Shown one piece after another: positions 1 through 64,000 of a stretch of DNA of 64,000 nt. The DNA comes from an uncultured Solibacteraceae bacterium. Lineage in GTDB: Bacteria > Acidobacteriota > Terriglobia > Bryobacterales > Bryobacteraceae. The notes under the pieces were generated by a model, which was not told where the DNA came from, searched no databases, and saw only the letters and a list, made by a program, of their open reading frames with translations. The stretch lies in assembly GCA_964430625.1 (NCBI GenBank), contig CAYSFR010000003.1, positions 329,266-393,265 on the forward strand, written 5' to 3'. Every line of letters begins with the position of its first letter. Positions within the stretch are counted from its first letter, which is position 1. The translations under genes and the position numbers were made by a program.

Positions 1-1
1 G

Positions 2-892
2 TTTCAGACGCATCTCGCTGACGCTGAATCAAGCGACTTCGAGACGTTTCGGGTCCGATTTTCACGACAAGATGTAACACGGCGAGACTATTGGATTCGG
101 ACGGCCTTTACAGCCGCGCAGTGGCGAGGGTTGGCCGACCACAGCCGAGAAAGAGGACTCGTCTTTCTCTCTTCGCCCTTTTCGCTGGAAGCTGCGAAGC
201 TCTTGGATCCATTAGTTCCGGCCTGGAAGATCTCGGCCGGGGAATTGCATACCGGCCCTCTACTAGATTTCGTAGCGACAACGAAGAAGCCCGTTATTCT
301 CTCAACCGGCCTTGCTTCATGGAAGGAAATCGAGGGCGCGGTTGAGTTGGTGCGACGAAAGTGCGATGAGATCGTGCTGTTACAGTGCACGACGGCATAC
401 CCCTGTCCGCCCGAGCGACTCGGTCTTAATGTGATACGCCAATTAGCTGAGAGGTTCGGTTGTCCGGTGGGGCTCTCCGATCACTCGGGGACGGTCTATG
501 CGGGACTAGCTGCCGCCATTCTTGGTGCCAACATGATCGAAGTTCACATTGTCCTGTCAAAAGATTGCTTCGGACCCGACGTTATGGCCTCGCTTACGCC
601 CACTGACCTGGGTAAGTTAGTTGAGGGCGTCCGGTTTGTCGAGACCGCTTTCCGTTCGCCAGTGGACAAAGATGTAGAGGCCGGTGATCAGGTTCACTTG
701 AAGAAACTATTTTCGAAGAGTATTTTTGCGGCAAAAGAAATTCCGAAGGGACAAGTGATCCAAATAGAAGACTTGTCCATGAAGAAGCCGGGTTTCGGAA
801 TTCCTGCAAACGAAATAGCCAGGGTTGTTGGCAGGAGAACACAACGACATGTTGAGGAGAACGAAATGCTGGCGTATGGCGATTTTGAATGA
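2..892 (+). CDS. neuB: N-acetylneuraminate (nonulosonate) synthase, NeuB family. The 5' end lies upstream of the window.
   Basis: Frame 2 is open from nt 2, and the listed ORF 131..892 begins at an internal TTG. NeuB-type core motifs are present (LSSPFS, WKISAGEL, KPVILSTG, LLQCTTAYPCP, GLSDHSG). There is a C-terminal SAF-like domain (IFAAKEIPKGQVI...MKKPGFGI). Confidence 0.85.
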   Translation, partial: FQTHLADAESSDFETFRVRFSRQDVTRRDYWIRTAFTAAQWRGLADHSRERGLVFLSSPFSLEAAKLLDPLVPAWKISAGELHTGPLLDFVATTKKPVILSTGLASWKEIEGAVELVRRKCDEIVLLQCTTAYPCPPERLGLNVIRQLAERFGCPVGLSDHSGTVYAGLAAAILGANMIEVHIVLSKDCFGPDVMASLTPTDLGKLVEGVRFVETAFRSPVDKDVEAGDQVHLKKLFSKSIFAAKEIPKGQVIQIEDLSMKKPGFGIPANEIARVVGRRTQRHVEENEMLAYGDFE

Positions 893-904
893 AATGAGAC
901 CTGA

Positions 905-2083
905 ATGAGACGAAAGATCTGTGTAGTTCTTGTCGATAGAGCCAATTATGGTCGGCTCATGCCGGTAATGCAAGCGATCGCCGCGACGCCATCTTTAGAA
1001 TTGCAAGTAATAACGGCCGGAACTATGGTACTGGAAAGGTTTCAGAAGCCGAATCGGTTGTTGACCGAGGCAGGATTCCCGATCAGTGCCGAGATCTATA
1101 TGGAGTTAGAGGGGTCAAATCCTCTGACGATGGCCAAGTCTGTGGGACTTGGGATCATCGAATTCTCTAATCACTACGAGCGTCTCAAGCCGGACGTCGT
1201 TCTGGTTATTGGGGACCGATACGAGGCATTGGCGGCTGTGGTGGCCGCTGCTTATATGAATTTATGCATTGCACATATACAAGGCGGTGAGGTTACTGGC
1301 TCAATCGATGAAAGTGCTCGCCATGCTATCTCAAAATTTGCACATTTTCATTTTCCGAGTACAAGACGGAGTACTGAGTATCTGGTCCGAATGGGGGAGC
1401 GAACTGAAAACATTCTTGCTGTTGGGTGCCCCTCTGCAGACGTGGCCAGCAAAGTTGCAACTCGTCCACTTCCCGAGGGCGCCTTTTCAGGAGGATCCGG
1501 CGCTGAAATTAATCCAGAAAGACGCTTCCTGCTCGTGCTCTACCACCCCACTACAACTGTCTACGGTCAGGAGCGAGCGGAAATCGACGAATTGTTGGCA
1601 GCCTTAAACGAGGTGAAAATGCCGACCGTGATGCTTTGGCCGAATATCGACGCTGGCGGAGATCACATCAGCAAGGCGATTAGAATTTTTCGAGACAGGG
1701 AAAGACCCGCGTGGTTGAGGCTGATGACAAACTTTGAACCCGATACATATTTGGCAGTGTTAAATAGGGCGTCATGCGCAATCGGGAATTCGAGCAGCTT
1801 CGTGAGGGACGCCAGCTTCCTGGGAACCCCGATCGTTTTGGTCGGACAGCGCCAAGCCCATCGGGAAACGGGAGAACATGTCAGGTTTGCACGGCCGGTC
1901 TGTGCTGAGATCGTTCCTGCAATAAAAGTTCAACTCGAACATGGGCGTTATGATTCTAGCGAGCTATACGGGCGGAGCGGTATTTCGTCTCGAATCGCGG
2001 AATGCCTGGCGGACCTGAAACCATACGTACAGAAACATCTCGCTTATGCAGATGAACGTGGCCAAAATCATGACGACGAATAA
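905..2083 (+). CDS. neuC: UDP-N-acetylglucosamine 2-epimerase (hydrolysing), NeuC family
   Basis: 392 aa. Motifs: KICVVLVDRANYGRL, GDRYEALAAVVAAAYMNLCIAHIQGGEVTGSIDESARHAISKFAHFHF. It lies between neuB and neuA. Confidence 0.85.
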   Translation: MRRKICVVLVDRANYGRLMPVMQAIAATPSLELQVITAGTMVLERFQKPNRLLTEAGFPISAEIYMELEGSNPLTMAKSVGLGIIEFSNHYERLKPDVVLVIGDRYEALAAVVAAAYMNLCIAHIQGGEVTGSIDESARHAISKFAHFHFPSTRRSTEYLVRMGERTENILAVGCPSADVASKVATRPLPEGAFSGGSGAEINPERRFLLVLYHPTTTVYGQERAEIDELLAALNEVKMPTVMLWPNIDAGGDHISKAIRIFRDRERPAWLRLMTNFEPDTYLAVLNRASCAIGNSSSFVRDASFLGTPIVLVGQRQAHRETGEHVRFARPVCAEIVPAIKVQLEHGRYDSSELYGRSGISSRIAECLADLKPYVQKHLAYADERGQNHDDE

Positions 2084-2120
2084 GGTACAGCGATTTCCCA
2101 ATGGAAGAACAACTCTATAG

Positions 2121-2819
2121 ATGAAGATACTTGGACTAATACCCGCAAGAAAGAACTCTAAAGGGTTGCCGCGCAAGAATTCAATGAAATTGTGCGGAAA
2201 ATCGCTGGTGCAACGGGCCATAGAATGCGGGCTCGAAAGCAACTGTCTAGATCGAATCATCGTCTCCACAGACGACGAGTTGATTGCTGAGGAGGCTCAG
2301 CGGTGTGGCGCAGAGATTCCATTTCTGCGCCCTGAGCAATTCGCGCTGGATTCATCGCCAATGATCGATGTTGTGCTTCATGCTCTAGATTTCTTGTGCC
2401 CAACATATGTTCCTGATGCGGTCCTTCTTTTGCAGCCCACATCGCCGACTCGAGATCCGTCGGCAGTTAGGCGATCGGTCGAACTATTGGCCTCAGATCC
2501 CGAGGCAGAATCGGTATGCTCTGTGTTCCCGGTTCCTCAGGAATATTCTCCTTACCTTCTTATGGAGCCTGGTGAGGGCGGATTTCTCCAGCACGTGGTC
2601 CCGCATGGGCTCACAATCACGCGGCGACAGGACCTGCCGATCACGTACAAGCGGGACGGCGCCATTTTCCTCACCAAAGAGCGTGTGTTGAGACAATCGA
2701 GGACATTTTATGGTCGGCGCTGCATCCCTTTAATTCAGCCTTTCAGCGACCAAGTGAACATCGATAGTATCGACGACTGGCGGCGTGCTGAAGCGATAAT
2801 CTCAAAGACGTCACAATAG
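2121..2819 (+). CDS. neuA: Acylneuraminate cytidylyltransferase (CMP-nonulosonate synthetase), NeuA family
   Basis: 232 aa. The N-terminal ILGLIPARKNSKGLPRKN nucleotide-binding motif is typical of the CMP-NeuAc/CMP-KDO synthetase fold. Confidence 0.85.
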   Translation: MKILGLIPARKNSKGLPRKNSMKLCGKSLVQRAIECGLESNCLDRIIVSTDDELIAEEAQRCGAEIPFLRPEQFALDSSPMIDVVLHALDFLCPTYVPDAVLLLQPTSPTRDPSAVRRSVELLASDPEAESVCSVFPVPQEYSPYLLMEPGEGGFLQHVVPHGLTITRRQDLPITYKRDGAIFLTKERVLRQSRTFYGRRCIPLIQPFSDQVNIDSIDDWRRAEAIISKTSQ

Positions 2820-3047
2820 GTGCTCCGGGTATAATGGGTGTGCTACCGCGAGCCGAGGGCCGAAAGAGGGCGCGGACCGAAAAATGCATTACGTTGCAAG
2901 CGATTCTCATGCTGGCTCGAAAGAGGACCGCCAGGGTCTGACCTGTGTTCGTTCAACCCACGTTGGGACGTTATACTTGGAACCCGGGCGGTACAAGGGT
3001 TGACTGCAGAGCATTCTAGGATTGCCGAATCGACAACGCCTCGGTCG

Positions 3048-4310
3048 ATGGCGCGCAGTGCAGGTCTCTTAAGATATCCTGGACTGATGCAATCTCAAGA
3101 CTCCTCTTCATCCCAGCTAATTGTAAAGATTAGCAGCACAGGCCTCTCCCTCCGTCAGGCCGACGACTCAGGTTATGCCGATTTGTCCGCCGGTACAATC
3201 ACGGCCGCTCTCGATGGCAACGCCAGTACTGCAAGCGCTTTAAGCACAAGTTTTCCAGCCGGGGAGATTCTCTTCGGACAAGGCTCCGGTATTCCGGCGA
3301 CTGAACCGGCCTTAGCTTATGACGCAGCGACCGATATCCTTTCGGTTGGTCCGGTCCAAATTCGAGGTGCAGTTGGCTCCAATAGCACTTACCTTGGCGC
3401 CTCAGCAGGGGCATCCTGCACTGGCATTCAAAACACGTTGATCGGGGCGCAGGTTGGCTCGGCAATGACGTCTGGCCAGGAGAATACTGCAGTCGGATAC
3501 TCAGCACTTCAGTCCAATATCGTTGGTACAAATAATGTTGCAGTCGGCAATCTCGCGTTAAACAAGGCGACTGGAGATTCTAATACCGCAGTTGGAAAGG
3601 ACGCTGCGACCAACACCTCCACAGGTAATTCCAACACCGCAGTTGGACTAGCCGCGATGAAGGAGAACACGACCGCAAGCGGAAACACCGCCGTCGGGGG
3701 GGGCGCCCTCCAGTTAAACCAAACGGGGAACAAGTTGGTCGCCGTGGGTTATGAGGCTGCACGGGCGATGACCGGGAACCGCATTGTTGCGATTGGCTAC
3801 CAAGCAGGGAAGGCAACAACCGGAGGAAGCAACGTAGCCGTAGGTACTGAGGCGCTGCTTTTGAACACAACCTCGGCATTCAATACAGCGGTCGGCGATT
3901 CTGCATTGGCAATTTCAGTCGGAGGAGAAGAAAACACCGCTGTTGGAAGCTCAGCGCTCGGGATAGTAAGTAGCGGCGATAGAAACGTCGGTGTGGGCGC
4001 GGGAGCAGGTACGGACCTTACGAGTGGATCGGACAACACCATTGTAGGCCGATCCGCTACTGCCGGTGCAGGCGCTGCCTCATTTCGAACCGTTATTGGT
4101 TCTGGGGCCAGCGGAGCTGTCGACAACTCCATCACCCTTGGCCGTAATGCTGATACCGTGATAGTTCCTGGGAAGTTTCAGACGGCAACCAGCACACCGT
4201 CGAGTGCTTCTTCTGCCGGCACGACAGGACAATGGGCATGGGACACTTCGTACATCTACATCTGCATCGCCACTAATACGTGGAAGAGAGTGGCCCTGAC
4301 ATCATGGTAA
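3048..4310 (+). CDS. Repeat protein with about 14 degenerate 'N-T-A-V-G' units (YadA-head/Hep_Hag-like or phage tail-fibre-like) and a tail-fibre-like C-terminal tip. No signal peptide is seen.
   Basis: The maximal ORF is 2838..4310 (GTG start). The first in-frame ATGs are at 3048 and 3087, so the start is uncertain. Repeats include ENTAVGYSAL, SNTAVGKDAA, SNTAVGLAAM, GNTAVGGGAL, FNTAVGDSAL, ENTAVGSSAL and variants. The C-terminus is GQWAWDTSYIYICIATNTWKRVALTSW. Confidence 0.6.
   Translation: MARSAGLLRYPGLMQSQDSSSSQLIVKISSTGLSLRQADDSGYADLSAGTITAALDGNASTASALSTSFPAGEILFGQGSGIPATEPALAYDAATDILSVGPVQIRGAVGSNSTYLGASAGASCTGIQNTLIGAQVGSAMTSGQENTAVGYSALQSNIVGTNNVAVGNLALNKATGDSNTAVGKDAATNTSTGNSNTAVGLAAMKENTTASGNTAVGGGALQLNQTGNKLVAVGYEAARAMTGNRIVAIGYQAGKATTGGSNVAVGTEALLLNTTSAFNTAVGDSALAISVGGEENTAVGSSALGIVSSGDRNVGVGAGAGTDLTSGSDNTIVGRSATAGAGAASFRTVIGSGASGAVDNSITLGRNADTVIVPGKFQTATSTPSSASSAGTTGQWAWDTSYIYICIATNTWKRVALTSW
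3429..4145 (+). repeat. Coding tandem-repeat region (period about 14-15 codons) of the NTAVG protein. The repeats are diverged at DNA level.
   Basis: Six exact NTAVG units and about eight variants (NVAVG, LVAVG, IVAIG, NVGVG, NTIVG, RTVIG, SITLG) lie between residues about 198 and 436 of the 2838-based ORF. Confidence 0.7.
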
Positions 4311-4468
4311 ACAATCCGAAAGTATAGATGTCCTAGAGTGCTCGAGAAAATTAAGACACATTTCCAAACATCACTTATTTGCAGGATGCGAGGATCGGCA
4401 TTCGGTTAAAGGGGGGCGTATGCCTCAAACTACACAAACGAACGTGCCGTATTGAGGGGAAATACTAG

Positions 4469-4507
4469 CAGAAGGCGGGCAGTCGTCATCCAACAGCCTG
4501 CCTTCTG
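4469..4507 (+). terminator. Stem-loop after the repeat-protein gene. It is a possible intrinsic terminator or RNA-stabilising hairpin and has no U-tract.
   Basis: CAGAAGGCGGGC (4469-4480) pairs with GCCTGCCTTCTG (4496-4507). That is 12 bp including one G-U pair, with a 15-nt loop. It lies in the 312-nt gap before wzx. Confidence 0.35.
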
Positions 4508-4622
4508 TCCCGCTCGTTAAAATGCGCGTCAAGTTGCGCCGCGCCAAAGCAGAGAAATTATAGATAACTCCCCTACAGTAATCAGGGCAACACAAGGTGA
4601 AGGAGATGGCATTCTCCTGAGA

Positions 4623-6077
4623 GTGTGGAGAATAGGAGAAACTAACAAGAAGTTGAAGGAGACTGCGAATAAACGGAGGCCCGCGCGACCTCAGGCTCGT
4701 CACGCGATTAGCAACCTCTTCGCGCGAGCGATAGCGCTCCCTGCGTCCGTCCTGAGCAGTATATTCCTGGCTAGAATCCTAGGTGAAGAAGCGCGAGGTG
4801 ATTACGGCTTTCTGATGATGTTCAATTCTCTTTGGTTGCCATTGAGCAGCATTGGGCTTGGTGGGGCAGTAACATATTTCCTGAGTACCGCGAAATATTC
4901 TGTCTCTGAAACATGGGCCGCGATGAGCGCAGTTGGGTTTCTTCAGGGTGGCTTAATCGCGATAATAGCCCAGCAGCTATACGGTGCACAACTTCTGGGC
5001 CAAGTTGGGTCTTCGATCCCCTTCGATATATTCTCCATAACAATGATCACGTTGCCCCTTCAAGGCATCCATTCGTTTGGGAGCAGGATACTGCTGGGTG
5101 ATTCACGATACCGGCTCGCAAATATCTTCACGATATTAGCTGCTGTGCTTCCACCGCTAGTTCAGACCATAACCATAATCGCCATTCCCCGGTTCTTACT
5201 TGACGTACCACATCCTGCAAGACACTTTCTTCTGAGCCAAGCCGTCCTTGGGCACAGCATCTCGATATTACTCCAGACCGTCGCAATCGTGAGCGTATTA
5301 TGGATTCAATATGGAGGTGTGAGGTGGTTTCCCGCAGGATTCTTGAGAGAAAGTTTTGGTTATGGCGCAAAGATCTGGTGGGCGGACATCACAGCTCGGC
5401 TTAATCTACGTGGCGATCAGTGGATCCTAGGTATGCGATCGGGGAGTTCGCAGTTAGCATATTACGGGATAGCAGTGACAATTAGCGAACTGGTGTGCCT
5501 GATACCGGATGCCATTAATCAAGTCCTTTTCAATCGTCTGGCAGCGCAGAGTGCCGATGAACAGCGCCGAGAACTGGTCGAACGCATTCATCGACTTCTG
5601 GTCTGGGTCGCATTGATTCAATGTGTTGTCGCATGTATCCTGGCACCAGTAATCATTCCAGTAGTCTTCGGAGAGCGATACAGACCTACAATCGGAGTGT
5701 TGGTGTTATTGCTGCCCGGGGCGATCTGTCTGACAAGTATGAAGGTCTTGACTAAGTATTTCGCCGCGAGTGGCTTGCCTGGCTTATCGAGTATTTCGAC
5801 CATGGCCGGAACTATTATCGGTTTGGGCACCTGCTGGATAGTGTTATGGGAATACCCCGAACTTGGCGCGACGGGCGCGGCCATCACGGCCTCCTTCGGT
5901 TACTTTGCAGGCGCGGCCGTAGGCGGATACCTCTTCTTTGGAAATCGACGAATTACTCAAGAGATGTGGGCCTTGATTCGGTATAACCGAAGTGACTGGG
6001 TCTGGGCGATAGGCCAAATTCGCTATTCAATTAACCCACCACGAAATGTGATCATGACTGATAAGGAGTCCCGCTAG
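4623..6077 (+). CDS. wzx: Oligosaccharide/polysaccharide flippase, Wzx (MOP superfamily)
   Basis: 484 aa. The protein is hydrophobic throughout with many predicted TM segments, and the N-terminal region (ISNLFARAIALPASVLSSIFLARILG) is typical of the family. GTG start. The position in a glycan cluster fits. Confidence 0.7.
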   Translation: MWRIGETNKKLKETANKRRPARPQARHAISNLFARAIALPASVLSSIFLARILGEEARGDYGFLMMFNSLWLPLSSIGLGGAVTYFLSTAKYSVSETWAAMSAVGFLQGGLIAIIAQQLYGAQLLGQVGSSIPFDIFSITMITLPLQGIHSFGSRILLGDSRYRLANIFTILAAVLPPLVQTITIIAIPRFLLDVPHPARHFLLSQAVLGHSISILLQTVAIVSVLWIQYGGVRWFPAGFLRESFGYGAKIWWADITARLNLRGDQWILGMRSGSSQLAYYGIAVTISELVCLIPDAINQVLFNRLAAQSADEQRRELVERIHRLLVWVALIQCVVACILAPVIIPVVFGERYRPTIGVLVLLLPGAICLTSMKVLTKYFAASGLPGLSSISTMAGTIIGLGTCWIVLWEYPELGATGAAITASFGYFAGAAVGGYLFFGNRRITQEMWALIRYNRSDWVWAIGQIRYSINPPRNVIMTDKESR

Positions 6078-6080
6078 ACA

Positions 6081-7466
6081 GTGAAGCAGACCCGAATTCT
6101 CCTCAATGTCACCCACGGATTCCAGGCACGCAACTTTCTTCGATCTGGAATCACTTCGACTCTAACTGAGAACGGAGCAGAAGTGTTTGTCGTAAGTCAG
6201 AACGCAGACGAACGATATTTCCAGTTGGAGTGTGCCGAACAAGGCTTGAAGCTCCAAGGTGATCCCTTTCGGTGTTCTAAGGTCGAGGCGCACTACACAA
6301 ACCTCAGACAATACATTTTCATGAATGAGCGCCTAGGCGCCACTCTGAATTACAAGCGCGAAGTGTTGCGGGTTAGTCGGCCGATATCGTTTATAATTGC
6401 AAGATGGGGAGGGCGGATAATAAACTCCATCGGCTGGATTAGGAGTGTGAGCTTTGAGCTGGAGAAGATGGTATTCAGTGGTGATGAATTTGACTCGTTG
6501 CTCCGGGAGATTCGGCCCGACCTGATTGTGACAGGTACGCCAGGTTACAATGTGTCAGATATTCACTTACTGCGCTCCGCGAAACGTGCGGGTGTTCCGT
6601 CAGCAACAGTGATGCTCTCTTGGGACAACCTCACTTCCAAGGGGGCGATGGGCGCAGTCCCTGATCACCTTCTTGTGTGGAGCCGCCTCATGGCGGAGGA
6701 GTCGCGGGAGTACCACGACTTTAGGGAGGAGAATGTCACAATCTGTGGATCTCCTCAGTTTGATATCTATTCGGAGCGAGCCTCAAATGAAGCTAAAGCA
6801 CAATGGCGTGCCGTTAACGGGATACCTTCTGATGCGGCACTAATCGTTTACGGTACGATCAATCCAGCGATCCTTCCGCACGAACATAAGTTGCTCAAAT
6901 GTGTAATTGAATCGCTTCGAACACTAGATCTTGATCGTCGCCTGTACGTGTGGGTTCGTGTACACCCGCAGGCGGTACGCGGCGAATACAGCGGAAGCTT
7001 ATCGAAATTCGAATCATTGGCGGCATCGGATGTGATCATCGAGAAACCTCCGGTTCAATCAGAAAAGTTGGCGTGGGATCTTCCTCGGCAAGACGCCGAA
7101 CACTTAAAGATGTTGCTGTCTTGCGCTGACGTCGTAGCACTCACGAGTTCCACGCTTGCAATTGATGCCGCGTGCGTCGGAACTCCCGTAATTGGAGTAT
7201 ACTTCGATGGATGTGATGTGCCTCCCCAGGAATCGGTTCGTCGCTTCCTCCGCTATACACACCAGCAAAAGCTGAACAGCAGCGGTGGGATGACTATCGT
7301 ACATTCGCCCGACGAATTAGTACATGCCACACGACGTTATTTAGAATGCAGAAACATGCATTCTAACGAGCGAGAAGAACTTGTGTCGCAGCAACTTGGT
7401 ACGGTCGACGGCAGGGCTGGCCTGCGAATTGGAGAGACCTTATTAGGGATCGCGAGCAGGCAATGA
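6081..7466 (+). CDS. GT-B-fold-like protein of unassigned family. It is a candidate nonulosonate (sialyl-type) transferase or surface-carbohydrate biosynthesis protein.
   Basis: 461 aa. It has an N-terminal Rossmann-like start (RILLNVTHGFQARNFLRSG), a central SWDNLTSKG motif and a C-terminal ADVVALTSSTLAIDAACVGTPVIGVY, as in GT-B C-domains. No known sialyltransferase motif was recognised by eye. Confidence 0.45.
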   Translation: MKQTRILLNVTHGFQARNFLRSGITSTLTENGAEVFVVSQNADERYFQLECAEQGLKLQGDPFRCSKVEAHYTNLRQYIFMNERLGATLNYKREVLRVSRPISFIIARWGGRIINSIGWIRSVSFELEKMVFSGDEFDSLLREIRPDLIVTGTPGYNVSDIHLLRSAKRAGVPSATVMLSWDNLTSKGAMGAVPDHLLVWSRLMAEESREYHDFREENVTICGSPQFDIYSERASNEAKAQWRAVNGIPSDAALIVYGTINPAILPHEHKLLKCVIESLRTLDLDRRLYVWVRVHPQAVRGEYSGSLSKFESLAASDVIIEKPPVQSEKLAWDLPRQDAEHLKMLLSCADVVALTSSTLAIDAACVGTPVIGVYFDGCDVPPQESVRRFLRYTHQQKLNSSGGMTIVHSPDELVHATRRYLECRNMHSNEREELVSQQLGTVDGRAGLRIGETLLGIASRQ

Positions 7467-7545
7467 AGGAGGCGACTCGACTAACCGACTGCAATTCCGC
7501 AGAGTTCGATATTGCGTTATGGTTTGAGTTGGGTGTGGACAGCAG

Positions 7546-8721
7546 ATGGCCTCGCTAGGGAGCGTAAATACAAAGCGCCATATAATCATCGTCTCGTGGA
7601 CAGTTCCTCCGACGAAGACTGGTTCGGCAATGATTGTGGGATCACTCGCACGGGAGTTTAATGTTGGCGAAGTGACCCTAATTGGTGAGAGGCCGATAGG
7701 TGGCCAGCGTAGTGTGGAAGAGGAAGATCGCCTGCGAATCGTGTATTCCGGTTCCGGTGACCTTCTCCCAGTGCGGGGACGCCGCTTTGTTTCGTGGATC
7801 AGGTGGATCTATTTGCCGTCCATCGTGTGGAAGGTGTTGCGTGCGGTGCGGCAGAACCCGGCCGCCGCTATTGTTGCTGTGTATCCGGATATGTTGTACC
7901 TTGCCAGTGCATATATTGCAAGCTGTGTAACCGGCGCGTCATTATACCCATACTTCCACAACACATTCGTCGAAAATCTCAGAGGATTGTCGCGATACTG
8001 GGGGATATGCATTCAGAGAGCAGTTTTCAAAAGATCACGAGTCCTGTTGGTACTAAGCGAGGCGATGCGAAAGGTATATTCCGCGCAAGGCGCTGAGTTT
8101 ACAGTTGAGATCCTACGACATCCTGGACCGGGCTTCAGAAACTTGGAGGAGAGTAGGCCACGGGATGGAGTTATTCGCTGTGCAATTGTCGGCAACATCA
8201 ATGAATCTAACCGAGACGCATTTATTCGAATAGTTCGTGCCCTGGAAGGGATGCGGTCCTATCAATTAACCATATTCTCAGCGACGCCCGAATGGTTCAT
8301 TCGAGGAATTGGAGTCGATACGTTCCGGATGCCAGTTCGGGTATTGGGTGATTTGGAGTTGGCCATTGAAGTAGGGCGCCAGGATCTGCTATTTTTGCCC
8401 CATGGTTTTGCGGGAAACCTGCCACAGGTGGAATATGACACGATATTCCCTACGCGAACAGTAGCATATTTGTTCTCAGGTGTTCCAGTAGTCGCGGTGG
8501 TGCCTCCAACTTCGGCGATCTGTATGTGGCTCAAGGAGAAAGGCTGTGCGGAGGTAGTGACGTCACCCGAGATTTACGAGATTCAACAGGCGGTAACGTC
8601 ATTGGTGAATGACCGCAGACGTCAATTAGAACTCATATCTCGGGCCAAGGGCGCAGCGGTTGAGTTTGATCCTACTACCGTAGCAGCGGAATTGAGGCGT
8701 ATTGTTGAAACACAGTATTGA
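7546..8721 (+). CDS. Glycosyltransferase (GT-B, GT4-like)
   Basis: 391 aa. The C-terminal half (LLFLPHGF...TVAYLFSGVPVVAVVPPTSAICMWLKEKGCAEVV) resembles a GT4 nucleotide-sugar binding domain. The cluster context supports the call. Confidence 0.55.
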   Translation: MASLGSVNTKRHIIIVSWTVPPTKTGSAMIVGSLAREFNVGEVTLIGERPIGGQRSVEEEDRLRIVYSGSGDLLPVRGRRFVSWIRWIYLPSIVWKVLRAVRQNPAAAIVAVYPDMLYLASAYIASCVTGASLYPYFHNTFVENLRGLSRYWGICIQRAVFKRSRVLLVLSEAMRKVYSAQGAEFTVEILRHPGPGFRNLEESRPRDGVIRCAIVGNINESNRDAFIRIVRALEGMRSYQLTIFSATPEWFIRGIGVDTFRMPVRVLGDLELAIEVGRQDLLFLPHGFAGNLPQVEYDTIFPTRTVAYLFSGVPVVAVVPPTSAICMWLKEKGCAEVVTSPEIYEIQQAVTSLVNDRRRQLELISRAKGAAVEFDPTTVAAELRRIVETQY

Positions 8722-10069
8722 AATCTCCGAAGGTGGTGCATCGGGATCGGTGCTCGACGCTTCGGGATTGAGACGGAATTTCAAGTGGGACAGTGCCACT
8801 GCTGTATTCTTCGCGCTGTCTGCGTTTTTTACGTTGAATGTGGCCACGCTGGCGACGATATATTTTCGGCAGGACTGGCCTATTAATCCTATCGTGTATG
8901 GTGTATGTGCGATTTACATATATATCTTTACACCCAGTGCGCCTTCGACGAGATATATAACGGTCGGCTACATATATTTCGCCACGCTGTCAGCATTTGG
9001 AATGATTGGATATCTCGCAAGGGACACTTCACTTGACAATGTTACTGGTTACCAAATCCTGCAGATGTTGTTGAAAACTTGGATCAATCTAATTGGCTTG
9101 CCGTTCCTTGCTCTGCGGGTTATCGGACCCGGAACTGTTCGGGTATTCTTGTTGATGGTGCAGTTGCTTACAAGCGTCGGCGCAATCCTAGCACCGATAC
9201 AAATGCTGTATCCCGAACCGTTTGTCGATTATCTGGGAGAGGTTGGCAGAGGGGCGGGAGTATGGGTGAATCCAAATAACTGCGGCGCAATGTGTGTAAT
9301 AGCTGGAGTTGTGAGCATCGCCTGTCCTCCGGCAAGCGCGACGTGGAGGTGGCTGACAAGATTTAGCTATATTTTTGGCCTCGCGTCGTCGCTGTCCCGT
9401 GCCGCGATTCTAGCAGCGGTGTTTGGCATTCTTGTCTATTTAGTGGCTCGAAGGAGGGTAAAGCAAGCATTCTTGGTGACAGGTGTACTGTTGACGTCGG
9501 TTCTATTACTCCCTCCGGTACTTGAACTCGCTGGTGATGCGATGTCGCTTAGCGAGGCACATCAGGCGCGGGTGAGAAGTATCGTGGATCTTGCTCGGGG
9601 AGATACTACGGGTGTGGAAGAATCGGACACCCGAAGTGAATTGTGGCGTTATGCATGGGACGCGGTTCAATCGGCATGGCTCTTCGGACTTGGTCATGGC
9701 TCTATGGAACGTATCGTTCCGCTAGGTGCAAAGGGACTATCCCCACATAATTATTATCTCTACGTCTGGGGCACGAGTGGTGTGTTTGCATTGGGTGCGC
9801 TCTTTCTTTTCCTGTGTTCTCCAGTGTTTTTGAATCGGAGTGACCGTCGCAGAAAGTGGCGGGCGATCGTGTTTGGGTTAAGCGGTGTGTTGATGTTGCT
9901 CTTGGTTTTTGATACCGCGCTGCCCGCTCATCAATGGTTGAGTCCGCTTTTCGTGATTATTTGTTGGTCCTCGGTCCCTTTGAATCTGAGAGTCTTTTCG
10001 GAATGGTCAGGAAGTAATCGGAGCTTGCAGCGGCAGGGCGCCCGCATCTTCGGAGAGACACATGTCTAA
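8702..10069 (+). CDS. O-antigen polymerase/ligase family membrane protein (Wzy-like)
   Basis: 455 aa and polytopic. Wzy_C-like segment: SLSRAAILAAVFGILVYLV...RSELWRYAWDAVQSAWLFGLGHGS. The TTG start overlaps the previous gene by 20 nt, and an alternative GTG lies at 8750. Confidence 0.7.
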   Translation: MLKHSIEISEGGASGSVLDASGLRRNFKWDSATAVFFALSAFFTLNVATLATIYFRQDWPINPIVYGVCAIYIYIFTPSAPSTRYITVGYIYFATLSAFGMIGYLARDTSLDNVTGYQILQMLLKTWINLIGLPFLALRVIGPGTVRVFLLMVQLLTSVGAILAPIQMLYPEPFVDYLGEVGRGAGVWVNPNNCGAMCVIAGVVSIACPPASATWRWLTRFSYIFGLASSLSRAAILAAVFGILVYLVARRRVKQAFLVTGVLLTSVLLLPPVLELAGDAMSLSEAHQARVRSIVDLARGDTTGVEESDTRSELWRYAWDAVQSAWLFGLGHGSMERIVPLGAKGLSPHNYYLYVWGTSGVFALGALFLFLCSPVFLNRSDRRRKWRAIVFGLSGVLMLLLVFDTALPAHQWLSPLFVIICWSSVPLNLRVFSEWSGSNRSLQRQGARIFGETHV

Positions 10070-10214
10070 TTAGGCCAAACATATGAAGGCGGTTTGTATC
10101 CTACCGTGCTGACGGCCGTGTGGCTTGATGAGTATGGGCCCGGTAACGGTGGTCGGGGTGGAAGGGACCGATACATATTTCTTAACAGTTATAGTGAGGT
10201 AAGCTAATAGCGCC

Positions 10215-12065
10215 ATGTGTGGAATAGCTGGGTACTTTGGTCCGCCTATTGCGAGTGAGCGATTGAGGGGTGCATTAGGTGCAATGGCCCATCGGGGGCC
10301 CGATGGATCTGGATTCGTGCGGGAGGTTGATACTGTCCGCGGCATTGAGATGCAGATGGCCCATTCGCGCCTTGCTATCCAAGATTTGTCAGCAAACGGG
10401 AATCAGCCAATGAATTCGCCGACAGGACGGTTTTGCTTAGCCTTCAATGGAGAAATTTATAACTACAAGGAGGTCCGTTCGTCTTTAGCGTCTGAATTCG
10501 AGTTCAAGAGCAGCACAGACACCGAAGTTCTGCTTCACGCCTTCGACTTAGTCGGGTGGGAGGTGTTGTCGATGATTGAGGGAATGTTCGCGTTAATTGT
10601 GTGGGATAGGCGGGAGCGTGTTGCCACATTGGTCCGTGATCGGTTTGGGGAGAAGCCGCTTTATATCGCGGAGGGCACGCGATCTCTTCTAGTGGCATCT
10701 GAGGTTCGGGCGATTTTGGCGACCGGTCTCGTAACGTCAAGATTATCTCAGGATGGATTAGCCTCTTTATTGTATTTTGGAAGTGTATGTCATCCCTTTA
10801 CCGCGATTAGGGATGTGCGGTCGATCGGACCGGGAGAGAGGGCGTCTTTTGATACTCAAGACGGTTTACTTCGCGTAACTCGATACTGGGATTTCCCGGA
10901 TCCGCGGGATCGCAATGACGTTGGGGGTGGGGCTATCGATGCGATTGCGGGCGCATATTCTCGGGCGTGCCGGTTAACAACGGTCTCCGATACGCCGATC
11001 GCTGTGCTCTCGTCAGGTGGGATAGATTCCTCGTGTAATGTGATCAAGATTGCTGAGCAACGTGAAAGTGCTGTAACGACATTTCATGTTCGCTTGCATG
11101 ATGATGCGGCTAGCGTTAAGGACGCTCTGTGTGCAGAGCGGCTTAGTAGGGACCTGAATCTTCCCCATATCGAGACTCGGATCGGCAGTTCCGATTTAAT
11201 GGGATTGACCGATTCTGCCTTTTCGGTGATGGATCAACCTTCTGTCGACGGTATAAATACGTTTATCGTGAGTCGAGCGGTGCGGAATGCTGGCCTGAAG
11301 GTTGCAGTGTCCGGGCAAGGCGCCGATGAATTGTTTCTGGGTTATCCCTCTGCTCCGACATTCGGGTATTTGGGGCTCCTTCGCCGAGTTCCGGGCCTCC
11401 AGGCGATCTCTGGAATCGTGGGCGCTAGGTTAGGCAAGAATTGTGCAGGCGTTGATGACTATAGATTGAAGTTGTTTTCGATACTGTCAGACTCTGGGGT
11501 TCATGCAGAGTATGCCAGCCAGCATTCAGTGTTCTCGAACATCGCTGTATCCTGGCTTCTTGAGAAGCAAGTCCGGCCGGCCTCTGCGTATGTCCTGCCA
11601 CCACAGGAGAAGAGCGACATGGCGGATACCCTTGTTCGTCTGGAGGCGAAGAACTATCTCCACAATACCCTCCTGCGAGATGGCGATCAAATGAGTATGG
11701 CCAATTCAGTTGAGATGCGAACTCCGTTTTTGAACCATAGGTTAGTTTCCGCGACTGTCCGAATGCATCCTTCGCTGTTTAACATTAAACATCGGACTAA
11801 GAAATGGCCTCTTATAGCCGCGATGAATGGGTGTTTGCCGGAATATATCTGGAATAAACCGAAACGGGGCTTTTTGGCTCCGTTTGATAACATCGACAGA
11901 AAACGTATTGCGCTTCTTTTTGATGAGTGTGTCGGCTTTCCGTTTAATGAGAGGATCTACGAAGGCGTACGTGGCGAATTCTTGCGAGGGCAAAGTTTTT
12001 TCAGGTTTTTTGCTGTGGGCGTAGCGAATCGTTGGTGTTCTCAGAATAGCGTCAACACGTATTAG
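10215..12065 (+). CDS. asnB: Asparagine synthase (glutamine-hydrolysing)-like amidotransferase
   Basis: 616 aa. It has an N-terminal MCGIAGYFG class-II glutamine amidotransferase nucleophile and an SGGIDSS PP-loop. Family members are common in EPS/exosortase loci. Confidence 0.85.
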   Translation: MCGIAGYFGPPIASERLRGALGAMAHRGPDGSGFVREVDTVRGIEMQMAHSRLAIQDLSANGNQPMNSPTGRFCLAFNGEIYNYKEVRSSLASEFEFKSSTDTEVLLHAFDLVGWEVLSMIEGMFALIVWDRRERVATLVRDRFGEKPLYIAEGTRSLLVASEVRAILATGLVTSRLSQDGLASLLYFGSVCHPFTAIRDVRSIGPGERASFDTQDGLLRVTRYWDFPDPRDRNDVGGGAIDAIAGAYSRACRLTTVSDTPIAVLSSGGIDSSCNVIKIAEQRESAVTTFHVRLHDDAASVKDALCAERLSRDLNLPHIETRIGSSDLMGLTDSAFSVMDQPSVDGINTFIVSRAVRNAGLKVAVSGQGADELFLGYPSAPTFGYLGLLRRVPGLQAISGIVGARLGKNCAGVDDYRLKLFSILSDSGVHAEYASQHSVFSNIAVSWLLEKQVRPASAYVLPPQEKSDMADTLVRLEAKNYLHNTLLRDGDQMSMANSVEMRTPFLNHRLVSATVRMHPSLFNIKHRTKKWPLIAAMNGCLPEYIWNKPKRGFLAPFDNIDRKRIALLFDECVGFPFNERIYEGVRGEFLRGQSFFRFFAVGVANRWCSQNSVNTY

Positions 12066-12069
12066 TTAA

Positions 12070-13140
12070 GTGAAGATACTTCATCTTATTCCTAGCTTTG
12101 GGGCGGGAGGTGCTCAGAAGCAGTTAGGCCTTTTAGCGGCGGCACAGGTGGCTTCAGGGTTGGAAGTATACGTTTTATATCGAGAAGAGGGGCCGAACTT
12201 TGATTGTATTCTAAGATCGGGCTGTGTTCTTGTCGAGTTAAAACGAAAAGGAAATTGGAACGTGCTGTCTGTTATCGAAGTGTCTTTTCTAATTAGAGAG
12301 ATACGCCCTGACGTCGTCCAGACGTGGATGCACTCGATGGATGTTCTCGGTGGCCTCGCATGTCGGTTACAGCGGGTTCCCTGGATTTGCAGTGAAAGGA
12401 GCGGAGAAGGGTGGTATGATGACACAACCCTGCGAAATAGAGTTAGGGTCTGGGTTGGGCTAACATCTTCGCGAATAGTCGCGAACTCTGCGAGCGGAGT
12501 TCGATATTGGTTGGGTCGGGGTGCGTCGAAGGAACGCGTCGAGTGTATTCCGAATATCGTACTATCGGGCGGGTGCCGATCTATTGCCGAGTCGAGTTTA
12601 GACGCGTTGATGTGCCCCCGTTTCGTTGCGGTAGGACGATTAATCAAAAGCAAAGAGTTTGAGTTACTGTTCCGGGCATTTGAGGAAATTGCATCTGTTT
12701 GGCCGGCTGCTTCGTTGGTGGTGGCGGGTGACGGGCCACTGATGGGTCAATTGCGCGGGCTTGCCGGGGAATTGGCTATTGAAAGGCGTGTAATGTTGCT
12801 GGGCGCCGTTCGGTGCGTGGACGATGTATTGTCGAGTGCTGATGTGTTTGTTTCTTTGAGTAGATCTGAAGGTATGCCAAACTCTGTTCTCGAAGCGGCG
12901 GCGGCCGGAGTCCCGATGGTTTTGTCTGACATTCTGCCGCACCGGGAGCTCTTTGGTCCGAACGAATGCGTGTATGTTCCTACTGATTGTGACGTCGGTT
13001 CGGTGGCAAAGATGTTGATGATTGCTGCTGTATGTCCGGGGCGATTTGAACGGGCAGATAGAGCGCGGAACAGTGTCAAGCAATACTCGCCGGAGGTGAT
13101 CGCAGAGCGTTATCTTGGGTTATACAGGAGTGTGTTGTGA
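12070..13140 (+). CDS. Glycosyltransferase family 4
   Basis: 356 aa. Motifs: MKILHLIPSFGAGGAQKQL and the E-x7-E region SEGMPNSVLEAAAAGVPMVLSDI. Confidence 0.8.
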   Translation: MKILHLIPSFGAGGAQKQLGLLAAAQVASGLEVYVLYREEGPNFDCILRSGCVLVELKRKGNWNVLSVIEVSFLIREIRPDVVQTWMHSMDVLGGLACRLQRVPWICSERSGEGWYDDTTLRNRVRVWVGLTSSRIVANSASGVRYWLGRGASKERVECIPNIVLSGGCRSIAESSLDALMCPRFVAVGRLIKSKEFELLFRAFEEIASVWPAASLVVAGDGPLMGQLRGLAGELAIERRVMLLGAVRCVDDVLSSADVFVSLSRSEGMPNSVLEAAAAGVPMVLSDILPHRELFGPNECVYVPTDCDVGSVAKMLMIAAVCPGRFERADRARNSVKQYSPEVIAERYLGLYRSVL

Positions 13141-13673
13141 AAATTGGTCGGTTAATTCATCGTGTGCGATACTATGGACTAAGAGTGGTTGTCGATTGCG
13201 TGGGGCGAATTAATCATCGTTTGTACATGCGGCTTAATTCGTGGTTGTTGAAGTCTTCCGGACTTCGGTTGAAGGGAACACCTCGCTATATTGCTTCGAG
13301 TGTGTACTTCGATGATATGGACAGGATTAATCTAGGCGATAACATAGTGATATCGTCACATGTGCGGTTTCTCACGCATGATTACTCGGCGACAACGGCG
13401 CTGCGAGCTATTGGCAGAGCGCCGGACTCGGATATCGCACTTCAACGGGGGATCACTGTCGGTGACAATGTGTTCATAGGTTTGGCCTCAATTATCATGC
13501 CGAATACAGTTATCGGTGATGACGTTATTGTTGGAGCTGGAGCGGTGGTCCGAGGAAATGTTCCAGCGAGGAGTGTGGTGATCGGAAATCCGGCGTCTGT
13601 TGTGATGTCGATAGAGGAGTTCGCCGCTAGGGCAGAGGCGGTGATCGCGTCCGGGCGTTTCAGGAAGGACTAG
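13137..13673 (+). CDS. Hexapeptide-repeat (left-handed beta-helix) O-acetyltransferase
   Basis: 178 aa. Hexapeptide repeats: ITVGDNVFIGLASIIMPNTVIGDDVIVGAGAVVRGNVPARSVVIGNPA. A GTGA start/stop overlap with the upstream GT suggests translational coupling. Confidence 0.8.
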   Translation: MKIGRLIHRVRYYGLRVVVDCVGRINHRLYMRLNSWLLKSSGLRLKGTPRYIASSVYFDDMDRINLGDNIVISSHVRFLTHDYSATTALRAIGRAPDSDIALQRGITVGDNVFIGLASIIMPNTVIGDDVIVGAGAVVRGNVPARSVVIGNPASVVMSIEEFAARAEAVIASGRFRKD

Positions 13674-13796
13674 TGGCTTGGCGGTTCGGAGAATAGCCGA
13701 GAATGTAGTTCAACGGTCGGTTGGTGTATTGCGACCTCAAATGTGAAACTTGGACAATACTGACCTGGGGAAGACCAATTTCGGAGGGGTTAGGCA

Positions 13797-15731
13797 ATGA
13801 AAATAATGATCGTGGCTGACGGGCGGAGCCCTATTACAAGGGCGTGGGTCGAGGCATTGTGTGCCGCGTGTGACGATGAAGTGATATGTGTCTCTACTAA
13901 GGCGGTTGTGGACTCCCCTAAATGCCGGGCAAGGTTCTTGAGTCTCTTTGGTAGTCGGAGAACGGGCTTAACGCGAAGATCGGCTCTGTCTAATCGTGTT
14001 TCTTGGTTGGTGCGAATGATTGTTCAGAGTAGTGTCGGCAGCGTAGTTATGAATGAGGTGTGTCAGCCGGTCTTCGCTTGGTTTTGCGCTCTTCGACTTC
14101 GATCAATTATTCGTCAAGAGGGCCCAGATATCGTTCATGCGCTTCGAATTCCTATCGAGGGGCAGGTGGTCTGTCTTGCAGGCGGTGTGCCGGCTGTGGT
14201 CTCAGTGTGGGGAAACGACTTTACGTTGTACGCCAACAAATCAGTAGCACAGGGATTCCTAACACGGAGAGTGATTCGAAATGTAAAGGCGTTAATGGCA
14301 GATTGTTCCGTTGACGTGGTGCGGGCGCGGGAGTTCGGGCTTAACGATAACGTTCGAACGCTTGTGGTGCCGGGTTCAGGTGGGCTGCTCGATGAATACC
14401 GTTGGAGAAGTGATGCAAGGGAAAAGGCAAGGCAAGTACTCGGTATCGATCAGGAGGCATTTGTCGTCATAAATCCTCGAGGATTCCGCCGTTATGTCAA
14501 CAATGAGGTGTTTTTTGCGGCCGCATCTGAGATTTGTCGCGAATTTCAAGATGTAGTTTTCATTTGTGTTGGGATGGCGGGGTGGCCTTATGCTGTGAAG
14601 TGTGTTGAACGGGGGGGGCTATCTGAACGCATCCGGCTTGAAGGGACGATGTCTTCCGCTGAGATGGAGGTCCGTTTTGCAGCTGCAGATTGTTCCGTGT
14701 CGTTGTCTACGCATGATGGGACTCCGAACACTCTTCTTGAGGCAATGGCGCTTGGGGTGTATCCGATCTGTGGAGATCTGCCATCGATTAGGGAGTGGAT
14801 TGAGGATGGCGTCAACGGACGGCTTGTTGATGCCAACTCGGTGGCTGAAGTCGCTGAATCGATTCGGTCCGCCAGAAGCGATCCCGGGGCACGTATTGTC
14901 GCGAGGGAGAGAAACGGCGTACTTATTGACCAACGCGCGCGACGATCGAGTAGTATGGCACGGGTCATTGAGGTTCTTCGGGATGTATGTGGGTCAGGTG
15001 AATCGCGCCTCCGAAGCGGAGTGTCTCAGGTTCGAATGCATTTTGACCGCCAGTCTGGACAGTGGAGTGAGAAGTATTCCGCTGAGGGTTCGATGTCTCC
15101 GCGGATCCCTTGGTTTGTGGCGGCCGTTCACCGCGAAGTGCCCAAGGGAGAAGCTATTTTAGACTTTGGTTGCGGAACTGGGGAATTGACGAGCGCCTTG
15201 TGTGGGGAGGGTTACTCCTGCTTTGGAGTTGACTGTTCGTCGGGTATGGTTGAGGCGGCGAGGGCTCGCTACCGCACGCTTTCTGAGCGTTTTAAGTTGT
15301 ATGGTGGCTCGGGGCCCTTGCCGTCGCTCGGAACTGAGATTAAGGCGGTAGTGGCGTCGAGTGTATTTGAGTATCTTGATGAGCCGGCGGAGATGTTACG
15401 AGAGATGTGGTCTGTATGTGTACCGTCGGCAAGATTGTATATTACTGTTCCAAACCGCGATCACATTGTGCGTCGATTAGAACGCCTTGCGTTGAGGACT
15501 CGGGTGTCGATGTGGCTGCCCCGTCAGGGTAGAGTTGCGATGTGGGCCGAGTACCTTCATTTGTCGAAAAACAGGTTCTCCCTTGAGGAATGGAGACAGG
15601 TTCTCCGGTCGTCGGGGTGGGAGGTTGATTCCGATATTGTGGGGCAAGGCACATTGTTGATGTTGAGGGCTCGGCGATGCTCAGAAGAGAAGGCAGCGGG
15701 TGCGACTGGAGTCCGTAGTGTGTCCTGTTAG
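13797..15731 (+). CDS. Fusion protein: N-terminal GT4-like glycosyltransferase plus C-terminal class I SAM-dependent methyltransferase
   Basis: 644 aa. GT4 region: HDGTPNTLLEAMALGVYPICGDLPSIREWIEDGVNGRLVD. SAM motif I: ILDFGCGTGELTSAL. Then VVASSVFEYLDEP. Confidence 0.7.
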   Translation: MKIMIVADGRSPITRAWVEALCAACDDEVICVSTKAVVDSPKCRARFLSLFGSRRTGLTRRSALSNRVSWLVRMIVQSSVGSVVMNEVCQPVFAWFCALRLRSIIRQEGPDIVHALRIPIEGQVVCLAGGVPAVVSVWGNDFTLYANKSVAQGFLTRRVIRNVKALMADCSVDVVRAREFGLNDNVRTLVVPGSGGLLDEYRWRSDAREKARQVLGIDQEAFVVINPRGFRRYVNNEVFFAAASEICREFQDVVFICVGMAGWPYAVKCVERGGLSERIRLEGTMSSAEMEVRFAAADCSVSLSTHDGTPNTLLEAMALGVYPICGDLPSIREWIEDGVNGRLVDANSVAEVAESIRSARSDPGARIVARERNGVLIDQRARRSSSMARVIEVLRDVCGSGESRLRSGVSQVRMHFDRQSGQWSEKYSAEGSMSPRIPWFVAAVHREVPKGEAILDFGCGTGELTSALCGEGYSCFGVDCSSGMVEAARARYRTLSERFKLYGGSGPLPSLGTEIKAVVASSVFEYLDEPAEMLREMWSVCVPSARLYITVPNRDHIVRRLERLALRTRVSMWLPRQGRVAMWAEYLHLSKNRFSLEEWRQVLRSSGWEVDSDIVGQGTLLMLRARRCSEEKAAGATGVRSVSC

Positions 15732-15827
15732 GAATGGGTATTCGTGTGTCGGGCGCTCGTGAGAGCCGTGGCCGGATTACTGCTAATCAAGTTAGAAGTC
15801 GAAAGCGCTTGAAGAGGTGGGAGCTCG

Positions 15828-17855
15828 TTGTTACAAATCATACAAAGTATTAGTAGTGGGTTAACGGAGAGGGTGGATGTTCCGCGGCCGGCTGCAGGGC
15901 CATGCAGCTATTTGGTTAAGTCGAACTGTACGCTGATCTCCAGCGGTACCGAGCGGATGCTGCTCGAGTTTGGGAAGGCGGGATGGGTAGAAAAGGCCCG
16001 CAAACAGCCGGACAAGGTGCGGATGGTGCTGGACAAGGTAGGGACGGACGGGTTGTTGCCGACGATTGAGTCGGTACGGGCCAAGCTGGATCAACCGATC
16101 CCGCTGGGATATTGCCATGTGGGTGTGGTGGTGGAGGGCGAGGGGCTGGCACCGGGGACGCGGGTGGCGTCGAATGGGGCTCACGCGGAGCTGGTTCGCG
16201 TAGCGAAGAACCTGACGGCGGTTATCCCGGACGGGGTGACCGACGCAGCGGCGAGCTTTACGGTGCTGGGCGCTATTGCGCTGCAGGGGATCCGGCTGCT
16301 GGCGCCGAGCCTGGGCGAGACGATGGTGGTGATGGGGTTGGGTCTGATTGGTCAGCTGGCGGTGCAGATTCTGAAGGCGAACGGGTGCCGGGTGGTGGGG
16401 CTGGACCTTGATCCGAGCCGGGTGGCGATGGCAAAACAGTGGGGGGCGGAGGACTGGGACGGCGCGACGGAAGTGGATGGGGTGCTGATCTGCGCGGCGA
16501 CGCAATCGAGCGAGCCGATGAGCCAAGCGGCGAAGATGTGCCGGAAGCGGGGTCGAATTGTACTGGTGGGAGTGACGGGACTGGAACTGAGCCGGGACGA
16601 TTTTTATAAGAAAGAGCTGAGTTTCCAGGTGTCGTGCTCTTACGGGCCGGGGCGTTATGACCCGGTGTATGAGGACCGCGGGGTGGATTACCCGAAGCCT
16701 TACGTGCGGTGGACGGCCCAGCGGAACTTTGAGGCGGTGCTGCAGTTGATGGCGGAGGGGCGGCTGATTACGGAGCCGCTGATTACGCACCGGTTCCCGT
16801 TTGAGCGGGCGCTGGAGGCATACGAGATGATCACGAACGGGACGCCGCACCTGGGGGTGCTGCTGGAGTACCCGAACGCGCCGAAGATGGAGGCGACGAT
16901 CCAGGTGGCGGCGCGGCAACCGGGGCGGGCCGGGGCGCCAGTGGTGGCGTTCCTGGGGGCGGGGAACTATGCGACACGGGTGCTGATGCCGGCGGTGAAG
17001 AAGGCGCAGGGGCGGTTGCGGACGGTGTGTGCGTCGGGAGGGACGAGTGCGGCGCTGGCGGCGCGGCAGTTCGGGTTTGAGCAGGCGAGCTGTGACCGGG
17101 CGGCGGTGCTGGGGGATGGGGAGACGAATGCGGTGTTCATCGCGACGCGGCATGACAGCCACGCGAAGCTGGCGCTGGATGCGCTGGCGGCAGGGCAACA
17201 TGTGTTTGTTGAGAAGCCGCTGGCATTGCGGGCGGAGGACCTGGATGCGCTGGCGGAGCGGCTGTGCGAGAAGCCGGGGCTGCATTTGATGGTGGGGTTC
17301 AACCGGCGTTTTTCGCCGCTGGTGCAGGAGATGGTGACGCATTTGCGGCGGGCGGGCGGGAAGAAGGCGATTGTGATTACGGTGAATGCGGGGGCGATAC
17401 CGAAGGAGCACTGGACGCAGGACGCGGAGCTGGGCGGGGGACGGATTGCGGGGGAGGCGTGCCACTTTCTGGACCTGGCGCGGTATCTGGCGGGGGCGGC
17501 GATTCAGGACGTGCAGGTGGTGAAGGCGGAGGAGGATACGGCGAGCCTGCAGGTGGGGTTCGCGGACGGGTCGTTTGCGACGATTCTGTATCTGGCGAAC
17601 GGAAGCAAGAAGTTTCCGAAGGAGCGGGTGGAGGTGTTCTGGGCGGGGCGGGTGCTGCAGCTGGACAATTTCCGGGTGTTGCAGGGGTATGGGGTGCCGG
17701 GGTTCGGGAAGAAGAGTTTGTGGAAGCAGGACAAGGGGCAGGAGGAGTGCGTGCGGCGGTTCCTGGAGAGTGTGGAAAAGGGGACGGCGGCGCCGATCCC
17801 GGTGGAGGAGATCTTTGAAGTGAGCCGGTGGGTGCTGAAGGCGGCGGCGGGGTAG
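15828..17855 (+). CDS. Bi-domain oxidoreductase: MDR/zinc-alcohol-dehydrogenase-like N-domain plus Gfo/Idh/MocA C-domain
   Basis: 675 aa. Motifs: SSGTERMLLEFGKAGW, GLGLIGQLAVQILKANGCRVVGLD, then VAFLGAGNYATRVLMPAV and FVEKPLAL (the EKP motif of the Gfo/Idh/MocA family). TTG start. Confidence 0.8.
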   Translation: MLQIIQSISSGLTERVDVPRPAAGPCSYLVKSNCTLISSGTERMLLEFGKAGWVEKARKQPDKVRMVLDKVGTDGLLPTIESVRAKLDQPIPLGYCHVGVVVEGEGLAPGTRVASNGAHAELVRVAKNLTAVIPDGVTDAAASFTVLGAIALQGIRLLAPSLGETMVVMGLGLIGQLAVQILKANGCRVVGLDLDPSRVAMAKQWGAEDWDGATEVDGVLICAATQSSEPMSQAAKMCRKRGRIVLVGVTGLELSRDDFYKKELSFQVSCSYGPGRYDPVYEDRGVDYPKPYVRWTAQRNFEAVLQLMAEGRLITEPLITHRFPFERALEAYEMITNGTPHLGVLLEYPNAPKMEATIQVAARQPGRAGAPVVAFLGAGNYATRVLMPAVKKAQGRLRTVCASGGTSAALAARQFGFEQASCDRAAVLGDGETNAVFIATRHDSHAKLALDALAAGQHVFVEKPLALRAEDLDALAERLCEKPGLHLMVGFNRRFSPLVQEMVTHLRRAGGKKAIVITVNAGAIPKEHWTQDAELGGGRIAGEACHFLDLARYLAGAAIQDVQVVKAEEDTASLQVGFADGSFATILYLANGSKKFPKERVEVFWAGRVLQLDNFRVLQGYGVPGFGKKSLWKQDKGQEECVRRFLESVEKGTAAPIPVEEIFEVSRWVLKAAAG

Positions 17856-17965
17856 GCGGGGGGAGCGGGGGAGGAGCGAGACGCTGACAGGAGAGGAGTG
17901 GACGGGAAGCCGGAGCGGCAGAGGGGGAGCGCCCCGCGGTACGCGACCGGCTTTTTTGTTATTGC

Positions 17966-19441
17966 ATGACGATTGAAACGCTGCTGCTGTACTGGAACAC
18001 GGTCCGATATCTGCGGCCGGTGCAGATTTACGGGCGGGTGCTGCGGCGGAGGCCACGGGTGTCGCGAGCGGCGCCGCCGCTGTTGCGGGAGCGGGAGGGT
18101 GTGGCGCGGATGGGGTGCCGGAAGGAGAGCGGCTGGCTGGGGGGGCGGCGGTTCCGGTTTCTAAACGAAGAGCGGGAGATTGTGACGTGGAACGACGCGG
18201 GGGTTCCGAAGCTGTGGCTGTATAACCTGCATTACCAGCATGGGGTGACGCGGGAGCTGATGGAATGGTGGGTACGGGAGAATCCGCCGGGGGAGGGGAA
18301 CGGGTGGGAGCCGTATCCGCTGTCGCTGCGGATTTGCAACTGGGTGTTGTGGATCCTGCAGGGGGGGAAGGCGTCGCGGGAGGTGCTGGTGAGCCTGGCG
18401 ACGCAGGTGCGGTATCTGCGGGATTCGATTGAGTGGCATTTGCAGGGGAACCACCTGTTTGTGAACGGGAAGGCGCTGGTGCTGGCGGGGGGGCTGTTTG
18501 CCGAAGACGGGTGGCTCGAGTTGGGGCGGAAGATCGTGGCGCGGGGGATGGCGGAGCAGGTGCTGGAAGATGGGGGGCACTTTGAGCGGAGCCCGATGTA
18601 CCATGCGCTGGCGCTGGAGGATGTGCTGGACCTGGTGAATGTGGGGGAGCGGGAGTGGACGGAGACGGCGGGGCGGATGTGGGGATGGCTGGAGAAGATG
18701 ACGCTGCCGGACGGGGAGGCGGCGTTTTTCAACGATACGACGGGCGGGGTGGCGCCGGGGTTGGGAGAACTGGCGGGTTACATGGAGCGGTTAGGGTTGT
18801 TCGGGGTGCCGGTGAAGCTGGGGGAGAGCGGTTTTGTGCGGCTGGAGGGGGAGGGGGTGACGGTGGTGATGGATGCGGGGAGCGTAGGGCCGAGCTATCA
18901 GCCGGGGCATGCGCACGCGGGGACGCTGAGCGTGGAGGTTTGTATGGGGGGGAAGAGGGTGGTGGTGAACCAGGGGATTTCGACGTACGAGAAGAATGCG
19001 CAGCGGCAGTGGGAGAGGGGAACGGGGGCGCACAGTACGTTGCGGGTGGACGGGCAGGATTCGAGCGAGGTGTGGGGCGGGTTCCGGGTGGCGCGGCGGG
19101 CGCGGGTGGTGGGGAGGACGACGGATGGACTGCGATGGGCGGAAGCGGGGCATGACGGGTACCGGCGGATGGGGGTGCGGCACTGGCGGAAGGTGCTGGT
19201 GGTTGGGGGACGGGTGGAGGTAAAGGACCGGCTGGAGGGGAAGGGGCGGCACCGGGTGGAGGTGCTGTTCCATATGGGAGTGGGGGAGACGGGGGAGCGG
19301 GTGCGGCTGGACGGGAAACTGGGGCGGGAGGAGCGGCGGGGGGAGTGGCACGGGGGGTATGGATTGACGGAGGAGATAGTGACGGTGGCGGGGGTTTGGG
19401 AGGGGGAGTTGCCGGTGGAGTTTGTGAGCGTGGTGGGGTAG
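17966..19441 (+). CDS. Heparinase II/III-like family protein
   Basis: 491 aa. Motifs: GNHLFVNGKALVLAGGLF, DGGHFERSPMYHALALEDVLDL, DGEAAFFNDT, GHAHAGTLSVEV. Confidence 0.8.
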   Translation: MTIETLLLYWNTVRYLRPVQIYGRVLRRRPRVSRAAPPLLREREGVARMGCRKESGWLGGRRFRFLNEEREIVTWNDAGVPKLWLYNLHYQHGVTRELMEWWVRENPPGEGNGWEPYPLSLRICNWVLWILQGGKASREVLVSLATQVRYLRDSIEWHLQGNHLFVNGKALVLAGGLFAEDGWLELGRKIVARGMAEQVLEDGGHFERSPMYHALALEDVLDLVNVGEREWTETAGRMWGWLEKMTLPDGEAAFFNDTTGGVAPGLGELAGYMERLGLFGVPVKLGESGFVRLEGEGVTVVMDAGSVGPSYQPGHAHAGTLSVEVCMGGKRVVVNQGISTYEKNAQRQWERGTGAHSTLRVDGQDSSEVWGGFRVARRARVVGRTTDGLRWAEAGHDGYRRMGVRHWRKVLVVGGRVEVKDRLEGKGRHRVEVLFHMGVGETGERVRLDGKLGREERRGEWHGGYGLTEEIVTVAGVWEGELPVEFVSVVG

Positions 19442-19562
19442 CGTGCGGGGGAAGGCGGGACTTCCGCGAGGCCAGTGGAAGGGCTGGGACGGAACGAATG
19501 GGTCGGCGGGGAATAGACAGAGATAGATGGGACACCCAGCGGGGGTGGCCGGACAGGTATAT

Positions 19563-20642
19563 ATGAAAGTGATTGTGGTGGCCGGAGCGCGGCCGAACTT
19601 TATGAAAGTGGCGCCGCTGCTGCGCGTGTTTGGGGCGCGGGCGGGGGTGGAGACCGTGTTTGTGCATACGGGGCAGCACTACGACGCGAAGATGTCGGAC
19701 GACTTTTTGCGGGATTTAGGGATGCCGGATCCGGATGTACATTTGGGGGCGGGAGGGGGGAGCCACGCGGAGCAGACGGCGAAGGTGCTGGTGGGGTTTG
19801 AGAAGGTGTGTTTGGAGGAGCGGCCGGAGTGGGTGGTGGTGGTGGGGGATGTGAATTCGACGGTGGCGTGTACGCTGGCCGCGAAGAAGCTGGGGGTGAA
19901 GGTGGCGCATGTAGAGGCGGGGTTGCGGTCCGGGGACCGGGAGATGCCGGAGGAGATTAACCGGCTGTGTACGGACGCGATTGCGGATCTACTGCTGACG
20001 ACGGAGAAGGGGGCGGGGGAGAACCTGCGGCGGGAGGGGGTGGCGGAGGAGCGGGTGGTGTTTGCGGGGAACACGATGATCGACAGCCTGGCGGCCAATC
20101 TGGAGAAGGCGAAGGGGAAGGCGCTGCCGGAGGGGGTGGAGGCGGGGCGGTACGGGGTGGTGACGCTGCACCGGCCGAGCAATGTTGACCAGGGGGAGAC
20201 GCTGCGGCCGCTGCTGGAGGGGGTGGCGAGGGTGGCGGAGCGGACACGGGTGGTGTTTCCGATGCATCCGCGGACGCGGAAGAATGTAGGGGCGTTCGGG
20301 CTGGAGGGGTTGCTGGGGAGGGTGACGGTGACGGAACCGATGGGGTATTTGGAGTTTGTGGGGCTGGTGGCGCGGGCGCAGTTTGTGCTGACCGATAGCG
20401 GAGGAATCCAGGAGGAGACGACGTATTTGGGGGTGCCGTGCCTGACGCTGCGGCAGAATACGGAGCGTCCGGTGACGTGCGAAGAGGGGACGAATGTGCT
20501 GGTGGGGAATGACCTGGGGCTGATGGAGCGGCTGCTGGGGGATGCGGTGGAGGGGCGATGGAAGCGGGCGACGGTGCCGGCGCTGTGGGACGGGCGGGCG
20601 GCGGAGCGGATTGTGGAGGCGATTTGCGGATTCTCTTCTTAG
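19563..20642 (+). CDS. wecB: UDP-N-acetylglucosamine 2-epimerase (non-hydrolysing)
   Basis: MKVIVVAGARPNFMKVAPLL, HTGQHYD, VVGDVNSTVACTLAAKKLGVKVAHVEAGLRS, LTDSGGIQEETTYLGVPCLTLRQNTERP. The ATG at 19563 is preferred over the upstream ATG at 19527. Confidence 0.9.
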   Translation: MKVIVVAGARPNFMKVAPLLRVFGARAGVETVFVHTGQHYDAKMSDDFLRDLGMPDPDVHLGAGGGSHAEQTAKVLVGFEKVCLEERPEWVVVVGDVNSTVACTLAAKKLGVKVAHVEAGLRSGDREMPEEINRLCTDAIADLLLTTEKGAGENLRREGVAEERVVFAGNTMIDSLAANLEKAKGKALPEGVEAGRYGVVTLHRPSNVDQGETLRPLLEGVARVAERTRVVFPMHPRTRKNVGAFGLEGLLGRVTVTEPMGYLEFVGLVARAQFVLTDSGGIQEETTYLGVPCLTLRQNTERPVTCEEGTNVLVGNDLGLMERLLGDAVEGRWKRATVPALWDGRAAERIVEAICGFSS

Positions 20643-21844
20643 CCGATAACTTTCCGCCGGAGCGGAATGCGCAGGCGTCGCGGGTGTATGAGCGGGCGTG
20701 TTACTGGGTGCGGTGGGGGCACCAGGTAACTGTCGTAACTTGCGCGCCTAACTTCCCGGAGGGGAAGTTATTCGCCGGTTATAAGAACCAGTGGCACGCG
20801 ACGGAGGAGATGAACGGGATCCGGGTGGTGCGGGTGAAGACGTTCATTGCGGCTAACAAAGGGGCGGCGCTGCGGACGCTGGATTTTCTGTCGTATATGG
20901 TGACGGGGTTCTGGGCGGGGTGGCGGGAGGAGCAGCCGGACCTGGTGGTGGCGACGTCGCCGCAGTTTTTTGCGGCGGTGGCGGGGTGGGGGTTGGGGAA
21001 GGTGCGGGGGGTGCCGTTTGTGATGGAGTTGTCGGACCTGTGGCCGGACTCGATTGTGGCGGTGGGGGCGATGAAGAAGAATGTGGCGCTGGTGTGGCTG
21101 GAGAAGCTGGAGCTGTTTTTGTACCGGCAGGCGAAGCGGGTGGTGGCGCTGACGGGGGCGTTCCGGGAGAACCTGATGCGGCGGGGGATCGATGGGGGGA
21201 AGGTGGACGTGGTGATTAACGGGGTGGACCTGGAGAGGTACGCACCGCAGGAGCGGAAGGGGGAGTTGGGGAAGGAGTGGGGAATCGGGGAGGGAGAGTT
21301 TGTGGTGGGGTACATTGGGACGCACGGGATGGCGCATGCGCTAGAGAATGTGTTGCGGGCCGCGGACTTAATGCGGGGGCGGGCGGTGAAGTTTCTGTTT
21401 GTGGGGGCGGGGGCGGAGCGGGAGCGGCTGATGGGGATGAAAGCGGAGATGAGGCTGGAGAATGTGGTGTTTGTGCCGGCGCAGGGGAAGGACAAGATAC
21501 AGGATTACTGGGGGCTGTGCGACGTGGCGCTGGTGCATTTGAAAGATACGCCGACGTTTGAGACGGTGATTCCGTCGAAGATATTTGAGGCGATGGCGAT
21601 GCGGCTGCCGATATTGCTGGCGTCGCCGCGGGGGGAGGCGTCGCGAATTGTGGAGGGGGATGGGGTGGGGCTGTGGGTGAAGGCGGAGGACGCGAGGGAG
21701 CTGGCGGGGGCGGTGGCGCGGATGATGGAGGACCGGGGGCTGACGGCGGGACTGGCGGCGCGGGCGCTGGAGATGGCGCCGGCGTACAGCCGGGAGAAGC
21801 AGGCGCGGGACATGATGGCGAGTCTGGAGCGGGCGGTGGGTTGA
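20624..21844 (+). CDS. Glycosyltransferase family 4, WbuB-like
   Basis: RILFLADNFPPERNAQASRVYERACYWVRWGHQVTVVTCAPNFPEGK, and C-terminal SKIFEAMAMRLPILLASPRGEAS. The TTG at 20624 gives the canonical (M)RILFL start and a 19-nt overlap with wecB. The maximal ORF starts at 20558. Confidence 0.8.
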   Translation: MRILFLADNFPPERNAQASRVYERACYWVRWGHQVTVVTCAPNFPEGKLFAGYKNQWHATEEMNGIRVVRVKTFIAANKGAALRTLDFLSYMVTGFWAGWREEQPDLVVATSPQFFAAVAGWGLGKVRGVPFVMELSDLWPDSIVAVGAMKKNVALVWLEKLELFLYRQAKRVVALTGAFRENLMRRGIDGGKVDVVINGVDLERYAPQERKGELGKEWGIGEGEFVVGYIGTHGMAHALENVLRAADLMRGRAVKFLFVGAGAERERLMGMKAEMRLENVVFVPAQGKDKIQDYWGLCDVALVHLKDTPTFETVIPSKIFEAMAMRLPILLASPRGEASRIVEGDGVGLWVKAEDARELAGAVARMMEDRGLTAGLAARALEMAPAYSREKQARDMMASLERAVG

Positions 21845-22078
21845 GAGGCGGCAGGATGCGAATGTGGAGGCGCAGGGAAGCGCAAACGCATGATTTCGTT
21901 CGACCCGGCGCGGGGAGGAGGTGGAGTATGGGAGTGACCAATGGGATGGTCCGACCGTACTCCGCGGTCCGGCCCGCGCTTATCCGGGGGGATGGGCTGG
22001 GGGCGGGCCGCGGAGGATGGCCGAAATATTTTGCCCCCATTTTCCCGGGAGTACGCATAAGGTAATAGAAGTGGCATT

Positions 22079-23500
22079 ATGTATTCTTTATTGACACTGG
22101 CGTTGGGGTCGTTTTTGTTGTCGCTGTTGCTGACGCCATTCGTTCGAAATGTCTCGGTGAGCCGCGGCTGGGTGGACGCTCCGGACAGCCGGCGGAAGTT
22201 GCACCGGGTGGCGATACCGCGGACGGGGGGCGTGGCGGTGATCGGGGCGTACCTGATCTCCTACGGGGTGCTGGTGCTGGCGGGGTTCAAGGGAAGTACG
22301 CTGCTGGACCTGGATATGGTGTGGCGGCTGGCGCCGGCGGTGGGGATTGTTTTCCTGGTGGGGCTGGTGGACGATTTGAAAGGGATGACGGCGTGGCAGA
22401 AGCTGGCGGGGCAGTTGCTGGCGGCGACGGTGGCGTTTGCGAGCGGGGTGCAGGTGCACGGGGTGGGCGGTTACGTGGTGCCGGAGTATCTGGAGATGCC
22501 GGTGACGCTGGGGTGGCTGATCCTGGTGACGAATGCGGTGAACCTGATTGACGGGATGGACGGGCTGGCGACGGGGGTCTCGCTGTTCGCGACGCTGACC
22601 ATTCTGACGGCGGGGCTGCAGACGAACAATATTCCGCTGGCGATGGCGGTGATCCCGCTGGCGGGGGCGCTGCTGGGGTTTCTGCGGTATAACTTCAACC
22701 CGGCGACGATTTTTTTGGGCGATTGCGGGTCGTTAACGATCGGGTTTTTGCTGGGGTGTTTTGGCATTTTTTGGTCGCAAAAGAGTGCAACGATTTTGGG
22801 GGTAACGTCACCATTATTAGCGCTAGCCATTCCTTTGCTGGATTCAGGGCTGGCGGTGGTGCGGCGGTTTCTGCGGAGGCAGCCGATTTTCGGGGCGGAC
22901 CGGGGGCATGTGCACCACCGGCTGCTGGACCGCGGGCTGAGCGTACGGCAGGCGGCGCTGCTGCTGTACGGGGTTTCGCTGGTGTTTGCGGTGTTGAGCC
23001 TGGTTAGCTCCGTGGTGCATGACAGTTACGCGGGGGTGATTCTGGTGCTGTTCGGGTCCGTAACTTGGATCGGGGTGCAATCCCTGGGATATGTGGAGAT
23101 CAATATGGCAGGCAGATTGTTATTGGGAGGAGGGTTCCGGCGGATGCTGGTAGGCCAGCTTGTGCTGCGGAACTTTGAAGAGGCGCTGGCGGCGGCGAAG
23201 GGCGGGGAGGAGATCTGGGATGCGGTGCGGGGGACGGCGCGGGAGCTGGGGTTCGACCGGGTGGAGATGGAGTTGCGGGGGGAGCGGCGGGCGGAGCGGA
23301 TGCGGGAGGGGCTGGCGGCGGCAGAATGGACGGCTGAAGTGCCGCTGCCGGGGGGCGACTGGGTGAAGTTAACAAGGCCGTTTGACGCGACTACGCACCA
23401 GGCGGCGATGGGGCCTTTTCTGGACGCGCTGCGTAAAGGGCTGATTCATAAGAAGATTGAGCTGGACGGAGAGGCACGGGCGCGGGCGGCTGGGGCCTAA
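22079..23500 (+). CDS. Undecaprenyl-phosphate HexNAc-1-phosphate transferase (WecA/WbpL, MraY-like family) with an extra C-terminal soluble extension of about 120 aa
   Basis: 473 aa. It is polytopic and has the NAVNLIDGMDGLATG motif. It also has an N-terminal PDSRRKLHRVAIPRTGG. The tail after about residue 345 is hydrophilic. Confidence 0.85.
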   Translation: MYSLLTLALGSFLLSLLLTPFVRNVSVSRGWVDAPDSRRKLHRVAIPRTGGVAVIGAYLISYGVLVLAGFKGSTLLDLDMVWRLAPAVGIVFLVGLVDDLKGMTAWQKLAGQLLAATVAFASGVQVHGVGGYVVPEYLEMPVTLGWLILVTNAVNLIDGMDGLATGVSLFATLTILTAGLQTNNIPLAMAVIPLAGALLGFLRYNFNPATIFLGDCGSLTIGFLLGCFGIFWSQKSATILGVTSPLLALAIPLLDSGLAVVRRFLRRQPIFGADRGHVHHRLLDRGLSVRQAALLLYGVSLVFAVLSLVSSVVHDSYAGVILVLFGSVTWIGVQSLGYVEINMAGRLLLGGGFRRMLVGQLVLRNFEEALAAAKGGEEIWDAVRGTARELGFDRVEMELRGERRAERMREGLAAAEWTAEVPLPGGDWVKLTRPFDATTHQAAMGPFLDALRKGLIHKKIELDGEARARAAGA

Positions 23501-23592
23501 AGTGTCATACGGAAATCGCCGATATACAGCGAAGTTGGTACTTGTAGCGGCGGTAATACAACGGTACATTAAATAATACGGAGGAATTGTCA

Positions 23593-24039
23593 ATGGTCGG
23601 AAAGTTTCTACTCGCTGCGGTACTCGCGGTGGGTTGTGTGCAGGCAGGTGAAAAAGCGGCGGGGAATGTGACCTCGGCGCAGGGGTTGCAGTTGAACGGG
23701 CAGGCCGTTCCTGTGGCCGCGGCAAAGAGCTGGCCGGTGGCGACCGGCGATGAGCTGAAGACAGACGCGGCACCGGTGGTGCTGACGTTGAAGGACGGCA
23801 GCCGGCTGGTGCTGGGCAAGCAGAGCCAGGCGAAGGTGGAAGCGGGCATGGTGCGGCTGGTGGCGGGGACGATGCAGTACGAACTAGCACAGCGGAGCAC
23901 GATGCAGGTGGCGGTGAAGAGTGAAGTGCTGCCGGCGCGGACGGGATTGGCGTCGACAGTGGCGAACCCGGTGCGTCCGGTGGTTTCGGCCGTGGCGGCA
24001 TCGGAAGCGGCTCCGCCGATTTCGCGGCGACGCCCGTAA
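23593..24039 (+). CDS. Small secreted protein, FecR-like beta-sandwich segment
   Basis: AGGAGG lies 8 nt upstream of the ATG at 23593. Signal-like N-terminus: MVGKFLLAAVLAVGCVQA. FecR-type pattern: GDELKTDAAPVVLTLKDGSRLVLGKQSQAKVE. Confidence 0.5.
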   Translation: MVGKFLLAAVLAVGCVQAGEKAAGNVTSAQGLQLNGQAVPVAAAKSWPVATGDELKTDAAPVVLTLKDGSRLVLGKQSQAKVEAGMVRLVAGTMQYELAQRSTMQVAVKSEVLPARTGLASTVANPVRPVVSAVAASEAAPPISRRRP

Positions 24040-24153
24040 GCAATTTTCTTAAAAAACAGTAGGCCCGAAGTGAAGAGAGCGCGAGAAAGCGCCGATGGTG
24101 GTTAGTGGGCTGGACGGAAGATTTGAGACCGAACTTCTAAAGGAGTGGCATTC

Positions 24154-24948
24154 GTGAGGAATTTACTACTTGTGGGCATATTGAGCGCGGCCAGCATGAT
24201 GGCGGCGCCGGTTTTCACCGTGATCCCGACGTTTGGGCCGAACCCTGGTTCGAGTTCCTTCAGCGGGTGGGTGACGAATACGATTAACGGACTGCGTGGT
24301 CTGCAGGTGCCGCCGGTGGGTACGGGCGCGCAGCAGTACAACCCGATGGCGAACGGGGCGACGGTGCAGGCGGGGCAGTTGATTGCGACGGAGACGTTGA
24401 ATTTCCTGTCGTGGCAGGGAACGACGCCGGGAACGCTGCCGGTGACGGGCGCGAACACGAACGAGTTGGGGAACACGCTTTACTTCTCGCTGATTGTGCA
24501 GGAGTCGACGCCCGGGTTGGATTCGTTCTCGCTGGGCGAGTTAATTGTGGATGAGACGTATCTGGGTACGGCGTATGGCACGAGCCCGTTGAGCCCTGGG
24601 AACCCTTATCGTCCGGCTGCCGTTGGCGTGCAGGGGAACGGTACGGTGTTGAACGACGGTATCACGAGCGAGAACACGTTGGTGAACGCGCTGTATTACG
24701 TTGGTGTTGGGTTCTCGTGGCAGGCTTTGCCGGGCAGCGGGTCGAACCAGGACGTGCTGAACCAGAACATTGCCGCGATTCAGGGATTGAGCGACCGGAC
24801 GACGTCGGTGTGCTACGGGAGCAACACGACGTACGACTGTGCGAGCGTGAACGTGGCTGGGGCGGAGAGCGGCATTCCGGAGCCGGGGACCTGGGCGCTG
24901 ATGGGCGCGGGCTTGGCCGGGCTGGCGCTGCTGCGGCGCCGGGCGTAA
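24154..24948 (+). CDS. PEP-CTERM sorting-domain protein (exosortase substrate)
   Basis: Signal peptide RNLLLVGILSAASMMAAP. The C-terminus GIPEPGTWALMGAGLAGLALLRRRA is a PEP motif plus TM helix plus basic tail. GTG at 24154 lies 9 nt after AAGGAG. The maximal ORF starts at 24145. Confidence 0.8.
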   Translation: MRNLLLVGILSAASMMAAPVFTVIPTFGPNPGSSSFSGWVTNTINGLRGLQVPPVGTGAQQYNPMANGATVQAGQLIATETLNFLSWQGTTPGTLPVTGANTNELGNTLYFSLIVQESTPGLDSFSLGELIVDETYLGTAYGTSPLSPGNPYRPAAVGVQGNGTVLNDGITSENTLVNALYYVGVGFSWQALPGSGSNQDVLNQNIAAIQGLSDRTTSVCYGSNTTYDCASVNVAGAESGIPEPGTWALMGAGLAGLALLRRRA

Positions 24949-25047
24949 GCGTTCGGAACTAAAAATAGTGCGAAAATAACCGGGCCGGGGTTGCTCTTTG
25001 CGAAGAGCGACTCCGGCCCGGATGCGTTTTGGGGGGAGGAAAAGGGG

Positions 25048-26265
25048 ATGGACGTGGTGACGCTGGTGCTGGCGGGGCTGGGGATGGCCGGGGCGGTGTT
25101 TTTCTTTGGCGGGGTGACGCAGCCGGAGTGGGGTGTGTGCATGGGGCTGCTGGGGGTGGCGGGGGCGGTGTACTGGGGGGGGGCGAAGAAGTATAAACGA
25201 GCGCCGGAGGACTGGTGGCTGGTGGCGGGGGTGGTGGGGGTGGTGGTGTGGACGTGGGCGCAGGCGATGTGGTTTTCGGTGGCACCGCGGCGGACGATGG
25301 AGTACGTGTTTACGAACGCCGCGGCGGGGGGGATGCTGCTGCTGGGGCGGGAGTTGGGGTGGCGGTGGAGGAGGCGGTTGTGGGTGGCGGTGGTGCCGCT
25401 GCTGGTGGTGGCGGGGCTGGAGGGGGGGCTGGGGCTGTTTCAGTTTTTGACGATGCGGGCGGGGACGGGGCCGGTGGATTCGGCGACGGGGACGTATGCG
25501 AACCGGAACCATTTTGCGGGGTTGCTAGAGATGGTGTTGCCGCTGGCGGTGGCGGGGGCGTGGGAGTGGCGGAGGAGGTGGTGGGCAGCGGCGGGGATGC
25601 TGGCGGTGGGGGGGCTGCTGGTGTTGGGGACGGTGATCAGCTTGTCGCGGATGGGTTTCGTGGCGGCGCTGGGGGGGCTGTTTGTGTTGGGGGTACTGCT
25701 GCTGGGTGGGCGGGGAAGAGTGGCGGCGGCGGGGGTGGCGGGGGTGGTGCTGGCGGTGGCGTTTGTGGTGTTGCCGACGGACGAGTGGATTGCGCGGTTT
25801 GCGTCGATTGCGCAGACGGAGGATGTGTCGGCGGATTCGCGGGCGCAGATCTGGCGGGATACGCTGCCGATGGTGAAGGAGTATTGGAAGACGGGGGCGG
25901 GGATGGGGGCGTACCAGGCGGCGTTCTACCGGTTCAAGAGTGTGGCGCCGGACAATACGGTGGACTACGCGCATAACGACTATTTGCAGTACCTGGTGGA
26001 GCTGGGGGTGGTGGGGTTCGGGCTGGCGCTGGGGGTGGCGGGGCGGTGTTTTTACTGGATGGGGAGGGGGCTGGAGCGGAGCTGGGTGGTGGCGGGGGCG
26101 TGGGGGGCGGCGGCGGCGATGGCGATGCACTCGCTGGTGGATTTCAACCTTTACATTCCGGGGAATGTGGTGGTGCTGGCGTGGATTCTGGGGGTGGCGA
26201 CGGCGCCGGCGATGACGGAGGAGCAGCGGGCGGGGAGCGCCCGCGCTGCGGTTATTTCGGGATAA
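25048..26265 (+). CDS. O-antigen ligase/polymerase-like (Wzy_C) membrane protein
   Basis: Polytopic. Motifs: SLSRMGFVAALGGLFVLG and DYAHNDYLQYLVELGVVGFGLALG. ATG at 25048 follows GGGGAGGA. The maximal ORF starts at 24991. Confidence 0.75.
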   Translation: MDVVTLVLAGLGMAGAVFFFGGVTQPEWGVCMGLLGVAGAVYWGGAKKYKRAPEDWWLVAGVVGVVVWTWAQAMWFSVAPRRTMEYVFTNAAAGGMLLLGRELGWRWRRRLWVAVVPLLVVAGLEGGLGLFQFLTMRAGTGPVDSATGTYANRNHFAGLLEMVLPLAVAGAWEWRRRWWAAAGMLAVGGLLVLGTVISLSRMGFVAALGGLFVLGVLLLGGRGRVAAAGVAGVVLAVAFVVLPTDEWIARFASIAQTEDVSADSRAQIWRDTLPMVKEYWKTGAGMGAYQAAFYRFKSVAPDNTVDYAHNDYLQYLVELGVVGFGLALGVAGRCFYWMGRGLERSWVVAGAWGAAAAMAMHSLVDFNLYIPGNVVVLAWILGVATAPAMTEEQRAGSARAAVISG

Positions 26266-28606
26266 AGCGGAAGTTGGTGAGGCCGAAGATGTCTCCGCCG
26301 GGGATGATGAGGCCGAACTTGCCTTGGGTGAGGTTGCGGGAGGAGGTGGACCAGGAGTCGATGTTGCGCCATTCGGCACCGTCGAGGAGGAACGTTTTGA
26401 CGGTGGTGGGGGTGATTTCGATCTGGACGGAGTAGTTCTTGGTGTCGGGGAGTTTGTGATCGATTTTGAATTCGTTGCGATCGCGGCCGTTGATGATTTC
26501 GCGGCGGATGAAGTTTTTGCGTTCGAGCTGGAAGTGGACGTAGTTACGGGCGTCCTGGATGTCGACGGCCCACTGGAGGCGGCGGCCGTCGATGCGGGAG
26601 ATGTTGAAGGAGAAGGTGCCCTGGGTGGGGGTGATGCCGTAGGTGACGACGCCGCCGCCTTTGCGTTTGTACCAACCGCCTTCGGGGACCCACTGGCCGG
26701 CGTCGTCCCAATCGGCCATGCCGCCGGTGCGGCGGGTGGGGGTAGTTTGTTTCTGGGAGGCTTGCTGGGCGGTGAGGATGAGGTCGATGGATTTGTTTTC
26801 GCCGTTGGCGAGGGTGATGGTTTGGGAGCGGTCGGCGTAGTTGGGCGCTTTGCCGGCGATGACGTAGGTGCCTTCGGGGAGGGAGAGGGGGGAGGTGGCG
26901 GTGACGGGGCGGGGGGCGGCGTCGGCGGGGCCTTTGATGGTGATTTGGGCGTTGGCGGGGTTGGCCTTGATGGTTAGGGTGCCGCCGGCGGCGGAGAGGG
27001 TGACGTCGGGGCCGGAGAGTTCGATGGTTTCGCCGGCGCGGAACTGGCGGGGGCTGCGTTTGGGGGCCATGCGGTCGCGGCGGAGTTCGACGACGTGTTC
27101 GCCGGGGGCGACCTGGGCGAACTCGAGGGAGCCGGAGGCGGGGATGGCGCCGAGGGGGTTGCCATCGAGGAAGACCTGGGTACCGATGGCGGCGCCGCGG
27201 ACGCGGAGGGTGGCGAGGCGGGGGACCATCTTCAGTTTGAACTCGACGCGGGCTTCCTGGCCTTTGGCGATGACGATTTTCTGGGGGGGATCGGGGGTGT
27301 AGCCGTCCTTGGCGACGCGGACCATATAGGTACCGACGGGGATGCCGGGGAGGCGCATCTGGCCGTTTTTGGATTTGACGCGGGCGGGGCGGTCGTTGAG
27401 GAAGGCGGAGACTTCGTCTTCGCCGGGGGTGGAGATGAGGAGGGAGCCGGCGTTGATGTCGAGTTTGAGGTAGGCGGTGAGGGTGGGTTGGGCGGAGACG
27501 GAGACGAGGAGGTTGCGTTTGGTGGCGCCGTCTTCGACGGAGAGTTCGCGATCGCCGGGCTGGAGGTTGTTGACGTCGAGGCCGGCGGGGTTGGCGTCAC
27601 CGGCGGGGTTGCCGTCGATGGAGACTTTGAGGGAGGGGATGGAGGCGTGGATGCGGGTGGACTGGCTGGCGTTGGCGACGAGGATGGCGAGGGTATTTTT
27701 GGCCGTGACGGGGCCGGAGATGACGGGCTGGCGGCCGGGTTGGGCATCGAACTCGAACTGGGCTTCGTTGGCGGCGGAGGTTACCTTGATGGTGTGTTTG
27801 CCGGCGGCGATGCGGTCGAGGATGAGCTGGCCGTCCTGGAGGTCGCCGTAGGGGGCGCCGTCGAAGGTGACTTTGCCGGCGGTGAAATCGGTATAGAGGC
27901 GGACGGAGAGGGGGAGAGGGGAGAGGGTGAGGTCGACTGCGGCGGGGGAGTTGGCGGCGACTTCCATTTTGGAAGAGGCGGGTTCGTAGCCGGGGAGGAC
28001 GGCCTGGATTTCATAGGGGCCGGGGGCGAGTTCGATGTTGCAATCGGAGGTACATTTGACTTCGCCGTTGACGCGGATGGAGGCGCCGGGGGGGTTGGTT
28101 TTGACGGCGACTTTAATATTGGTGGAGGTGGTGACTTCTTCCTTGGCTTTGCGGGCGTTGCGGATGGTGTAGATGCCGCCGGCGGCGACGAGGAGGCCGA
28201 TGACACCGCCGACGGCGGCGGCGCGTTTCCAATTGAAGGCGACGGGGGCGGGTTTTTTGGCGGTTGGTTGCTGCTGGGTGGGCGGGGGCGGGTTGAGCGG
28301 GGCGGTTTTGGGAGGCTGGGGGCCGGTTTGGGGGCCGGTGGGGGTAGGGGGGCCGTAGATGCCGGAGGGAGGGGGGGCGGCCTGTTGCTGGCCGGAGGTG
28401 GACATGAGGCGCTGGCCATGGGCGACCATGGTGGAGCGGAGGGAGGCGATGGCGTTGAGCATGGCCGCGTCGGCGGCGTAGAGGCGGGACAGCTCTTCGA
28501 GGCGCTCGTGGATGGGCTTGAGGGTATAGACATCGGCAGCGCGGCGGATTTCGCCGTCGAGCCGATTGAGTTCATCAAAGTGGGCGTTGCGTTGGGCGGG
28601 GTTCAA
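26252..28606 (-). CDS. Single-pass membrane protein with multiple PEGA-type beta-sandwich repeats and a C-terminal ConA-like/DUF1080-like domain
   Basis: 784 aa. From the N-terminus: a cytoplasmic helical segment, a Pro/Gln-rich linker, a TM helix (AAAVGGVIGLLVAAGGIYTI), repeated PEGA-like units (NPPGASIRVNGEVKC..., GTQVFLDGNPLG...) and a beta-rich tail of about 190 aa. The 3' end overlaps the convergent Wzy-like gene by 14 nt. Confidence 0.7.
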   Translation of the reverse strand: MNPAQRNAHFDELNRLDGEIRRAADVYTLKPIHERLEELSRLYAADAAMLNAIASLRSTMVAHGQRLMSTSGQQQAAPPPSGIYGPPTPTGPQTGPQPPKTAPLNPPPPTQQQPTAKKPAPVAFNWKRAAAVGGVIGLLVAAGGIYTIRNARKAKEEVTTSTNIKVAVKTNPPGASIRVNGEVKCTSDCNIELAPGPYEIQAVLPGYEPASSKMEVAANSPAAVDLTLSPLPLSVRLYTDFTAGKVTFDGAPYGDLQDGQLILDRIAAGKHTIKVTSAANEAQFEFDAQPGRQPVISGPVTAKNTLAILVANASQSTRIHASIPSLKVSIDGNPAGDANPAGLDVNNLQPGDRELSVEDGATKRNLLVSVSAQPTLTAYLKLDINAGSLLISTPGEDEVSAFLNDRPARVKSKNGQMRLPGIPVGTYMVRVAKDGYTPDPPQKIVIAKGQEARVEFKLKMVPRLATLRVRGAAIGTQVFLDGNPLGAIPASGSLEFAQVAPGEHVVELRRDRMAPKRSPRQFRAGETIELSGPDVTLSAAGGTLTIKANPANAQITIKGPADAAPRPVTATSPLSLPEGTYVIAGKAPNYADRSQTITLANGENKSIDLILTAQQASQKQTTPTRRTGGMADWDDAGQWVPEGGWYKRKGGGVVTYGITPTQGTFSFNISRIDGRRLQWAVDIQDARNYVHFQLERKNFIRREIINGRDRNEFKIDHKLPDTKNYSVQIEITPTTVKTFLLDGAEWRNIDSWSTSSRNLTQGKFGLIIPGGDIFGLTNFRFIPK

Positions 28607-28767
28607 AGGTTTGTTCTCCCTGGCTCACGCGGAGTTCGAGGGTCTAGGCCCGAGGAAACAGGTCGCGCAAAAATTCAACAGCTACCAGCTCACGGATAAT
28701 TATATGCTAGCCAGAAGCAAACAAGATTTTGTCTGCGTAACGATTTTCGCACAGGAGTGAGGGGAAG

Positions 28768-30504
28768 ATGACGAGACGGGGATTTTTGGCAGCGGCGGGA
28801 GCGACGGCGGGGTGGGGGCAGGGGGCGCGGCCGAACATTTTGTGGATCACGTGCGAGGATATGGGGCCGCATATCGGGTGTTTCGGGGACGGGTTTGCGA
28901 AGACGCCGGTGCTGGACGGGTTGGCGGGGAAGGGGTTGCGGTATAAGCGGTGCTGGTCGAACGCGCCGGTGTGTGCGCCGGCGCGGACGACGATTATCAG
29001 CGGGATGTATCCGCCGGCGCTGGGGGCGGAGCATATGCGGAGCGAGATCGGGATGGGGGCGGGGCGGAAGATGTTTCCGCAGATGCTGCGGGAGGCGGGG
29101 TACTACACGACGAACAATTCGAAGGAAGACTATAACCTGACGCTGACGGGGAAAGTGTGGGACGAGAGTTCGCCGCGGGCGCACTGGCGGAAGCGGGGGG
29201 CGGGGCAGCCGTTTTTTGCGGTGTTTAACCAGACGGGGACGCATGAGAGTCAAATTCGGACGCGGCCGCACGAGTGGAAGCATTCGTTTGAGGGGGTGCG
29301 GGTGCCGGCGTATCATCCGGATACGAAAGAGGTGCGGCAGGACTGGGCGCAGTATTACGACAATATTGAGGCGATGGACAAGTGGGCGGGGGGGATATTG
29401 AAGCAGTTGGAGGAGGACGGGCTGGCGGAGGAGACGATTGTGTTCTTCTACTCCGACCATGGAAGCGGGATGCCGCGGAACAAGCGGTGGCCGTACGATT
29501 CGGGGTTGCGGGTGCCGCTGATTCTGCGGGTGCCGGAGAAGTATAAGGCTTTGCGGCCGCCGGAGTATAAAGAGGGCGGGGAGACGACGCGGCCGATTTC
29601 GTTTGTGGATCTGGCGCCCACGGTATTGCGGCTGGCCGGGGCGCCGGCGGCGGGGTATCACCAAGGGGTGGACTTTACGGCGGGGAAGGCGCGGGAGTAT
29701 GTGTTCGGGTTCCGGGGGAGGATGGACGAGCGGTATGACCTGGTGAGGACGGCATTTGACGGGCGGTGGGTGTATATCCGGAACTATATGCCGCATAAGA
29801 TCTACGGGCAACATATTGCGTATATGTTTGAGACGCCGACGACGCGGGTGTGGAAGGAGATGTACGATGCGGGTAAGTTGAACGCGGCGCAGCGTAAGTT
29901 CTGGGAGCGGAAGCCGTATGAGGAGTTGTACGACGTGAGCGTGGACCGGGACGAGGTGGTGAATGTGGCGGGGAAGGAGAAGGGCGTGCTGGGGCGGATG
30001 CGGAAGGCGCTGGACGAGTGGATGGTGACGACGGGGGACCGCGGGTTGCTGCCGGAGGCGGAGCTGCATGTGGAGGGGCGGGCGTATGATGTGGCGCGGG
30101 TGAAGAAGATGGCGGACCGGGCGGCGTCGATGGTGGGGGGGGCGCCGGCGGATGGGTTGAAGGACAGTGATTCGGCGGTGCGGTACTGGGCGGTGATGGG
30201 GCATATTACGCGGGGGAAGAGCGCGGGGCTGCTGCCGGGGGATGAATCGGCGTCGGTGCGGGCGCTGGCGGCGGAGGCGGAGGGGTGTTTCGGGAAGGAT
30301 GCGCGGGGGGCGGCGGAGGCGTTGCTGGAGTTGGGGGATGCGGGGAAGCATGGGGTGTATGTGGCGATGCTGGCGTTGAACGGGCTGGCGGCGATGGGGG
30401 AGAAGGCGCCGGCGGATGTGCGGGCGAAGGTGAAGCTGCTGCCGGACGGGGGGCGGGGGAGAGCCGGGGGGTATGTCAGCAATTTGAAGAAGGGGATTGT
30501 ATAG
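28768..30504 (+). CDS. Sulfatase (formylglycine-dependent) with a Tat-type signal
   Basis: MTRRGFLAAAGATAG twin-arginine signal. PNILWITCEDMG. The C-x-P-x-R motif appears in SNAPVCAPARTTIISGMY. The C-terminal ~150 aa are helical-repeat-like. Confidence 0.85.
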   Translation: MTRRGFLAAAGATAGWGQGARPNILWITCEDMGPHIGCFGDGFAKTPVLDGLAGKGLRYKRCWSNAPVCAPARTTIISGMYPPALGAEHMRSEIGMGAGRKMFPQMLREAGYYTTNNSKEDYNLTLTGKVWDESSPRAHWRKRGAGQPFFAVFNQTGTHESQIRTRPHEWKHSFEGVRVPAYHPDTKEVRQDWAQYYDNIEAMDKWAGGILKQLEEDGLAEETIVFFYSDHGSGMPRNKRWPYDSGLRVPLILRVPEKYKALRPPEYKEGGETTRPISFVDLAPTVLRLAGAPAAGYHQGVDFTAGKAREYVFGFRGRMDERYDLVRTAFDGRWVYIRNYMPHKIYGQHIAYMFETPTTRVWKEMYDAGKLNAAQRKFWERKPYEELYDVSVDRDEVVNVAGKEKGVLGRMRKALDEWMVTTGDRGLLPEAELHVEGRAYDVARVKKMADRAASMVGGAPADGLKDSDSAVRYWAVMGHITRGKSAGLLPGDESASVRALAAEAEGCFGKDARGAAEALLELGDAGKHGVYVAMLALNGLAAMGEKAPADVRAKVKLLPDGGRGRAGGYVSNLKKGIV

Positions 30505-31551
30505 GTGAAGGTAGCGCTGGACGCGACGCCGCTGGCGGGTGGGACGGGCGGCGTGCCGCGGTATGTGCGGGAGTTGCGGCGTGGGTTGGAGGGGTTAGGG
30601 AGCGGGGATGAGTATGGGTATGTGACGGACCAGGCGGTGGAAGGGGCGGCGGGTCCGGGCGGGGGGTGGCTGGAGCGGAAGTGGTGGCTGGCGGGGCTGC
30701 CGATGTACCTGCGGCGGGAGGGGTTTGATGTGTTTCACGGGACGGAGTTTGCGGTGCCGTATGTGCGGGTGTGCGCGTCGGTGCTGTCGTTGCATGATTT
30801 ATCGCCGTGGATGGATGCGAGTTGGCACGGGGCGGGGGTGAAGCGGGTGCGGGAGCGGACGCCGTGGCTGCTGCGGACGGGGCGGGCGACGATGGTGCTG
30901 ACGTTGAGCGAGGCGGTGCGGAGGCGGGCGATTGTGCGGTTCGGGTTGCGGGAGGAGCGGGTGGTGGCGGTGCCGCTGGCGGCGGCGGAGGGGTTGCGGC
31001 GGGTGGAGGGGAGCGGGGGCGGGGAGCCGTATCTGCTGTATGTGGGGACGGTGGAGCCGCGGAAGAATCTGGAGATGCTGGTGGAGGCGTGGCGGGCGGT
31101 GCGGGCGCGGCATGGGGTGCGGCTGGTGCTGGCGGGGCGGAGGCGGGAGGATGGGCCGGCGTTTGTGAGCGGGGACGGGCTGGAGGTGCGGGGCGCGGTG
31201 GAAGAGGGGGAGCTGGCGGGACTGTATAGCGGGGCGCTGGCGGTGGTGTATCCCACGTTTTATGAAGGGTTTGGGTTGCCGGTGGTGGAGGCGATGCAGT
31301 GCGGGGCGCCGGTGGTGACGTCGACGGATGAGAGTGTGGTGGAGGTGGCGGGGGGGGCGGCGGTGCATTGCGAGGCGCGGGATACGGGGGCGTGGGTGGC
31401 GGCGCTGGAGCGGATTTGCGAGGATGCGGGGTGGCGGGCGGAGTTGCGGGCGGCGGGGCTGGCGCGGGCGGGGGTGTTCAGTTGGGCAAGGACGGCACGG
31501 GAGACGCGGGCGGTGTATGAGAGGGCGGTGCGACTGTACCGGGGGGGCTAG
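30505..31551 (+). CDS. Glycosyltransferase family 4
   Basis: 348 aa, GTG start immediately after the sulfatase stop. Motifs: KVALDATPLAGGTGGVPRYVREL and YPTFYEGFGLPVVEAMQCGAPVVTS. Confidence 0.8.
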   Translation: MKVALDATPLAGGTGGVPRYVRELRRGLEGLGSGDEYGYVTDQAVEGAAGPGGGWLERKWWLAGLPMYLRREGFDVFHGTEFAVPYVRVCASVLSLHDLSPWMDASWHGAGVKRVRERTPWLLRTGRATMVLTLSEAVRRRAIVRFGLREERVVAVPLAAAEGLRRVEGSGGGEPYLLYVGTVEPRKNLEMLVEAWRAVRARHGVRLVLAGRRREDGPAFVSGDGLEVRGAVEEGELAGLYSGALAVVYPTFYEGFGLPVVEAMQCGAPVVTSTDESVVEVAGGAAVHCEARDTGAWVAALERICEDAGWRAELRAAGLARAGVFSWARTARETRAVYERAVRLYRGG

Positions 31552-32381
31552 AACTGCCAGGTGGCGGTGCGGCCGCGGAAGGAGAGGGTGGAGCGGCCGA
31601 GGGTGAGGGGCGGGGCGGAGTGGGGGCGCTGGAGGCGGAACTGGACGCGGCGAACGCCTTGGGGAGTGGGGGCTGGGTGGAAGATGACTGTGGCGTTGGG
31701 GCCGCGGCATTCGATGCGGCCGGATTTGGCGGTTTTGACTTTCCAGCCGGCGAGTTGGAGTTGGCGGGCGCGGAGGGCGAGTCCGGGGGCGGGGCCGGCG
31801 ATTTCGACGCGGGTTACGTCGGAGAGGAGGGCTTTTTCGCGGGTTTCGGAGAGGCCGAGGGAGTGGGCGTAGGCGGCGAGGACGTCGGCCATGCGGATGG
31901 AGCCTTTGGGTCCGGCGCCCCAATTTTCGAGGAAATCGGGGGCGTACTCCATGGAGAAGAGGCGGAGGCCGGGGACGGCGGATTGGGCGCGGGTTTCGTC
32001 GAGGGAGGTCATGAGGAACCAGTTGATGGGGCGGCCGTTGCGCTGGCGGGTGACGGGGGTGCCGGAGGCGGGACGGAGGGAGGACCATTGGGCGCGGAGG
32101 GAATCGGAGGCGCCGGGTTGTTCGAGGCCGAGGGCGAGGCCGGCGTCGCCGGGGAGGCGGTCGCCCTGGTTTTCGGCGAAGAATTCGAAGTAAGTGGAGC
32201 GGCCGTAGAAGTAGAGGCCGGAATAGGTGGAGTCATTGCGGACGGTGGTGCGTTTTTCGAAGGGGGCGAAGTGCTGACGGAGGAAGGGGGAGGCTTCGAT
32301 GGCGGCGTAGGTGGCGGGGGCGACGGTGACGTAGAAGTGGTTGAGGGCGGCGAGGAGGAGGAGGGCGGACATGCCATCCAT
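31548..32381 (-). CDS. Hypothetical protein (no family recognised)
   Basis: 277 aa. The composition is non-degenerate and codon use is the C3/A3 mirror of its + strand neighbours. Its stop codon overlaps the stop of the convergent GT4 (CTAG at 31548-31551). Confidence 0.55.
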   Translation of the reverse strand: MDGMSALLLLAALNHFYVTVAPATYAAIEASPFLRQHFAPFEKRTTVRNDSTYSGLYFYGRSTYFEFFAENQGDRLPGDAGLALGLEQPGASDSLRAQWSSLRPASGTPVTRQRNGRPINWFLMTSLDETRAQSAVPGLRLFSMEYAPDFLENWGAGPKGSIRMADVLAAYAHSLGLSETREKALLSDVTRVEIAGPAPGLALRARQLQLAGWKVKTAKSGRIECRGPNATVIFHPAPTPQGVRRVQFRLQRPHSAPPLTLGRSTLSFRGRTATWQF

Positions 32382-32440
32382 TGTGCGGCATTGGGGTGAA
32401 ATTGGGGAACGAAATGGGGGGCGGCGCGTATGATCAGTTT

Positions 32441-33838
32441 ATGCGCATGATTCTGGTAATGATGGCGGGGCTGGCGGCGGCGGGAGCGGCGGCGGAGTGG
32501 GGGCAGTTCCGGGGGCCGGCGTCGAATCCGGTGGGCGTGAATCCACGGCTGGCGGAGAAATGGTCGAAGACGGAGAACGTGGAGTGGGTGACGGAGGTGC
32601 CGGGGCGGGGGTGGTCGTCGCCGGTGGTGGCGGGGGAGCGGGTGTTTTTGACGGCGGCGGTGACGGAGGGGGAGTCAAAGAAGCCGCAGACGGGGACGGA
32701 GTACAGCAATCAGTATGCGGCGGAGTTGATGAAGCAGGGGGTGAGCCAGGAAGAGATCATGAAGCGGGTGATGGCGCGGGATATGGAGATGCCGAATGAG
32801 GTGATGCTCCACTATTTCGTGTATTGCCTGGAACTGAAGAGCGGGAAGGTGCAGTGGAAGCGGGAGTTCTACGCGGGGCGTCCGCCGGGCGGGCGACACC
32901 GGAAGAACAGCTTCACTTCGGAGACGCCGGTGACGGATGGGTCGCACGTGTATGTGTATGTGGCGAATCTGGGGATGTGGGCGTTTGACTTTAAGGGGAA
33001 GGAGTTGTGGAAGACACCGCTGGAGGCGAATCCGATCTATCTGGACTTTGGGACGGGCGGGTCGCCGGTGTTACATGAGAATCAGCTGATTATTATTAGT
33101 GACAATGAGAAGCAGCAGTTTCTGGCGGCGTATGATAAGCGGAACGGGAAGCAGTTATGGCGGACGAACCGGGAGGTGAAGGAGTCATTGGGAGGGCGTC
33201 CGGTGGGGTCGGCGTGGACGACGCCGTATTTGTGGAAGAATGCGCTGCGGACGGAGATTGTTACGGTGGGGCCCGGGGCGGCGGTGAGTTATGACCTGGA
33301 GGGGAAGGAGTTATGGCGGCTGGGGGGGATGTCGGGGGCGCCGATTCCGAGTCCATTCAGCCATGAGGGGCTGTTGTATATCAATGGCGGGCGGGGGAAG
33401 AGTATCTTCGCGGTGAAGCCGGGGGCGAAGGGGGATATTACGTTGCCGCGGACGGAGAAATCGAATGCATTTGTGGCGTGGTCCGATCAGCGGGGCGGGA
33501 CATATCTGCCGTCGTCGCTGGCGTATGAAGGCGGGGTTTATTCGCTGACGGAGACGGGGATTCTGACGCGGTTTGACGCGAAGACGGGGAAGCAGAGTTA
33601 TAAATCGAGGCTGGACGCGGAGGCGGGGTATTTTACGACGTCGCCGTGGGCTTACAACGGGAAGATCTTCTGTTTGAGCGAGGAAGGGAAGACGTTCGTG
33701 GTGGCGGCGGGGGAGACGTTCCAGGTGCTGCATGCGAATCCGCTGGAGGAGATGGCGCAGGCGACGCCGGCGATTGCGGGGGATCGCCTGCTGGTGCGGA
33801 CGGAGAGTAAGTTGTATTCGATTCGGAAGGGGAAGTAG
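32441..33838 (+). CDS. PQQ-like beta-propeller repeat protein (BamB-like fold), secreted
   Basis: Signal MRMILVMMAGLAAAGAAA, then WGQFRGPASNPVG, typical of this family. There are repeated W/G-rich blades. ATG at 32441 is preferred over the ATG at 32381. Confidence 0.7.
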   Translation: MRMILVMMAGLAAAGAAAEWGQFRGPASNPVGVNPRLAEKWSKTENVEWVTEVPGRGWSSPVVAGERVFLTAAVTEGESKKPQTGTEYSNQYAAELMKQGVSQEEIMKRVMARDMEMPNEVMLHYFVYCLELKSGKVQWKREFYAGRPPGGRHRKNSFTSETPVTDGSHVYVYVANLGMWAFDFKGKELWKTPLEANPIYLDFGTGGSPVLHENQLIIISDNEKQQFLAAYDKRNGKQLWRTNREVKESLGGRPVGSAWTTPYLWKNALRTEIVTVGPGAAVSYDLEGKELWRLGGMSGAPIPSPFSHEGLLYINGGRGKSIFAVKPGAKGDITLPRTEKSNAFVAWSDQRGGTYLPSSLAYEGGVYSLTETGILTRFDAKTGKQSYKSRLDAEAGYFTTSPWAYNGKIFCLSEEGKTFVVAAGETFQVLHANPLEEMAQATPAIAGDRLLVRTESKLYSIRKGK

Positions 33839-33984
33839 AGGGGCTGGCGGAGTTACTGCCTATTGTTGATCGTCTTCGGAACTGGCGCCGATCCCCGAGG
33901 GGGGCGCGCGGCGGTTTAAAATGGCGAATGCTCTTGTGACCGCTCAGGGCATCGAATAACCGGCTCTCATTCGAGCCGCCGAGG

Positions 33985-36519
33985 ATGAGAATGGCTCAAA
34001 GCGGGAACGTGGCAGCGCAGCAGGCCGAGGTTGCCGGCAAGGAACCGATCTGGAACCAAGAGGAGTTGCGGCGACTCATCGAGTGCACCGGCGATGCCAG
34101 TTTTGTTCTGGAGGCGAGCGGAAGGGCAATTTCTGTCCATTGGGGAACATTGGGATACGGAAGGCTCCCGGCGGATGGGCTTGCTGAGAACGACTATCGC
34201 CGTCATATCGTCCATCCGGATGATCTGGAGGCTCACCGGGAAACGATGGCGCGATGCCTGGCAGCGGGTGCCGCTTTTGCCCTCGAAGAACGCATGCGCG
34301 ACCGGGATGGGAAGTACCGGTGGTTTTTGATCCGCTACCGGCCCTTTCCGGACGAACAAGGGGCTCCGCATCGATGGTATGTCAGTGCGGTCGATATCGA
34401 CGGGCGAAGGCAGACCGAAGCGCTGCGGAGCGCGGAAAAGCAGGCGCTGGAGATGGTGGCGGATGGATCGACGCTGGAAGCGGTGCTGGATCATCTTTGC
34501 GGGGCGATTGATGCGCAGATTGCACCGTCGGTGGCAACGATCCTTTTGATGGATGCCGATGGGAAGAAGTTGTGGCCGACGGCCGGTCCGCTGGTCCGGC
34601 CCGAGTGGCGCCGCGCAATTTCCCCCTTGCCGGTGAGCGAGGAGGTGGGGCTGTGCGGGACGGCGGCATACCGAAAGGAGCGGGTGGTGGTGGCGAACAT
34701 CGCCACCGAGCCGACGTTCCGGGAAGAGTATCGCCAAGCGGCGCTGCGGAACGGGATTCTGGCGGCGTGGTCCGAGCCGATCCTGACGAAGGCGGGCGAT
34801 GTATTGGGGACGTTCGCGATCTACTCAAGCGATTCGCGTGTGCCGGGCGCATCCGACCTGGCGTTGATTGAAGACGCCGGACGCATTGCGCGAATCGCGA
34901 TTGAACGGCAGCGGGCTCACGCCGCGCTGGCGATGGCGCAAAGCGAACTGGAATCGGAACGGGACCGTCTACGCCTCCTGCTGGAGGTTCAAGGTTCGCT
35001 GGTTTCGAATCTGGATTTGCGAGGGTTGCTGATGGGATTGGCGGGGGGGCTGCGCAGGGTTACCGAGTGCGATTTCATCGGGCTCTCGGTTCCCGGCGAA
35101 TCGGAGAAGTTCCTTCGTCAGCACTTTGCTCACTACTTCGGGGATCCAGGGAACATCCGGGAGGGGATGGCTGTGCCGATCCATGGATCGGCATCGGGGA
35201 AGGCGTTTCGGACAAGGGCGCTGGTGTGCCTGGACGACCCCGACGCCAACCGGCCTGACCCGGCGATCTACGGCAGCCCCGAGGGGGCCGAGTTCTACCG
35301 GTTTCTGCTGAGCGAGGGTGTGCCCGCGGGCTATTTTCTTCCGCTCTGCCGCGGGGAGACCGTGATTGGGGTGCTGCAATTGACGAAGTACGCCGGAAAG
35401 GCCCTGAAACCGCAGGCGGCGCAGTTCCTTACGGGGCTGGCGAGCCAGCTCTCGACGGCGGTCTCCAATGCGCTGGAGCATGAGTCGGTGGTGGCTTCCC
35501 GGGAGCAGTTGGCACGGGAACAGGTCTATCTGCGAGAGGAGATCGTCCGATCGTCGATGTTCGAGGAGATCGTCGGCTCCTCGCAGGCGCTGCGGCGAAT
35601 TCTCGATCAAGTATCGCGGGTAGCACCCACCGACTCTACGGTACTCATTCAAGGGGAGACGGGAACCGGGAAGGAGTTACTGGCGCGAGCGATCCATAGC
35701 CGGTCGCGGCGGGCGAGCCGTCCTTTTGTGCGGATGAATTGCGCGGCCATACCGCCGGCGCTGATCGCCTCCGAGCTGTTCGGGCACGAAAAGGGCGCCT
35801 TTACCGGGGCGCTGCAGCGGCGGGTTGGCCGGTTCGAGTCCGCCGATGGCGGGACGATATTTCTTGACGAGGTCGGCGAGATTCCGCAGGAAACGCAGAT
35901 TGCCTTGCTGCGGGTGCTTCAGGAACGGGAGTTTGAGCGGGTAGGGGGATGCCAGACGATCCGGGTCGATGTGCGTGTGCTGGCGGCGACGAATCGAGAC
36001 CTGCAGCGCGCGGTGGAGGCAGGGCAGTTCCGGCGGGATCTTTTTTACCGGCTGAATGTGTTTCCCCTGGCTGTGCCGCCGCTCCGTGACCGGGGCGACG
36101 ACATTCCCTTGTTGGTGGAGTATCTGGTTGACCGGTATGCGAAACAGATGGGGAAGCAGATTGGAAGCATCAGCCGTCGGACCTTAGAGGCGTTCCAAGG
36201 CTATGACTGGCCCGGCAATATCCGGGAGTTGCAGAACGTGATTGAGCGGGCGGTGATCCTGTGCGACGGACCGACGTTTTCGGTGGATCCGACGTGGTTG
36301 GGGGCCGGGCGGAAGCCGGGGACACCGGGAGGCGAACGGACCGATCCGTTTGACGAGCAGGAGCGTTTGCTGATCGAAACGGCACTCCGGGAGGCGGATG
36401 GCAGGATTTCCGGGCCGGCGGGCGCCGCCACCAAGCTTGGTATTCCGAGGCAGACGCTGGAATCGAAGATGAAAAAGCTCGGCATCGACCGGTATCCATT
36501 CAAGCGACCTGTGCTGTAG
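33985..36519 (+). CDS. Sigma-54-dependent transcriptional activator (bEBP): PAS - GAF - GAF - AAA+ - Fis-type HTH, no receiver domain
   Basis: 844 aa. Walker A VLIQGETGTGKELLARAIH. GAFTGA loop (EKGAFTGA). GGTIFLDEVGEIP. C-terminal AATKLGIPRQTLESKMKKLGI. Confidence 0.9.
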   Translation: MRMAQSGNVAAQQAEVAGKEPIWNQEELRRLIECTGDASFVLEASGRAISVHWGTLGYGRLPADGLAENDYRRHIVHPDDLEAHRETMARCLAAGAAFALEERMRDRDGKYRWFLIRYRPFPDEQGAPHRWYVSAVDIDGRRQTEALRSAEKQALEMVADGSTLEAVLDHLCGAIDAQIAPSVATILLMDADGKKLWPTAGPLVRPEWRRAISPLPVSEEVGLCGTAAYRKERVVVANIATEPTFREEYRQAALRNGILAAWSEPILTKAGDVLGTFAIYSSDSRVPGASDLALIEDAGRIARIAIERQRAHAALAMAQSELESERDRLRLLLEVQGSLVSNLDLRGLLMGLAGGLRRVTECDFIGLSVPGESEKFLRQHFAHYFGDPGNIREGMAVPIHGSASGKAFRTRALVCLDDPDANRPDPAIYGSPEGAEFYRFLLSEGVPAGYFLPLCRGETVIGVLQLTKYAGKALKPQAAQFLTGLASQLSTAVSNALEHESVVASREQLAREQVYLREEIVRSSMFEEIVGSSQALRRILDQVSRVAPTDSTVLIQGETGTGKELLARAIHSRSRRASRPFVRMNCAAIPPALIASELFGHEKGAFTGALQRRVGRFESADGGTIFLDEVGEIPQETQIALLRVLQEREFERVGGCQTIRVDVRVLAATNRDLQRAVEAGQFRRDLFYRLNVFPLAVPPLRDRGDDIPLLVEYLVDRYAKQMGKQIGSISRRTLEAFQGYDWPGNIRELQNVIERAVILCDGPTFSVDPTWLGAGRKPGTPGGERTDPFDEQERLLIETALREADGRISGPAGAATKLGIPRQTLESKMKKLGIDRYPFKRPVL

Positions 36520-36527
36520 CGGGGACC

Positions 36528-36548
36528 GGCCGCGGAGGAACCGTGGCC
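36528..36548 (+). terminator. Short hairpin directly after the bEBP stop. It is a weak terminator candidate with no U-tract.
   Basis: GGCCGCGG-aggaa-CCGTGGCC: 8 bp including one G-U pair, with a 5-nt loop. Confidence 0.25.
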
Positions 36549-36555
36549 GACAGCA

Positions 36556-36573
36556 TTGCCGAAATCTCGGCAA
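36556..36573. promoter_or_regulatory. Perfect inverted repeat TTGCCGA-N4-TCGGCAA, a candidate upstream activator sequence
   Basis: 7-bp arms with a 4-nt spacer, about 72 nt upstream of the -24 element. It shares the TTGCC/GGCAA half-site with the palindrome at 36599-36608. Confidence 0.35.
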
Positions 36574-36598
36574 ATGCTGAATTCATTTCCTGTCCGCT

Positions 36599-36608
36599 GG
36601 CAATTGCC
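36599..36608. promoter_or_regulatory. 10-bp perfect palindrome GGCAATTGCC, a candidate regulator-binding site
   Basis: It lies between the bEBP gene and the -24/-12 promoter and has the same half-site as 36556-36573. Confidence 0.3.
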
Positions 36609-36634
36609 GGCGCATGAAATCAACGGTTTGCGAT

Positions 36635-36650
36635 TGGCACGCGGTGTGCA
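36635..36650 (+). promoter_or_regulatory. Sigma-54 (-24/-12) promoter
   Basis: TGGCACgcggtgTGCA versus the consensus TGGCACG-N4-TTGCA. GG at 36636-37 and GC at 36648-49 have the canonical 12-nt register. It lies 37 nt upstream of the ATG at 36687 and next to a bEBP gene. Confidence 0.6.
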
Positions 36651-36686
36651 TATAGAAATTGCGCCGTCCGTGCGTGCCTGTCGGAT

Positions 36687-36980
36687 ATGACTTTGATGAT
36701 TGAGAGCAGTTTCGGTGAGAGTGGCCGGACGGTGCGGCTGACCGGGGACCTGAGAGGGGAAAACCTGCCGGACCTATTGGCGGTAATCGCCGAGCCGGGG
36801 GGCGCCGTACTGCTCGACCTGGCGGAGGTCCGGTTGGTGGATATTGCGTCGATTCAGTTTCTGGCGGATTGCCGGAAGCGCGGGGTGCCGTTGCTCCATT
36901 GTTCTTCCTACATCGAAAGCTGGATTGCAGGAGAGGAGAGGCATCTCGGAGGCGGAAACGATCGAGAACCGGGGACTTGA
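36687..36980 (+). CDS. Small STAS-like (anti-sigma-antagonist-fold) protein
   Basis: 97 aa. The pattern RTVRLTGDLRGENLPDLLAVI...VLLDLAEVRLVDIASIQFLADCRKRG resembles STAS/SpoIIAA-type domains. No conserved phospho-Ser was identified by eye. Confidence 0.45.
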   Translation: MTLMIESSFGESGRTVRLTGDLRGENLPDLLAVIAEPGGAVLLDLAEVRLVDIASIQFLADCRKRGVPLLHCSSYIESWIAGEERHLGGGNDREPGT

Positions 36981-36987
36981 GGAAAGC

Positions 36988-37812
36988 ATGCCAACGATTA
37001 CAACCAAAGACGGAGTCCAGATCTACTACAAGGACTGGGGGACGGGGCAGCCGATTGTATTCAGTCATGGCTGGCCGTTGTCGGCCGACGACTGGGACGC
37101 GCAGATGCTGTACTTTCTGGGCGAGGGATTTCGGGTGATCGCCCACGACAGGCGCGGCCACGGACGTTCGGCACAGACCGCGGACGGGCACGACATGGAT
37201 CACTATGCGGACGATCTGGCGGCGCTGGTTGCGCATCTTGGGCTGGAGAACGCGATTCATGTCGGCCACTCGACCGGGGGAGGGGAGGTGGTGCGTTACG
37301 CGGCAAGACACGGTGAGCAGCGAGTGGCCAAAATTGCGATCATCGCGGCTGTGCCGCCCCTGATGGTGCGCACGGCGGGGAATCCTGAAGGGCTTCCGAA
37401 AGAGGTGTTTGACGGATTTCAGGCAGCGGTGGCCACCAACCGTGCTCAGTTCTACCACGAGGTGGCGGCGGGTCCCTTCTATGGGTACAACCGGCCGGGA
37501 GCGGTTGCGTCCGAGGGGGTGATCCTCAACTGGTGGCGGCAGGGAATGATGGGGGGCGCCAAGGCGCACTACGACGGGATTGTGGCGTTTTCGCAGACCG
37601 ATTTCAGTGACGATCTCCGAAAGATCACGGTGCCTGCGCTGGTGATGCATGGAGATGACGATCAAATTGTGCCCTATGCGGCTTCCGCTCCGCTGTCGGC
37701 AGCCCTGTTGAGAAACGGAATCCTGAAGACCTATCCGGGGTTTCCGCACGGCATGCCGACGACGGAGGCGGAGACGATCAATCGCGACCTTTTGGCGTTC
37801 ATTCGGGAGTAG
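36988..37812 (+). CDS. Alpha/beta hydrolase, non-haem haloperoxidase / perhydrolase (arylesterase) family
   Basis: MPTITTKDGVQIYYKDWGTGQPIVFSHGWPLSADDWDAQMLYF, HDRRGHGRS, nucleophile elbow GHSTGGGE, HGDDDQIVP. The maximal ORF (36844) extends spuriously upstream. Confidence 0.9.
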   Translation: MPTITTKDGVQIYYKDWGTGQPIVFSHGWPLSADDWDAQMLYFLGEGFRVIAHDRRGHGRSAQTADGHDMDHYADDLAALVAHLGLENAIHVGHSTGGGEVVRYAARHGEQRVAKIAIIAAVPPLMVRTAGNPEGLPKEVFDGFQAAVATNRAQFYHEVAAGPFYGYNRPGAVASEGVILNWWRQGMMGGAKAHYDGIVAFSQTDFSDDLRKITVPALVMHGDDDQIVPYAASAPLSAALLRNGILKTYPGFPHGMPTTEAETINRDLLAFIRE

Positions 37813-37891
37813 CCCGCGTGATGCGCACGAGCGAGTCCTTTGCGGCGAGGCCGGCTAACGGCCTGCGCCATTGACGACAAAGAGAGGGAGG

Positions 37892-38785
37892 ATGCTGATG
37901 CCGGCAAGAGAAATTCGTGTCGCGGAAGAGAAGATACCCGGGGGAGAAGGCGCCCTATTCATCCGCACGTGGCGGCCCGAAGGAGAGCCTCGAGCGGTGA
38001 TCGTGATTGTTCCCGGATTCAATTCTCACAGCGGCTACTACCTATGGGCGGGGCCGAAGTTTGCCGAGAATGGCTTTGCCACGTATGCGCTCGATCTCCG
38101 CGGGCGGGGACAATCCGAGGGTGAGCGGTACTTTGTGGAGACGGTGGAGGCGTACACAGCCGATGTCGGGACTCTAGTACAAACGGTAAGGCGGCGAGAG
38201 CCGAATTGTCCGGTGTTTCTGTTCGGGCATAGCGCCGGGGGAGTGATTTCGTGCATCTACACCTTGGAGCATCAGGCGGAGTTGAGCGGGCTGATTTGTG
38301 AGAGTTTTGCGTTTCGGGTATATGCTCCGGACTTTGTGCTCGCGGTGGTGAAAGGGATCAGCCGGATTGCCCCGCGGGTGCCAATTCTGAAACTTCCGAA
38401 CAAGGACTTCTCGCGGCTGAGCAGTGTGGTGGGCGAGATGGATTCCGATCCGTATGTCCGTGCCGAGGTCGAACCGGCGGTCACGGTCGCGGCCATGGCC
38501 CGGGCCAATGACCGGCTACTGGTGGAGTTTCCGCAAATCACGCTGCCCTTGCTTATCCTGCATGGCACTGCTGACAAGGTGACCAAACCGGGCGGGAGCC
38601 AGTTTTTCCATGAGACGGCGGGTGCCACCGACAAAACGCTTCGCCTGTACGAAGGCCACGCCCATGACCTTCTGAACGACACCGGCCGGGAGAGGGTGAT
38701 GGACGAAATCCTGGCGTGGCTGGGATCGAAGCTTGCGGAGAAGGAGCAGGCGACGAGCCTGCAGGAAAGGCCTGGGGAGGCGTGA
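37892..38785 (+). CDS. Alpha/beta hydrolase, lysophospholipase/monoacylglycerol-lipase-like
   Basis: GAGGGAGGA lies before the ATG at 37892. Motifs: VIVIVPGFNSHSGYY, LDLRGRGQSEG, GHSAGG elbow, LILHGTADKV. Confidence 0.8.
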   Translation: MLMPAREIRVAEEKIPGGEGALFIRTWRPEGEPRAVIVIVPGFNSHSGYYLWAGPKFAENGFATYALDLRGRGQSEGERYFVETVEAYTADVGTLVQTVRRREPNCPVFLFGHSAGGVISCIYTLEHQAELSGLICESFAFRVYAPDFVLAVVKGISRIAPRVPILKLPNKDFSRLSSVVGEMDSDPYVRAEVEPAVTVAAMARANDRLLVEFPQITLPLLILHGTADKVTKPGGSQFFHETAGATDKTLRLYEGHAHDLLNDTGRERVMDEILAWLGSKLAEKEQATSLQERPGEA

Positions 38786-39651
38786 TGCGTAGCGAAGAGA
38801 AGTTCGTCAGCGTTCCGGCAGCCGAAACCGCGGAGACTTTGCGGGTGGAAGTGGACGGGAGTCTGATTGGATACCGTACGATCGGTACCGGCTCGCCGGT
38901 GGTGTTGTTGACTCGTTTCCGCGGCACTCTGGATACGTGGGACCCGCTGTTTTTGGGGGAACTTTCCAGGCGCCATCAGGTGATTACGGTGGACTATCCC
39001 GGCATCGGTTACTCGGGGGGAGCGTTCCCGCAGGACCTTCGGGCGGTGGCGGCGTTTGTAGCTGCTTTCACGGCAAGAATCGGGATCCGCCGGTTCGCGG
39101 TGGCAGGATGGTCCTGGGGCGGACTTGTGGCACAGACTGTTCTGTTGGATTTCCCGGAAGTGGTTTCCCACGCGGTGCTCATTGGGACAGCGCCTCCGGG
39201 ACCGGGCCAAGCGGAGATCTACCAAGCCTGGCTGGCCTGCGCGCTCAAACCGGTGAACGATCTTGCCGATGAGGAGATCCTGTTCTTCGAGCCGCGTTCG
39301 CCGGCAAGCGTTCGTGCCGCCAAAAGCAGCCATGAACGAATCTATGCGCGGCCGTCGGTGGCCTCGAAGATCCCATCGACGGAAGCTGAATTCCAGAAGT
39401 ATTTTCAAATGGCCGGGGAGTTCAAAGCCGATGTCTCCGGACGGCGGGCGCAGCTTCAAGAGAGCCAAGTTCCGATCCTGATCCTATCGGGAGACAACGA
39501 TCCCAGTGTTCCGGCCACGAACTGGTATCCGCTGATTGGCCGAATCCCGCGGGCGCAGATCCTCGTTCTGCCGCAATCGGGACATGGCCCGCAGCATCAG
39601 TACCCGGAGCTTTCCGCGCGCTACATTGAGGCGTTCCTGGCGGAGTCCTGA
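38785..39651 (+). CDS. Alpha/beta hydrolase fold protein
   Basis: The ATG overlaps the upstream TGA (GTGATG). Motifs: GTGSPVVLLTRFRGTLDTWDP, and GWSWGG at the nucleophile-elbow position (Gly-Trp-Ser-Trp-Gly). SGHGPQHQYPE lies near the C-terminus. Confidence 0.75.
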   Translation: MRSEEKFVSVPAAETAETLRVEVDGSLIGYRTIGTGSPVVLLTRFRGTLDTWDPLFLGELSRRHQVITVDYPGIGYSGGAFPQDLRAVAAFVAAFTARIGIRRFAVAGWSWGGLVAQTVLLDFPEVVSHAVLIGTAPPGPGQAEIYQAWLACALKPVNDLADEEILFFEPRSPASVRAAKSSHERIYARPSVASKIPSTEAEFQKYFQMAGEFKADVSGRRAQLQESQVPILILSGDNDPSVPATNWYPLIGRIPRAQILVLPQSGHGPQHQYPELSARYIEAFLAES

Positions 39652-40184
39652 TGCGCCCATTCGTTCCGGTGCTAGAGGAGTTGCTGGCCGGTCACTCGGC
39701 TGCGCTTGGCGCCGATTTCGATGGTTACCGGGGCCACTGTTACCGGGTGTTGAACTTTTGTACGGAGCTTGCGCCGGAAGCGGGGAAGGCACTCGACCTG
39801 CTGGCGGTGGCAACCGCGTTTCACGACCTTGGAATCTGGACGCACAAGACGTTCGACTATCTGGAACCTTCCGTCCAAGGCGCGACGGCATACCTGCAGC
39901 GTATCGGGCGGGAAAGCTGGATTGAGGAAGTGAGCTTGATGATCCGCGAGCACCATCGAATCCGCCGAGTTCCGTCGGAGCCGGCGGGCCTGGCGGAAGT
40001 GTTCCGGCGGGCGGACTGGATTGATGTCTCCGCGGGTCTGGTTCCCCTTGGGCTGCCGCGGCCCCTCGTTCGGGAGGCATACAGCCGGTGGCCGAGCCGG
40101 GGTTTTCATCGCCGGCTAGTTCAACTTAGCTGGGAGCGCTTCCGGGCGCACCCGTTTTCGCCGCTTCCGATGATGCGACTTTGA
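39651..40184 (+). CDS. HD-domain (metal-dependent phosphohydrolase-like) protein
   Basis: The ATG overlaps the upstream TGA (TGATG). It has FHDLGIW (an H-D pair) and REHHR motifs. 177 aa. Confidence 0.6.
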   Translation: MRPFVPVLEELLAGHSAALGADFDGYRGHCYRVLNFCTELAPEAGKALDLLAVATAFHDLGIWTHKTFDYLEPSVQGATAYLQRIGRESWIEEVSLMIREHHRIRRVPSEPAGLAEVFRRADWIDVSAGLVPLGLPRPLVREAYSRWPSRGFHRRLVQLSWERFRAHPFSPLPMMRL

Positions 40185-40227
40185 GCGGGGATCGATTCCG
40201 GATTCCTTTGGCTGCCCGGATTTCGGA

Positions 40228-40578
40228 TCAGCAGTCGGCTGTAGCCTTTTGTTTCCAAAGTGCGCGTTCGGCCATGACGACGGTGACGTAGACGGCGCGG
40301 ATGCGGCGGCAGTTGGTGACGCCGTTCTGGCGGCACCAGATGGTGAAGTCGTCGCAGGAGAGAGGCACTTTGATGACAACGATGCCGGCACGGCGCAGTT
40401 CAGCAATTTGCTTTTCCGCGCTGGCCACCCATTCGGCATAGGTGTCGAAAAAGTTGTTCGGATCGGTTGCCGTAGAACGGAATCTGAGCCACTGCGGCTC
40501 GTTCTCATACCAGGTGACGCCAAGTGGGGGCGGGCCGTCGACTGGGAGCGGTTGGAGAAGATCCTCAGAGAACCGCAT
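40228..40578 (-). CDS. Hypothetical small protein
   Basis: 116 aa. The composition is non-degenerate, and it is co-directional with and 55 nt downstream of the SelA-like gene. No family recognised. Competing shadow ORFs cover the same DNA. Confidence 0.4.
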   Translation of the reverse strand: MRFSEDLLQPLPVDGPPPLGVTWYENEPQWLRFRSTATDPNNFFDTYAEWVASAEKQIAELRRAGIVVIKVPLSCDDFTIWCRQNGVTNCRRIRAVYVTVVMAERALWKQKATADC

Positions 40579-40633
40579 ACCTGTCCGATAGAGTACACCT
40601 GTAATTGGTGCGGCGCATCCCGGGGGGGGATGA

Positions 40634-42253
40634 TCAGTTTGCCAAGGGCGGTCCGCCGGGGATCAGGATCTTCCCGGGGCGGGAAGAGGTGGCGGTATGG
40701 CGGCGGGCGGTGAATTGCGCCGTCAGGTACTCACCCATATAGACGCGCCCGTTGATCACTTCGCCTTCCAGGGTCCCGGCAAAGGTATAGGGAATCAGGT
40801 CGCCCGGGGAGCGTTCGGTACTCTGCAGCTTGACCTGGTTGCCCTCGATGGTGCCGAAGGCCTCGCGGGTGGAGAACTCGCCGCGGTGGGTTCCCTCCAG
40901 TTTGTCTCCCGTCTGCTCCAGTGTCCACGCCTGTTCACTGGTGCTACTGAAGAACCGGATGGAGACGTCCCAGCGGCCTTGGAGGGATGCGGCCGGAGCG
41001 GGTGGTGGCGGCTTGGGTGATCTCTTCTCGCTTAACAGGTCAAACAGGCGGGCGGCGACGACTTCGGCGTCTCCGGGGCGCATCATCCACGCCGTGATTC
41101 CGATGGCCGTACGGCCGACGGGCGAGGCGGCCGCGTCCCGGGAGCGGTCCAAACCGCCTGCACCGAGGGCGATGCGCGGCTTGGTCCGGGCGGCGATTTC
41201 GGCGAGTTCCTCGCCGGAGATGGGAATGCGGCTTTGGTCCCAGCTGATTTGCAGGACGGGGCTCCGGTTGGAAAGCCCACGCGGTTCACGTACCTCGGTA
41301 GAGACCCCGTCGACGGATTTCACGCGACGGGCAATGGTATCGAGATAGCCGAGCCACTTCTTCCATTCTCCGGCGTGGTCGCGCTTCACCCAGGCCTCGA
41401 CGGCGGCGACCATCCCCATGGTCTCCTCCCGGCCGACCTTGTTGTCGCGGCCCGGGCCGTGGTGGGGCGAACTGGCCTGCCACGCCGATTGGAGGACATC
41501 CTTCCGGCCCAAGAGAAGCCCGGCACACTGCGGACCGCAGATCGCTTTGCCTCCCGAATAGGCCACTACGGAGGCTCCGCGGGTGAGATGGACGTTGGGT
41601 ATGGTGAGGATTTCGGCGGCGGCGTCCACCAGAATCGGAATGCCCTTCGGCTTGGCGATCCGGGCGACATTCTCCAGCGAGAGCGGGCCGCTTTCGGTGG
41701 CGCCGCCGGCGGTGAGGTAGACCATGGCGGTGCGGGGGCCGAGCGCCTTTTCCAGTTCCTCGATGGTCTCCACGGTCAGGATGCGGACGCCAATGTTGCG
41801 GATGGCGTGGTCGTAGACGGTGCGCGAGGAGCGGGGAATGACGACTTCGGTTTTGTCGAGTCCAGTCAAGTCCGGGATACGCAGCAGTTTCTCCGGGTTC
41901 CCACCGGCGACACAGGCTGCGGTGACATGTTTCAGGCCCGCGGCGCAGCCGGCCGATACCATTCCCCATTCGGCACCTGTCAATTCGGCCAGGCGCTGGC
42001 CGACGGCGTCGGCGAGTTCGTCGAGTTGCACGAAATGCAGCGCGGCGGCGTCCATGGCGGCCCGCACTTCCGGCAGTTCGACGGAGGCGCCGATGATGGT
42101 GAACGTTCCCCGGCAGTTGATGACGGGTTCCACCCCGATGGACTGATAGATTTCCGGTCCGGGGCGCAGGGGTCCTTTGGCGCTGGCCAGAGGCGCCGCG
42201 GCGCCCGCCAGTGCTCCCAGTTTGATCACGTCCCGCCGTTTCTGCTTCGCCAT
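40634..42253 (-). CDS. SelA-like / DgaE-like PLP-dependent enzyme with a Tat-type signal and a C-terminal beta-rich extension of about 140 aa
   Basis: MAKQKRRDVIKLGALAGAAAPLASA. Core: VINCRGTFTIIGASVELPEV...GMVSAGCAAGLKHV...ILVDAAAE...SGGKAICGPQCAGLL, with a candidate PLP Lys in SGGK. GGGAGG lies before the ATG at 42253. Confidence 0.65.
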   Translation of the reverse strand: MAKQKRRDVIKLGALAGAAAPLASAKGPLRPGPEIYQSIGVEPVINCRGTFTIIGASVELPEVRAAMDAAALHFVQLDELADAVGQRLAELTGAEWGMVSAGCAAGLKHVTAACVAGGNPEKLLRIPDLTGLDKTEVVIPRSSRTVYDHAIRNIGVRILTVETIEELEKALGPRTAMVYLTAGGATESGPLSLENVARIAKPKGIPILVDAAAEILTIPNVHLTRGASVVAYSGGKAICGPQCAGLLLGRKDVLQSAWQASSPHHGPGRDNKVGREETMGMVAAVEAWVKRDHAGEWKKWLGYLDTIARRVKSVDGVSTEVREPRGLSNRSPVLQISWDQSRIPISGEELAEIAARTKPRIALGAGGLDRSRDAAASPVGRTAIGITAWMMRPGDAEVVAARLFDLLSEKRSPKPPPPAPAASLQGRWDVSIRFFSSTSEQAWTLEQTGDKLEGTHRGEFSTREAFGTIEGNQVKLQSTERSPGDLIPYTFAGTLEGEVINGRVYMGEYLTAQFTARRHTATSSRPGKILIPGGPPLAN

Positions 42254-42376
42254 GTGGCCTCCCGTGGGTGATTCTACGCGATTTTGCGGGGGAGGGACAG
42301 GGCGTTGGGGCGGGTTTGGGTTTCCGGAAGCCCCCAGCGCCACTCCCGAGCCTGCGGTTCTGCGTCAGGCGGGTAG

Positions 42377-44506
42377 CTAGCGGAACCGGGAGACGAGGAT
42401 CAGGTCGGCTTGGACCTGCTCATTCTGCGTGAAGATCAACGTCCGAAAGTCCGGAGAGAGAGAAATGGCGTTGTGAACAGGTTTCGAGATGGTGAGGATC
42501 GGCCGGCTTTCGCTTTCGCCTTCGGGGAGGAAGTTCAGGGTGGTGGTGCCAGCGGCGGAGGGGGCGCTCAAGTAATAAACTCCATTCGGCGCGACGGCGA
42601 TTGCAGATCGTCCGAGAGCGCCACTGGTGATCGTCACTTCCGGCCCACCGGCGCGAGGCATGCGGCGGATTTCGGCGCTACCTTCGGGGCTGGTCAGGTA
42701 GAGCCAACGTCCGTCGACCGATTCGAGCGCGAAGGCTGCGCCGCGGCGAGTGATGCGGACGGCTTCAGCCTGGCCAGCAAATGCCTGACGGTAGATCTGC
42801 TGGACGCCGGTTTCGGGATCGACCCGGCTGAAATAGATGGAAGTGCCATCGCGGGACCAACTGGGCCGGGACTCCGGCCAAGGGGTGTTGGTGATACGGC
42901 GCAGTTGGCGGGTCAGGGGAGACAAGGCATGGATATCGACGGCGCCGGTGGAGCGGGATTCGAACAGGATCCACTGGCCGTCATAGGACCAACGTGGCAC
43001 GCTGGCCCCAGAGTCACCGAGGAAGGTGAGTTGCCTGGGCGAACCGCCGGCAGAGGGGAAGACCCATAGTTGAGGAGAGCCGCCGCGGACCGAACTCATG
43101 ACCACCTGTTTGCCGTCGCCGGAGAAGTCGGGGGAGTAATCCCTACTGGTGGAGGCGACGAGCGTTAGGGAGGGATACGGGGCCGTTAAGTCGACGCGTT
43201 GGATGGCGGTGGGAGCCAGCAGTTGGCGGGAAAAAGCGAGGGCGCCGGATCGAGAAATGGCGGGGGAGTGGCCATCGAGGCGGACGGCGGCCAGTTCCTG
43301 GACGGCGCCGCCTGAGGCCATCACCCGGTGAATGGACGCCGGGCCGCCGCCGGGAGGGGAGCTAGCGAAGACGAGTTCGGCTCCGTCGGGTGTCCAAGCC
43401 ATCGAATCCACGCGGGCATTGTGTTGTGTGACCTGGGTGGGCGCGGCGGCGGTAAGTCTGGAGGAATCAAAAGGTGCCACGAAAACATCGCGCCAGTCTC
43501 GTGCGGTATCACGGGTAAAGGCAAGGGATGTGCCGTCCGGGGAGATGGCGGGGTTCAGATCGCCTGTCTGTCCGGGACTGGGGATGGTGATTCTACGCCG
43601 TTCTCCGGAAACCACGTCGATGGCAAAAATGCTGGAGGCGATGCCCCCAATCCGATCGGGCGCGAGGATCCAGCGCGAGTCCGGGGTCCAGGTAAGGCGA
43701 ACGGAGTTGGACGGCAATCCGATTCCCGTCAAACGGCGAGGGTTTCCGCCGTCGGGAGCGATGAGCCAGAGATCGCTCGACTCTGAGGTGGCGTCCCTGA
43801 TGAACGCGATGTTGGCGCCGTCGGGAGACCAGGCGGGGTGGCTTTCCCGCTCGAGGGACTGCGTCAATCGCGTTGCTTCCCGGGAGTCGACGTCCAGGAC
43901 ATAGATGTCGAGGTTGGCGACGGTAGCGGAGCCATCCCATTGAAAGGCGATTCGCGACCCATCGGGTGAGAACGAGGGACTACTTTCGGCACCAGGATAA
44001 GTTGTCAGCGGTGCGGCGATGATGGGGACCGGTTGCCTCCATTGGCGGGACACGATCCAGGCTGTTAGCGAGCCAGCCGTCAAAAGCACAGCTGCGGCGG
44101 CAAGCCAGCCCGCCCGGAAGCGCCTTGGGGCCGGAGGGGGAAGTACGGCTGGATGGGGTGGGGAGACGGCGGACGCGGGAGTGTCCAACCGCTCTGCCGG
44201 GCAAACGAAGCGATAGCCGACTTTGGGCAAGGTCTCGATGAAGCGAGGCGAGGAAGAGGAGTCGCCGAGGACCTCGCGGACCTTATTGACCACTTTGTTG
44301 AGCCGCTGGTCGTGGTCGCCAAACGGTTCGTCCGGCCATACGCTTTGTTGAAGCACCTCTCTGGTGACAACCCTGCCTTGGCTGGCCAACAGCAGTTCTA
44401 AAACGAGGAGGGGTTGGGTGGAGCACTTCAACCGGATGCCGCTCTTGCGCAATTCGCGCGACTCGACATCGAGTTCAAAAGTGGCGAACCGAAAACCGGA
44501 AGGCAT
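42377..44506 (-). CDS. CadC/OmpR-type winged-helix DNA-binding domain - TM - TolB-like (PD40/WD40) beta-propeller one-component regulator
   Basis: 709 aa. N-terminus: FATFELDVESRELRKSGIRLKCSTQPLLVLELLL...LPKVGYRF. TM helix AGWLAAAAVLLTAGSLTAWIV. Repeated PD40-like units (SPSFSPDGSRIAF, HPAWSPDGANIAF, NPAISPDGTSLAF...). Confidence 0.8.
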   Translation of the reverse strand: MPSGFRFATFELDVESRELRKSGIRLKCSTQPLLVLELLLASQGRVVTREVLQQSVWPDEPFGDHDQRLNKVVNKVREVLGDSSSSPRFIETLPKVGYRFVCPAERLDTPASAVSPPHPAVLPPPAPRRFRAGWLAAAAVLLTAGSLTAWIVSRQWRQPVPIIAAPLTTYPGAESSPSFSPDGSRIAFQWDGSATVANLDIYVLDVDSREATRLTQSLERESHPAWSPDGANIAFIRDATSESSDLWLIAPDGGNPRRLTGIGLPSNSVRLTWTPDSRWILAPDRIGGIASSIFAIDVVSGERRRITIPSPGQTGDLNPAISPDGTSLAFTRDTARDWRDVFVAPFDSSRLTAAAPTQVTQHNARVDSMAWTPDGAELVFASSPPGGGPASIHRVMASGGAVQELAAVRLDGHSPAISRSGALAFSRQLLAPTAIQRVDLTAPYPSLTLVASTSRDYSPDFSGDGKQVVMSSVRGGSPQLWVFPSAGGSPRQLTFLGDSGASVPRWSYDGQWILFESRSTGAVDIHALSPLTRQLRRITNTPWPESRPSWSRDGTSIYFSRVDPETGVQQIYRQAFAGQAEAVRITRRGAAFALESVDGRWLYLTSPEGSAEIRRMPRAGGPEVTITSGALGRSAIAVAPNGVYYLSAPSAAGTTTLNFLPEGESESRPILTISKPVHNAISLSPDFRTLIFTQNEQVQADLILVSRFR

Positions 44507-44566
44507 GGAAAGCTTCAGCCAGTGTAATCAATTGGAAACCCGATTGTGCCGGGGTTCGGCGAGTGG

Positions 44567-45454
44567 CTACACATGCCACATTCGGCCGGCTTCGCGCCAG
44601 GAATCCCAGGCGACCTTTTGGAGATATCTTCCTGTAGCCGGGGCAAGGCGGAATGGCTGAGCCATCGAGGAACGCCGTTTCAGGAACCGGGGTAAAGCGT
44701 CGTAGTAAGGGACGCCGGCAGTTCCGCGCTCGGTGACTTTGCGTTCAGCCAGTTGCTTGGCGGCATCGTCCAGGGGCAGCCAGACCGGGAAGTCGAGGGG
44801 CAAGACGCTGGGATTGGTGCCGGAAAAGGCAGTGAAAAGGCAGCAGAGATTCAGGTAGTGGCCGAGGGGCCCGGGATGGGAGCGATCGGGGGGGATCTGG
44901 AGATCGACGTCAGGGCGTTGCTCGCGGACCCGGGCCCAAGCGGTGGAGCAGGGGGCATAGGTGCGCACGTTCCATTTCCGGGCAACCTGGCGAATCCGTT
45001 CGCGGCCGGGACCATCGTTGGCCCTCCATCCCATCTCGTAGATCACTGGTTGCCCGCCTGCCTTCCGGATAGCCTCGCAGTAGGTGCCGAGGGCGGAGGC
45101 GTGCTCCTGGCCATCCGGACCGGAAATGAACTCCGCGACGGCCTGCAGGACGACGAAGTCATTCCGCTCGGCAGCAATCTTTTCGAGGAACGTCTGCCCT
45201 TCCTGGAAGCCGTATTCTGGCTTAAAGGAACCTGGTTTGAGGTAGACGTGGATGCCCGAACCGCTTCGGCCGACGATTGCGGATTCGTAGAGACGCCGCT
45301 TGGGGCCGAACTTGTTCAGCCATCCAGCCACCTGCATCGGCATGTCGTGGTAGTACATGCTGCTTGAACCGGTCCAGAGCACACGGGCGGGTTGTGGGAG
45401 GGACTGGGCAAAGAGGGCGCTGAGGCCCGTTCCAAGGATTGTTCTGCGGAACAT
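44567..45454 (-). CDS. Secreted hypothetical protein (possible SGNH/flavodoxin-like hydrolase fold)
   Basis: Signal MFRRTILGTGLSALFAQS. VLWTGSSSMYYHD and FVVLQAVAEFISG suggest SGNH-like blocks, but the assignment is weak. Alternative starts at 45472 and 45553. Confidence 0.5.
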   Translation of the reverse strand: MFRRTILGTGLSALFAQSLPQPARVLWTGSSSMYYHDMPMQVAGWLNKFGPKRRLYESAIVGRSGSGIHVYLKPGSFKPEYGFQEGQTFLEKIAAERNDFVVLQAVAEFISGPDGQEHASALGTYCEAIRKAGGQPVIYEMGWRANDGPGRERIRQVARKWNVRTYAPCSTAWARVREQRPDVDLQIPPDRSHPGPLGHYLNLCCLFTAFSGTNPSVLPLDFPVWLPLDDAAKQLAERKVTERGTAGVPYYDALPRFLKRRSSMAQPFRLAPATGRYLQKVAWDSWREAGRMWHV

Positions 45455-45610
45455 ACCCCCCGATTGAAACATGTCCGGGGTGGAATGCCCAACTCCTGCG
45501 CTGGGAATACCGGACTTTATGTTCCTTGTTTTCAGATAGTTGTACGGGGACATAACGGAGATGTGAAAGGAAGCGGGAGAATTCTCCGGCTCTCCCTACA
45601 ATCAGCCGGT

Positions 45611-47047
45611 ATGATGCGATCCGCGCAACGACTCAGCAGGCGAGGGATGCTGTGCCAGCTTGGGGTAGCAGGCCTTGCCGGCGCCTCGAAACCACCACTG
45701 GTCGGGATTCAGATAGCACCCTTCAGTTTTTTTGACGAGGGGATCGAGCGCGCGCTGGACCTTATCCAGGAGACGTCGAAGGCGAACGCGGTATTCGTTT
45801 ACACCCACACGTACTATGCGGCCGATGGGTTAAGGCGCCGCCGCCATGTCAGCATACTGGCGCCGGATCACGGCGTGGCACCACGGGATCCAGCCAAACG
45901 GAACCTGCCATTGGCCTGGGTCCGGCATCGGGAGGATTCGTTCCGGGGCACCGGGGTCCGGCATATGGCCGTTGATACCAGCAGGGAGTACGGGGGACGG
46001 GACCTTTTCCGGGATCTGGTGGAGCCGTGCCGAAAGCGAGGGATTCAAATTTACGGGCGGGTGTTGGAAGGGTCGGCACCGGAACTGGCGTCCGTGATAC
46101 CGGGATTTGCCCGGGTCCTGGGAAAAGACATTGACGGGAATGCGGCTCCGGCCTGCTGGTTCCATCCGGAGTATCAAGCCTGGTGGTCGGCGACGGTGGA
46201 GGACATTTTTCGCCACTATGAGCTGGACGGGTTTCAGTGGGGAGCGGAACGGATCGGGCCACTTTCCCACCTGCTCAGCAGCGGGGGGGCGCCGTACTGC
46301 TTCTGTGAACACTGCGTACGGCGGGGCCGGGATCGCGGAATCGACGTAGAGCGGGCCCGGTTGGGTTTCCGGGAGTTGCACCGGCTGATCGGTGCCCTGG
46401 CGGACGCGGACGGGCCGGAGAGCGCCTTAATGCGATTCTTCCGGGTCCTTTACCGTTACCCGGAGGTTCTGGCGTGGGACATGCAGTACCGGCTCGGGCA
46501 AGAAGAGATGTTCCAGCGAGTGCGTAACACGATTCGTTCGGTACGCCCTGGCACTCCGGTAGGCCGCCACATCGATCACCAGCAGACGACGTACGACCTA
46601 TTTCATCAGGCCCAGGCCGGCTATGGCGAGATGGCCGAGTATGCGGACTTTATCAAACCCATCCTTTATCACGATGTGATGCCACCGCGAGTGCAGGGCC
46701 GAATTGAGGCGTTGCGGAAGAACATCTGGAAGGAGTTCTCGCAAGCGCAAGGCACTGCGTTTCTGGAGCGCTACCGCGGGCATGATGCGGGAAAGATGCG
46801 GGGGGCTGACTACGTGGCCACGGAGATCCGGCGAGCAGTGGCGGCCATCGGCGGGAAAGCGCCGCTGATCGCGGGGATCGGCATTGACATTCCCCACGAT
46901 AACCGTCCACTGGCAGCGAACCCGGACGAGGTGACCGAAGTGGTCCGGCGGGCTTTTGCGGCCGGGGCCGCCGGCATCCTCATCTCGCGTGAGTACGACG
47001 AGATGAGAGTCGCGAATCTGCGAGCCATCGGGCGCGCCTTGAATTGA
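45611..47047 (+). CDS. Hypothetical protein with a Tat-like N-terminus, family not recognised
   Basis: MMRSAQRLSRRGMLCQLGVAGLAGA. 478 aa. It contains a CFCEHC cysteine cluster. It is divergent from 44567..45454. Confidence 0.55.
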   Translation: MMRSAQRLSRRGMLCQLGVAGLAGASKPPLVGIQIAPFSFFDEGIERALDLIQETSKANAVFVYTHTYYAADGLRRRRHVSILAPDHGVAPRDPAKRNLPLAWVRHREDSFRGTGVRHMAVDTSREYGGRDLFRDLVEPCRKRGIQIYGRVLEGSAPELASVIPGFARVLGKDIDGNAAPACWFHPEYQAWWSATVEDIFRHYELDGFQWGAERIGPLSHLLSSGGAPYCFCEHCVRRGRDRGIDVERARLGFRELHRLIGALADADGPESALMRFFRVLYRYPEVLAWDMQYRLGQEEMFQRVRNTIRSVRPGTPVGRHIDHQQTTYDLFHQAQAGYGEMAEYADFIKPILYHDVMPPRVQGRIEALRKNIWKEFSQAQGTAFLERYRGHDAGKMRGADYVATEIRRAVAAIGGKAPLIAGIGIDIPHDNRPLAANPDEVTEVVRRAFAAGAAGILISREYDEMRVANLRAIGRALN

Positions 47048-47060
47048 GGAGAAACAGGCA

Positions 47061-50000
47061 ATGCGATTATCCATGTTGATCTTGCTCGGCGGTCTTGCCG
47101 CCTTCGCCCAGGAATACCGGTCCACCCTCAGCGGGCGGGCCACGGATCCGCAGGAGGCGGTTGTCCCCCAGGTAAAAATCGAAGCGGTGCGACTGGAGAC
47201 GGGGACCCGGGCAACGACGATGACCGACGCCACGGGCCAGTATGTGCTGCCGTTTCTCCAGCCCGGAGCGTACCGGATCACCGCGACGGTGGCCGGATTC
47301 AAGCGCTTTGTCCGGGAGAACTTTCCCGTCTCCTCGAACGAACGGCTGACGCTCGACATCCTCCTCGAAGTGGGCCAACAGGCCGAGAGCGTGACCGTTG
47401 AGGCAAGCGCGCCGCTGTTGACGACGGCGACGGCCTCCGTCGGCCAGGTGCTTGGCGCCAAGCAGGTTTCGGCGATGCCAGTGAATGGACGAACGCCATT
47501 GGTATTGGCGCAGCTGGCATTCGGGGTTGTGCCTCTGCGGATTGCTCAAATGAACCGCCCCTTTGACGCGCAGGGACCGTCGGAATTTACGATGGGCGGC
47601 GGGTCGCTCCAGCAGGACGGAAAATATGGGAACGAATTCCTGCTCGATGGCGTGCCCAACATGACGGGAAATAATCGTACGGCCTACAATCCGCCGCTGG
47701 ACTCGGTTGAGGAAGTAAAAGTAGAAGCGTTTAATGTGGACGCCGCGTACGGGCACACTGCCGGAGGCACGGTAAACGTGGTGACCAAGGGCGGGACGAA
47801 CACTTTGCATGGAACGGTCTACCTGTTCAATCAGGCATCCCGGCTGAACGCCGCGGACTTCTTCCTGAAGGCATCGGGTGGATCACTGGCGGTGAGCCGC
47901 TACAACCAGTACGGATTCAACGTCTCGGGACCTGTGATGATCCCGAAGGTCCTGGATGGGCGCAATCGGGTCTTCTTCCATTTCTCGCAGGAGCGGATCC
48001 GGGACTTGTTCGTTGGTCCTGGCTTCTCCACGATCCCGACCGCGGCGCAGAAGGGCGGCGACTTCTCGTCCCTTCTCCGTGTTGGTGCCCAGTACCAGGT
48101 CTACGATCCGGCGACCGGCACCAGCGAGGGTGCGCGGGTCCGGCGGGCGCCCTTTCCCGGCAACGTGATACCGCCGAGCCGGATTAATGGGGTGGCGCGC
48201 AATCTGATGCAATACTATCCGGAACCGAATGTGGCGGGCCAAGCGGACGGGCAGAACAACTTTATCGCCGGCGTCTTCGGCGCCACGCGCGATACGTTCG
48301 ACTCCTATCTGGGCCGGCTGGACGTGAATCTCAGTTCCACGCACAAGTTGACGGTGAATGCGCGGCAAAGCGTGTGGTTCGGATATCGAGGGAATCCGAT
48401 TGGCCGCGCCGACGACGATGTCACGGCGAATCGAGCGACCAACCGGATCAATTGGGGATCAACGATTGACGACGTGCTGACGCTGAGCCCGACGCTGGTG
48501 CTCAATACGCGATTCAACTTCACGCGCTTTGAAGAACCCCGGCCGAATCTGAGCGCTGGTTTTGATACGACGGCGCTGGGCTTTCCCCGGGCGCTGGCCG
48601 CGGCGTCGCCCGCGCCGATCCTGCCCAGGATTCAGTTCAGCCGGTTTACAGGATTTGGGGACACCGGCAACGAGGTGAAGCCCTGGGACAACTTTCAGAT
48701 CTTCTCCACGCTGAACAAAGTGACAGGCAAGCACACGCTAAAGGCGGGGGCAGACCTACGTTTTGGGCGGGAGAGCGGCATTGTCTACGGCTTTTCGAAC
48801 GGTTCCTACAACTTCGGCACGGAATGGACGCGCGGGCCTCTGGACAGTGCTGCCGCTTCGCCGCTCGGGCAGGACTTCGCCGCGTTTTTATTAGGTCTTC
48901 CCACGGCCGGCTCATTTGACATCAACACGAACCGGACCGCCCAACAGGGTTATTACTCGCTGTTTGTCCACGACGACTATCGTGTGCGGCCGAATGTGAC
49001 CTTGAACCTGGGTCTCCGCTACGAACGAGACCTGCCGACCATCGAGCGTTTTGACCGGTCGGTGGCGGGCTTTGACTCGACGACGGCAAACCCGATCAGC
49101 GCGGCGGCCATCACGGCCTACGGCCGCAACCCGATTCCAGAGGTAGCCGCCGGGAGTTTCCGAACGCCGGGAGGCCTGCTGTTCGCCGGACAGCGAGGCG
49201 GAAAGGACCTCTATGAAACGCGAGGCTACTTCAGCCCCCGCGCGGGAGTCGCCTGGAACGTCACCCGGAAGACGGTGCTGCGGGGCGGGTTTGGTCTGTT
49301 CTACTTCCCGCTTGGCATTTCCGGAGTGATCCAAACCGGGTTCAGCCAGTCAACTCTTCTCGTGCCGACGCTGGACGGCTTCCTCTCGCCGGCCGCGACG
49401 CTCAACAATCCGTTTCCGAATGGGATACTGCAGCCAACCGGCGCCTCCCGCGGGCTGGGGACTTTCAATGGCAACGCGATCTCCTTTTACAATCCGAAGC
49501 CAGAGAACCCGTACTCGACGCGCTGGAACTTCAACGTACAACGGGAACTGCCGGGAAACGCCGTGCTTGAGCTGGGATACATGGGGAACCGCGGCTACGG
49601 CTTATTGGTGGATCGCGACATCAACTTTGTTCCGTCCCAGTTCATGAGCACTTCTCCTTCGCGCGATCAGCGGGCGATCGACTTTCTGTCGGCCCGGGTG
49701 TCGAATCCGTTCTCAGGATTGGTGCCCGGGACGTCGCTGGAAGGAACAACGATCCAGCGCCAGCAACTGCTTCGGCCCTTTCCCCAATTTGCCGGTGCGA
49801 CTCAGCGGGCGATGAATGACGGCGGTTCCTGGTACCACTCGCTGCAGGTTCGAGTGGAGAAACGGCTGTCCCACGGGTTATCGGTGCTGGGGAACTACAT
49901 GTTCTCCAAGCTCCTGGAACAACGTGTGTGGCTGAATCCGCAGGATGCCCGGCCGACGAAAATGATCGCCGACGAGGATCGTCCGCATCGTGTTGTGATC

Positions 50001-50498
50001 AGCGGCAGCTACGATCTGCCGTTCGGGAGAGGAAAGCGATTCGGTGGCGGAAGTAGAGCGTTGGTGGATCATCTGATCGGAGGATGGGCGCTGAACGGCA
50101 TTTACACATGGATGTCCGGCGCACCGCTGAATTGGGGGAATGTCATTTACTTTGGCGGCGAGTTGAACTTGCAGCCGCGGAATCTGTCGAACGCCTTCGA
50201 CACGACGCGGTTCAACAGGGTTGCCGCGCAACAGTTGGCGTCGAACATCCGGACCTTTTCGCCACGGTTCGGGGATTTGCGGGTGGATCCGCAACGCGGG
50301 TTGGATACCGGGCTGCACAAGAACACGAAGATCACCGAACGGGTGACGTTTCAGCTGCGTTGGGAGTGGTTCAACGCCACCAACTCGCCGGTTTTCGGCG
50401 GCCCAGGGACCAATCCCACGGCGACGAACTTCGGCATCATCCAAAGCCAGGCGAACCAGCCGCGGCGGACGCAGCTTGCCGGCCGGATCATCTGGTAA
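47061..50498 (+). CDS. TonB-dependent receptor with an N-terminal carboxypeptidase-regulatory-like domain
   Basis: 1145 aa. Signal MRLSMLILLGGLAAFAQ. CarboxypepD_reg pattern: TLSGRATDPQEAVVPQVKIEAVRLETGTRATTMTDATGQYVLPFLQPGAYRITA. The protein is beta-rich and ends ...LAGRIIW, an aromatic terminus typical of OM barrels. Confidence 0.85.
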   Translation: MRLSMLILLGGLAAFAQEYRSTLSGRATDPQEAVVPQVKIEAVRLETGTRATTMTDATGQYVLPFLQPGAYRITATVAGFKRFVRENFPVSSNERLTLDILLEVGQQAESVTVEASAPLLTTATASVGQVLGAKQVSAMPVNGRTPLVLAQLAFGVVPLRIAQMNRPFDAQGPSEFTMGGGSLQQDGKYGNEFLLDGVPNMTGNNRTAYNPPLDSVEEVKVEAFNVDAAYGHTAGGTVNVVTKGGTNTLHGTVYLFNQASRLNAADFFLKASGGSLAVSRYNQYGFNVSGPVMIPKVLDGRNRVFFHFSQERIRDLFVGPGFSTIPTAAQKGGDFSSLLRVGAQYQVYDPATGTSEGARVRRAPFPGNVIPPSRINGVARNLMQYYPEPNVAGQADGQNNFIAGVFGATRDTFDSYLGRLDVNLSSTHKLTVNARQSVWFGYRGNPIGRADDDVTANRATNRINWGSTIDDVLTLSPTLVLNTRFNFTRFEEPRPNLSAGFDTTALGFPRALAAASPAPILPRIQFSRFTGFGDTGNEVKPWDNFQIFSTLNKVTGKHTLKAGADLRFGRESGIVYGFSNGSYNFGTEWTRGPLDSAAASPLGQDFAAFLLGLPTAGSFDINTNRTAQQGYYSLFVHDDYRVRPNVTLNLGLRYERDLPTIERFDRSVAGFDSTTANPISAAAITAYGRNPIPEVAAGSFRTPGGLLFAGQRGGKDLYETRGYFSPRAGVAWNVTRKTVLRGGFGLFYFPLGISGVIQTGFSQSTLLVPTLDGFLSPAATLNNPFPNGILQPTGASRGLGTFNGNAISFYNPKPENPYSTRWNFNVQRELPGNAVLELGYMGNRGYGLLVDRDINFVPSQFMSTSPSRDQRAIDFLSARVSNPFSGLVPGTSLEGTTIQRQQLLRPFPQFAGATQRAMNDGGSWYHSLQVRVEKRLSHGLSVLGNYMFSKLLEQRVWLNPQDARPTKMIADEDRPHRVVISGSYDLPFGRGKRFGGGSRALVDHLIGGWALNGIYTWMSGAPLNWGNVIYFGGELNLQPRNLSNAFDTTRFNRVAAQQLASNIRTFSPRFGDLRVDPQRGLDTGLHKNTKITERVTFQLRWEWFNATNSPVFGGPGTNPTATNFGIIQSQANQPRRTQLAGRIIW

Positions 50499-50611
50499 CG
50501 GAATGCGTTTTCGTGGCCAGCCCCGCGGCGCAGGCGGCAGCTTGGGTGATACCATGGCGGGTCCGGATGAGAGTCTGCAGATTGTGTTTAGGGCTGAAGC
50601 TGAGTGATTCG

Positions 50612-52621
50612 ATGCGCATCCTATTCCTAGCCTTTTCAATGGCCGTTTCGATCGCCGGCGCACCCTATGAGAAGGTGCTGCCCATCGTACAGCGATCGTG
50701 TCTGGGGTGTCACACAGGAACGGGGGCGAAGGGAGGCGTGAACCTTGCCGGACCGTCGATTCCCCCGTCGGTCTGGCACAAGGCAGGCCAAGTCGTGGAG
50801 GCCGGACAGATGCCACCTCATGGAGCACCGCAGCCCGCGGCCAGTGAACGGGAAGCACTGGTTGCGTGGATCGGCGAGATGCTTGCTGACGATCGCCACC
50901 GGCAGCCTGGGCCCCGGTTGATGCGACGGTTGACACGGCTGGAGTACAACAACACGGTGCGCGATCTTCTGGAATTGGACCGGGATCTGTTCCAGTTTCC
51001 AGAACGGTTGCCGTACACCAAGACCTACTTCCATCCCGAGACCGGTTCGATGGGCCGGCAGTTGACCGTGGAAGGAATAGAGTATGGCCAGAAAATACCT
51101 GTGCTGCTGCGCTACGGCAGTTTGCTTGCTGATAATCGGGCCGAATACGGCTTCACCAACCGGGCCGACGCGCTGAACATTTCGCCGCTGTTGATGGAAA
51201 AGTACATGGCTGTGGCCAGCGAGATCGCCTTGTCGCCGGAGTTGGAACGACACAGCGGAACAGCGCGTGCGCTGTTGCAGCCAACGGGAGCCAGGACGCC
51301 CCGCGACGCGGCGCGGAAACGTATTACGGAGTTAGCCGGGCGGGCCTACCGGCGACCGCCGGCCGACAAGGAGATCGATGCGCTGCTGCGCCCGTTCGAC
51401 GCGGCAATGGCCCGCGGGCAGTCGTTTGCCCAGGCTTTGCGCAGTTCTCTTCGAACGCTACTGGCGTCACCGGGCCTGATCTATCTAAATGAGCCGCGAA
51501 TGGCTGGGGGCGGCAAGGAGCGGAAGCTCAATTCCTGGGAACTGGCGAGCCGTCTTTCCTATTTTCTGTGGGCCACCACACCAGACCGAGAGCTTCGGGC
51601 GTTGGCACAGGAAGACCTGCTCGGTGACGAGGCCGTGCTGGAGGCGCAAGTGCGGAGAATGTTGCGCGATCCCAAGATCCGGGAGCTTTCGGAGAGCTTT
51701 GCCTATCAGTGGTTGCAGTTGAATGAGTTGCTTGGTGCCCGGCCGGACTTGGAGGTATTTCCGCAGTTCTACAAGAATGACGCTTTCGGAACAAACAAGT
51801 TCAATCTGGGCACTGACATGCTGACCGAGGCGCTGCTGCTGATTGAGACGACGCTGGTGGAGGACCGGAGCGTACTTGACTTTCTGGATGCCCGCTACAC
51901 GTGGGTGAATCAGAACCTGATGAAGCACTACGGGCTGGAAAAGCAGTTCGAAAAGGAACTCAAGAACGGGGCCCGGCAATTCGGGTCGAGTTTGGGCGGC
52001 CGCTGGTTCCGGGCGCAACTGCCGGACCGGACCCGGGGCGGAGTTCTCGGGCTGGGCGCCACCCTCACCATGACCTCCACCCCGTTGCGAACCAGTCCTG
52101 TTTTCCGGGGTGCGTGGGCGTTGGAAGTACTTTTCAATCGCCCGCCACCGCCACCTCCCAATGTCGCCACGCCGCCGCTGGGCGGGGACAGTACCTCCGA
52201 CACGTCCGCAGCGCCGGTTCGCAAGCGAGTGGAAGAGCATCGCCGAAATCCGGCGTGCGCATCTTGCCACAACCGGATGGATCCGATCGGCTTCGCGCTG
52301 GAAAACTACGACGGGATCGGGGGGTGGCGAACGTCCGATGGGCCACATCCGGTGGACCCGTCGGGGACCTTGTCACACGGGCGGACGTTCACCGGCATTG
52401 CTACCTTCAAAGACGCGCTGCTGGAGCGGCGGGAGGATTTTGTCCGGGGTTTCGTTGAGCACATGATGAGCTACGCTTTGGGCCGCAAAATAGAGTATTA
52501 CGACGCTCCCGCGGTGAACCGCATTGTCACCGCGGCCCGCAAGGACGACTACCGTTTTTCGCGCATCGCAGTCGAGATCGCCCGCAGCTATCCTTTCTGT
52601 AACGTGAGGAACGAAGAATGA
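50612..52621 (+). CDS. DUF1592/DUF1588/DUF1585-family protein (Planctomycete-type cytochrome-like, PSCyt/PSD) with two CxxCH motifs
   Basis: The ATG at 50612 gives a signal peptide, MRILFLAFSMAVSIAGA. CLGCH lies near the N-terminus and CASCHNRMDPIGFALENYDGIGGWR near the C-terminus. The upstream part of the maximal ORF (50084-) overlaps the TonB receptor. Confidence 0.8.
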   Translation: MRILFLAFSMAVSIAGAPYEKVLPIVQRSCLGCHTGTGAKGGVNLAGPSIPPSVWHKAGQVVEAGQMPPHGAPQPAASEREALVAWIGEMLADDRHRQPGPRLMRRLTRLEYNNTVRDLLELDRDLFQFPERLPYTKTYFHPETGSMGRQLTVEGIEYGQKIPVLLRYGSLLADNRAEYGFTNRADALNISPLLMEKYMAVASEIALSPELERHSGTARALLQPTGARTPRDAARKRITELAGRAYRRPPADKEIDALLRPFDAAMARGQSFAQALRSSLRTLLASPGLIYLNEPRMAGGGKERKLNSWELASRLSYFLWATTPDRELRALAQEDLLGDEAVLEAQVRRMLRDPKIRELSESFAYQWLQLNELLGARPDLEVFPQFYKNDAFGTNKFNLGTDMLTEALLLIETTLVEDRSVLDFLDARYTWVNQNLMKHYGLEKQFEKELKNGARQFGSSLGGRWFRAQLPDRTRGGVLGLGATLTMTSTPLRTSPVFRGAWALEVLFNRPPPPPPNVATPPLGGDSTSDTSAAPVRKRVEEHRRNPACASCHNRMDPIGFALENYDGIGGWRTSDGPHPVDPSGTLSHGRTFTGIATFKDALLERREDFVRGFVEHMMSYALGRKIEYYDAPAVNRIVTAARKDDYRFSRIAVEIARSYPFCNVRNEE

Positions 52622-53889
52622 GAAGACTTTCCCGCCGCAGTCTGCTCCGTGGTGTCAGGGCGACGCTGGCGCTGCCCTGGCTGGAAGCCATGGGTGCGCC
52701 GGCGAAGCCGAACCGGCGGGCGGCGTTCATCTACATCCCGAATGGAGTCCTGCAGGAGGGGTGGCGACCGCGCCAGACAGGTGCCAACTATGTGCTGCCA
52801 CCGTCGCTGGAGCCGCTCGCCAAAGTCCGTGAAAAGGTGCTTGTCATCTCCGGTCTGGACCGGACTTATGTCAGCGGCACAGGTGTCCACGCCCAATGCG
52901 GCTCCTGCTGGCTGACCAGTTCGCCGCCGACGGAGGCTTTGGACGGAGGGTTTCCCACCAATGCAACACTTGATCAGGTGTTGGCGCGGCATATCGGGCA
53001 AGATACGCTCTTCCCGTCGCTCGAATTGAGCTGCAACGATCACACCGACAACAAGGAGACCCGCTATTTCGAGTCGATTTCGTGGATTGCGCCAGGCTAC
53101 GCCGCGAACCTCGAGCGCAATCCGCGCGCCGTCTATCAACGGCTGTTCGGCGATCCGAACGCGGATTCGGGTTACCGGAGCATGCTGGATGCGGTCAGGG
53201 AGAGCGGCCAGTCGTTACGCGCCAGACTCGGCAAGGACGACCAGGTCCGCATGGACGAGTACCTGGATTCCGTGCGGTCGATCGAGCGCCGGATCGAGAT
53301 GGCGGAGAGGGCAGCGGCGAAGAGAGGAACGCCACCGATTCCCGAACCGGAGGGGATTCCTGAGACCCGCGGCGGTTACATCCGGTTGATGTTCGATCTG
53401 ATGATCATCGCTTTCCAGCAGGACATTGCGCGGGTTGCGACCGTGGTGATAGATCCGGAACGTTGGGATTCGCCGCGCACCTATCATGGCCTCTTTGACA
53501 AACCTGAGGACCATCATCAACTGACCCATACGAAAGGGGATGAACCCAAGGCGAAGATCGCCAAGATCGACCGGTTTCACGTCGAGCAGTATGCTTACCT
53601 GGTGGAACGGATGGCGGCGATTCGGGAGGGGGAACGGACGCTGCTGGATGATTCCGGAATCGTGATGGGGAGCGGCCTGGGGAATGGCTCGATACACAGC
53701 TACAAGGATCTTCCCCTGATACTGGCAGGTTCAGCCGGCGGCCGGTTCCGGCTGGGAGAGCATGTGGCCTTCCCTGCCGGGACGCCGTTGGCAAACCTCT
53801 GGCTGACGATGCTGGATGTTTATGGCGGCAAACAGGTGCGGTTTGCCGATAGCTCGCGAACATTGGGGGAGATCTGTAGATCGGTTTGA
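52618..53889 (+). CDS. DUF1552-family protein (Tat signal), the usual partner of DUF1592 proteins
   Basis: MRRLSRRSLLRGVRATLALPWLEAM. ATGA overlap with the upstream gene. 423 aa. Confidence 0.85.
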   Translation: MRRLSRRSLLRGVRATLALPWLEAMGAPAKPNRRAAFIYIPNGVLQEGWRPRQTGANYVLPPSLEPLAKVREKVLVISGLDRTYVSGTGVHAQCGSCWLTSSPPTEALDGGFPTNATLDQVLARHIGQDTLFPSLELSCNDHTDNKETRYFESISWIAPGYAANLERNPRAVYQRLFGDPNADSGYRSMLDAVRESGQSLRARLGKDDQVRMDEYLDSVRSIERRIEMAERAAAKRGTPPIPEPEGIPETRGGYIRLMFDLMIIAFQQDIARVATVVIDPERWDSPRTYHGLFDKPEDHHQLTHTKGDEPKAKIAKIDRFHVEQYAYLVERMAAIREGERTLLDDSGIVMGSGLGNGSIHSYKDLPLILAGSAGGRFRLGEHVAFPAGTPLANLWLTMLDVYGGKQVRFADSSRTLGEICRSV

Positions 53890-53913
53890 CAGATGACCTG
53901 TGCTGGAGAGGGA

Positions 53914-53932
53914 CCGGCAGACGATCTGCCGG
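53914..53932. terminator. Hairpin between convergent genes, a candidate bidirectional terminator
   Basis: CCGGCAGA-cga-TCTGCCGG, a perfect 8-bp stem, lies between the DUF1552 stop (53889) and the S8 peptidase stop (54001). Confidence 0.35.
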
Positions 53933-54000
53933 CTGAGCGCGGCCAAAACGCACCGGCCGACTGTGAAAGTCCGGCGGTTGTGATGCCGTCGTTCCGCCCG

Positions 54001-55377
54001 CTAGAACTGCTTGGCCTTGGAGACGGCGCGGAAAACGTCGAGCCGGCCGGAGCCGAGATTTCCACTCGCCGGAGCCGCCTCCGAGAGCGCCGCGTCTGCC
54101 CATTCCCAGCCCAGGTTCGGTTTTGCCTGGAGCATCAATGCGACGGTGCCAGACACCAAGGGCGCACTGAAGGAGGTCCCCCAGGCCGCGGCGTAACGCC
54201 CGCCCGGATAGGGGGCGATAAGACCCTCGCCGGGGGCGGCAATCCGCACCAGATTGTCGCCGTGATTGGAGAAGAGACTGCGCTGGTCGAGAAGATTGGT
54301 CGAGCCAACTCCGATGGCTTCCTGGTAACCGGCCGGGAACATCATCACCTGCTGACCCGCGTTGCCCGCCGAGGCGACGCAGGTGACGCCGCGTGCGCTC
54401 ACCTCGGCGATCGCACGCTCTAACTCCGGGGAAGAAGCGGCAAACCCGAGGCTGAGATTGATCACCCTGGCTCCATGATCGGCTGCGTAGTAGATGGCGC
54501 GGACTACATTGAACCTGGTGGCTTTCCCATCAGCTCCGAATGGTTTGAGTGGCATGATCTTCGCGGTGGGGGCGACAAGGCGGATGAGGCCGGCCACCAT
54601 CGTTCCGTGGCCGAAACCGAGGGGAAGACGGGCCGGATCCAACAGGCTGACTGCGCCTTGATCGAGAATGGCTGTTGTAAACGGATTGATATCGAAAGCT
54701 GTGTCGAGAATGGCGGTGGTGAACGGATTGATCACCGCCCGAGTGGCCGGATCGAGGTCTTCGAGTTCCGACGGGAAGCCGGCGCGTTCGCGGATAAAAT
54801 CGTAGCCGGGAACGAGCCAGCGGGACAGGACCGGGTGTTTGGGGTCGATTCCGGTGTCGATGACGGCGACGATTCCGGCGCCGGTGGCCAGCCGTGCGTG
54901 GGTTTGGGGGACGCGAACATGAGCCAGCGCGGGTTGGCGGACAAAACTGGACCAGACGGTGTCGCCGAAGAATGAGGTGGTGGTCCGGTCGGTGAGCGCG
55001 TCCCAAGCCGGTTTTGCGCTTCCGATCAGCCGGTCGGTATTGTGGCCCGGCAGTTCGATGAGGGCATTGATTTCGATGAGGACGTCATCGTCATCGTCGT
55101 CGTCGGTGTCATGGTCGTTGTGGTCGTAGTTCCTGACGGCCGCCATAATTCGATCGGCCGGCACTCCTTCAGGGCCGCGAACCAGGAACAGGTCCTGGCC
55201 GGGAACCTGCTGCAACAGGGCCAATCCAAAGAAGCGGCTGATCTCCTCGGCGTATGGCTTCGGGGCGCGCATCAGGAACTGATCCGCGGTGGCGGCCGGC
55301 ATGGCCACCCCGACCAGGAAAAGGATCAAGATCTTTTCAATTTGCATCGTGGCTACACTCCAAACGTTTCGTTCCAT
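54001..55377 (-). CDS. Secreted S8 (subtilisin-family) serine peptidase
   Basis: Catalytic triad motifs VAVIDTGID, GHGTMVAG and GTSFSAPLVSG. Signal MQIEKILILFLVGVAMPAATA, with an alternative ATG at 55347. It has a poly-Asp tract and an internal 14-residue duplication. Confidence 0.85.
   Translation of the reverse strand: MERNVWSVATMQIEKILILFLVGVAMPAATADQFLMRAPKPYAEEISRFFGLALLQQVPGQDLFLVRGPEGVPADRIMAAVRNYDHNDHDTDDDDDDDVLIEINALIELPGHNTDRLIGSAKPAWDALTDRTTTSFFGDTVWSSFVRQPALAHVRVPQTHARLATGAGIVAVIDTGIDPKHPVLSRWLVPGYDFIRERAGFPSELEDLDPATRAVINPFTTAILDTAFDINPFTTAILDQGAVSLLDPARLPLGFGHGTMVAGLIRLVAPTAKIMPLKPFGADGKATRFNVVRAIYYAADHGARVINLSLGFAASSPELERAIAEVSARGVTCVASAGNAGQQVMMFPAGYQEAIGVGSTNLLDQRSLFSNHGDNLVRIAAPGEGLIAPYPGGRYAAAWGTSFSAPLVSGTVALMLQAKPNLGWEWADAALSEAAPASGNLGSGRLDVFRAVSKAKQF
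54662..54732 (-). repeat. In-frame 42-nt-period tandem duplication inside the S8 peptidase gene
   Basis: 29-nt units at 54662-54690 and 54704-54732 differ at 3 positions. All three differences are synonymous on the coding strand (TTT/TTC, ACA/ACC twice). Both units encode INPFTTAILD. Confidence 0.8.
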
Positions 55378-55385
55378 CGGCGAGG

Positions 55386-56042
55386 CTAACCGAGGCCGGG
55401 GCCTTCGCGGTCGAGCGGCGGTCCGAGCGGCTTGATTTCCGGGATGGGGATAAGCAATTGCATTCTGGTTTCCGGATCCAGGATGCTGAGATGGGCGTTT
55501 TCGGCAGGCTTGCCTTTCAGGACGAACTCCCCGAACTCGTTCGTGGTGCTGTTGGACACGACGCGTTGGCCGGCCATCAGTTTGACGGTCAATCCCTGTC
55601 TCCCCTCTTCGACATCGTGGTGAACCTGACCGGCAAGGACGATACCGGTGCTTTTGGGCGCAAACTCAATCGAGAGTTCCACTCGGATGTCTGCTGAACG
55701 GAAGCTAAGTTGGCGGGCGGCACCATGGGCGCTGCGGACGCCGGGCAGGCCTGGTTCCGCCCAGCTATCGAAAATCTGGCGGGCTACGGCGAGGAGATTT
55801 CCAACTGACGCCGGTTCCGGGGCGGAATAAGGGAAGACCGAATAAGCACGAAAAAGCACGTGGCGCGGTACAGGAAAGCTGGATGCCTGGCGCACGGTAC
55901 CAGCGACTTTTTCCAGGCGGCGGACGAGGCCGCCACAGTCCGCGCAGCCGTCATCGAGGTGAGCCTGCAGCGTCCGCCGGCCAGGCTCGTCGCCCAAGCC
56001 GCGGATGAAATCGACCCATTCCTGGATGCTGAAGTGTTCCAT
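55386..56042 (-). CDS. Soluble anti-sigma-factor-like protein: zf-HC2-like N-terminus plus carboxypeptidase-regulatory-like beta-sandwich
   Basis: MEHFSIQEWVDFIRG...AHLDDGCADCGGLVRRL has H-x4-C-x2-C, whereas the canonical zf-HC2 is H-x3-C-x2-C. No TM helix is seen. The C-terminus VLAGQVHH...GLTVKLMAGQRVVSNSTTNEFGEFVL is CarboxypepD_reg-like. The ATG at 56042 leaves a 13-nt gap after the CHAT gene. Confidence 0.5.
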   Translation of the reverse strand: MEHFSIQEWVDFIRGLGDEPGRRTLQAHLDDGCADCGGLVRRLEKVAGTVRQASSFPVPRHVLFRAYSVFPYSAPEPASVGNLLAVARQIFDSWAEPGLPGVRSAHGAARQLSFRSADIRVELSIEFAPKSTGIVLAGQVHHDVEEGRQGLTVKLMAGQRVVSNSTTNEFGEFVLKGKPAENAHLSILDPETRMQLLIPIPEIKPLGPPLDREGPGLG

Positions 56043-56055
56043 AGTCCCGTTTCCG

Positions 56056-58833
56056 TTAAGTAGAGAGAGCGGTCTGGTCGCTGGTTTGATATACCTGCGC
56101 CATCTTTTTTTCACGGACTGGTGCGCCGGTCAGAATAAATGGGGCCCAGTAGTAAGGATGCGGATAGCGGCTGCGCAATTCAATCATTGCGGATTGGAGG
56201 GCGACAGCCGGGTCGGCCCCGGCACGGACGGCCGAATAGAACGCCTGCATGTAAGCGGTGGTGCTTTCGTCGTTGATGGCCCACAAGGTTACTTGGGCGG
56301 AACGTGCGCCGGCGAGCAGGACTCCACGGGTGAGCCCAAGGATTTCGTCGGCGCCGGCGGACTCCTGGACTCCGGTGGCACAGCCGCTGAGGGTGATGAG
56401 TTCGGTGTCGAGCGTAAGGTCGCGCAAATCGAAGAGACAGAGTCGTCCATCGCCGAGACGGAGGGAAGAAAAAGCCGGGTTGTCGGCGCGGAAAACACCG
56501 TGCGAAGCGATGTGAATGAAGCGGCTGCCGCGGCAGCGGCGCAAATGTTCCAGAGAAGCATCCCGACCGAGAAAGAGCTCAGCTCCCGGCAAGGCCCGGG
56601 CGACGGATTCGGCTTCGAGCGCGATGGAGGGACAGCGCGGGTCGGGCACGGCGAACACGGAATAGCGTTCGACGGACGAATTGAAGGACTTGGCCAGGCA
56701 GGCGAGCCATACGCTGGCACTAGGCGCGTAGGAGACGGTACGTTGGTCAATCAGGTAGCGCCCTTGGGACAAAAGGGCATGGAACGGAATCCGATGGAGG
56801 TCCTCATGGGGCGCGATGGTCCAGTGTCCGGCTGGGAGCAGGGGCTCGGCGGGGGCGATGAGGAGGCGGTAGATGCGTTCCAGATGGCTACGGGTCGCCG
56901 GGAGCCAGGTACGCTCGGCGGAGTTGGCCCAGGGAAGGGCGCCGCGGGAGAGTTGGAACCGTAGGAGGTGCCAGACATCCTGAAGTTCGGAGGCGCGGCC
57001 GAGGGGGAAGGACTCGATTTTGTTTCGGGTTGCGACGAACAGCAACAGGGTGTCGCGGATACGGAAATACTGGAGAAAGGCTTCGCCGGGGCCGAGGGCA
57101 GCCTGCGTTTGCGCGAGGGCCGAGGCGGCGACGTCGATGGGGTCGGCGACGCGAGCGGGGGCGCCGGCACGAGCTAGGGAGAGTGCCTGTTCGCACTCCA
57201 GGGCCTGGCGGCGCAGGCGGTCTAAGGAGGAGGCCAAGAGTGGCTCAGGTCTGGATTCGAGCGTATCCAAGCGCCGGTAAAGGCGGCGCAGTTGCAAGTG
57301 GAGTTCCTTTGTTTGGCCCGGTTCGGTGGCGATGAGCCCGTCCGGGCGAGTGAGAGAATCGGCGAGACTCCTTGACTTGCCGTACTCGACAAAGCGGAAC
57401 GCGCCGGCAAAATCGGCCCGCTCGACGAGGATAGCGACGAGGCCTTCGTAGATGGCCCGTTTGTCCTGAAGAAAAGAGAGTTGAAGTTCGTCGCGCACCA
57501 GGCGCTGCCGGAGGCTGTCGGCGAGGGTGTGAGCGCGTTGGAAGGAGTCAAAGGCAGCCTGGGAATCGCCCAGAGCGGCGGCGGATTCGGCGATTATCAT
57601 CTCCGCGCTCAGTTGGAGATGCGGAGCGCTGGCCGAGCCGAGTCCGGCATTGGCTTGGTGTGCCAAGGCACGGGCTGCCTGTGGTTCGCCCTGGCGGAGG
57701 TGGAGGCGGGCGCAGACGATCAGCGCCAGGAGTGCCTTACCGGTGAAGGCGGAGGCGCCGAGTTCGACGCGGGCTCGGGTGGCGAGGGCAACCGCGGCTT
57801 TGCTTCTGCCCGCCCCTTCCATGGCGAGGGCCCGGGACAGGTCTGTGATGGCGACCCAGACTTTGTTCTGGTCCCGCAGGAAGAGCTTGCGTACTCTCCC
57901 GAAGGCCTTCAGGCTGATTCCAACGTTTCCGAGGTGGAGGTGCGCGATTCCGAGATTGAGCAGAGAACGGGCCTTCTCGCTGCGCATGCGCAGCCGGGCG
58001 AAACCATCCATGGCTTCGGCTGCCAGATGGGCCGCTTCTTGAAAGAGATTAAGTTCCAGAAAGAGGTCGGACTGGTCGAGGAGGGAGATAGCCGCCTTGT
58101 GTGGGTTTTCGGCCTTCCGGGATGTTGAGACGCGGTAGAGGTGGATGGCGCGGGTGTAGTTGCCCTCGAGGAAATTCAGGTAAGCGACATTGATGTCGAC
58201 CTCGTTTTCAAGAACGGGCAGGTTGAGGCGGGAGAAGATTTCGCGTGCCTGCTGAAAGCAACTCAGGGCGCGATCGAGTTGCATGGTGCCGATCATGGCG
58301 ACGGCCATGTTTCGGAGAGCGATGGCGGCGGAGGATTCGTCGCCCTGCTCCCGGAGTGCCGTTAGCGCCCTGGTATAGGCATCCACGGCCTCGGCGTGGC
58401 GATCCTGGCGGTGCAGGATGTTGCCGATGTTGGCGTCGAGCCGAGCCAGTCGCAAAAGGTCGGTCTGTTGTTCAAACGTTCGGCGGGCTGTGGCGGCCCA
58501 GTCCAGCGCCTCCTCGTAGCGTCCCAAATAGATGAGGCTTTGCACGGCGCTGCTTCGCGTTCGGGCCGCTGTGGAGTGGTCGCCGAGATCCTCGAGAATC
58601 CGAATGGCCCGTTCATAGGTACGGCAGGCGCGGCGATAACGGGCGCTGGAGTACTCGAAATGGGCTTTCATCCGCAGCGCCTCGGCGATGGCGAGGCCAT
58701 CATTGATTTCCCGGGCCATCTGGTAGGCGCGGACGGCCAGCCGGGTTCCGGCGACGAGGTCCTTGCCGAGTTCGCGTTGCGCTAGGCCGCAGAGCCGAAA
58801 CACCTCCTCCTTGGAAGGGGCGGCCGGGTTCAT
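56056..58833 (-). CDS. TPR-repeat plus CHAT-domain (caspase-fold) protease
   Basis: 925 aa from the ATG at 58833. The N-terminal ~450 aa are TPR-like helical repeats. The C-terminal CHAT domain has a His-Cys dyad context: FIHIASHGVF... and LITLSGCATG. Confidence 0.85.
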   Translation of the reverse strand: MNPAAPSKEEVFRLCGLAQRELGKDLVAGTRLAVRAYQMAREINDGLAIAEALRMKAHFEYSSARYRRACRTYERAIRILEDLGDHSTAARTRSSAVQSLIYLGRYEEALDWAATARRTFEQQTDLLRLARLDANIGNILHRQDRHAEAVDAYTRALTALREQGDESSAAIALRNMAVAMIGTMQLDRALSCFQQAREIFSRLNLPVLENEVDINVAYLNFLEGNYTRAIHLYRVSTSRKAENPHKAAISLLDQSDLFLELNLFQEAAHLAAEAMDGFARLRMRSEKARSLLNLGIAHLHLGNVGISLKAFGRVRKLFLRDQNKVWVAITDLSRALAMEGAGRSKAAVALATRARVELGASAFTGKALLALIVCARLHLRQGEPQAARALAHQANAGLGSASAPHLQLSAEMIIAESAAALGDSQAAFDSFQRAHTLADSLRQRLVRDELQLSFLQDKRAIYEGLVAILVERADFAGAFRFVEYGKSRSLADSLTRPDGLIATEPGQTKELHLQLRRLYRRLDTLESRPEPLLASSLDRLRRQALECEQALSLARAGAPARVADPIDVAASALAQTQAALGPGEAFLQYFRIRDTLLLFVATRNKIESFPLGRASELQDVWHLLRFQLSRGALPWANSAERTWLPATRSHLERIYRLLIAPAEPLLPAGHWTIAPHEDLHRIPFHALLSQGRYLIDQRTVSYAPSASVWLACLAKSFNSSVERYSVFAVPDPRCPSIALEAESVARALPGAELFLGRDASLEHLRRCRGSRFIHIASHGVFRADNPAFSSLRLGDGRLCLFDLRDLTLDTELITLSGCATGVQESAGADEILGLTRGVLLAGARSAQVTLWAINDESTTAYMQAFYSAVRAGADPAVALQSAMIELRSRYPHPYYWAPFILTGAPVREKKMAQVYQTSDQTALST

Positions 58834-59423
58834 ATTCCCGCCGCCTTCAGCAACTGCTCCAGTTGCCGCAGGCAGCGTCCGCGGATGAATCCGATCGAAC
58901 CGACCGCCAGGCCGAGTGCTTTCGCCACCTCCTGATAGGCGCGCGGCGGGTCTTCGTAGAACAGCATCTCCACCATCTCCCGGCAACGGGCCGGGATCCG
59001 GTAGAGGAGTTCGCGGATGAGCTGTTGCTGCTCCGACTCTGCGAGCCAGTCAGGGGCCGAGCCCGATGGGTCCGCGATGTCCGGCAATTCGTCCCGGTCC
59101 ATTTGGGAGAGACCCTTCTTCCTGCGGTAGCTCTCATTGGCAGCAACGCGGGCCAGCCAACCTCGAATCGCCCCGGCATCGCGCAGCGTCTCGAGGTGCT
59201 GGTAGAGAAGAATGCAGACATCCTGGAAGACATCTTCGGCATCTTCCTGGTTTAGCCGGTAGCGAAGGGGAACGGAAAAGATGAGGCCTTTGTACTTATC
59301 GATGAGCGCATTCCAGCCTGCGGGCTGTCCGGCCAGGCAGGCGGCGATGAGTTCGTGATCCTCCCAGCCAGGGTGGGGCGTTGAGGAAGGCAGCAGTTTA
59401 TTCTTGAGGACGGTCAGAGGCAC
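58830..59423 (-). CDS. ECF-type RNA polymerase sigma-70 family factor
   Basis: 197 aa. Region 2: DAEDVFQDVCILLYQHL...WLARVAANESYRRKK. Region 4: YQEVAKALGLAVGSIGFIRGRCLRQL. Its TGA overlaps the ATG of the CHAT gene (ATGA at 58830-58833). Confidence 0.85.
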   Translation of the reverse strand: MPLTVLKNKLLPSSTPHPGWEDHELIAACLAGQPAGWNALIDKYKGLIFSVPLRYRLNQEDAEDVFQDVCILLYQHLETLRDAGAIRGWLARVAANESYRRKKGLSQMDRDELPDIADPSGSAPDWLAESEQQQLIRELLYRIPARCREMVEMLFYEDPPRAYQEVAKALGLAVGSIGFIRGRCLRQLEQLLKAAGI

Positions 59424-61125
59424 GGGTATCTTTTCCAGTCCAATACAGTGAATCAGCGTTGCTGAGGGCGGGGTGTCCGCCCGCGGTGCGTACGATGCCT
59501 GCCAGTCCGCGGGGAGCAGCCAGAAGAATGTTCGGGCTTGCGAGGGTGATGAAAGGCAACTGGCCGGCGAGAATCTGCTGGACCTGACGGAAGAGGACCA
59601 CGCGCCTCTCCGTATCGGTCGCCTTCAGTTGGCGTTGGAGCAAATCGTCGACTTCGCGCTCCCAGGGCAGAGCGGGACCTCCCAGGTTCCATAGATGCGC
59701 TTTTCCGGACGAAAGGAGTACATTTATATCGGCGGCGGGGTCGGCCTCTCCCGGGCGGAGGGCCATGACCGCGAGGTCGTAGTCTCTTTTGGATGTCACC
59801 CGATCGATCAGGCTTCGAAATTCTAACGCTACCGTCCTGGCGCCGATTCCAAGAGCCTGCAGATCCTGCTGAATGATGGCCGCGGTCTGGGTGTAGGCGG
59901 AGTTGCTGGAACTGGCGGCGATGGTGAACTCGACCTTCGCACCGGACGGATCGATCAAGTGTCCGGCCCCATCCCAGCGAAAGCCCGCGTTGCGCAGGAG
60001 GAGGCGGGCGGCGTCCGGGGAGCGGGAAGGACGGGGGAGGGAAGGGTGAAACCAGGCGGCTCTGGCCGGCGTGACATGGCCCCAGAGGGAGGTGGCATGC
60101 CCCCGGTAGACGAGGCGAACGATGGCCTCGCGGTCCACGGCGAGGGAAATGGCCTGGCGGAACGAGGGATCGGAAAACCATGCCATCCGCTGTTTCAATG
60201 GGGGCTGGACCCGGACGCCTTGATTGAGGTTGAAAAGGAGAAAGGTATAGTCGAGGCTCGGACCAAGATCCTGGGGGGCCAGGTGCGCGGCGCTTCCTGA
60301 CCTCTTCAACGCGTCAAAGGATCCACTGCCCAACCCGGCCAGCAGATCGATCTCCCGCGCCAGCAGCCTGGCCAGCAGGGATTCCTCTGAGGGTGCGAAG
60401 ACGAACTCCACCTCATTGAGGTAGGGCAGTTGGCGCCCAGATTTGTCGCGCCGCCAGTAGTGGGGATTGCGTGCCAGAACGAGCCGTTGGCCCGGTTCGC
60501 CGCGAGAGATCCGAAAAGGTCCGGCACCGGTAAGTTCAGCGGCGGGAGTGTTGTTGCCCCAAACCTGGCGGAGCTTTCCCTGGCGGAAATGCTCTTCCAG
60601 ACGATGGCGGGGCAGGATGGGGATCGCCTCCAGCATCCGTTCGCCCAAGGCGGTGGGGAACGGCAGGTCGACGGCGATCGATCGAGCGTCGACTTTTCGC
60701 AGGCGGACGGTCTTGCTATTCAGGACGAGGACATCCCGCTGCGGGGCGGCGGTCTTCTCGTCCTGAAAGACATCGAAGGAAAAGACGACGTCCTCGACGG
60801 TGAGCGGAGCGCCGTCGGAGAATCGCAGGTCCGGCTTGAGGCGGACCAAAATCTGGCGCGCGTCCCGGGAGAGCTTCCAGGACTCGGCCAATGCCGGCTC
60901 GACGCGTCGGGAGACAGGGTCCGTCCGGATCAGGGTCGAATGGAGCAGGCTGTTGATGATCCGCGTGGGCTCGTCGATTTCCAGAACGGGATTGAAAGAG
61001 CGGGGTTCGCCCCGCTGACCGACGACAAGTCTCCCGCCGCGCAAATCCTGCGCCCCGGCCAGGTTCGCCAGCAGCATCGCCGCGGCCAGGGCCAGGAGGC
61101 CCACCGGCGCGTTACCCATTTTCAA
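59398..61125 (-). CDS. ABC transporter substrate-binding protein, family 5 (peptide/nickel/opine type)
   Basis: 575 aa with a signal peptide. Motif: LVVGQRGEPRSFNPVLEIDEPTRIINSLLHSTLIRTD. Confidence 0.85.
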   Translation of the reverse strand: MKMGNAPVGLLALAAAMLLANLAGAQDLRGGRLVVGQRGEPRSFNPVLEIDEPTRIINSLLHSTLIRTDPVSRRVEPALAESWKLSRDARQILVRLKPDLRFSDGAPLTVEDVVFSFDVFQDEKTAAPQRDVLVLNSKTVRLRKVDARSIAVDLPFPTALGERMLEAIPILPRHRLEEHFRQGKLRQVWGNNTPAAELTGAGPFRISRGEPGQRLVLARNPHYWRRDKSGRQLPYLNEVEFVFAPSEESLLARLLAREIDLLAGLGSGSFDALKRSGSAAHLAPQDLGPSLDYTFLLFNLNQGVRVQPPLKQRMAWFSDPSFRQAISLAVDREAIVRLVYRGHATSLWGHVTPARAAWFHPSLPRPSRSPDAARLLLRNAGFRWDGAGHLIDPSGAKVEFTIAASSSNSAYTQTAAIIQQDLQALGIGARTVALEFRSLIDRVTSKRDYDLAVMALRPGEADPAADINVLLSSGKAHLWNLGGPALPWEREVDDLLQRQLKATDTERRVVLFRQVQQILAGQLPFITLASPNILLAAPRGLAGIVRTAGGHPALSNADSLYWTGKDTRASDRPQE

Positions 61126-62065
61126 TTTCTCCCTCCCGATCGGTTGCCGAGGACAACAGCGTGCGGTAGCAAAGCGAGACCGCGGCGAGGGCGACGGCCG
61201 GGGCAGCGAGCCAGGGTGCGCGTGTCAGGGCGTCGAACCGGGCATAGGCCGCGAGCATGGTTCCCCAGCTTGCCGCCGGTTCGCCCAACCCCAACCCCAG
61301 GAAGGAAAGAGTGACCTCTGCCATCACAAACTGGGGAATCGCAAGACAGAGGAACTCGGCGACCGTGGGCCACACCGGCGGCAGAATGTGGCGGGTGAGG
61401 ATGTAGGCGTGTCCGGCGCCAAATCCGCGCGCGGCCGCAACGTAGTGTCGTTCTCTCAGGCTCAGCACCATTCCCCTCACGAGTTTCGCAGGCCGAGGCC
61501 AGCCGGCAAGAGCCAGTACTCCCAGAAGTCCGGCCAGTACGGCAGGTGGACTGGCGTCCAGCGGAAGCAAGGCTCTGGCACCGAGCAGCAGATAGAGCCA
61601 CGGTAACGAGAGAAATATGTCCGCGGAATACATGACTAACCCGTCTTTCCATCCAGAGAAGTACCCGGCGAGCAATCCGAGTGCCATTCCCAGGAATGCG
61701 GCCAATGCGGCGGCAATTACACCGGAAAACAGGGAGATTCGGGCTCCATGGAGCAGACGGGACCATTGATCGCGTCCGAGTGAATCCGTTCCTAGCAGGA
61801 AAATCTTACCCGGATCATCGACGGTAAAAAGGTGAAGGCCGCCGTTATCGCGGTGGAACCATCGCAGGGGAAATTCGGTGACTCCGTTTCCAGTCTCGAT
61901 GGTGGCTAGCGGGATCAATCCGTGGAATACGATCCGTGTGGGAGGGGAGAAGGCGTGTTCTCTGTGCTGGGTTGCCGGCCCGTACGGTCCGAGGAATTCC
62001 GCCAGCGCCGCCGCGGTGTGAACCAGAAGGAGGAGCCAGAGGGATAGCTTTGCTCCGCCCGTCAT
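61112..62065 (-). CDS. ABC transporter permease (DppC/OppC-like)
   Basis: 317 aa, polytopic. The region LGTDSLGRDQWSRLLHGARISL is typical of the family. Confidence 0.85.
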   Translation of the reverse strand: MTGGAKLSLWLLLLVHTAAALAEFLGPYGPATQHREHAFSPPTRIVFHGLIPLATIETGNGVTEFPLRWFHRDNGGLHLFTVDDPGKIFLLGTDSLGRDQWSRLLHGARISLFSGVIAAALAAFLGMALGLLAGYFSGWKDGLVMYSADIFLSLPWLYLLLGARALLPLDASPPAVLAGLLGVLALAGWPRPAKLVRGMVLSLRERHYVAAARGFGAGHAYILTRHILPPVWPTVAEFLCLAIPQFVMAEVTLSFLGLGLGEPAASWGTMLAAYARFDALTRAPWLAAPAVALAAVSLCYRTLLSSATDREGEIENG

Positions 62066-62970
62066 TGACAGTCCTTCCGGATCCGCGGGTCAGCGACGGC
62101 TAGCAGCAGGCCGACAGCAAGATTCGACCCGGCAAGCAGGCAGGCGGAGAGCACGACGCCAGCCAGGACAACGTGGTGGTCCCGGGCGGCGACGGACTCC
62201 AGCAGCAGGGGGCCGAGTCCCGGCCATCCCAGAACGACTTCGACAATGAGCGAAGCGCTGAGAAGCGAAGAGACCGAAAGGCCGAACAGGCTGATTAGCG
62301 GATTGGCGGCGGCGGGGAGAATATGCCCCACCCAAACGCGAAGGGGCGACAATCCGTGCGCGCGAGCACTCTCCACGAATGGTTCCCCCATCACCTGGCG
62401 GACGCTGGCAAAGGTGTGCCGATAGATCGCTGGAAACGAGATGAGCGCCAAGGTGAGGCCTGCCCCGGGCAGGCTTCCGCTCACGGCGATCCACTTCGTG
62501 TTGACGGCGGCGACCAGCATGAACAGGGCCAGGAGCAGGTCTGGAATCGCGACCAGAACTGAGACTACCAGGGCGCCCGCTCGACTGCCCCAGGACCCGG
62601 ACCGGGCGGCCGCCCAGGCGGCCAGCGGGACGCCGAGCAACCAAGCCCCCAATAGCCCGGTAAACGACAGCAGCGCCGTGTTCCGTACTCGGGGCCAGAG
62701 GAGTTCGGCCACCGGCCGGTTCCAGGTCAAAGACAGGCCAAAATCGCCCAGGAGGAGCGATCGGAGCCAGTGGAGCAGTCGATATGCCGGCGGCTGGTTC
62801 AAAGCGAATTCGTGCTGCAGTCGTTCGACCGTCGCAGCGGGGATAGAGGGGTTGGACTTCAAGTCGGTGAGGAAGTCTCCGGGGGCCGCCTCCAGCATCA
62901 AGAACGCCGCCACCGCGACGATGGTGACCATAGCGACGGCTTGCAGGACACGTACGGCGACGAACCTCAT
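62062..62970 (-). CDS. ABC transporter permease (DppB/OppB-like)
   Basis: 302 aa. Motifs: MRFVAVRVLQAVAMVTIV and FVESARAHGLSPLRVWVGHILP, an EAA-type loop. Confidence 0.85.
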   Translation of the reverse strand: MRFVAVRVLQAVAMVTIVAVAAFLMLEAAPGDFLTDLKSNPSIPAATVERLQHEFALNQPPAYRLLHWLRSLLLGDFGLSLTWNRPVAELLWPRVRNTALLSFTGLLGAWLLGVPLAAWAAARSGSWGSRAGALVVSVLVAIPDLLLALFMLVAAVNTKWIAVSGSLPGAGLTLALISFPAIYRHTFASVRQVMGEPFVESARAHGLSPLRVWVGHILPAAANPLISLFGLSVSSLLSASLIVEVVLGWPGLGPLLLESVAARDHHVVLAGVVLSACLLAGSNLAVGLLLAVADPRIRKDCQ

Positions 62971-63740
62971 TCCTCTGCCTCAATCAGCGCGCGGCTGGCC
63001 GGGTGGCGCGGAGATGTGAAGAAGTCTTTACAAGGTGCTGCTTCCACGACAGTGCCGCCAGACATCACTGCCATGCGCTGGGCAAGCCGGTGCACGCAGG
63101 AAAGGTCGTGGGTGATGGAGAGCATCGAAAATCGCCGGGATTGTTGGACGGTCAACAACAACTCGACGATACTCTCCCGGCTTTCCGGATCGAGGCCGCG
63201 CAGCGGTTCATCGAGAATCAGGAGCTCCAGGCCGTCGACGGAAAGAGCGCGGGCGATCGCTACGCGTTGTCTTTGACCACCGCTCAACTGATGGGGACGG
63301 AGGCGGAGGCAGTGTTCGGGCAGGCCCACGGAGAGCGCCATGGCAATGGCGTCCGCTTCCCGGCCGGAGCGCAGCGCGGGGCGGCGAAAGCGAAGGGGCT
63401 CTCCAATCAGTTCGCTGACGGTCCATCGCGGGTTTAGTGCGAGCGGGGAATCCTGGCGGACCATTTGGACGGATGGGTTGGGCCCCCCTTTTCCCGGCCA
63501 CAGCAGGTGTTCGTTCTTCCAGATCGTCCCGCTGGTCGGTTCCAGGAGGCCGGCAAGGCAAAGCGCCAGAGTCGTTTTCCCGGAGCCTGTCCGGCCGGCC
63601 AGAGCGGTGCGCGAGGCTGGCGGCAATGCGAGCGTGGCATCTCGCAGGGCCGGGGTGGCGGGCGCGGGCCGGTAACACTTTGCCAAATTCGCGACGCGAA
63701 AAGAAGGCGCGTTCACTGAGGCTCCAGGCGGCCTTCGCAA
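62967..63740 (-). CDS. ABC transporter ATP-binding protein (DppF/OppF-like)
   Basis: Walker A GRTGSGKTT, signature LSGGQRQRVAIARAL, Walker B LLILDEP. Confidence 0.85.
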   Translation of the reverse strand: MRRPPGASVNAPSFRVANLAKCYRPAPATPALRDATLALPPASRTALAGRTGSGKTTLALCLAGLLEPTSGTIWKNEHLLWPGKGGPNPSVQMVRQDSPLALNPRWTVSELIGEPLRFRRPALRSGREADAIAMALSVGLPEHCLRLRPHQLSGGQRQRVAIARALSVDGLELLILDEPLRGLDPESRESIVELLLTVQQSRRFSMLSITHDLSCVHRLAQRMAVMSGGTVVEAAPCKDFFTSPRHPASRALIEAEE

Positions 63741-64000
63741 AGGGCGAAAGCGCGGGAAGTGACACGCGCCAGGGCGCGCCGATTGTGGCTGATGAACAGG
63801 AGGGACAATCCGTGGCGGTCGCGGAGGTTGCGGAAGAGATCGAGTACTTCCCGCTGACCAATCGAATCGAGCGACGCGGCCGGTTCATCGGCGATCAAGA
63901 GGTCTGGACGGCAACAAACGGCGCGGGCCACGGCGGCCCGCTGTCGTTCTCCTCCGCTTAGTTGGTGGGGGAACGCCCCGGCAATGCGTTCCGGATCGTC
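63713..64000 (-). CDS. ABC transporter ATP-binding protein (DppD/OppD-like). The 5' end lies beyond the window.
   Basis: The frame is open up to nt 64000. It translates ...HQLSGGERQRAAVARAVCCRPDLLIADEPAASLD. Confidence 0.8.
   Translation of the reverse strand, partial: DDPERIAGAFPHQLSGGERQRAAVARAVCCRPDLLIADEPAASLDSIGQREVLDLFRNLRDRHGLSLLFISHNRRALARVTSRAFALCEGRLEPQ

Follow-up and report, generated by a model that had tools for sequence, protein, structure and literature searches.

An importer-linked sigma factor cassette of Acidobacteriota with a TPR-CHAT protein, a candidate soluble anti-sigma factor and a peptide-repeat S8 peptidase: a possible protease-governed switch

Proteases of the caspase fold have been linked to ECF-type sigma factors in two settings. 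In the type III-E craspase, cleavage of Csx30 by Csx29 relieves the inhibition of CASP-sigma (PMC10028731). In Myxococcus xanthus, the DdvS-DdvA operon is ordered sigma factor, TPR-CHAT anti-sigma factor, unknown protein and peptidase; DdvA combines in one membrane-spanning polypeptide a ZAS domain on the cytoplasmic side, a transmembrane helix and a periplasmic TPR-CHAT part, the release of DdvS has been proposed to proceed via autoproteolysis and RseP, and DdvA-like anti-sigma factors have been reported only in Myxococcota and one Comamonas (PMC11506125). Cytoplasmic TPR proteins also act as receptors in the RRNPP systems (Rap, NprR, PlcR, PrgX), where they bind peptides imported by Opp (PMC10569065, PMC3601965, PMC4147580). 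The paper on ECF classification 2.0 does not mention CHAT in its main text. Here we describe a cassette from many soil Acidobacteria that looks like an undescribed route from an outside signal to gene expression.

The cassette lies on the minus strand of the window, by which we mean the whole 64 kb stretch of DNA analysed, and consists of nine genes including those of an importer (Table 1). A sequence-only reading had treated the tightly packed sigma, TPR-CHAT, 218-aa and S8 genes as a stand-alone block. What it stated on these four co-directional genes holds throughout: its parts list of TPR-CHAT protein, ECF sigma factor and small sigma-associated protein was correct, and re-reading of the sequence confirmed the overlap of the sigma TGA with the TPR-CHAT ATG as ATGA, the 13-nt gap between the TPR-CHAT and 218-aa genes, and the gap of 8 nt (to ATG 55377) or 38 nt (to ATG 55347) before the S8 gene. 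On identical DNA, gene callers picked 55347 as the S8 start, giving 448 aa. The block does not stand alone, however, as the 3′ end of an SBP_bac_5 gene overlaps the sigma start by 26 nt and permease and ATPase genes follow upstream on the same strand. The gene of ABC ATPase 1 starts about 426 nt past the window end, and the first intergenic region of the operon lies outside the window; in the extended window DNA (locus L010, converted by window x = 66043 - L010 x), the ABC_tran gene occupies 1617-2330 and a divergent gene 349-1431.

Table 1. Features of the cassette, in window coordinates
Feature	Position	Strand	Basis
ABC ATPase 1 (partial)	63713..64000	-	window's own DNA extended (locus L010): ABC_tran gene
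ABC ATPase 2, NikE/OppF-like	62967..63716	-	NCBIfam NikE subfamily, 161 bits, under equivalog cut-off
ABC permease 1, OppB/NikB-like	62062..62970	-	BPD_transp_1
ABC permease 2, OppC/NikC-like	61112..62065	-	BPD_transp_1
Periplasmic substrate-binding protein, SBP_bac_5 (Opp/Dpp/Nik) family	59398..61125	-	family match and signal sequence
ECF-type sigma factor, 197 aa, GTG start	58830..59423	-	Sigma70_r2, TIGR02937
Cytoplasmic TPR-CHAT protein, 925 aa	56056..58833	-	CHAT and TPR_12 matches, predicted model
Soluble ZAS-like anti-sigma candidate, 218 aa	55386..56042	-	conserved residues, AF2 model, weak profile matches
Exported S8 (subtilisin-family) peptidase, 448 aa	54001..55347	-	Peptidase_S8 match; alternative start 55377
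Family-specific S8 insertion, between catalytic Asp and His	54619..54786	-	alignment; two INPFTTAILD copies

Linkage was counted in the best 80 genome loci of at least 539 sigma relatives, and the carriers among these 80 were Acidobacteriota MAGs throughout, except for one binned as Limnocylindrales. Counting only loci with enough flank, CHAT followed sigma in 62 of 73, the small gene was in its place in 58 of 66 and the S8 gene in 53 of 62, SBP_bac_5 immediately preceded sigma in 49 of 61, and all four linkages were found together in 37 of 49, so that the neighbourhood of sigma, CHAT, small and S8 genes, whose conservation had been named as a check, is conserved. Five independent contexts around homologues of the small protein, with identities as low as 29%, all had the order ABC_tran, two BPD_transp_1, SBP_bac_5, sigma, TPR-CHAT, small and S8, and the same arrangement occurs in dozens of species at protein identities of 23-60%, a recurrence that on sequence comparison is far beyond chance. 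The linkage also survives permutation of gene order: two loci (L073 and L078) have the order sigma-CHAT-small-S8-ABC with the ABC genes still attached, and in another (L089) the unit is split into sigma-small and SBP-CHAT. The genes flanking the module vary between species and are of metabolic or housekeeping types, and the module appears to be vertically conserved across the phylum.

The sigma protein matched Sigma70_r2 (E=7.9e-12, 45.2 bits against a cut-off of 24) and TIGR02937 sigma70-ECF (68.9 bits against 42.9, spanning aa 37-191), while the Pfam models of region 4 taken alone scored 14 bits, under the cut-off. Its PDB matches were ECF sigma factors without exception, and its region 4 contains the invariant signature GSIGFIRGRCL (58869-58901). 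By these matches, it is an ECF (group IV) sigma-70 factor.

The protein encoded next matched CHAT (PF12770, E=2.5e-53, 181.8 bits against a cut-off of 24) and TPR_12, with a TPR superhelix at about aa 8-557 (57163-58812) and the CHAT domain at about aa 585-903 (56125-57081). The caspase-type dyad context read earlier from IASHG and LSGCATG was borne out at His778 (codon 56500-56502) and Cys818 (codon 56380-56382), and the two residues, on whose conservation that reading had been staked beforehand, are invariant in 63 of 63 orthologues. AF2 modelling (pLDDT 87.9, pTM 0.84) and hydropathy revealed TPR helices from the start of the protein and neither signal peptide, membrane segment nor His/Cys motif. 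The top Foldseek matches of the model in the PDB were Csx29 (8eey_B, E=2.2e-15), DdvA (8rot_A, E=2.8e-15) and separase, with E values from 1e-15 to 1e-12 but TM-scores of only 0.3-0.45. Its domains and predicted fold are those of the separase/craspase/DdvA class, and proteolytic activity is predicted. The structural kinship to Csx29 suggested earlier thus holds, and that to DdvA is equally close by Foldseek. Identity with Csx29 was rejected by curated score (NF041237, 30.2 bits against a cut-off of 300), and so was a DdvA-type transmembrane anti-sigma factor, the CHAT protein having no transmembrane segment and the ZAS-like domain being encoded by a separate gene. Within the TPR region three Asn residues (175, 215 and 262) show no variation and three more (135, 138 and 323) almost none; Asn135, Asn175 and Asn215 follow a 40-residue period on equivalent TPR helices of the AF2 model. 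We read these residues as a putative peptide-backbone-binding Asn ladder; alternatively, the TPR groove could bind the anti-sigma factor itself instead of a free peptide.

The 218-aa protein matched no family in Pfam or NCBIfam and, with 4478 representatives at E≤1e-3, founds by sequence criteria a large family that has no Pfam model. Its reported H-x4-C-x2-C motif is real (H28, C33 and C36), and the absence of a transmembrane helix was confirmed by a top Kyte-Doolittle 19-residue score of 0.85, scores above 1.6 being found in only 4 of 149 family members. The motif is one residue longer than the zf-HC2 H-x3-C-x2-C, and PF13490 gave no match at E≤0.1. H3, H28, C33, C36 and R103 are invariant in the 149 members (H3-C36 segment, 55935-56036; GVRSA with Arg103, 55728-55742), and we take the spacing of the His/Cys quartet to be ChrR-like. 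The AF2 model (pLDDT 87.8) comprises helices 6-13, 19-30, 34-55 and 60-69 followed by a CarboxypepD_reg-like beta-sandwich as the C-terminal domain, with GVRSA in the coil 93-109. When the family profile was compared with the PDB, three of six matches, aligned over the H/C motif, were to ZAS domains of anti-sigma factors (RsiW, E=0.017; RslA, E=0.12; DdvA N-terminus, E=0.54; each weak and non-significant alone), and Foldseek with the entire model gave Ig-like matches only. Units of sigma and small genes alone were found in three loci (L044, L056 and L069). The quartet, the predicted four-helix N-terminal domain, the weak ZAS matches and these two-gene units leave the earlier soluble anti-sigma reading better founded, and the small protein is probably the cognate anti-sigma factor of the sigma. 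That the CHAT protein controls it by proteolysis is a view we favour by a little.

The importer consists of an SBP_bac_5 protein with an N-terminal signal-like segment, two BPD_transp_1 permeases and two ATPases, which is the composition of the PepT (Opp/Dpp/Nik) family. All subunit scores were under the NCBIfam equivalog cut-offs, and the SBP_bac_5 family also carries nickel and opine-metal complexes; the importer is of the Opp/Nik type, a putatively peptide-type system welded to the sigma operon.

At the other end of the cassette, the S8 protein matched Peptidase_S8 (PF00082, E=2.6e-38, 132 bits) and has an N-terminal signal-like segment by hydropathy, in agreement with its first description as a signal-peptide S8 peptidase. 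Asp164, His247, Asn329 and Ser392, a catalytic triad plus Asn in subtilisin order, are invariant in 57 of 57 genes, and from where Asn329 falls in the subtilisin motif it is presumably the Asn of the oxyanion hole. The protein can be aligned with subtilisins apart from an insertion, for which solved subtilisins have no counterpart. In the window, this insertion contains INPFTTAILD twice (54703-54732 and 54661-54690), the copies differing at four synonymous and no non-synonymous sites. Exact peptide repeats were detected in 54 of 57 locus S8 genes and 103 of 120 database homologues, the unit being one peptide of about 8-10 aa in 2-7 copies between the catalytic Asp and His. Inside one genome all copies are the same, and the peptide differs from genome to genome; codons compared between copies were identical in 1009 cases and differed synonymously in 836 and non-synonymously in 27. 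As judged from this codon comparison, selection is shown to keep the peptide copies identical, and such selection-maintained, genome-specific peptide repeats in an exported S8 peptidase are new here. The view of the S8 peptidase as a mere output is unlikely given this array, which suggests instead that the enzyme stands at the input end of the pathway. The repeat peptide was not found in the remaining module proteins, and the cassette contains no gene for a small secreted propeptide (intergenic gaps, 13 and 8-38 nt).

The cassette is best explained as two sub-modules, a sigma/anti-sigma pair and a peptide route across the envelope. In the pair, the 218-aa protein would hold the ECF sigma factor via its putative zinc-binding, ZAS-like N-terminal helical domain. 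For the route, we infer that the S8 peptidase is exported with its 2-7 identical peptide copies beside the active site and that one or more peptides would be released, a cut after the conserved Ile-Leu of each unit being plausible. SBP_bac_5 would bind the peptides and the dedicated Opp/Nik-type ABC transporter would import them, after which a peptide would dock in the cytoplasm on the TPR superhelix of the TPR-CHAT protein and turn on the caspase-type His778/Cys818 site. The CHAT domain would then cut the anti-sigma factor, the exposed loop with invariant Arg103 in GVRS being the candidate site, and the freed sigma factor would transcribe its regulon, probably including this operon. Autoregulation is unsupported by promoter analysis, since the regions upstream of the ABC genes, compared in 35 loci, revealed no ECF-type promoter motif. 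The general proposal, a sigma/anti-sigma switch governed by a CHAT protease and coupled in function to importer and S8 peptidase alike, falls just short of an even chance in our judgement. The specific one, an acidobacterial trans-envelope peptide relay leading from S8 repeats through Opp-type import and TPR-CHAT to a soluble anti-sigma factor and replacing a membrane-spanning anti-sigma factor, is put forward tentatively, and the repeat peptide as the imported signal is likewise a doubtful, if possible, assignment.

The narrower model in line with the sequence-only reading, to which we give the same tentative weight as the relay, is a CHAT-gated cytoplasmic switch in which the TPR array would sense an intracellular cue; the S8 peptidase and importer would be regulon outputs (e.g. 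protein scavenging and peptide uptake), and the repeats a structural or autoinhibitory pseudo-substrate. The sequence-only interpretation was right on the parts, the dyad, the linkage and the Csx29 kinship, wrong on the stand-alone operon and probably wrong on the S8 peptidase as mere output. The narrower model rests on the same sigma, CHAT and small-protein evidence, and several features of the S8 genes agree with it or count against the peptide route. The insertion has a near-constant length (82-84 residues in most members), which would suit a peptide cassette and a folded or autoinhibitory element equally; the module remains intact where the repeats are degenerate (L016, L064, L088 and L093 type); the window-type enzyme has a single peptide between two putative cuts; and in 12 of 54 genes an extra unit copy precedes the catalytic Asp by about 55 residues, by our reading near the expected propeptide junction, as would suit the enzyme's own cleavage or docking motif. 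ABC genes are also missing within the flank examined from some modules (L052, L065 and L085). A structural repeat, however, leaves unexplained why the copies stay identical as protein despite about 45% synonymously differing codons, jointly with the concerted change of the unit in old paralogues: L060, L091 and L090 each have two S8 paralogues of about 63% mutual core identity, against 73-90% within each orthologous group, and the unit common to the two is QSSTSILD in L060 and L091 but QSNTSILD in L090. The overlap of the ABC genes with the sigma gene and their linkage through rearrangements would be unusual for a mere output. In exploratory partial Mantel tests, a method of poor reliability when data are phylogenetically structured and rates unequal, peptide divergence tracked the TPR region (r=0.30, p=0.002) and SBP (r=0.17, p=0.002) but not sigma (about 0), the small protein (-0.12) or the CHAT domain (-0.25), a weak point against the narrower model.

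Two further readings have less in their favour. The 218-aa protein could be an RsrA/ChrR-type ZAS anti-sigma factor releasing sigma on oxidation or metal loss, with CHAT as a scaffold or processing another protein (e.g. sigma or a regulon product). The invariant H3/H28/C33/C36 quartet, the solubility of the protein, the sigma-small pairs without adjacent CHAT and the Nik-like similarity of the transporter, which permits a metal link, all accord with such a redox or zinc switch. We nevertheless consider it improbable: in 62 of 73 loci CHAT sits between sigma and small with genes overlapping or nearly abutting, its dyad is invariant, the invariant Arg103 loop and conserved C-terminal beta-sandwich are left without a role, and the small-protein relative in L089 has lost the His/Cys ligands yet retains a GVRG loop. 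Against our main explanation, R103 is kept also in sigma-small units that have no adjacent CHAT. By analogy with craspase, SAVED-CHAT and DdvA, CHAT might also be an infection-triggered effector or switch of an anti-phage or conflict system whose sigma turns on defence genes, given that the CHAT protein has Csx29 and DdvA as its closest fold matches, that known CHAT-sigma links are defence-associated and that the window S8 peptidase has weak similarity to the IetS/IteS anti-phage subtilases. This we regard as very improbable. The 64 kb window contains no CRISPR-like repeats, as had been observed before, and no PADLOC defence system or Rfam match; a sampling of its genes met no cas gene, and the gene tables examined for related loci showed none beside the module. 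The species-variable flanks are metabolic or housekeeping and not defence islands, the apparently vertical module is fixed beside a nutrient-type importer, and the curated Csx29 score is 30 bits against 300.

Compared with craspase, the window likewise encodes a cytoplasmic TPR-CHAT protease beside an ECF-type sigma factor and a candidate soluble sigma inhibitor. It has no Cas7-11, crRNA or array, however, and includes an ABC importer and an S8 peptidase; sequence identity of the CHAT protein to Csx29 is about 14%, its TPR array alone measures about 550 aa against about 700 aa for the whole of Csx29, the inhibitor candidate is ZAS-like with Csx30 not among its six PDB profile matches, and the proposed activator is a peptide where that of craspase is target RNA. 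The DdvS-DdvA operon shares an ECF sigma gene followed by that of a TPR-CHAT protein with an intact His-Cys dyad (PMC11506125), and the profile of the small protein matched few PDB entries, the N-terminal ZAS domain of DdvA being one of them. In the window, two separate soluble proteins of the cytoplasm, neither with a transmembrane segment, provide the ZAS-like domain and the TPR-CHAT part, the peptidase is S8 and not C25, and an ABC importer is attached.

With class I ZAS proteins (RsrA, ChrR, RslA and RsiW), the 218-aa protein shares a predicted helical bundle at the N-terminus, whose His/Cys ligands sit on helix 1, where helix 2 ends and where helix 3 begins, and RsiW and RslA are its best, though weak, PDB sequence matches; it differs in having H-x4-C-x2-C for H-x3-C-x2-C and no Pfam zf-HC2 match, and in that a cytoplasmic beta-sandwich of the CarboxypepD_reg-like kind, which has an invariant Arg loop, is fused to the bundle. 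The proposed cleavage of an anti-sigma factor by a signal-activated protease, freeing an ECF sigma factor, resembles DegS/RseP-RseA-sigmaE, where the C-termini of outer-membrane proteins act as peptides that activate DegS itself. Regulated anti-sigma proteolysis also frees an ECF sigma factor in CalpL-CalpT-CalpS of type III CRISPR. The proteases there are of the serine, Lon or metallo type, whereas a caspase-fold cytoplasmic Cys protease is proposed here; RseA is membrane-anchored while the window candidate is soluble, and a transported peptide, not a membrane-spanning protein as with DegS/RseP, would carry the signal across the membrane.

The proposed sequence of exported peptide, Opp-type re-import and cytoplasmic TPR receptor encoded beside the peptide source is analogous to RRNPP signalling, and Phr peptides are matured by extracellular subtilisin-type proteases. 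Membership of RRNPP was rejected, as no small gene for a secreted propeptide lies next to that of the TPR protein; the candidate peptide is embedded as repeats inside the S8 protease. RRNPP systems belong to Firmicutes while the host phylum of the window is diderm, the dedicated importer is encoded within the window operon, and the proposed receptor output is a caspase-like protease acting on an anti-sigma factor and not an HTH or phosphatase domain. The relay, if true, would join RRNPP-like logic to a craspase-like output and could give this diderm phylum a pherotype-specific circuit for quorum sensing or self-recognition.

Gene calls bore out the sequence-only reading of four co-directional, almost gapless genes at 54001-59423 (Table), the sigma TGA overlapping the TPR-CHAT ATG, with 13 nt between the TPR-CHAT and small-protein genes and 8 nt (38 nt with the alternative ATG) between the latter and the S8 gene. 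Profile searches found all the sigma, CHAT, TPR and S8 domains, and a hydropathy scan agreed with the earlier assignment of a signal peptide to the S8 peptidase (a signal-like N-terminus) and of no TM helix to the small protein (no membrane segment); the binding protein also has a signal-like N-terminus and the TPR-CHAT protein has none. The extent of the block, however, had been underestimated, since one SBP, two permease and two ATPase genes lie upstream on the same strand. The ATPase genes extend past the window end, and a public contig of identical DNA (L010) places the start of the first one about 426 nt outside the window, preceded by a divergent gene. The importer belongs to the Opp/Dpp/Nik family, but it missed every equivalog cut-off in NCBIfam-type scoring and its substrate therefore cannot be named. 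Scanning 53.6-64 kb for consensus promoters and terminators gave chance-level results. The start of the operon is outside the window, and the promoter motif suggested for pursuit was not found by dyad and k-mer searches of the 35 regions before the first ABC gene, where nothing rose above shuffled controls. Overall, the earlier interpretation was partly supported and substantially extended.

Table. Coordinates of the module genes, the S8 insertion and variant arrangements (window positions unless a related locus is named)
Feature	Position	Strand	Remarks
ECF sigma gene	58830-59423	minus	GTG start; Sigma70_r2 E=7.9e-12; TIGR02937 above cut-off
TPR-CHAT gene, 925 aa	56056-58833	minus	CHAT E=2.5e-53, plus TPR_12
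Small-protein gene, 218 aa	55386-56042	minus	no Pfam or NCBIfam match
S8 peptidase gene	54001-55377 or 54001-55347 (alternative ATG)	minus	Peptidase_S8 E=2.6e-38
S8 insertion	54619-54786	minus	two copies of INPFTTAILD, at 54703-54732 and 54661-54690
SBP_bac_5 binding-protein gene	59398-61125	minus	26-nt overlap with sigma start
Opp/Nik-type importer	59398-64000 and beyond (L010 1617-6645)	minus	two ATPases, two permeases, SBP_bac_5
Permuted module	L073 and L078, 9.8-20.5 kb		sigma-CHAT-small-S8-ABC
Split module	L089, 10.0-20.6 kb
Lone sigma and small-protein gene pairs	L044 ~1114-2663; L056 482-2026; L069 9749-11299		Ca. Angelobacter MAGs
Extra secreted 143-aa protein	L093 8433-8864; L088 ~13580-14012		family unassigned; between CHAT and small genes

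Elsewhere in the window, G+C is about 0.52 over the first 16 kb (1-16000) versus 0.60-0.71 over 16000-64000, and plus-strand GC skew rises up to 0.3-0.48 at 12-34 kb. The genes of this low-G+C or skewed region (glycosyltransferases, asparagine synthase, a heparinase-like protein and a sulfatase) suggest an exopolysaccharide island, which might have been horizontally acquired. An 844-aa PAS-GAF sigma-54 activator (enhancer-binding protein, 33985-36519) sits between the polysaccharide cluster and TonB-receptor/DUF1552 genes, and an imperfect 36-nt direct repeat at 3561-3647 (75% identity, 51-nt spacing), within an ORF without a Pfam match, probably reflects a protein-level repeat.

A word-index search with the small protein returned only six homologues. 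The independent contexts of such homologues, down to 29% identity, all keep one gene order (ABC_tran, two BPD_transp_1, SBP_bac_5, sigma, TPR-CHAT, small protein, S8), and the genes flanking the module are unrelated from one context to another. When relatives were sought with an alignment of the sigma factor, taking one genome per species, at least 539 were found, the best 80 of which come from Acidobacteriota MAGs (Solibacteraceae, Bryobacteraceae, Terriglobales, Thermoanaerobaculia, Ca. Angelobacter and others), except one binned as Limnocylindrales. Linkage was counted with HMMs built from the first orthologues, only in loci with enough flank: CHAT comes after sigma in 62 of 73, the small protein follows in 58 of 66 and S8 in 53 of 62, and the SBP gene, itself preceded by ABC genes in most loci, stands before sigma in 49 of 61. 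The neighbourhood of sigma, CHAT and small protein, proposed earlier as a check, thus recurs across Acidobacteriota, with all four linkages present together in 37 of 49 loci, and the cassette appears to be fixed in many members of the phylum. Region 4 of the sigma factor carries an invariant GSIGFIRGRCL (58869-58901) in the window and in the sigma genes of the related loci L001-L091; we take it to replace the usual ECF region 4.2 motif, and it could serve as a marker of this sigma family.

Variant gene orders are informative. The ABC genes of L073 and L078 now follow S8 and are still contiguous with the module; the importer stays linked both across species and despite permutation. In L089 the sigma and small-protein genes lie about 3.4 kb from the SBP and CHAT genes, and the small-like protein has lost its His/Cys ligands. 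The lone sigma and small-protein pairs of Ca. Angelobacter MAGs have no CHAT, S8 or ABC genes nearby and keep the His/Cys motif and Arg103 in the small protein; one of these pairs (L056) shares its MAG with L039, which has the complete module. From these variants, the cassette behaves like a linked pair of sub-modules, one of sigma and small protein, the other of importer, CHAT and S8.

The caspase-type dyad of the TPR-CHAT protein, recognized earlier from its motif context, was confirmed by alignment, His778 and Cys818 being invariant in 63/63 orthologues. From 71 sequences of database orthologues, AlphaFold gave a model (pLDDT 87.9, pTM 0.84) in which a TPR superhelix spans residues 8-557 or so and the CHAT domain covers 585-903. 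The top PDB fold matches of this model were Csx29 (E=2.2e-15), DdvA (E=2.8e-15) and separases, at about 14% identity and TM-scores of 0.3-0.45; identity as Csx29 was rejected by sequence, the score being 30 bits where the cut-off is 300. Asn135, 138, 175, 215, 262 and 323 are invariant or nearly so, with Asn135, 175 and 215 at a 40-residue period on equivalent TPR helices, and we infer that the series forms a putative peptide-backbone-binding ladder. Public annotation describes the module proteins merely as 'CHAT domain-containing protein' or 'S8 family peptidase'.

The small protein defines a large family without a Pfam model, represented by 4478 relatives among 1.84 billion representatives in a profile search, 546 of them at E<=1e-30. 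The best 150 of the 4478 are 198-271 aa long, and H3, H28, C33, C36, R103, G138, G171 and F173 are invariant across 149 family members. The zf-HC2-like H-x4-C-x2-C N-terminus noted earlier stood as far as its invariant His and Cys residues are concerned, but Pfam zf-HC2 was not matched; the full motif, H-x24-H-x4-C-x2-C, has the spacing of ChrR-type zinc-binding anti-sigma (ZAS) domains plus one extra residue. In the AlphaFold model (pLDDT 87.8), N-terminal helices at 6-13, 19-30, 34-55 and 60-69 precede a beta-sandwich from residue 84, with GVRSA in a lower-confidence coil (93-109). A PDB profile search gave six matches, of which the top one was a transthyretin-like domain aligned to the C-terminal half and three were ZAS anti-sigma domains whose alignments, each weak, cover the His/Cys motif (RsiW E=0.017, RslA E=0.12, DdvA N-terminus E=0.54). 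Foldseek with the small-protein model returned generic Ig-like beta-sandwiches only, the short helical domain driving no match. Taking these features together with the two-gene units of sigma and small protein, we regard the small protein as probably the cognate soluble anti-sigma. Conservation of Arg103 does not tell whether it is a CHAT-specific feature, since the residue is also kept in the units without an adjacent CHAT gene.

Between their catalytic Asp and His, all S8 orthologues have an insertion that solved subtilisins lack, made up of a single unit of 8-10 residues in 2-7 copies. Units in other genomes include QSTVAILD, QETTPILD, QSTASILD, QSSTSILD, QSTTEVLD and others, and exact repeats were present in 54 of 57 locus S8 genes and 103 of 120 database homologues. 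Within one protein the copies are identical; between species they differ. Their codons comprise 1009 identical, 836 synonymously different and 27 non-synonymously different cases (4 synonymous and 0 non-synonymous changes between the two window copies), and the synonymous differences rule out recent duplication or gene conversion as the source of identical copies. Three Ca. Angelobacter genomes each have two S8 paralogues whose split is older than the species (core identity 73-90% within orthologous groups, about 63% between groups), and these old paralogues change their unit in concert, QSSTSILD occurring in both paralogues of L060 and of L091 and QSNTSILD in both of L090. Tandem S8 paralogues lie 3' of the small gene in L039, L052, L060, L090 and L091, each pair with one genome-specific unit. 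From the codon differences and the concerted paralogue units, selection seems to hold every copy to one genome-specific sequence, as would be expected if all copies must fit one binding site.

An extra unit copy occurs about 55 residues N-terminal of the catalytic Asp in 12 of 54 S8 genes, and the same module also hosts long S8 forms that carry Big domains, as well as S8 peptidases whose repeats are degenerate. The unit was not found in other module proteins. A separate repeat-precursor gene was rejected, the ORF between CHAT and small genes in L088 and L093 encoding a secreted 143-aa protein that has none of the repeat units and occurs in the sub-lineage with degenerate S8 repeats. An acidic run, HNDHDTDDDDDDD, lies at about 55090-55130 in the presumed S8 pro-region and is not obviously conserved in orthologues.

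The sequence-only reading had proposed that the TPR-CHAT protein cleaves the anti-sigma-like protein and frees sigma, with S8 as an output or second step. We class the cassette as a new form of protease-gated sigma control, and a tentative reading is that it constitutes a categorically new peptide relay. In the reading with the most support, the exported S8 peptidase would release the unit peptide, which would be imported via the SBP and ABC transporter and bound in the cytoplasm by the CHAT protease through its TPR array; the activated His/Cys site would cut the anti-sigma, possibly in the loop with the invariant Arg103, and sigma would be set free. Separase and metacaspases cut after Arg. 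In an exploratory partial Mantel test, which is unreliable on phylogenetically structured data and so carries little weight, unit divergence correlated with that of the TPR region (partial r 0.30, p 0.002) and SBP (0.17, p 0.002) and not with sigma (about 0, p 0.55), the small protein (-0.12, p about 1.0) or the CHAT domain (-0.25, p 1.0), a pattern that weakly supports the peptide route.

The insertion is nearly constant in length, which would equally fit a folded or autoinhibitory element, and the module is retained in members with degenerate S8 repeats. A CHAT switch that responds to some cytoplasmic cue and has S8 and the ABC importer for its outputs is a possibility we hold no more than tentatively. 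The invariant His/Cys residues of the small protein could be read as a ZAS redox or zinc switch, with CHAT in another role, and this we consider improbable. To our knowledge, links between CHAT and sigma have so far been confined to CRISPR type III-E and one myxobacterial defence regulator; for this cassette a defence system is very improbable, as scans of the window gave no PADLOC system, no Rfam match and no CRISPR-like repeats, which also upholds the earlier statement that a CRISPR array is absent.

CHAT proteases are widespread, but their known substrates and triggers are few. The cassette would make CHAT-gated sigma release a general non-CRISPR signalling device in an abundant, little-studied soil phylum, and it defines both a candidate trigger, the S8 repeat peptide, and a candidate substrate, the 218-aa ZAS-like protein with its invariant Arg loop. 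If the peptide relay is true, import-based peptide signalling in a diderm phylum, a protease that carries its own signal peptide and a peptide-activated caspase-like protease would each be new, and the last might be engineered as a switch.

Full-text literature searches did not return a description of the module, and three known systems resemble it in part. With craspase it shares a cytoplasmic TPR-CHAT protein, a soluble sigma inhibitor (here a candidate) and an ECF sigma factor (PMC10028731), whereas everything CRISPR is missing from the cassette. The DdvS-DdvA operon has a similar layout of sigma, TPR-CHAT, unknown protein and peptidase, but DdvA is a single polypeptide that spans the membrane and has its CHAT domain in the periplasm (PMC11506125), unlike the separate cytoplasmic CHAT protein of the window. 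The importer-TPR logic recalls RRNPP quorum sensing (PMC10569065, PMC3601965), from which the cassette differs in phylum, output domain and peptide source. The cassette belongs to none of these three families.
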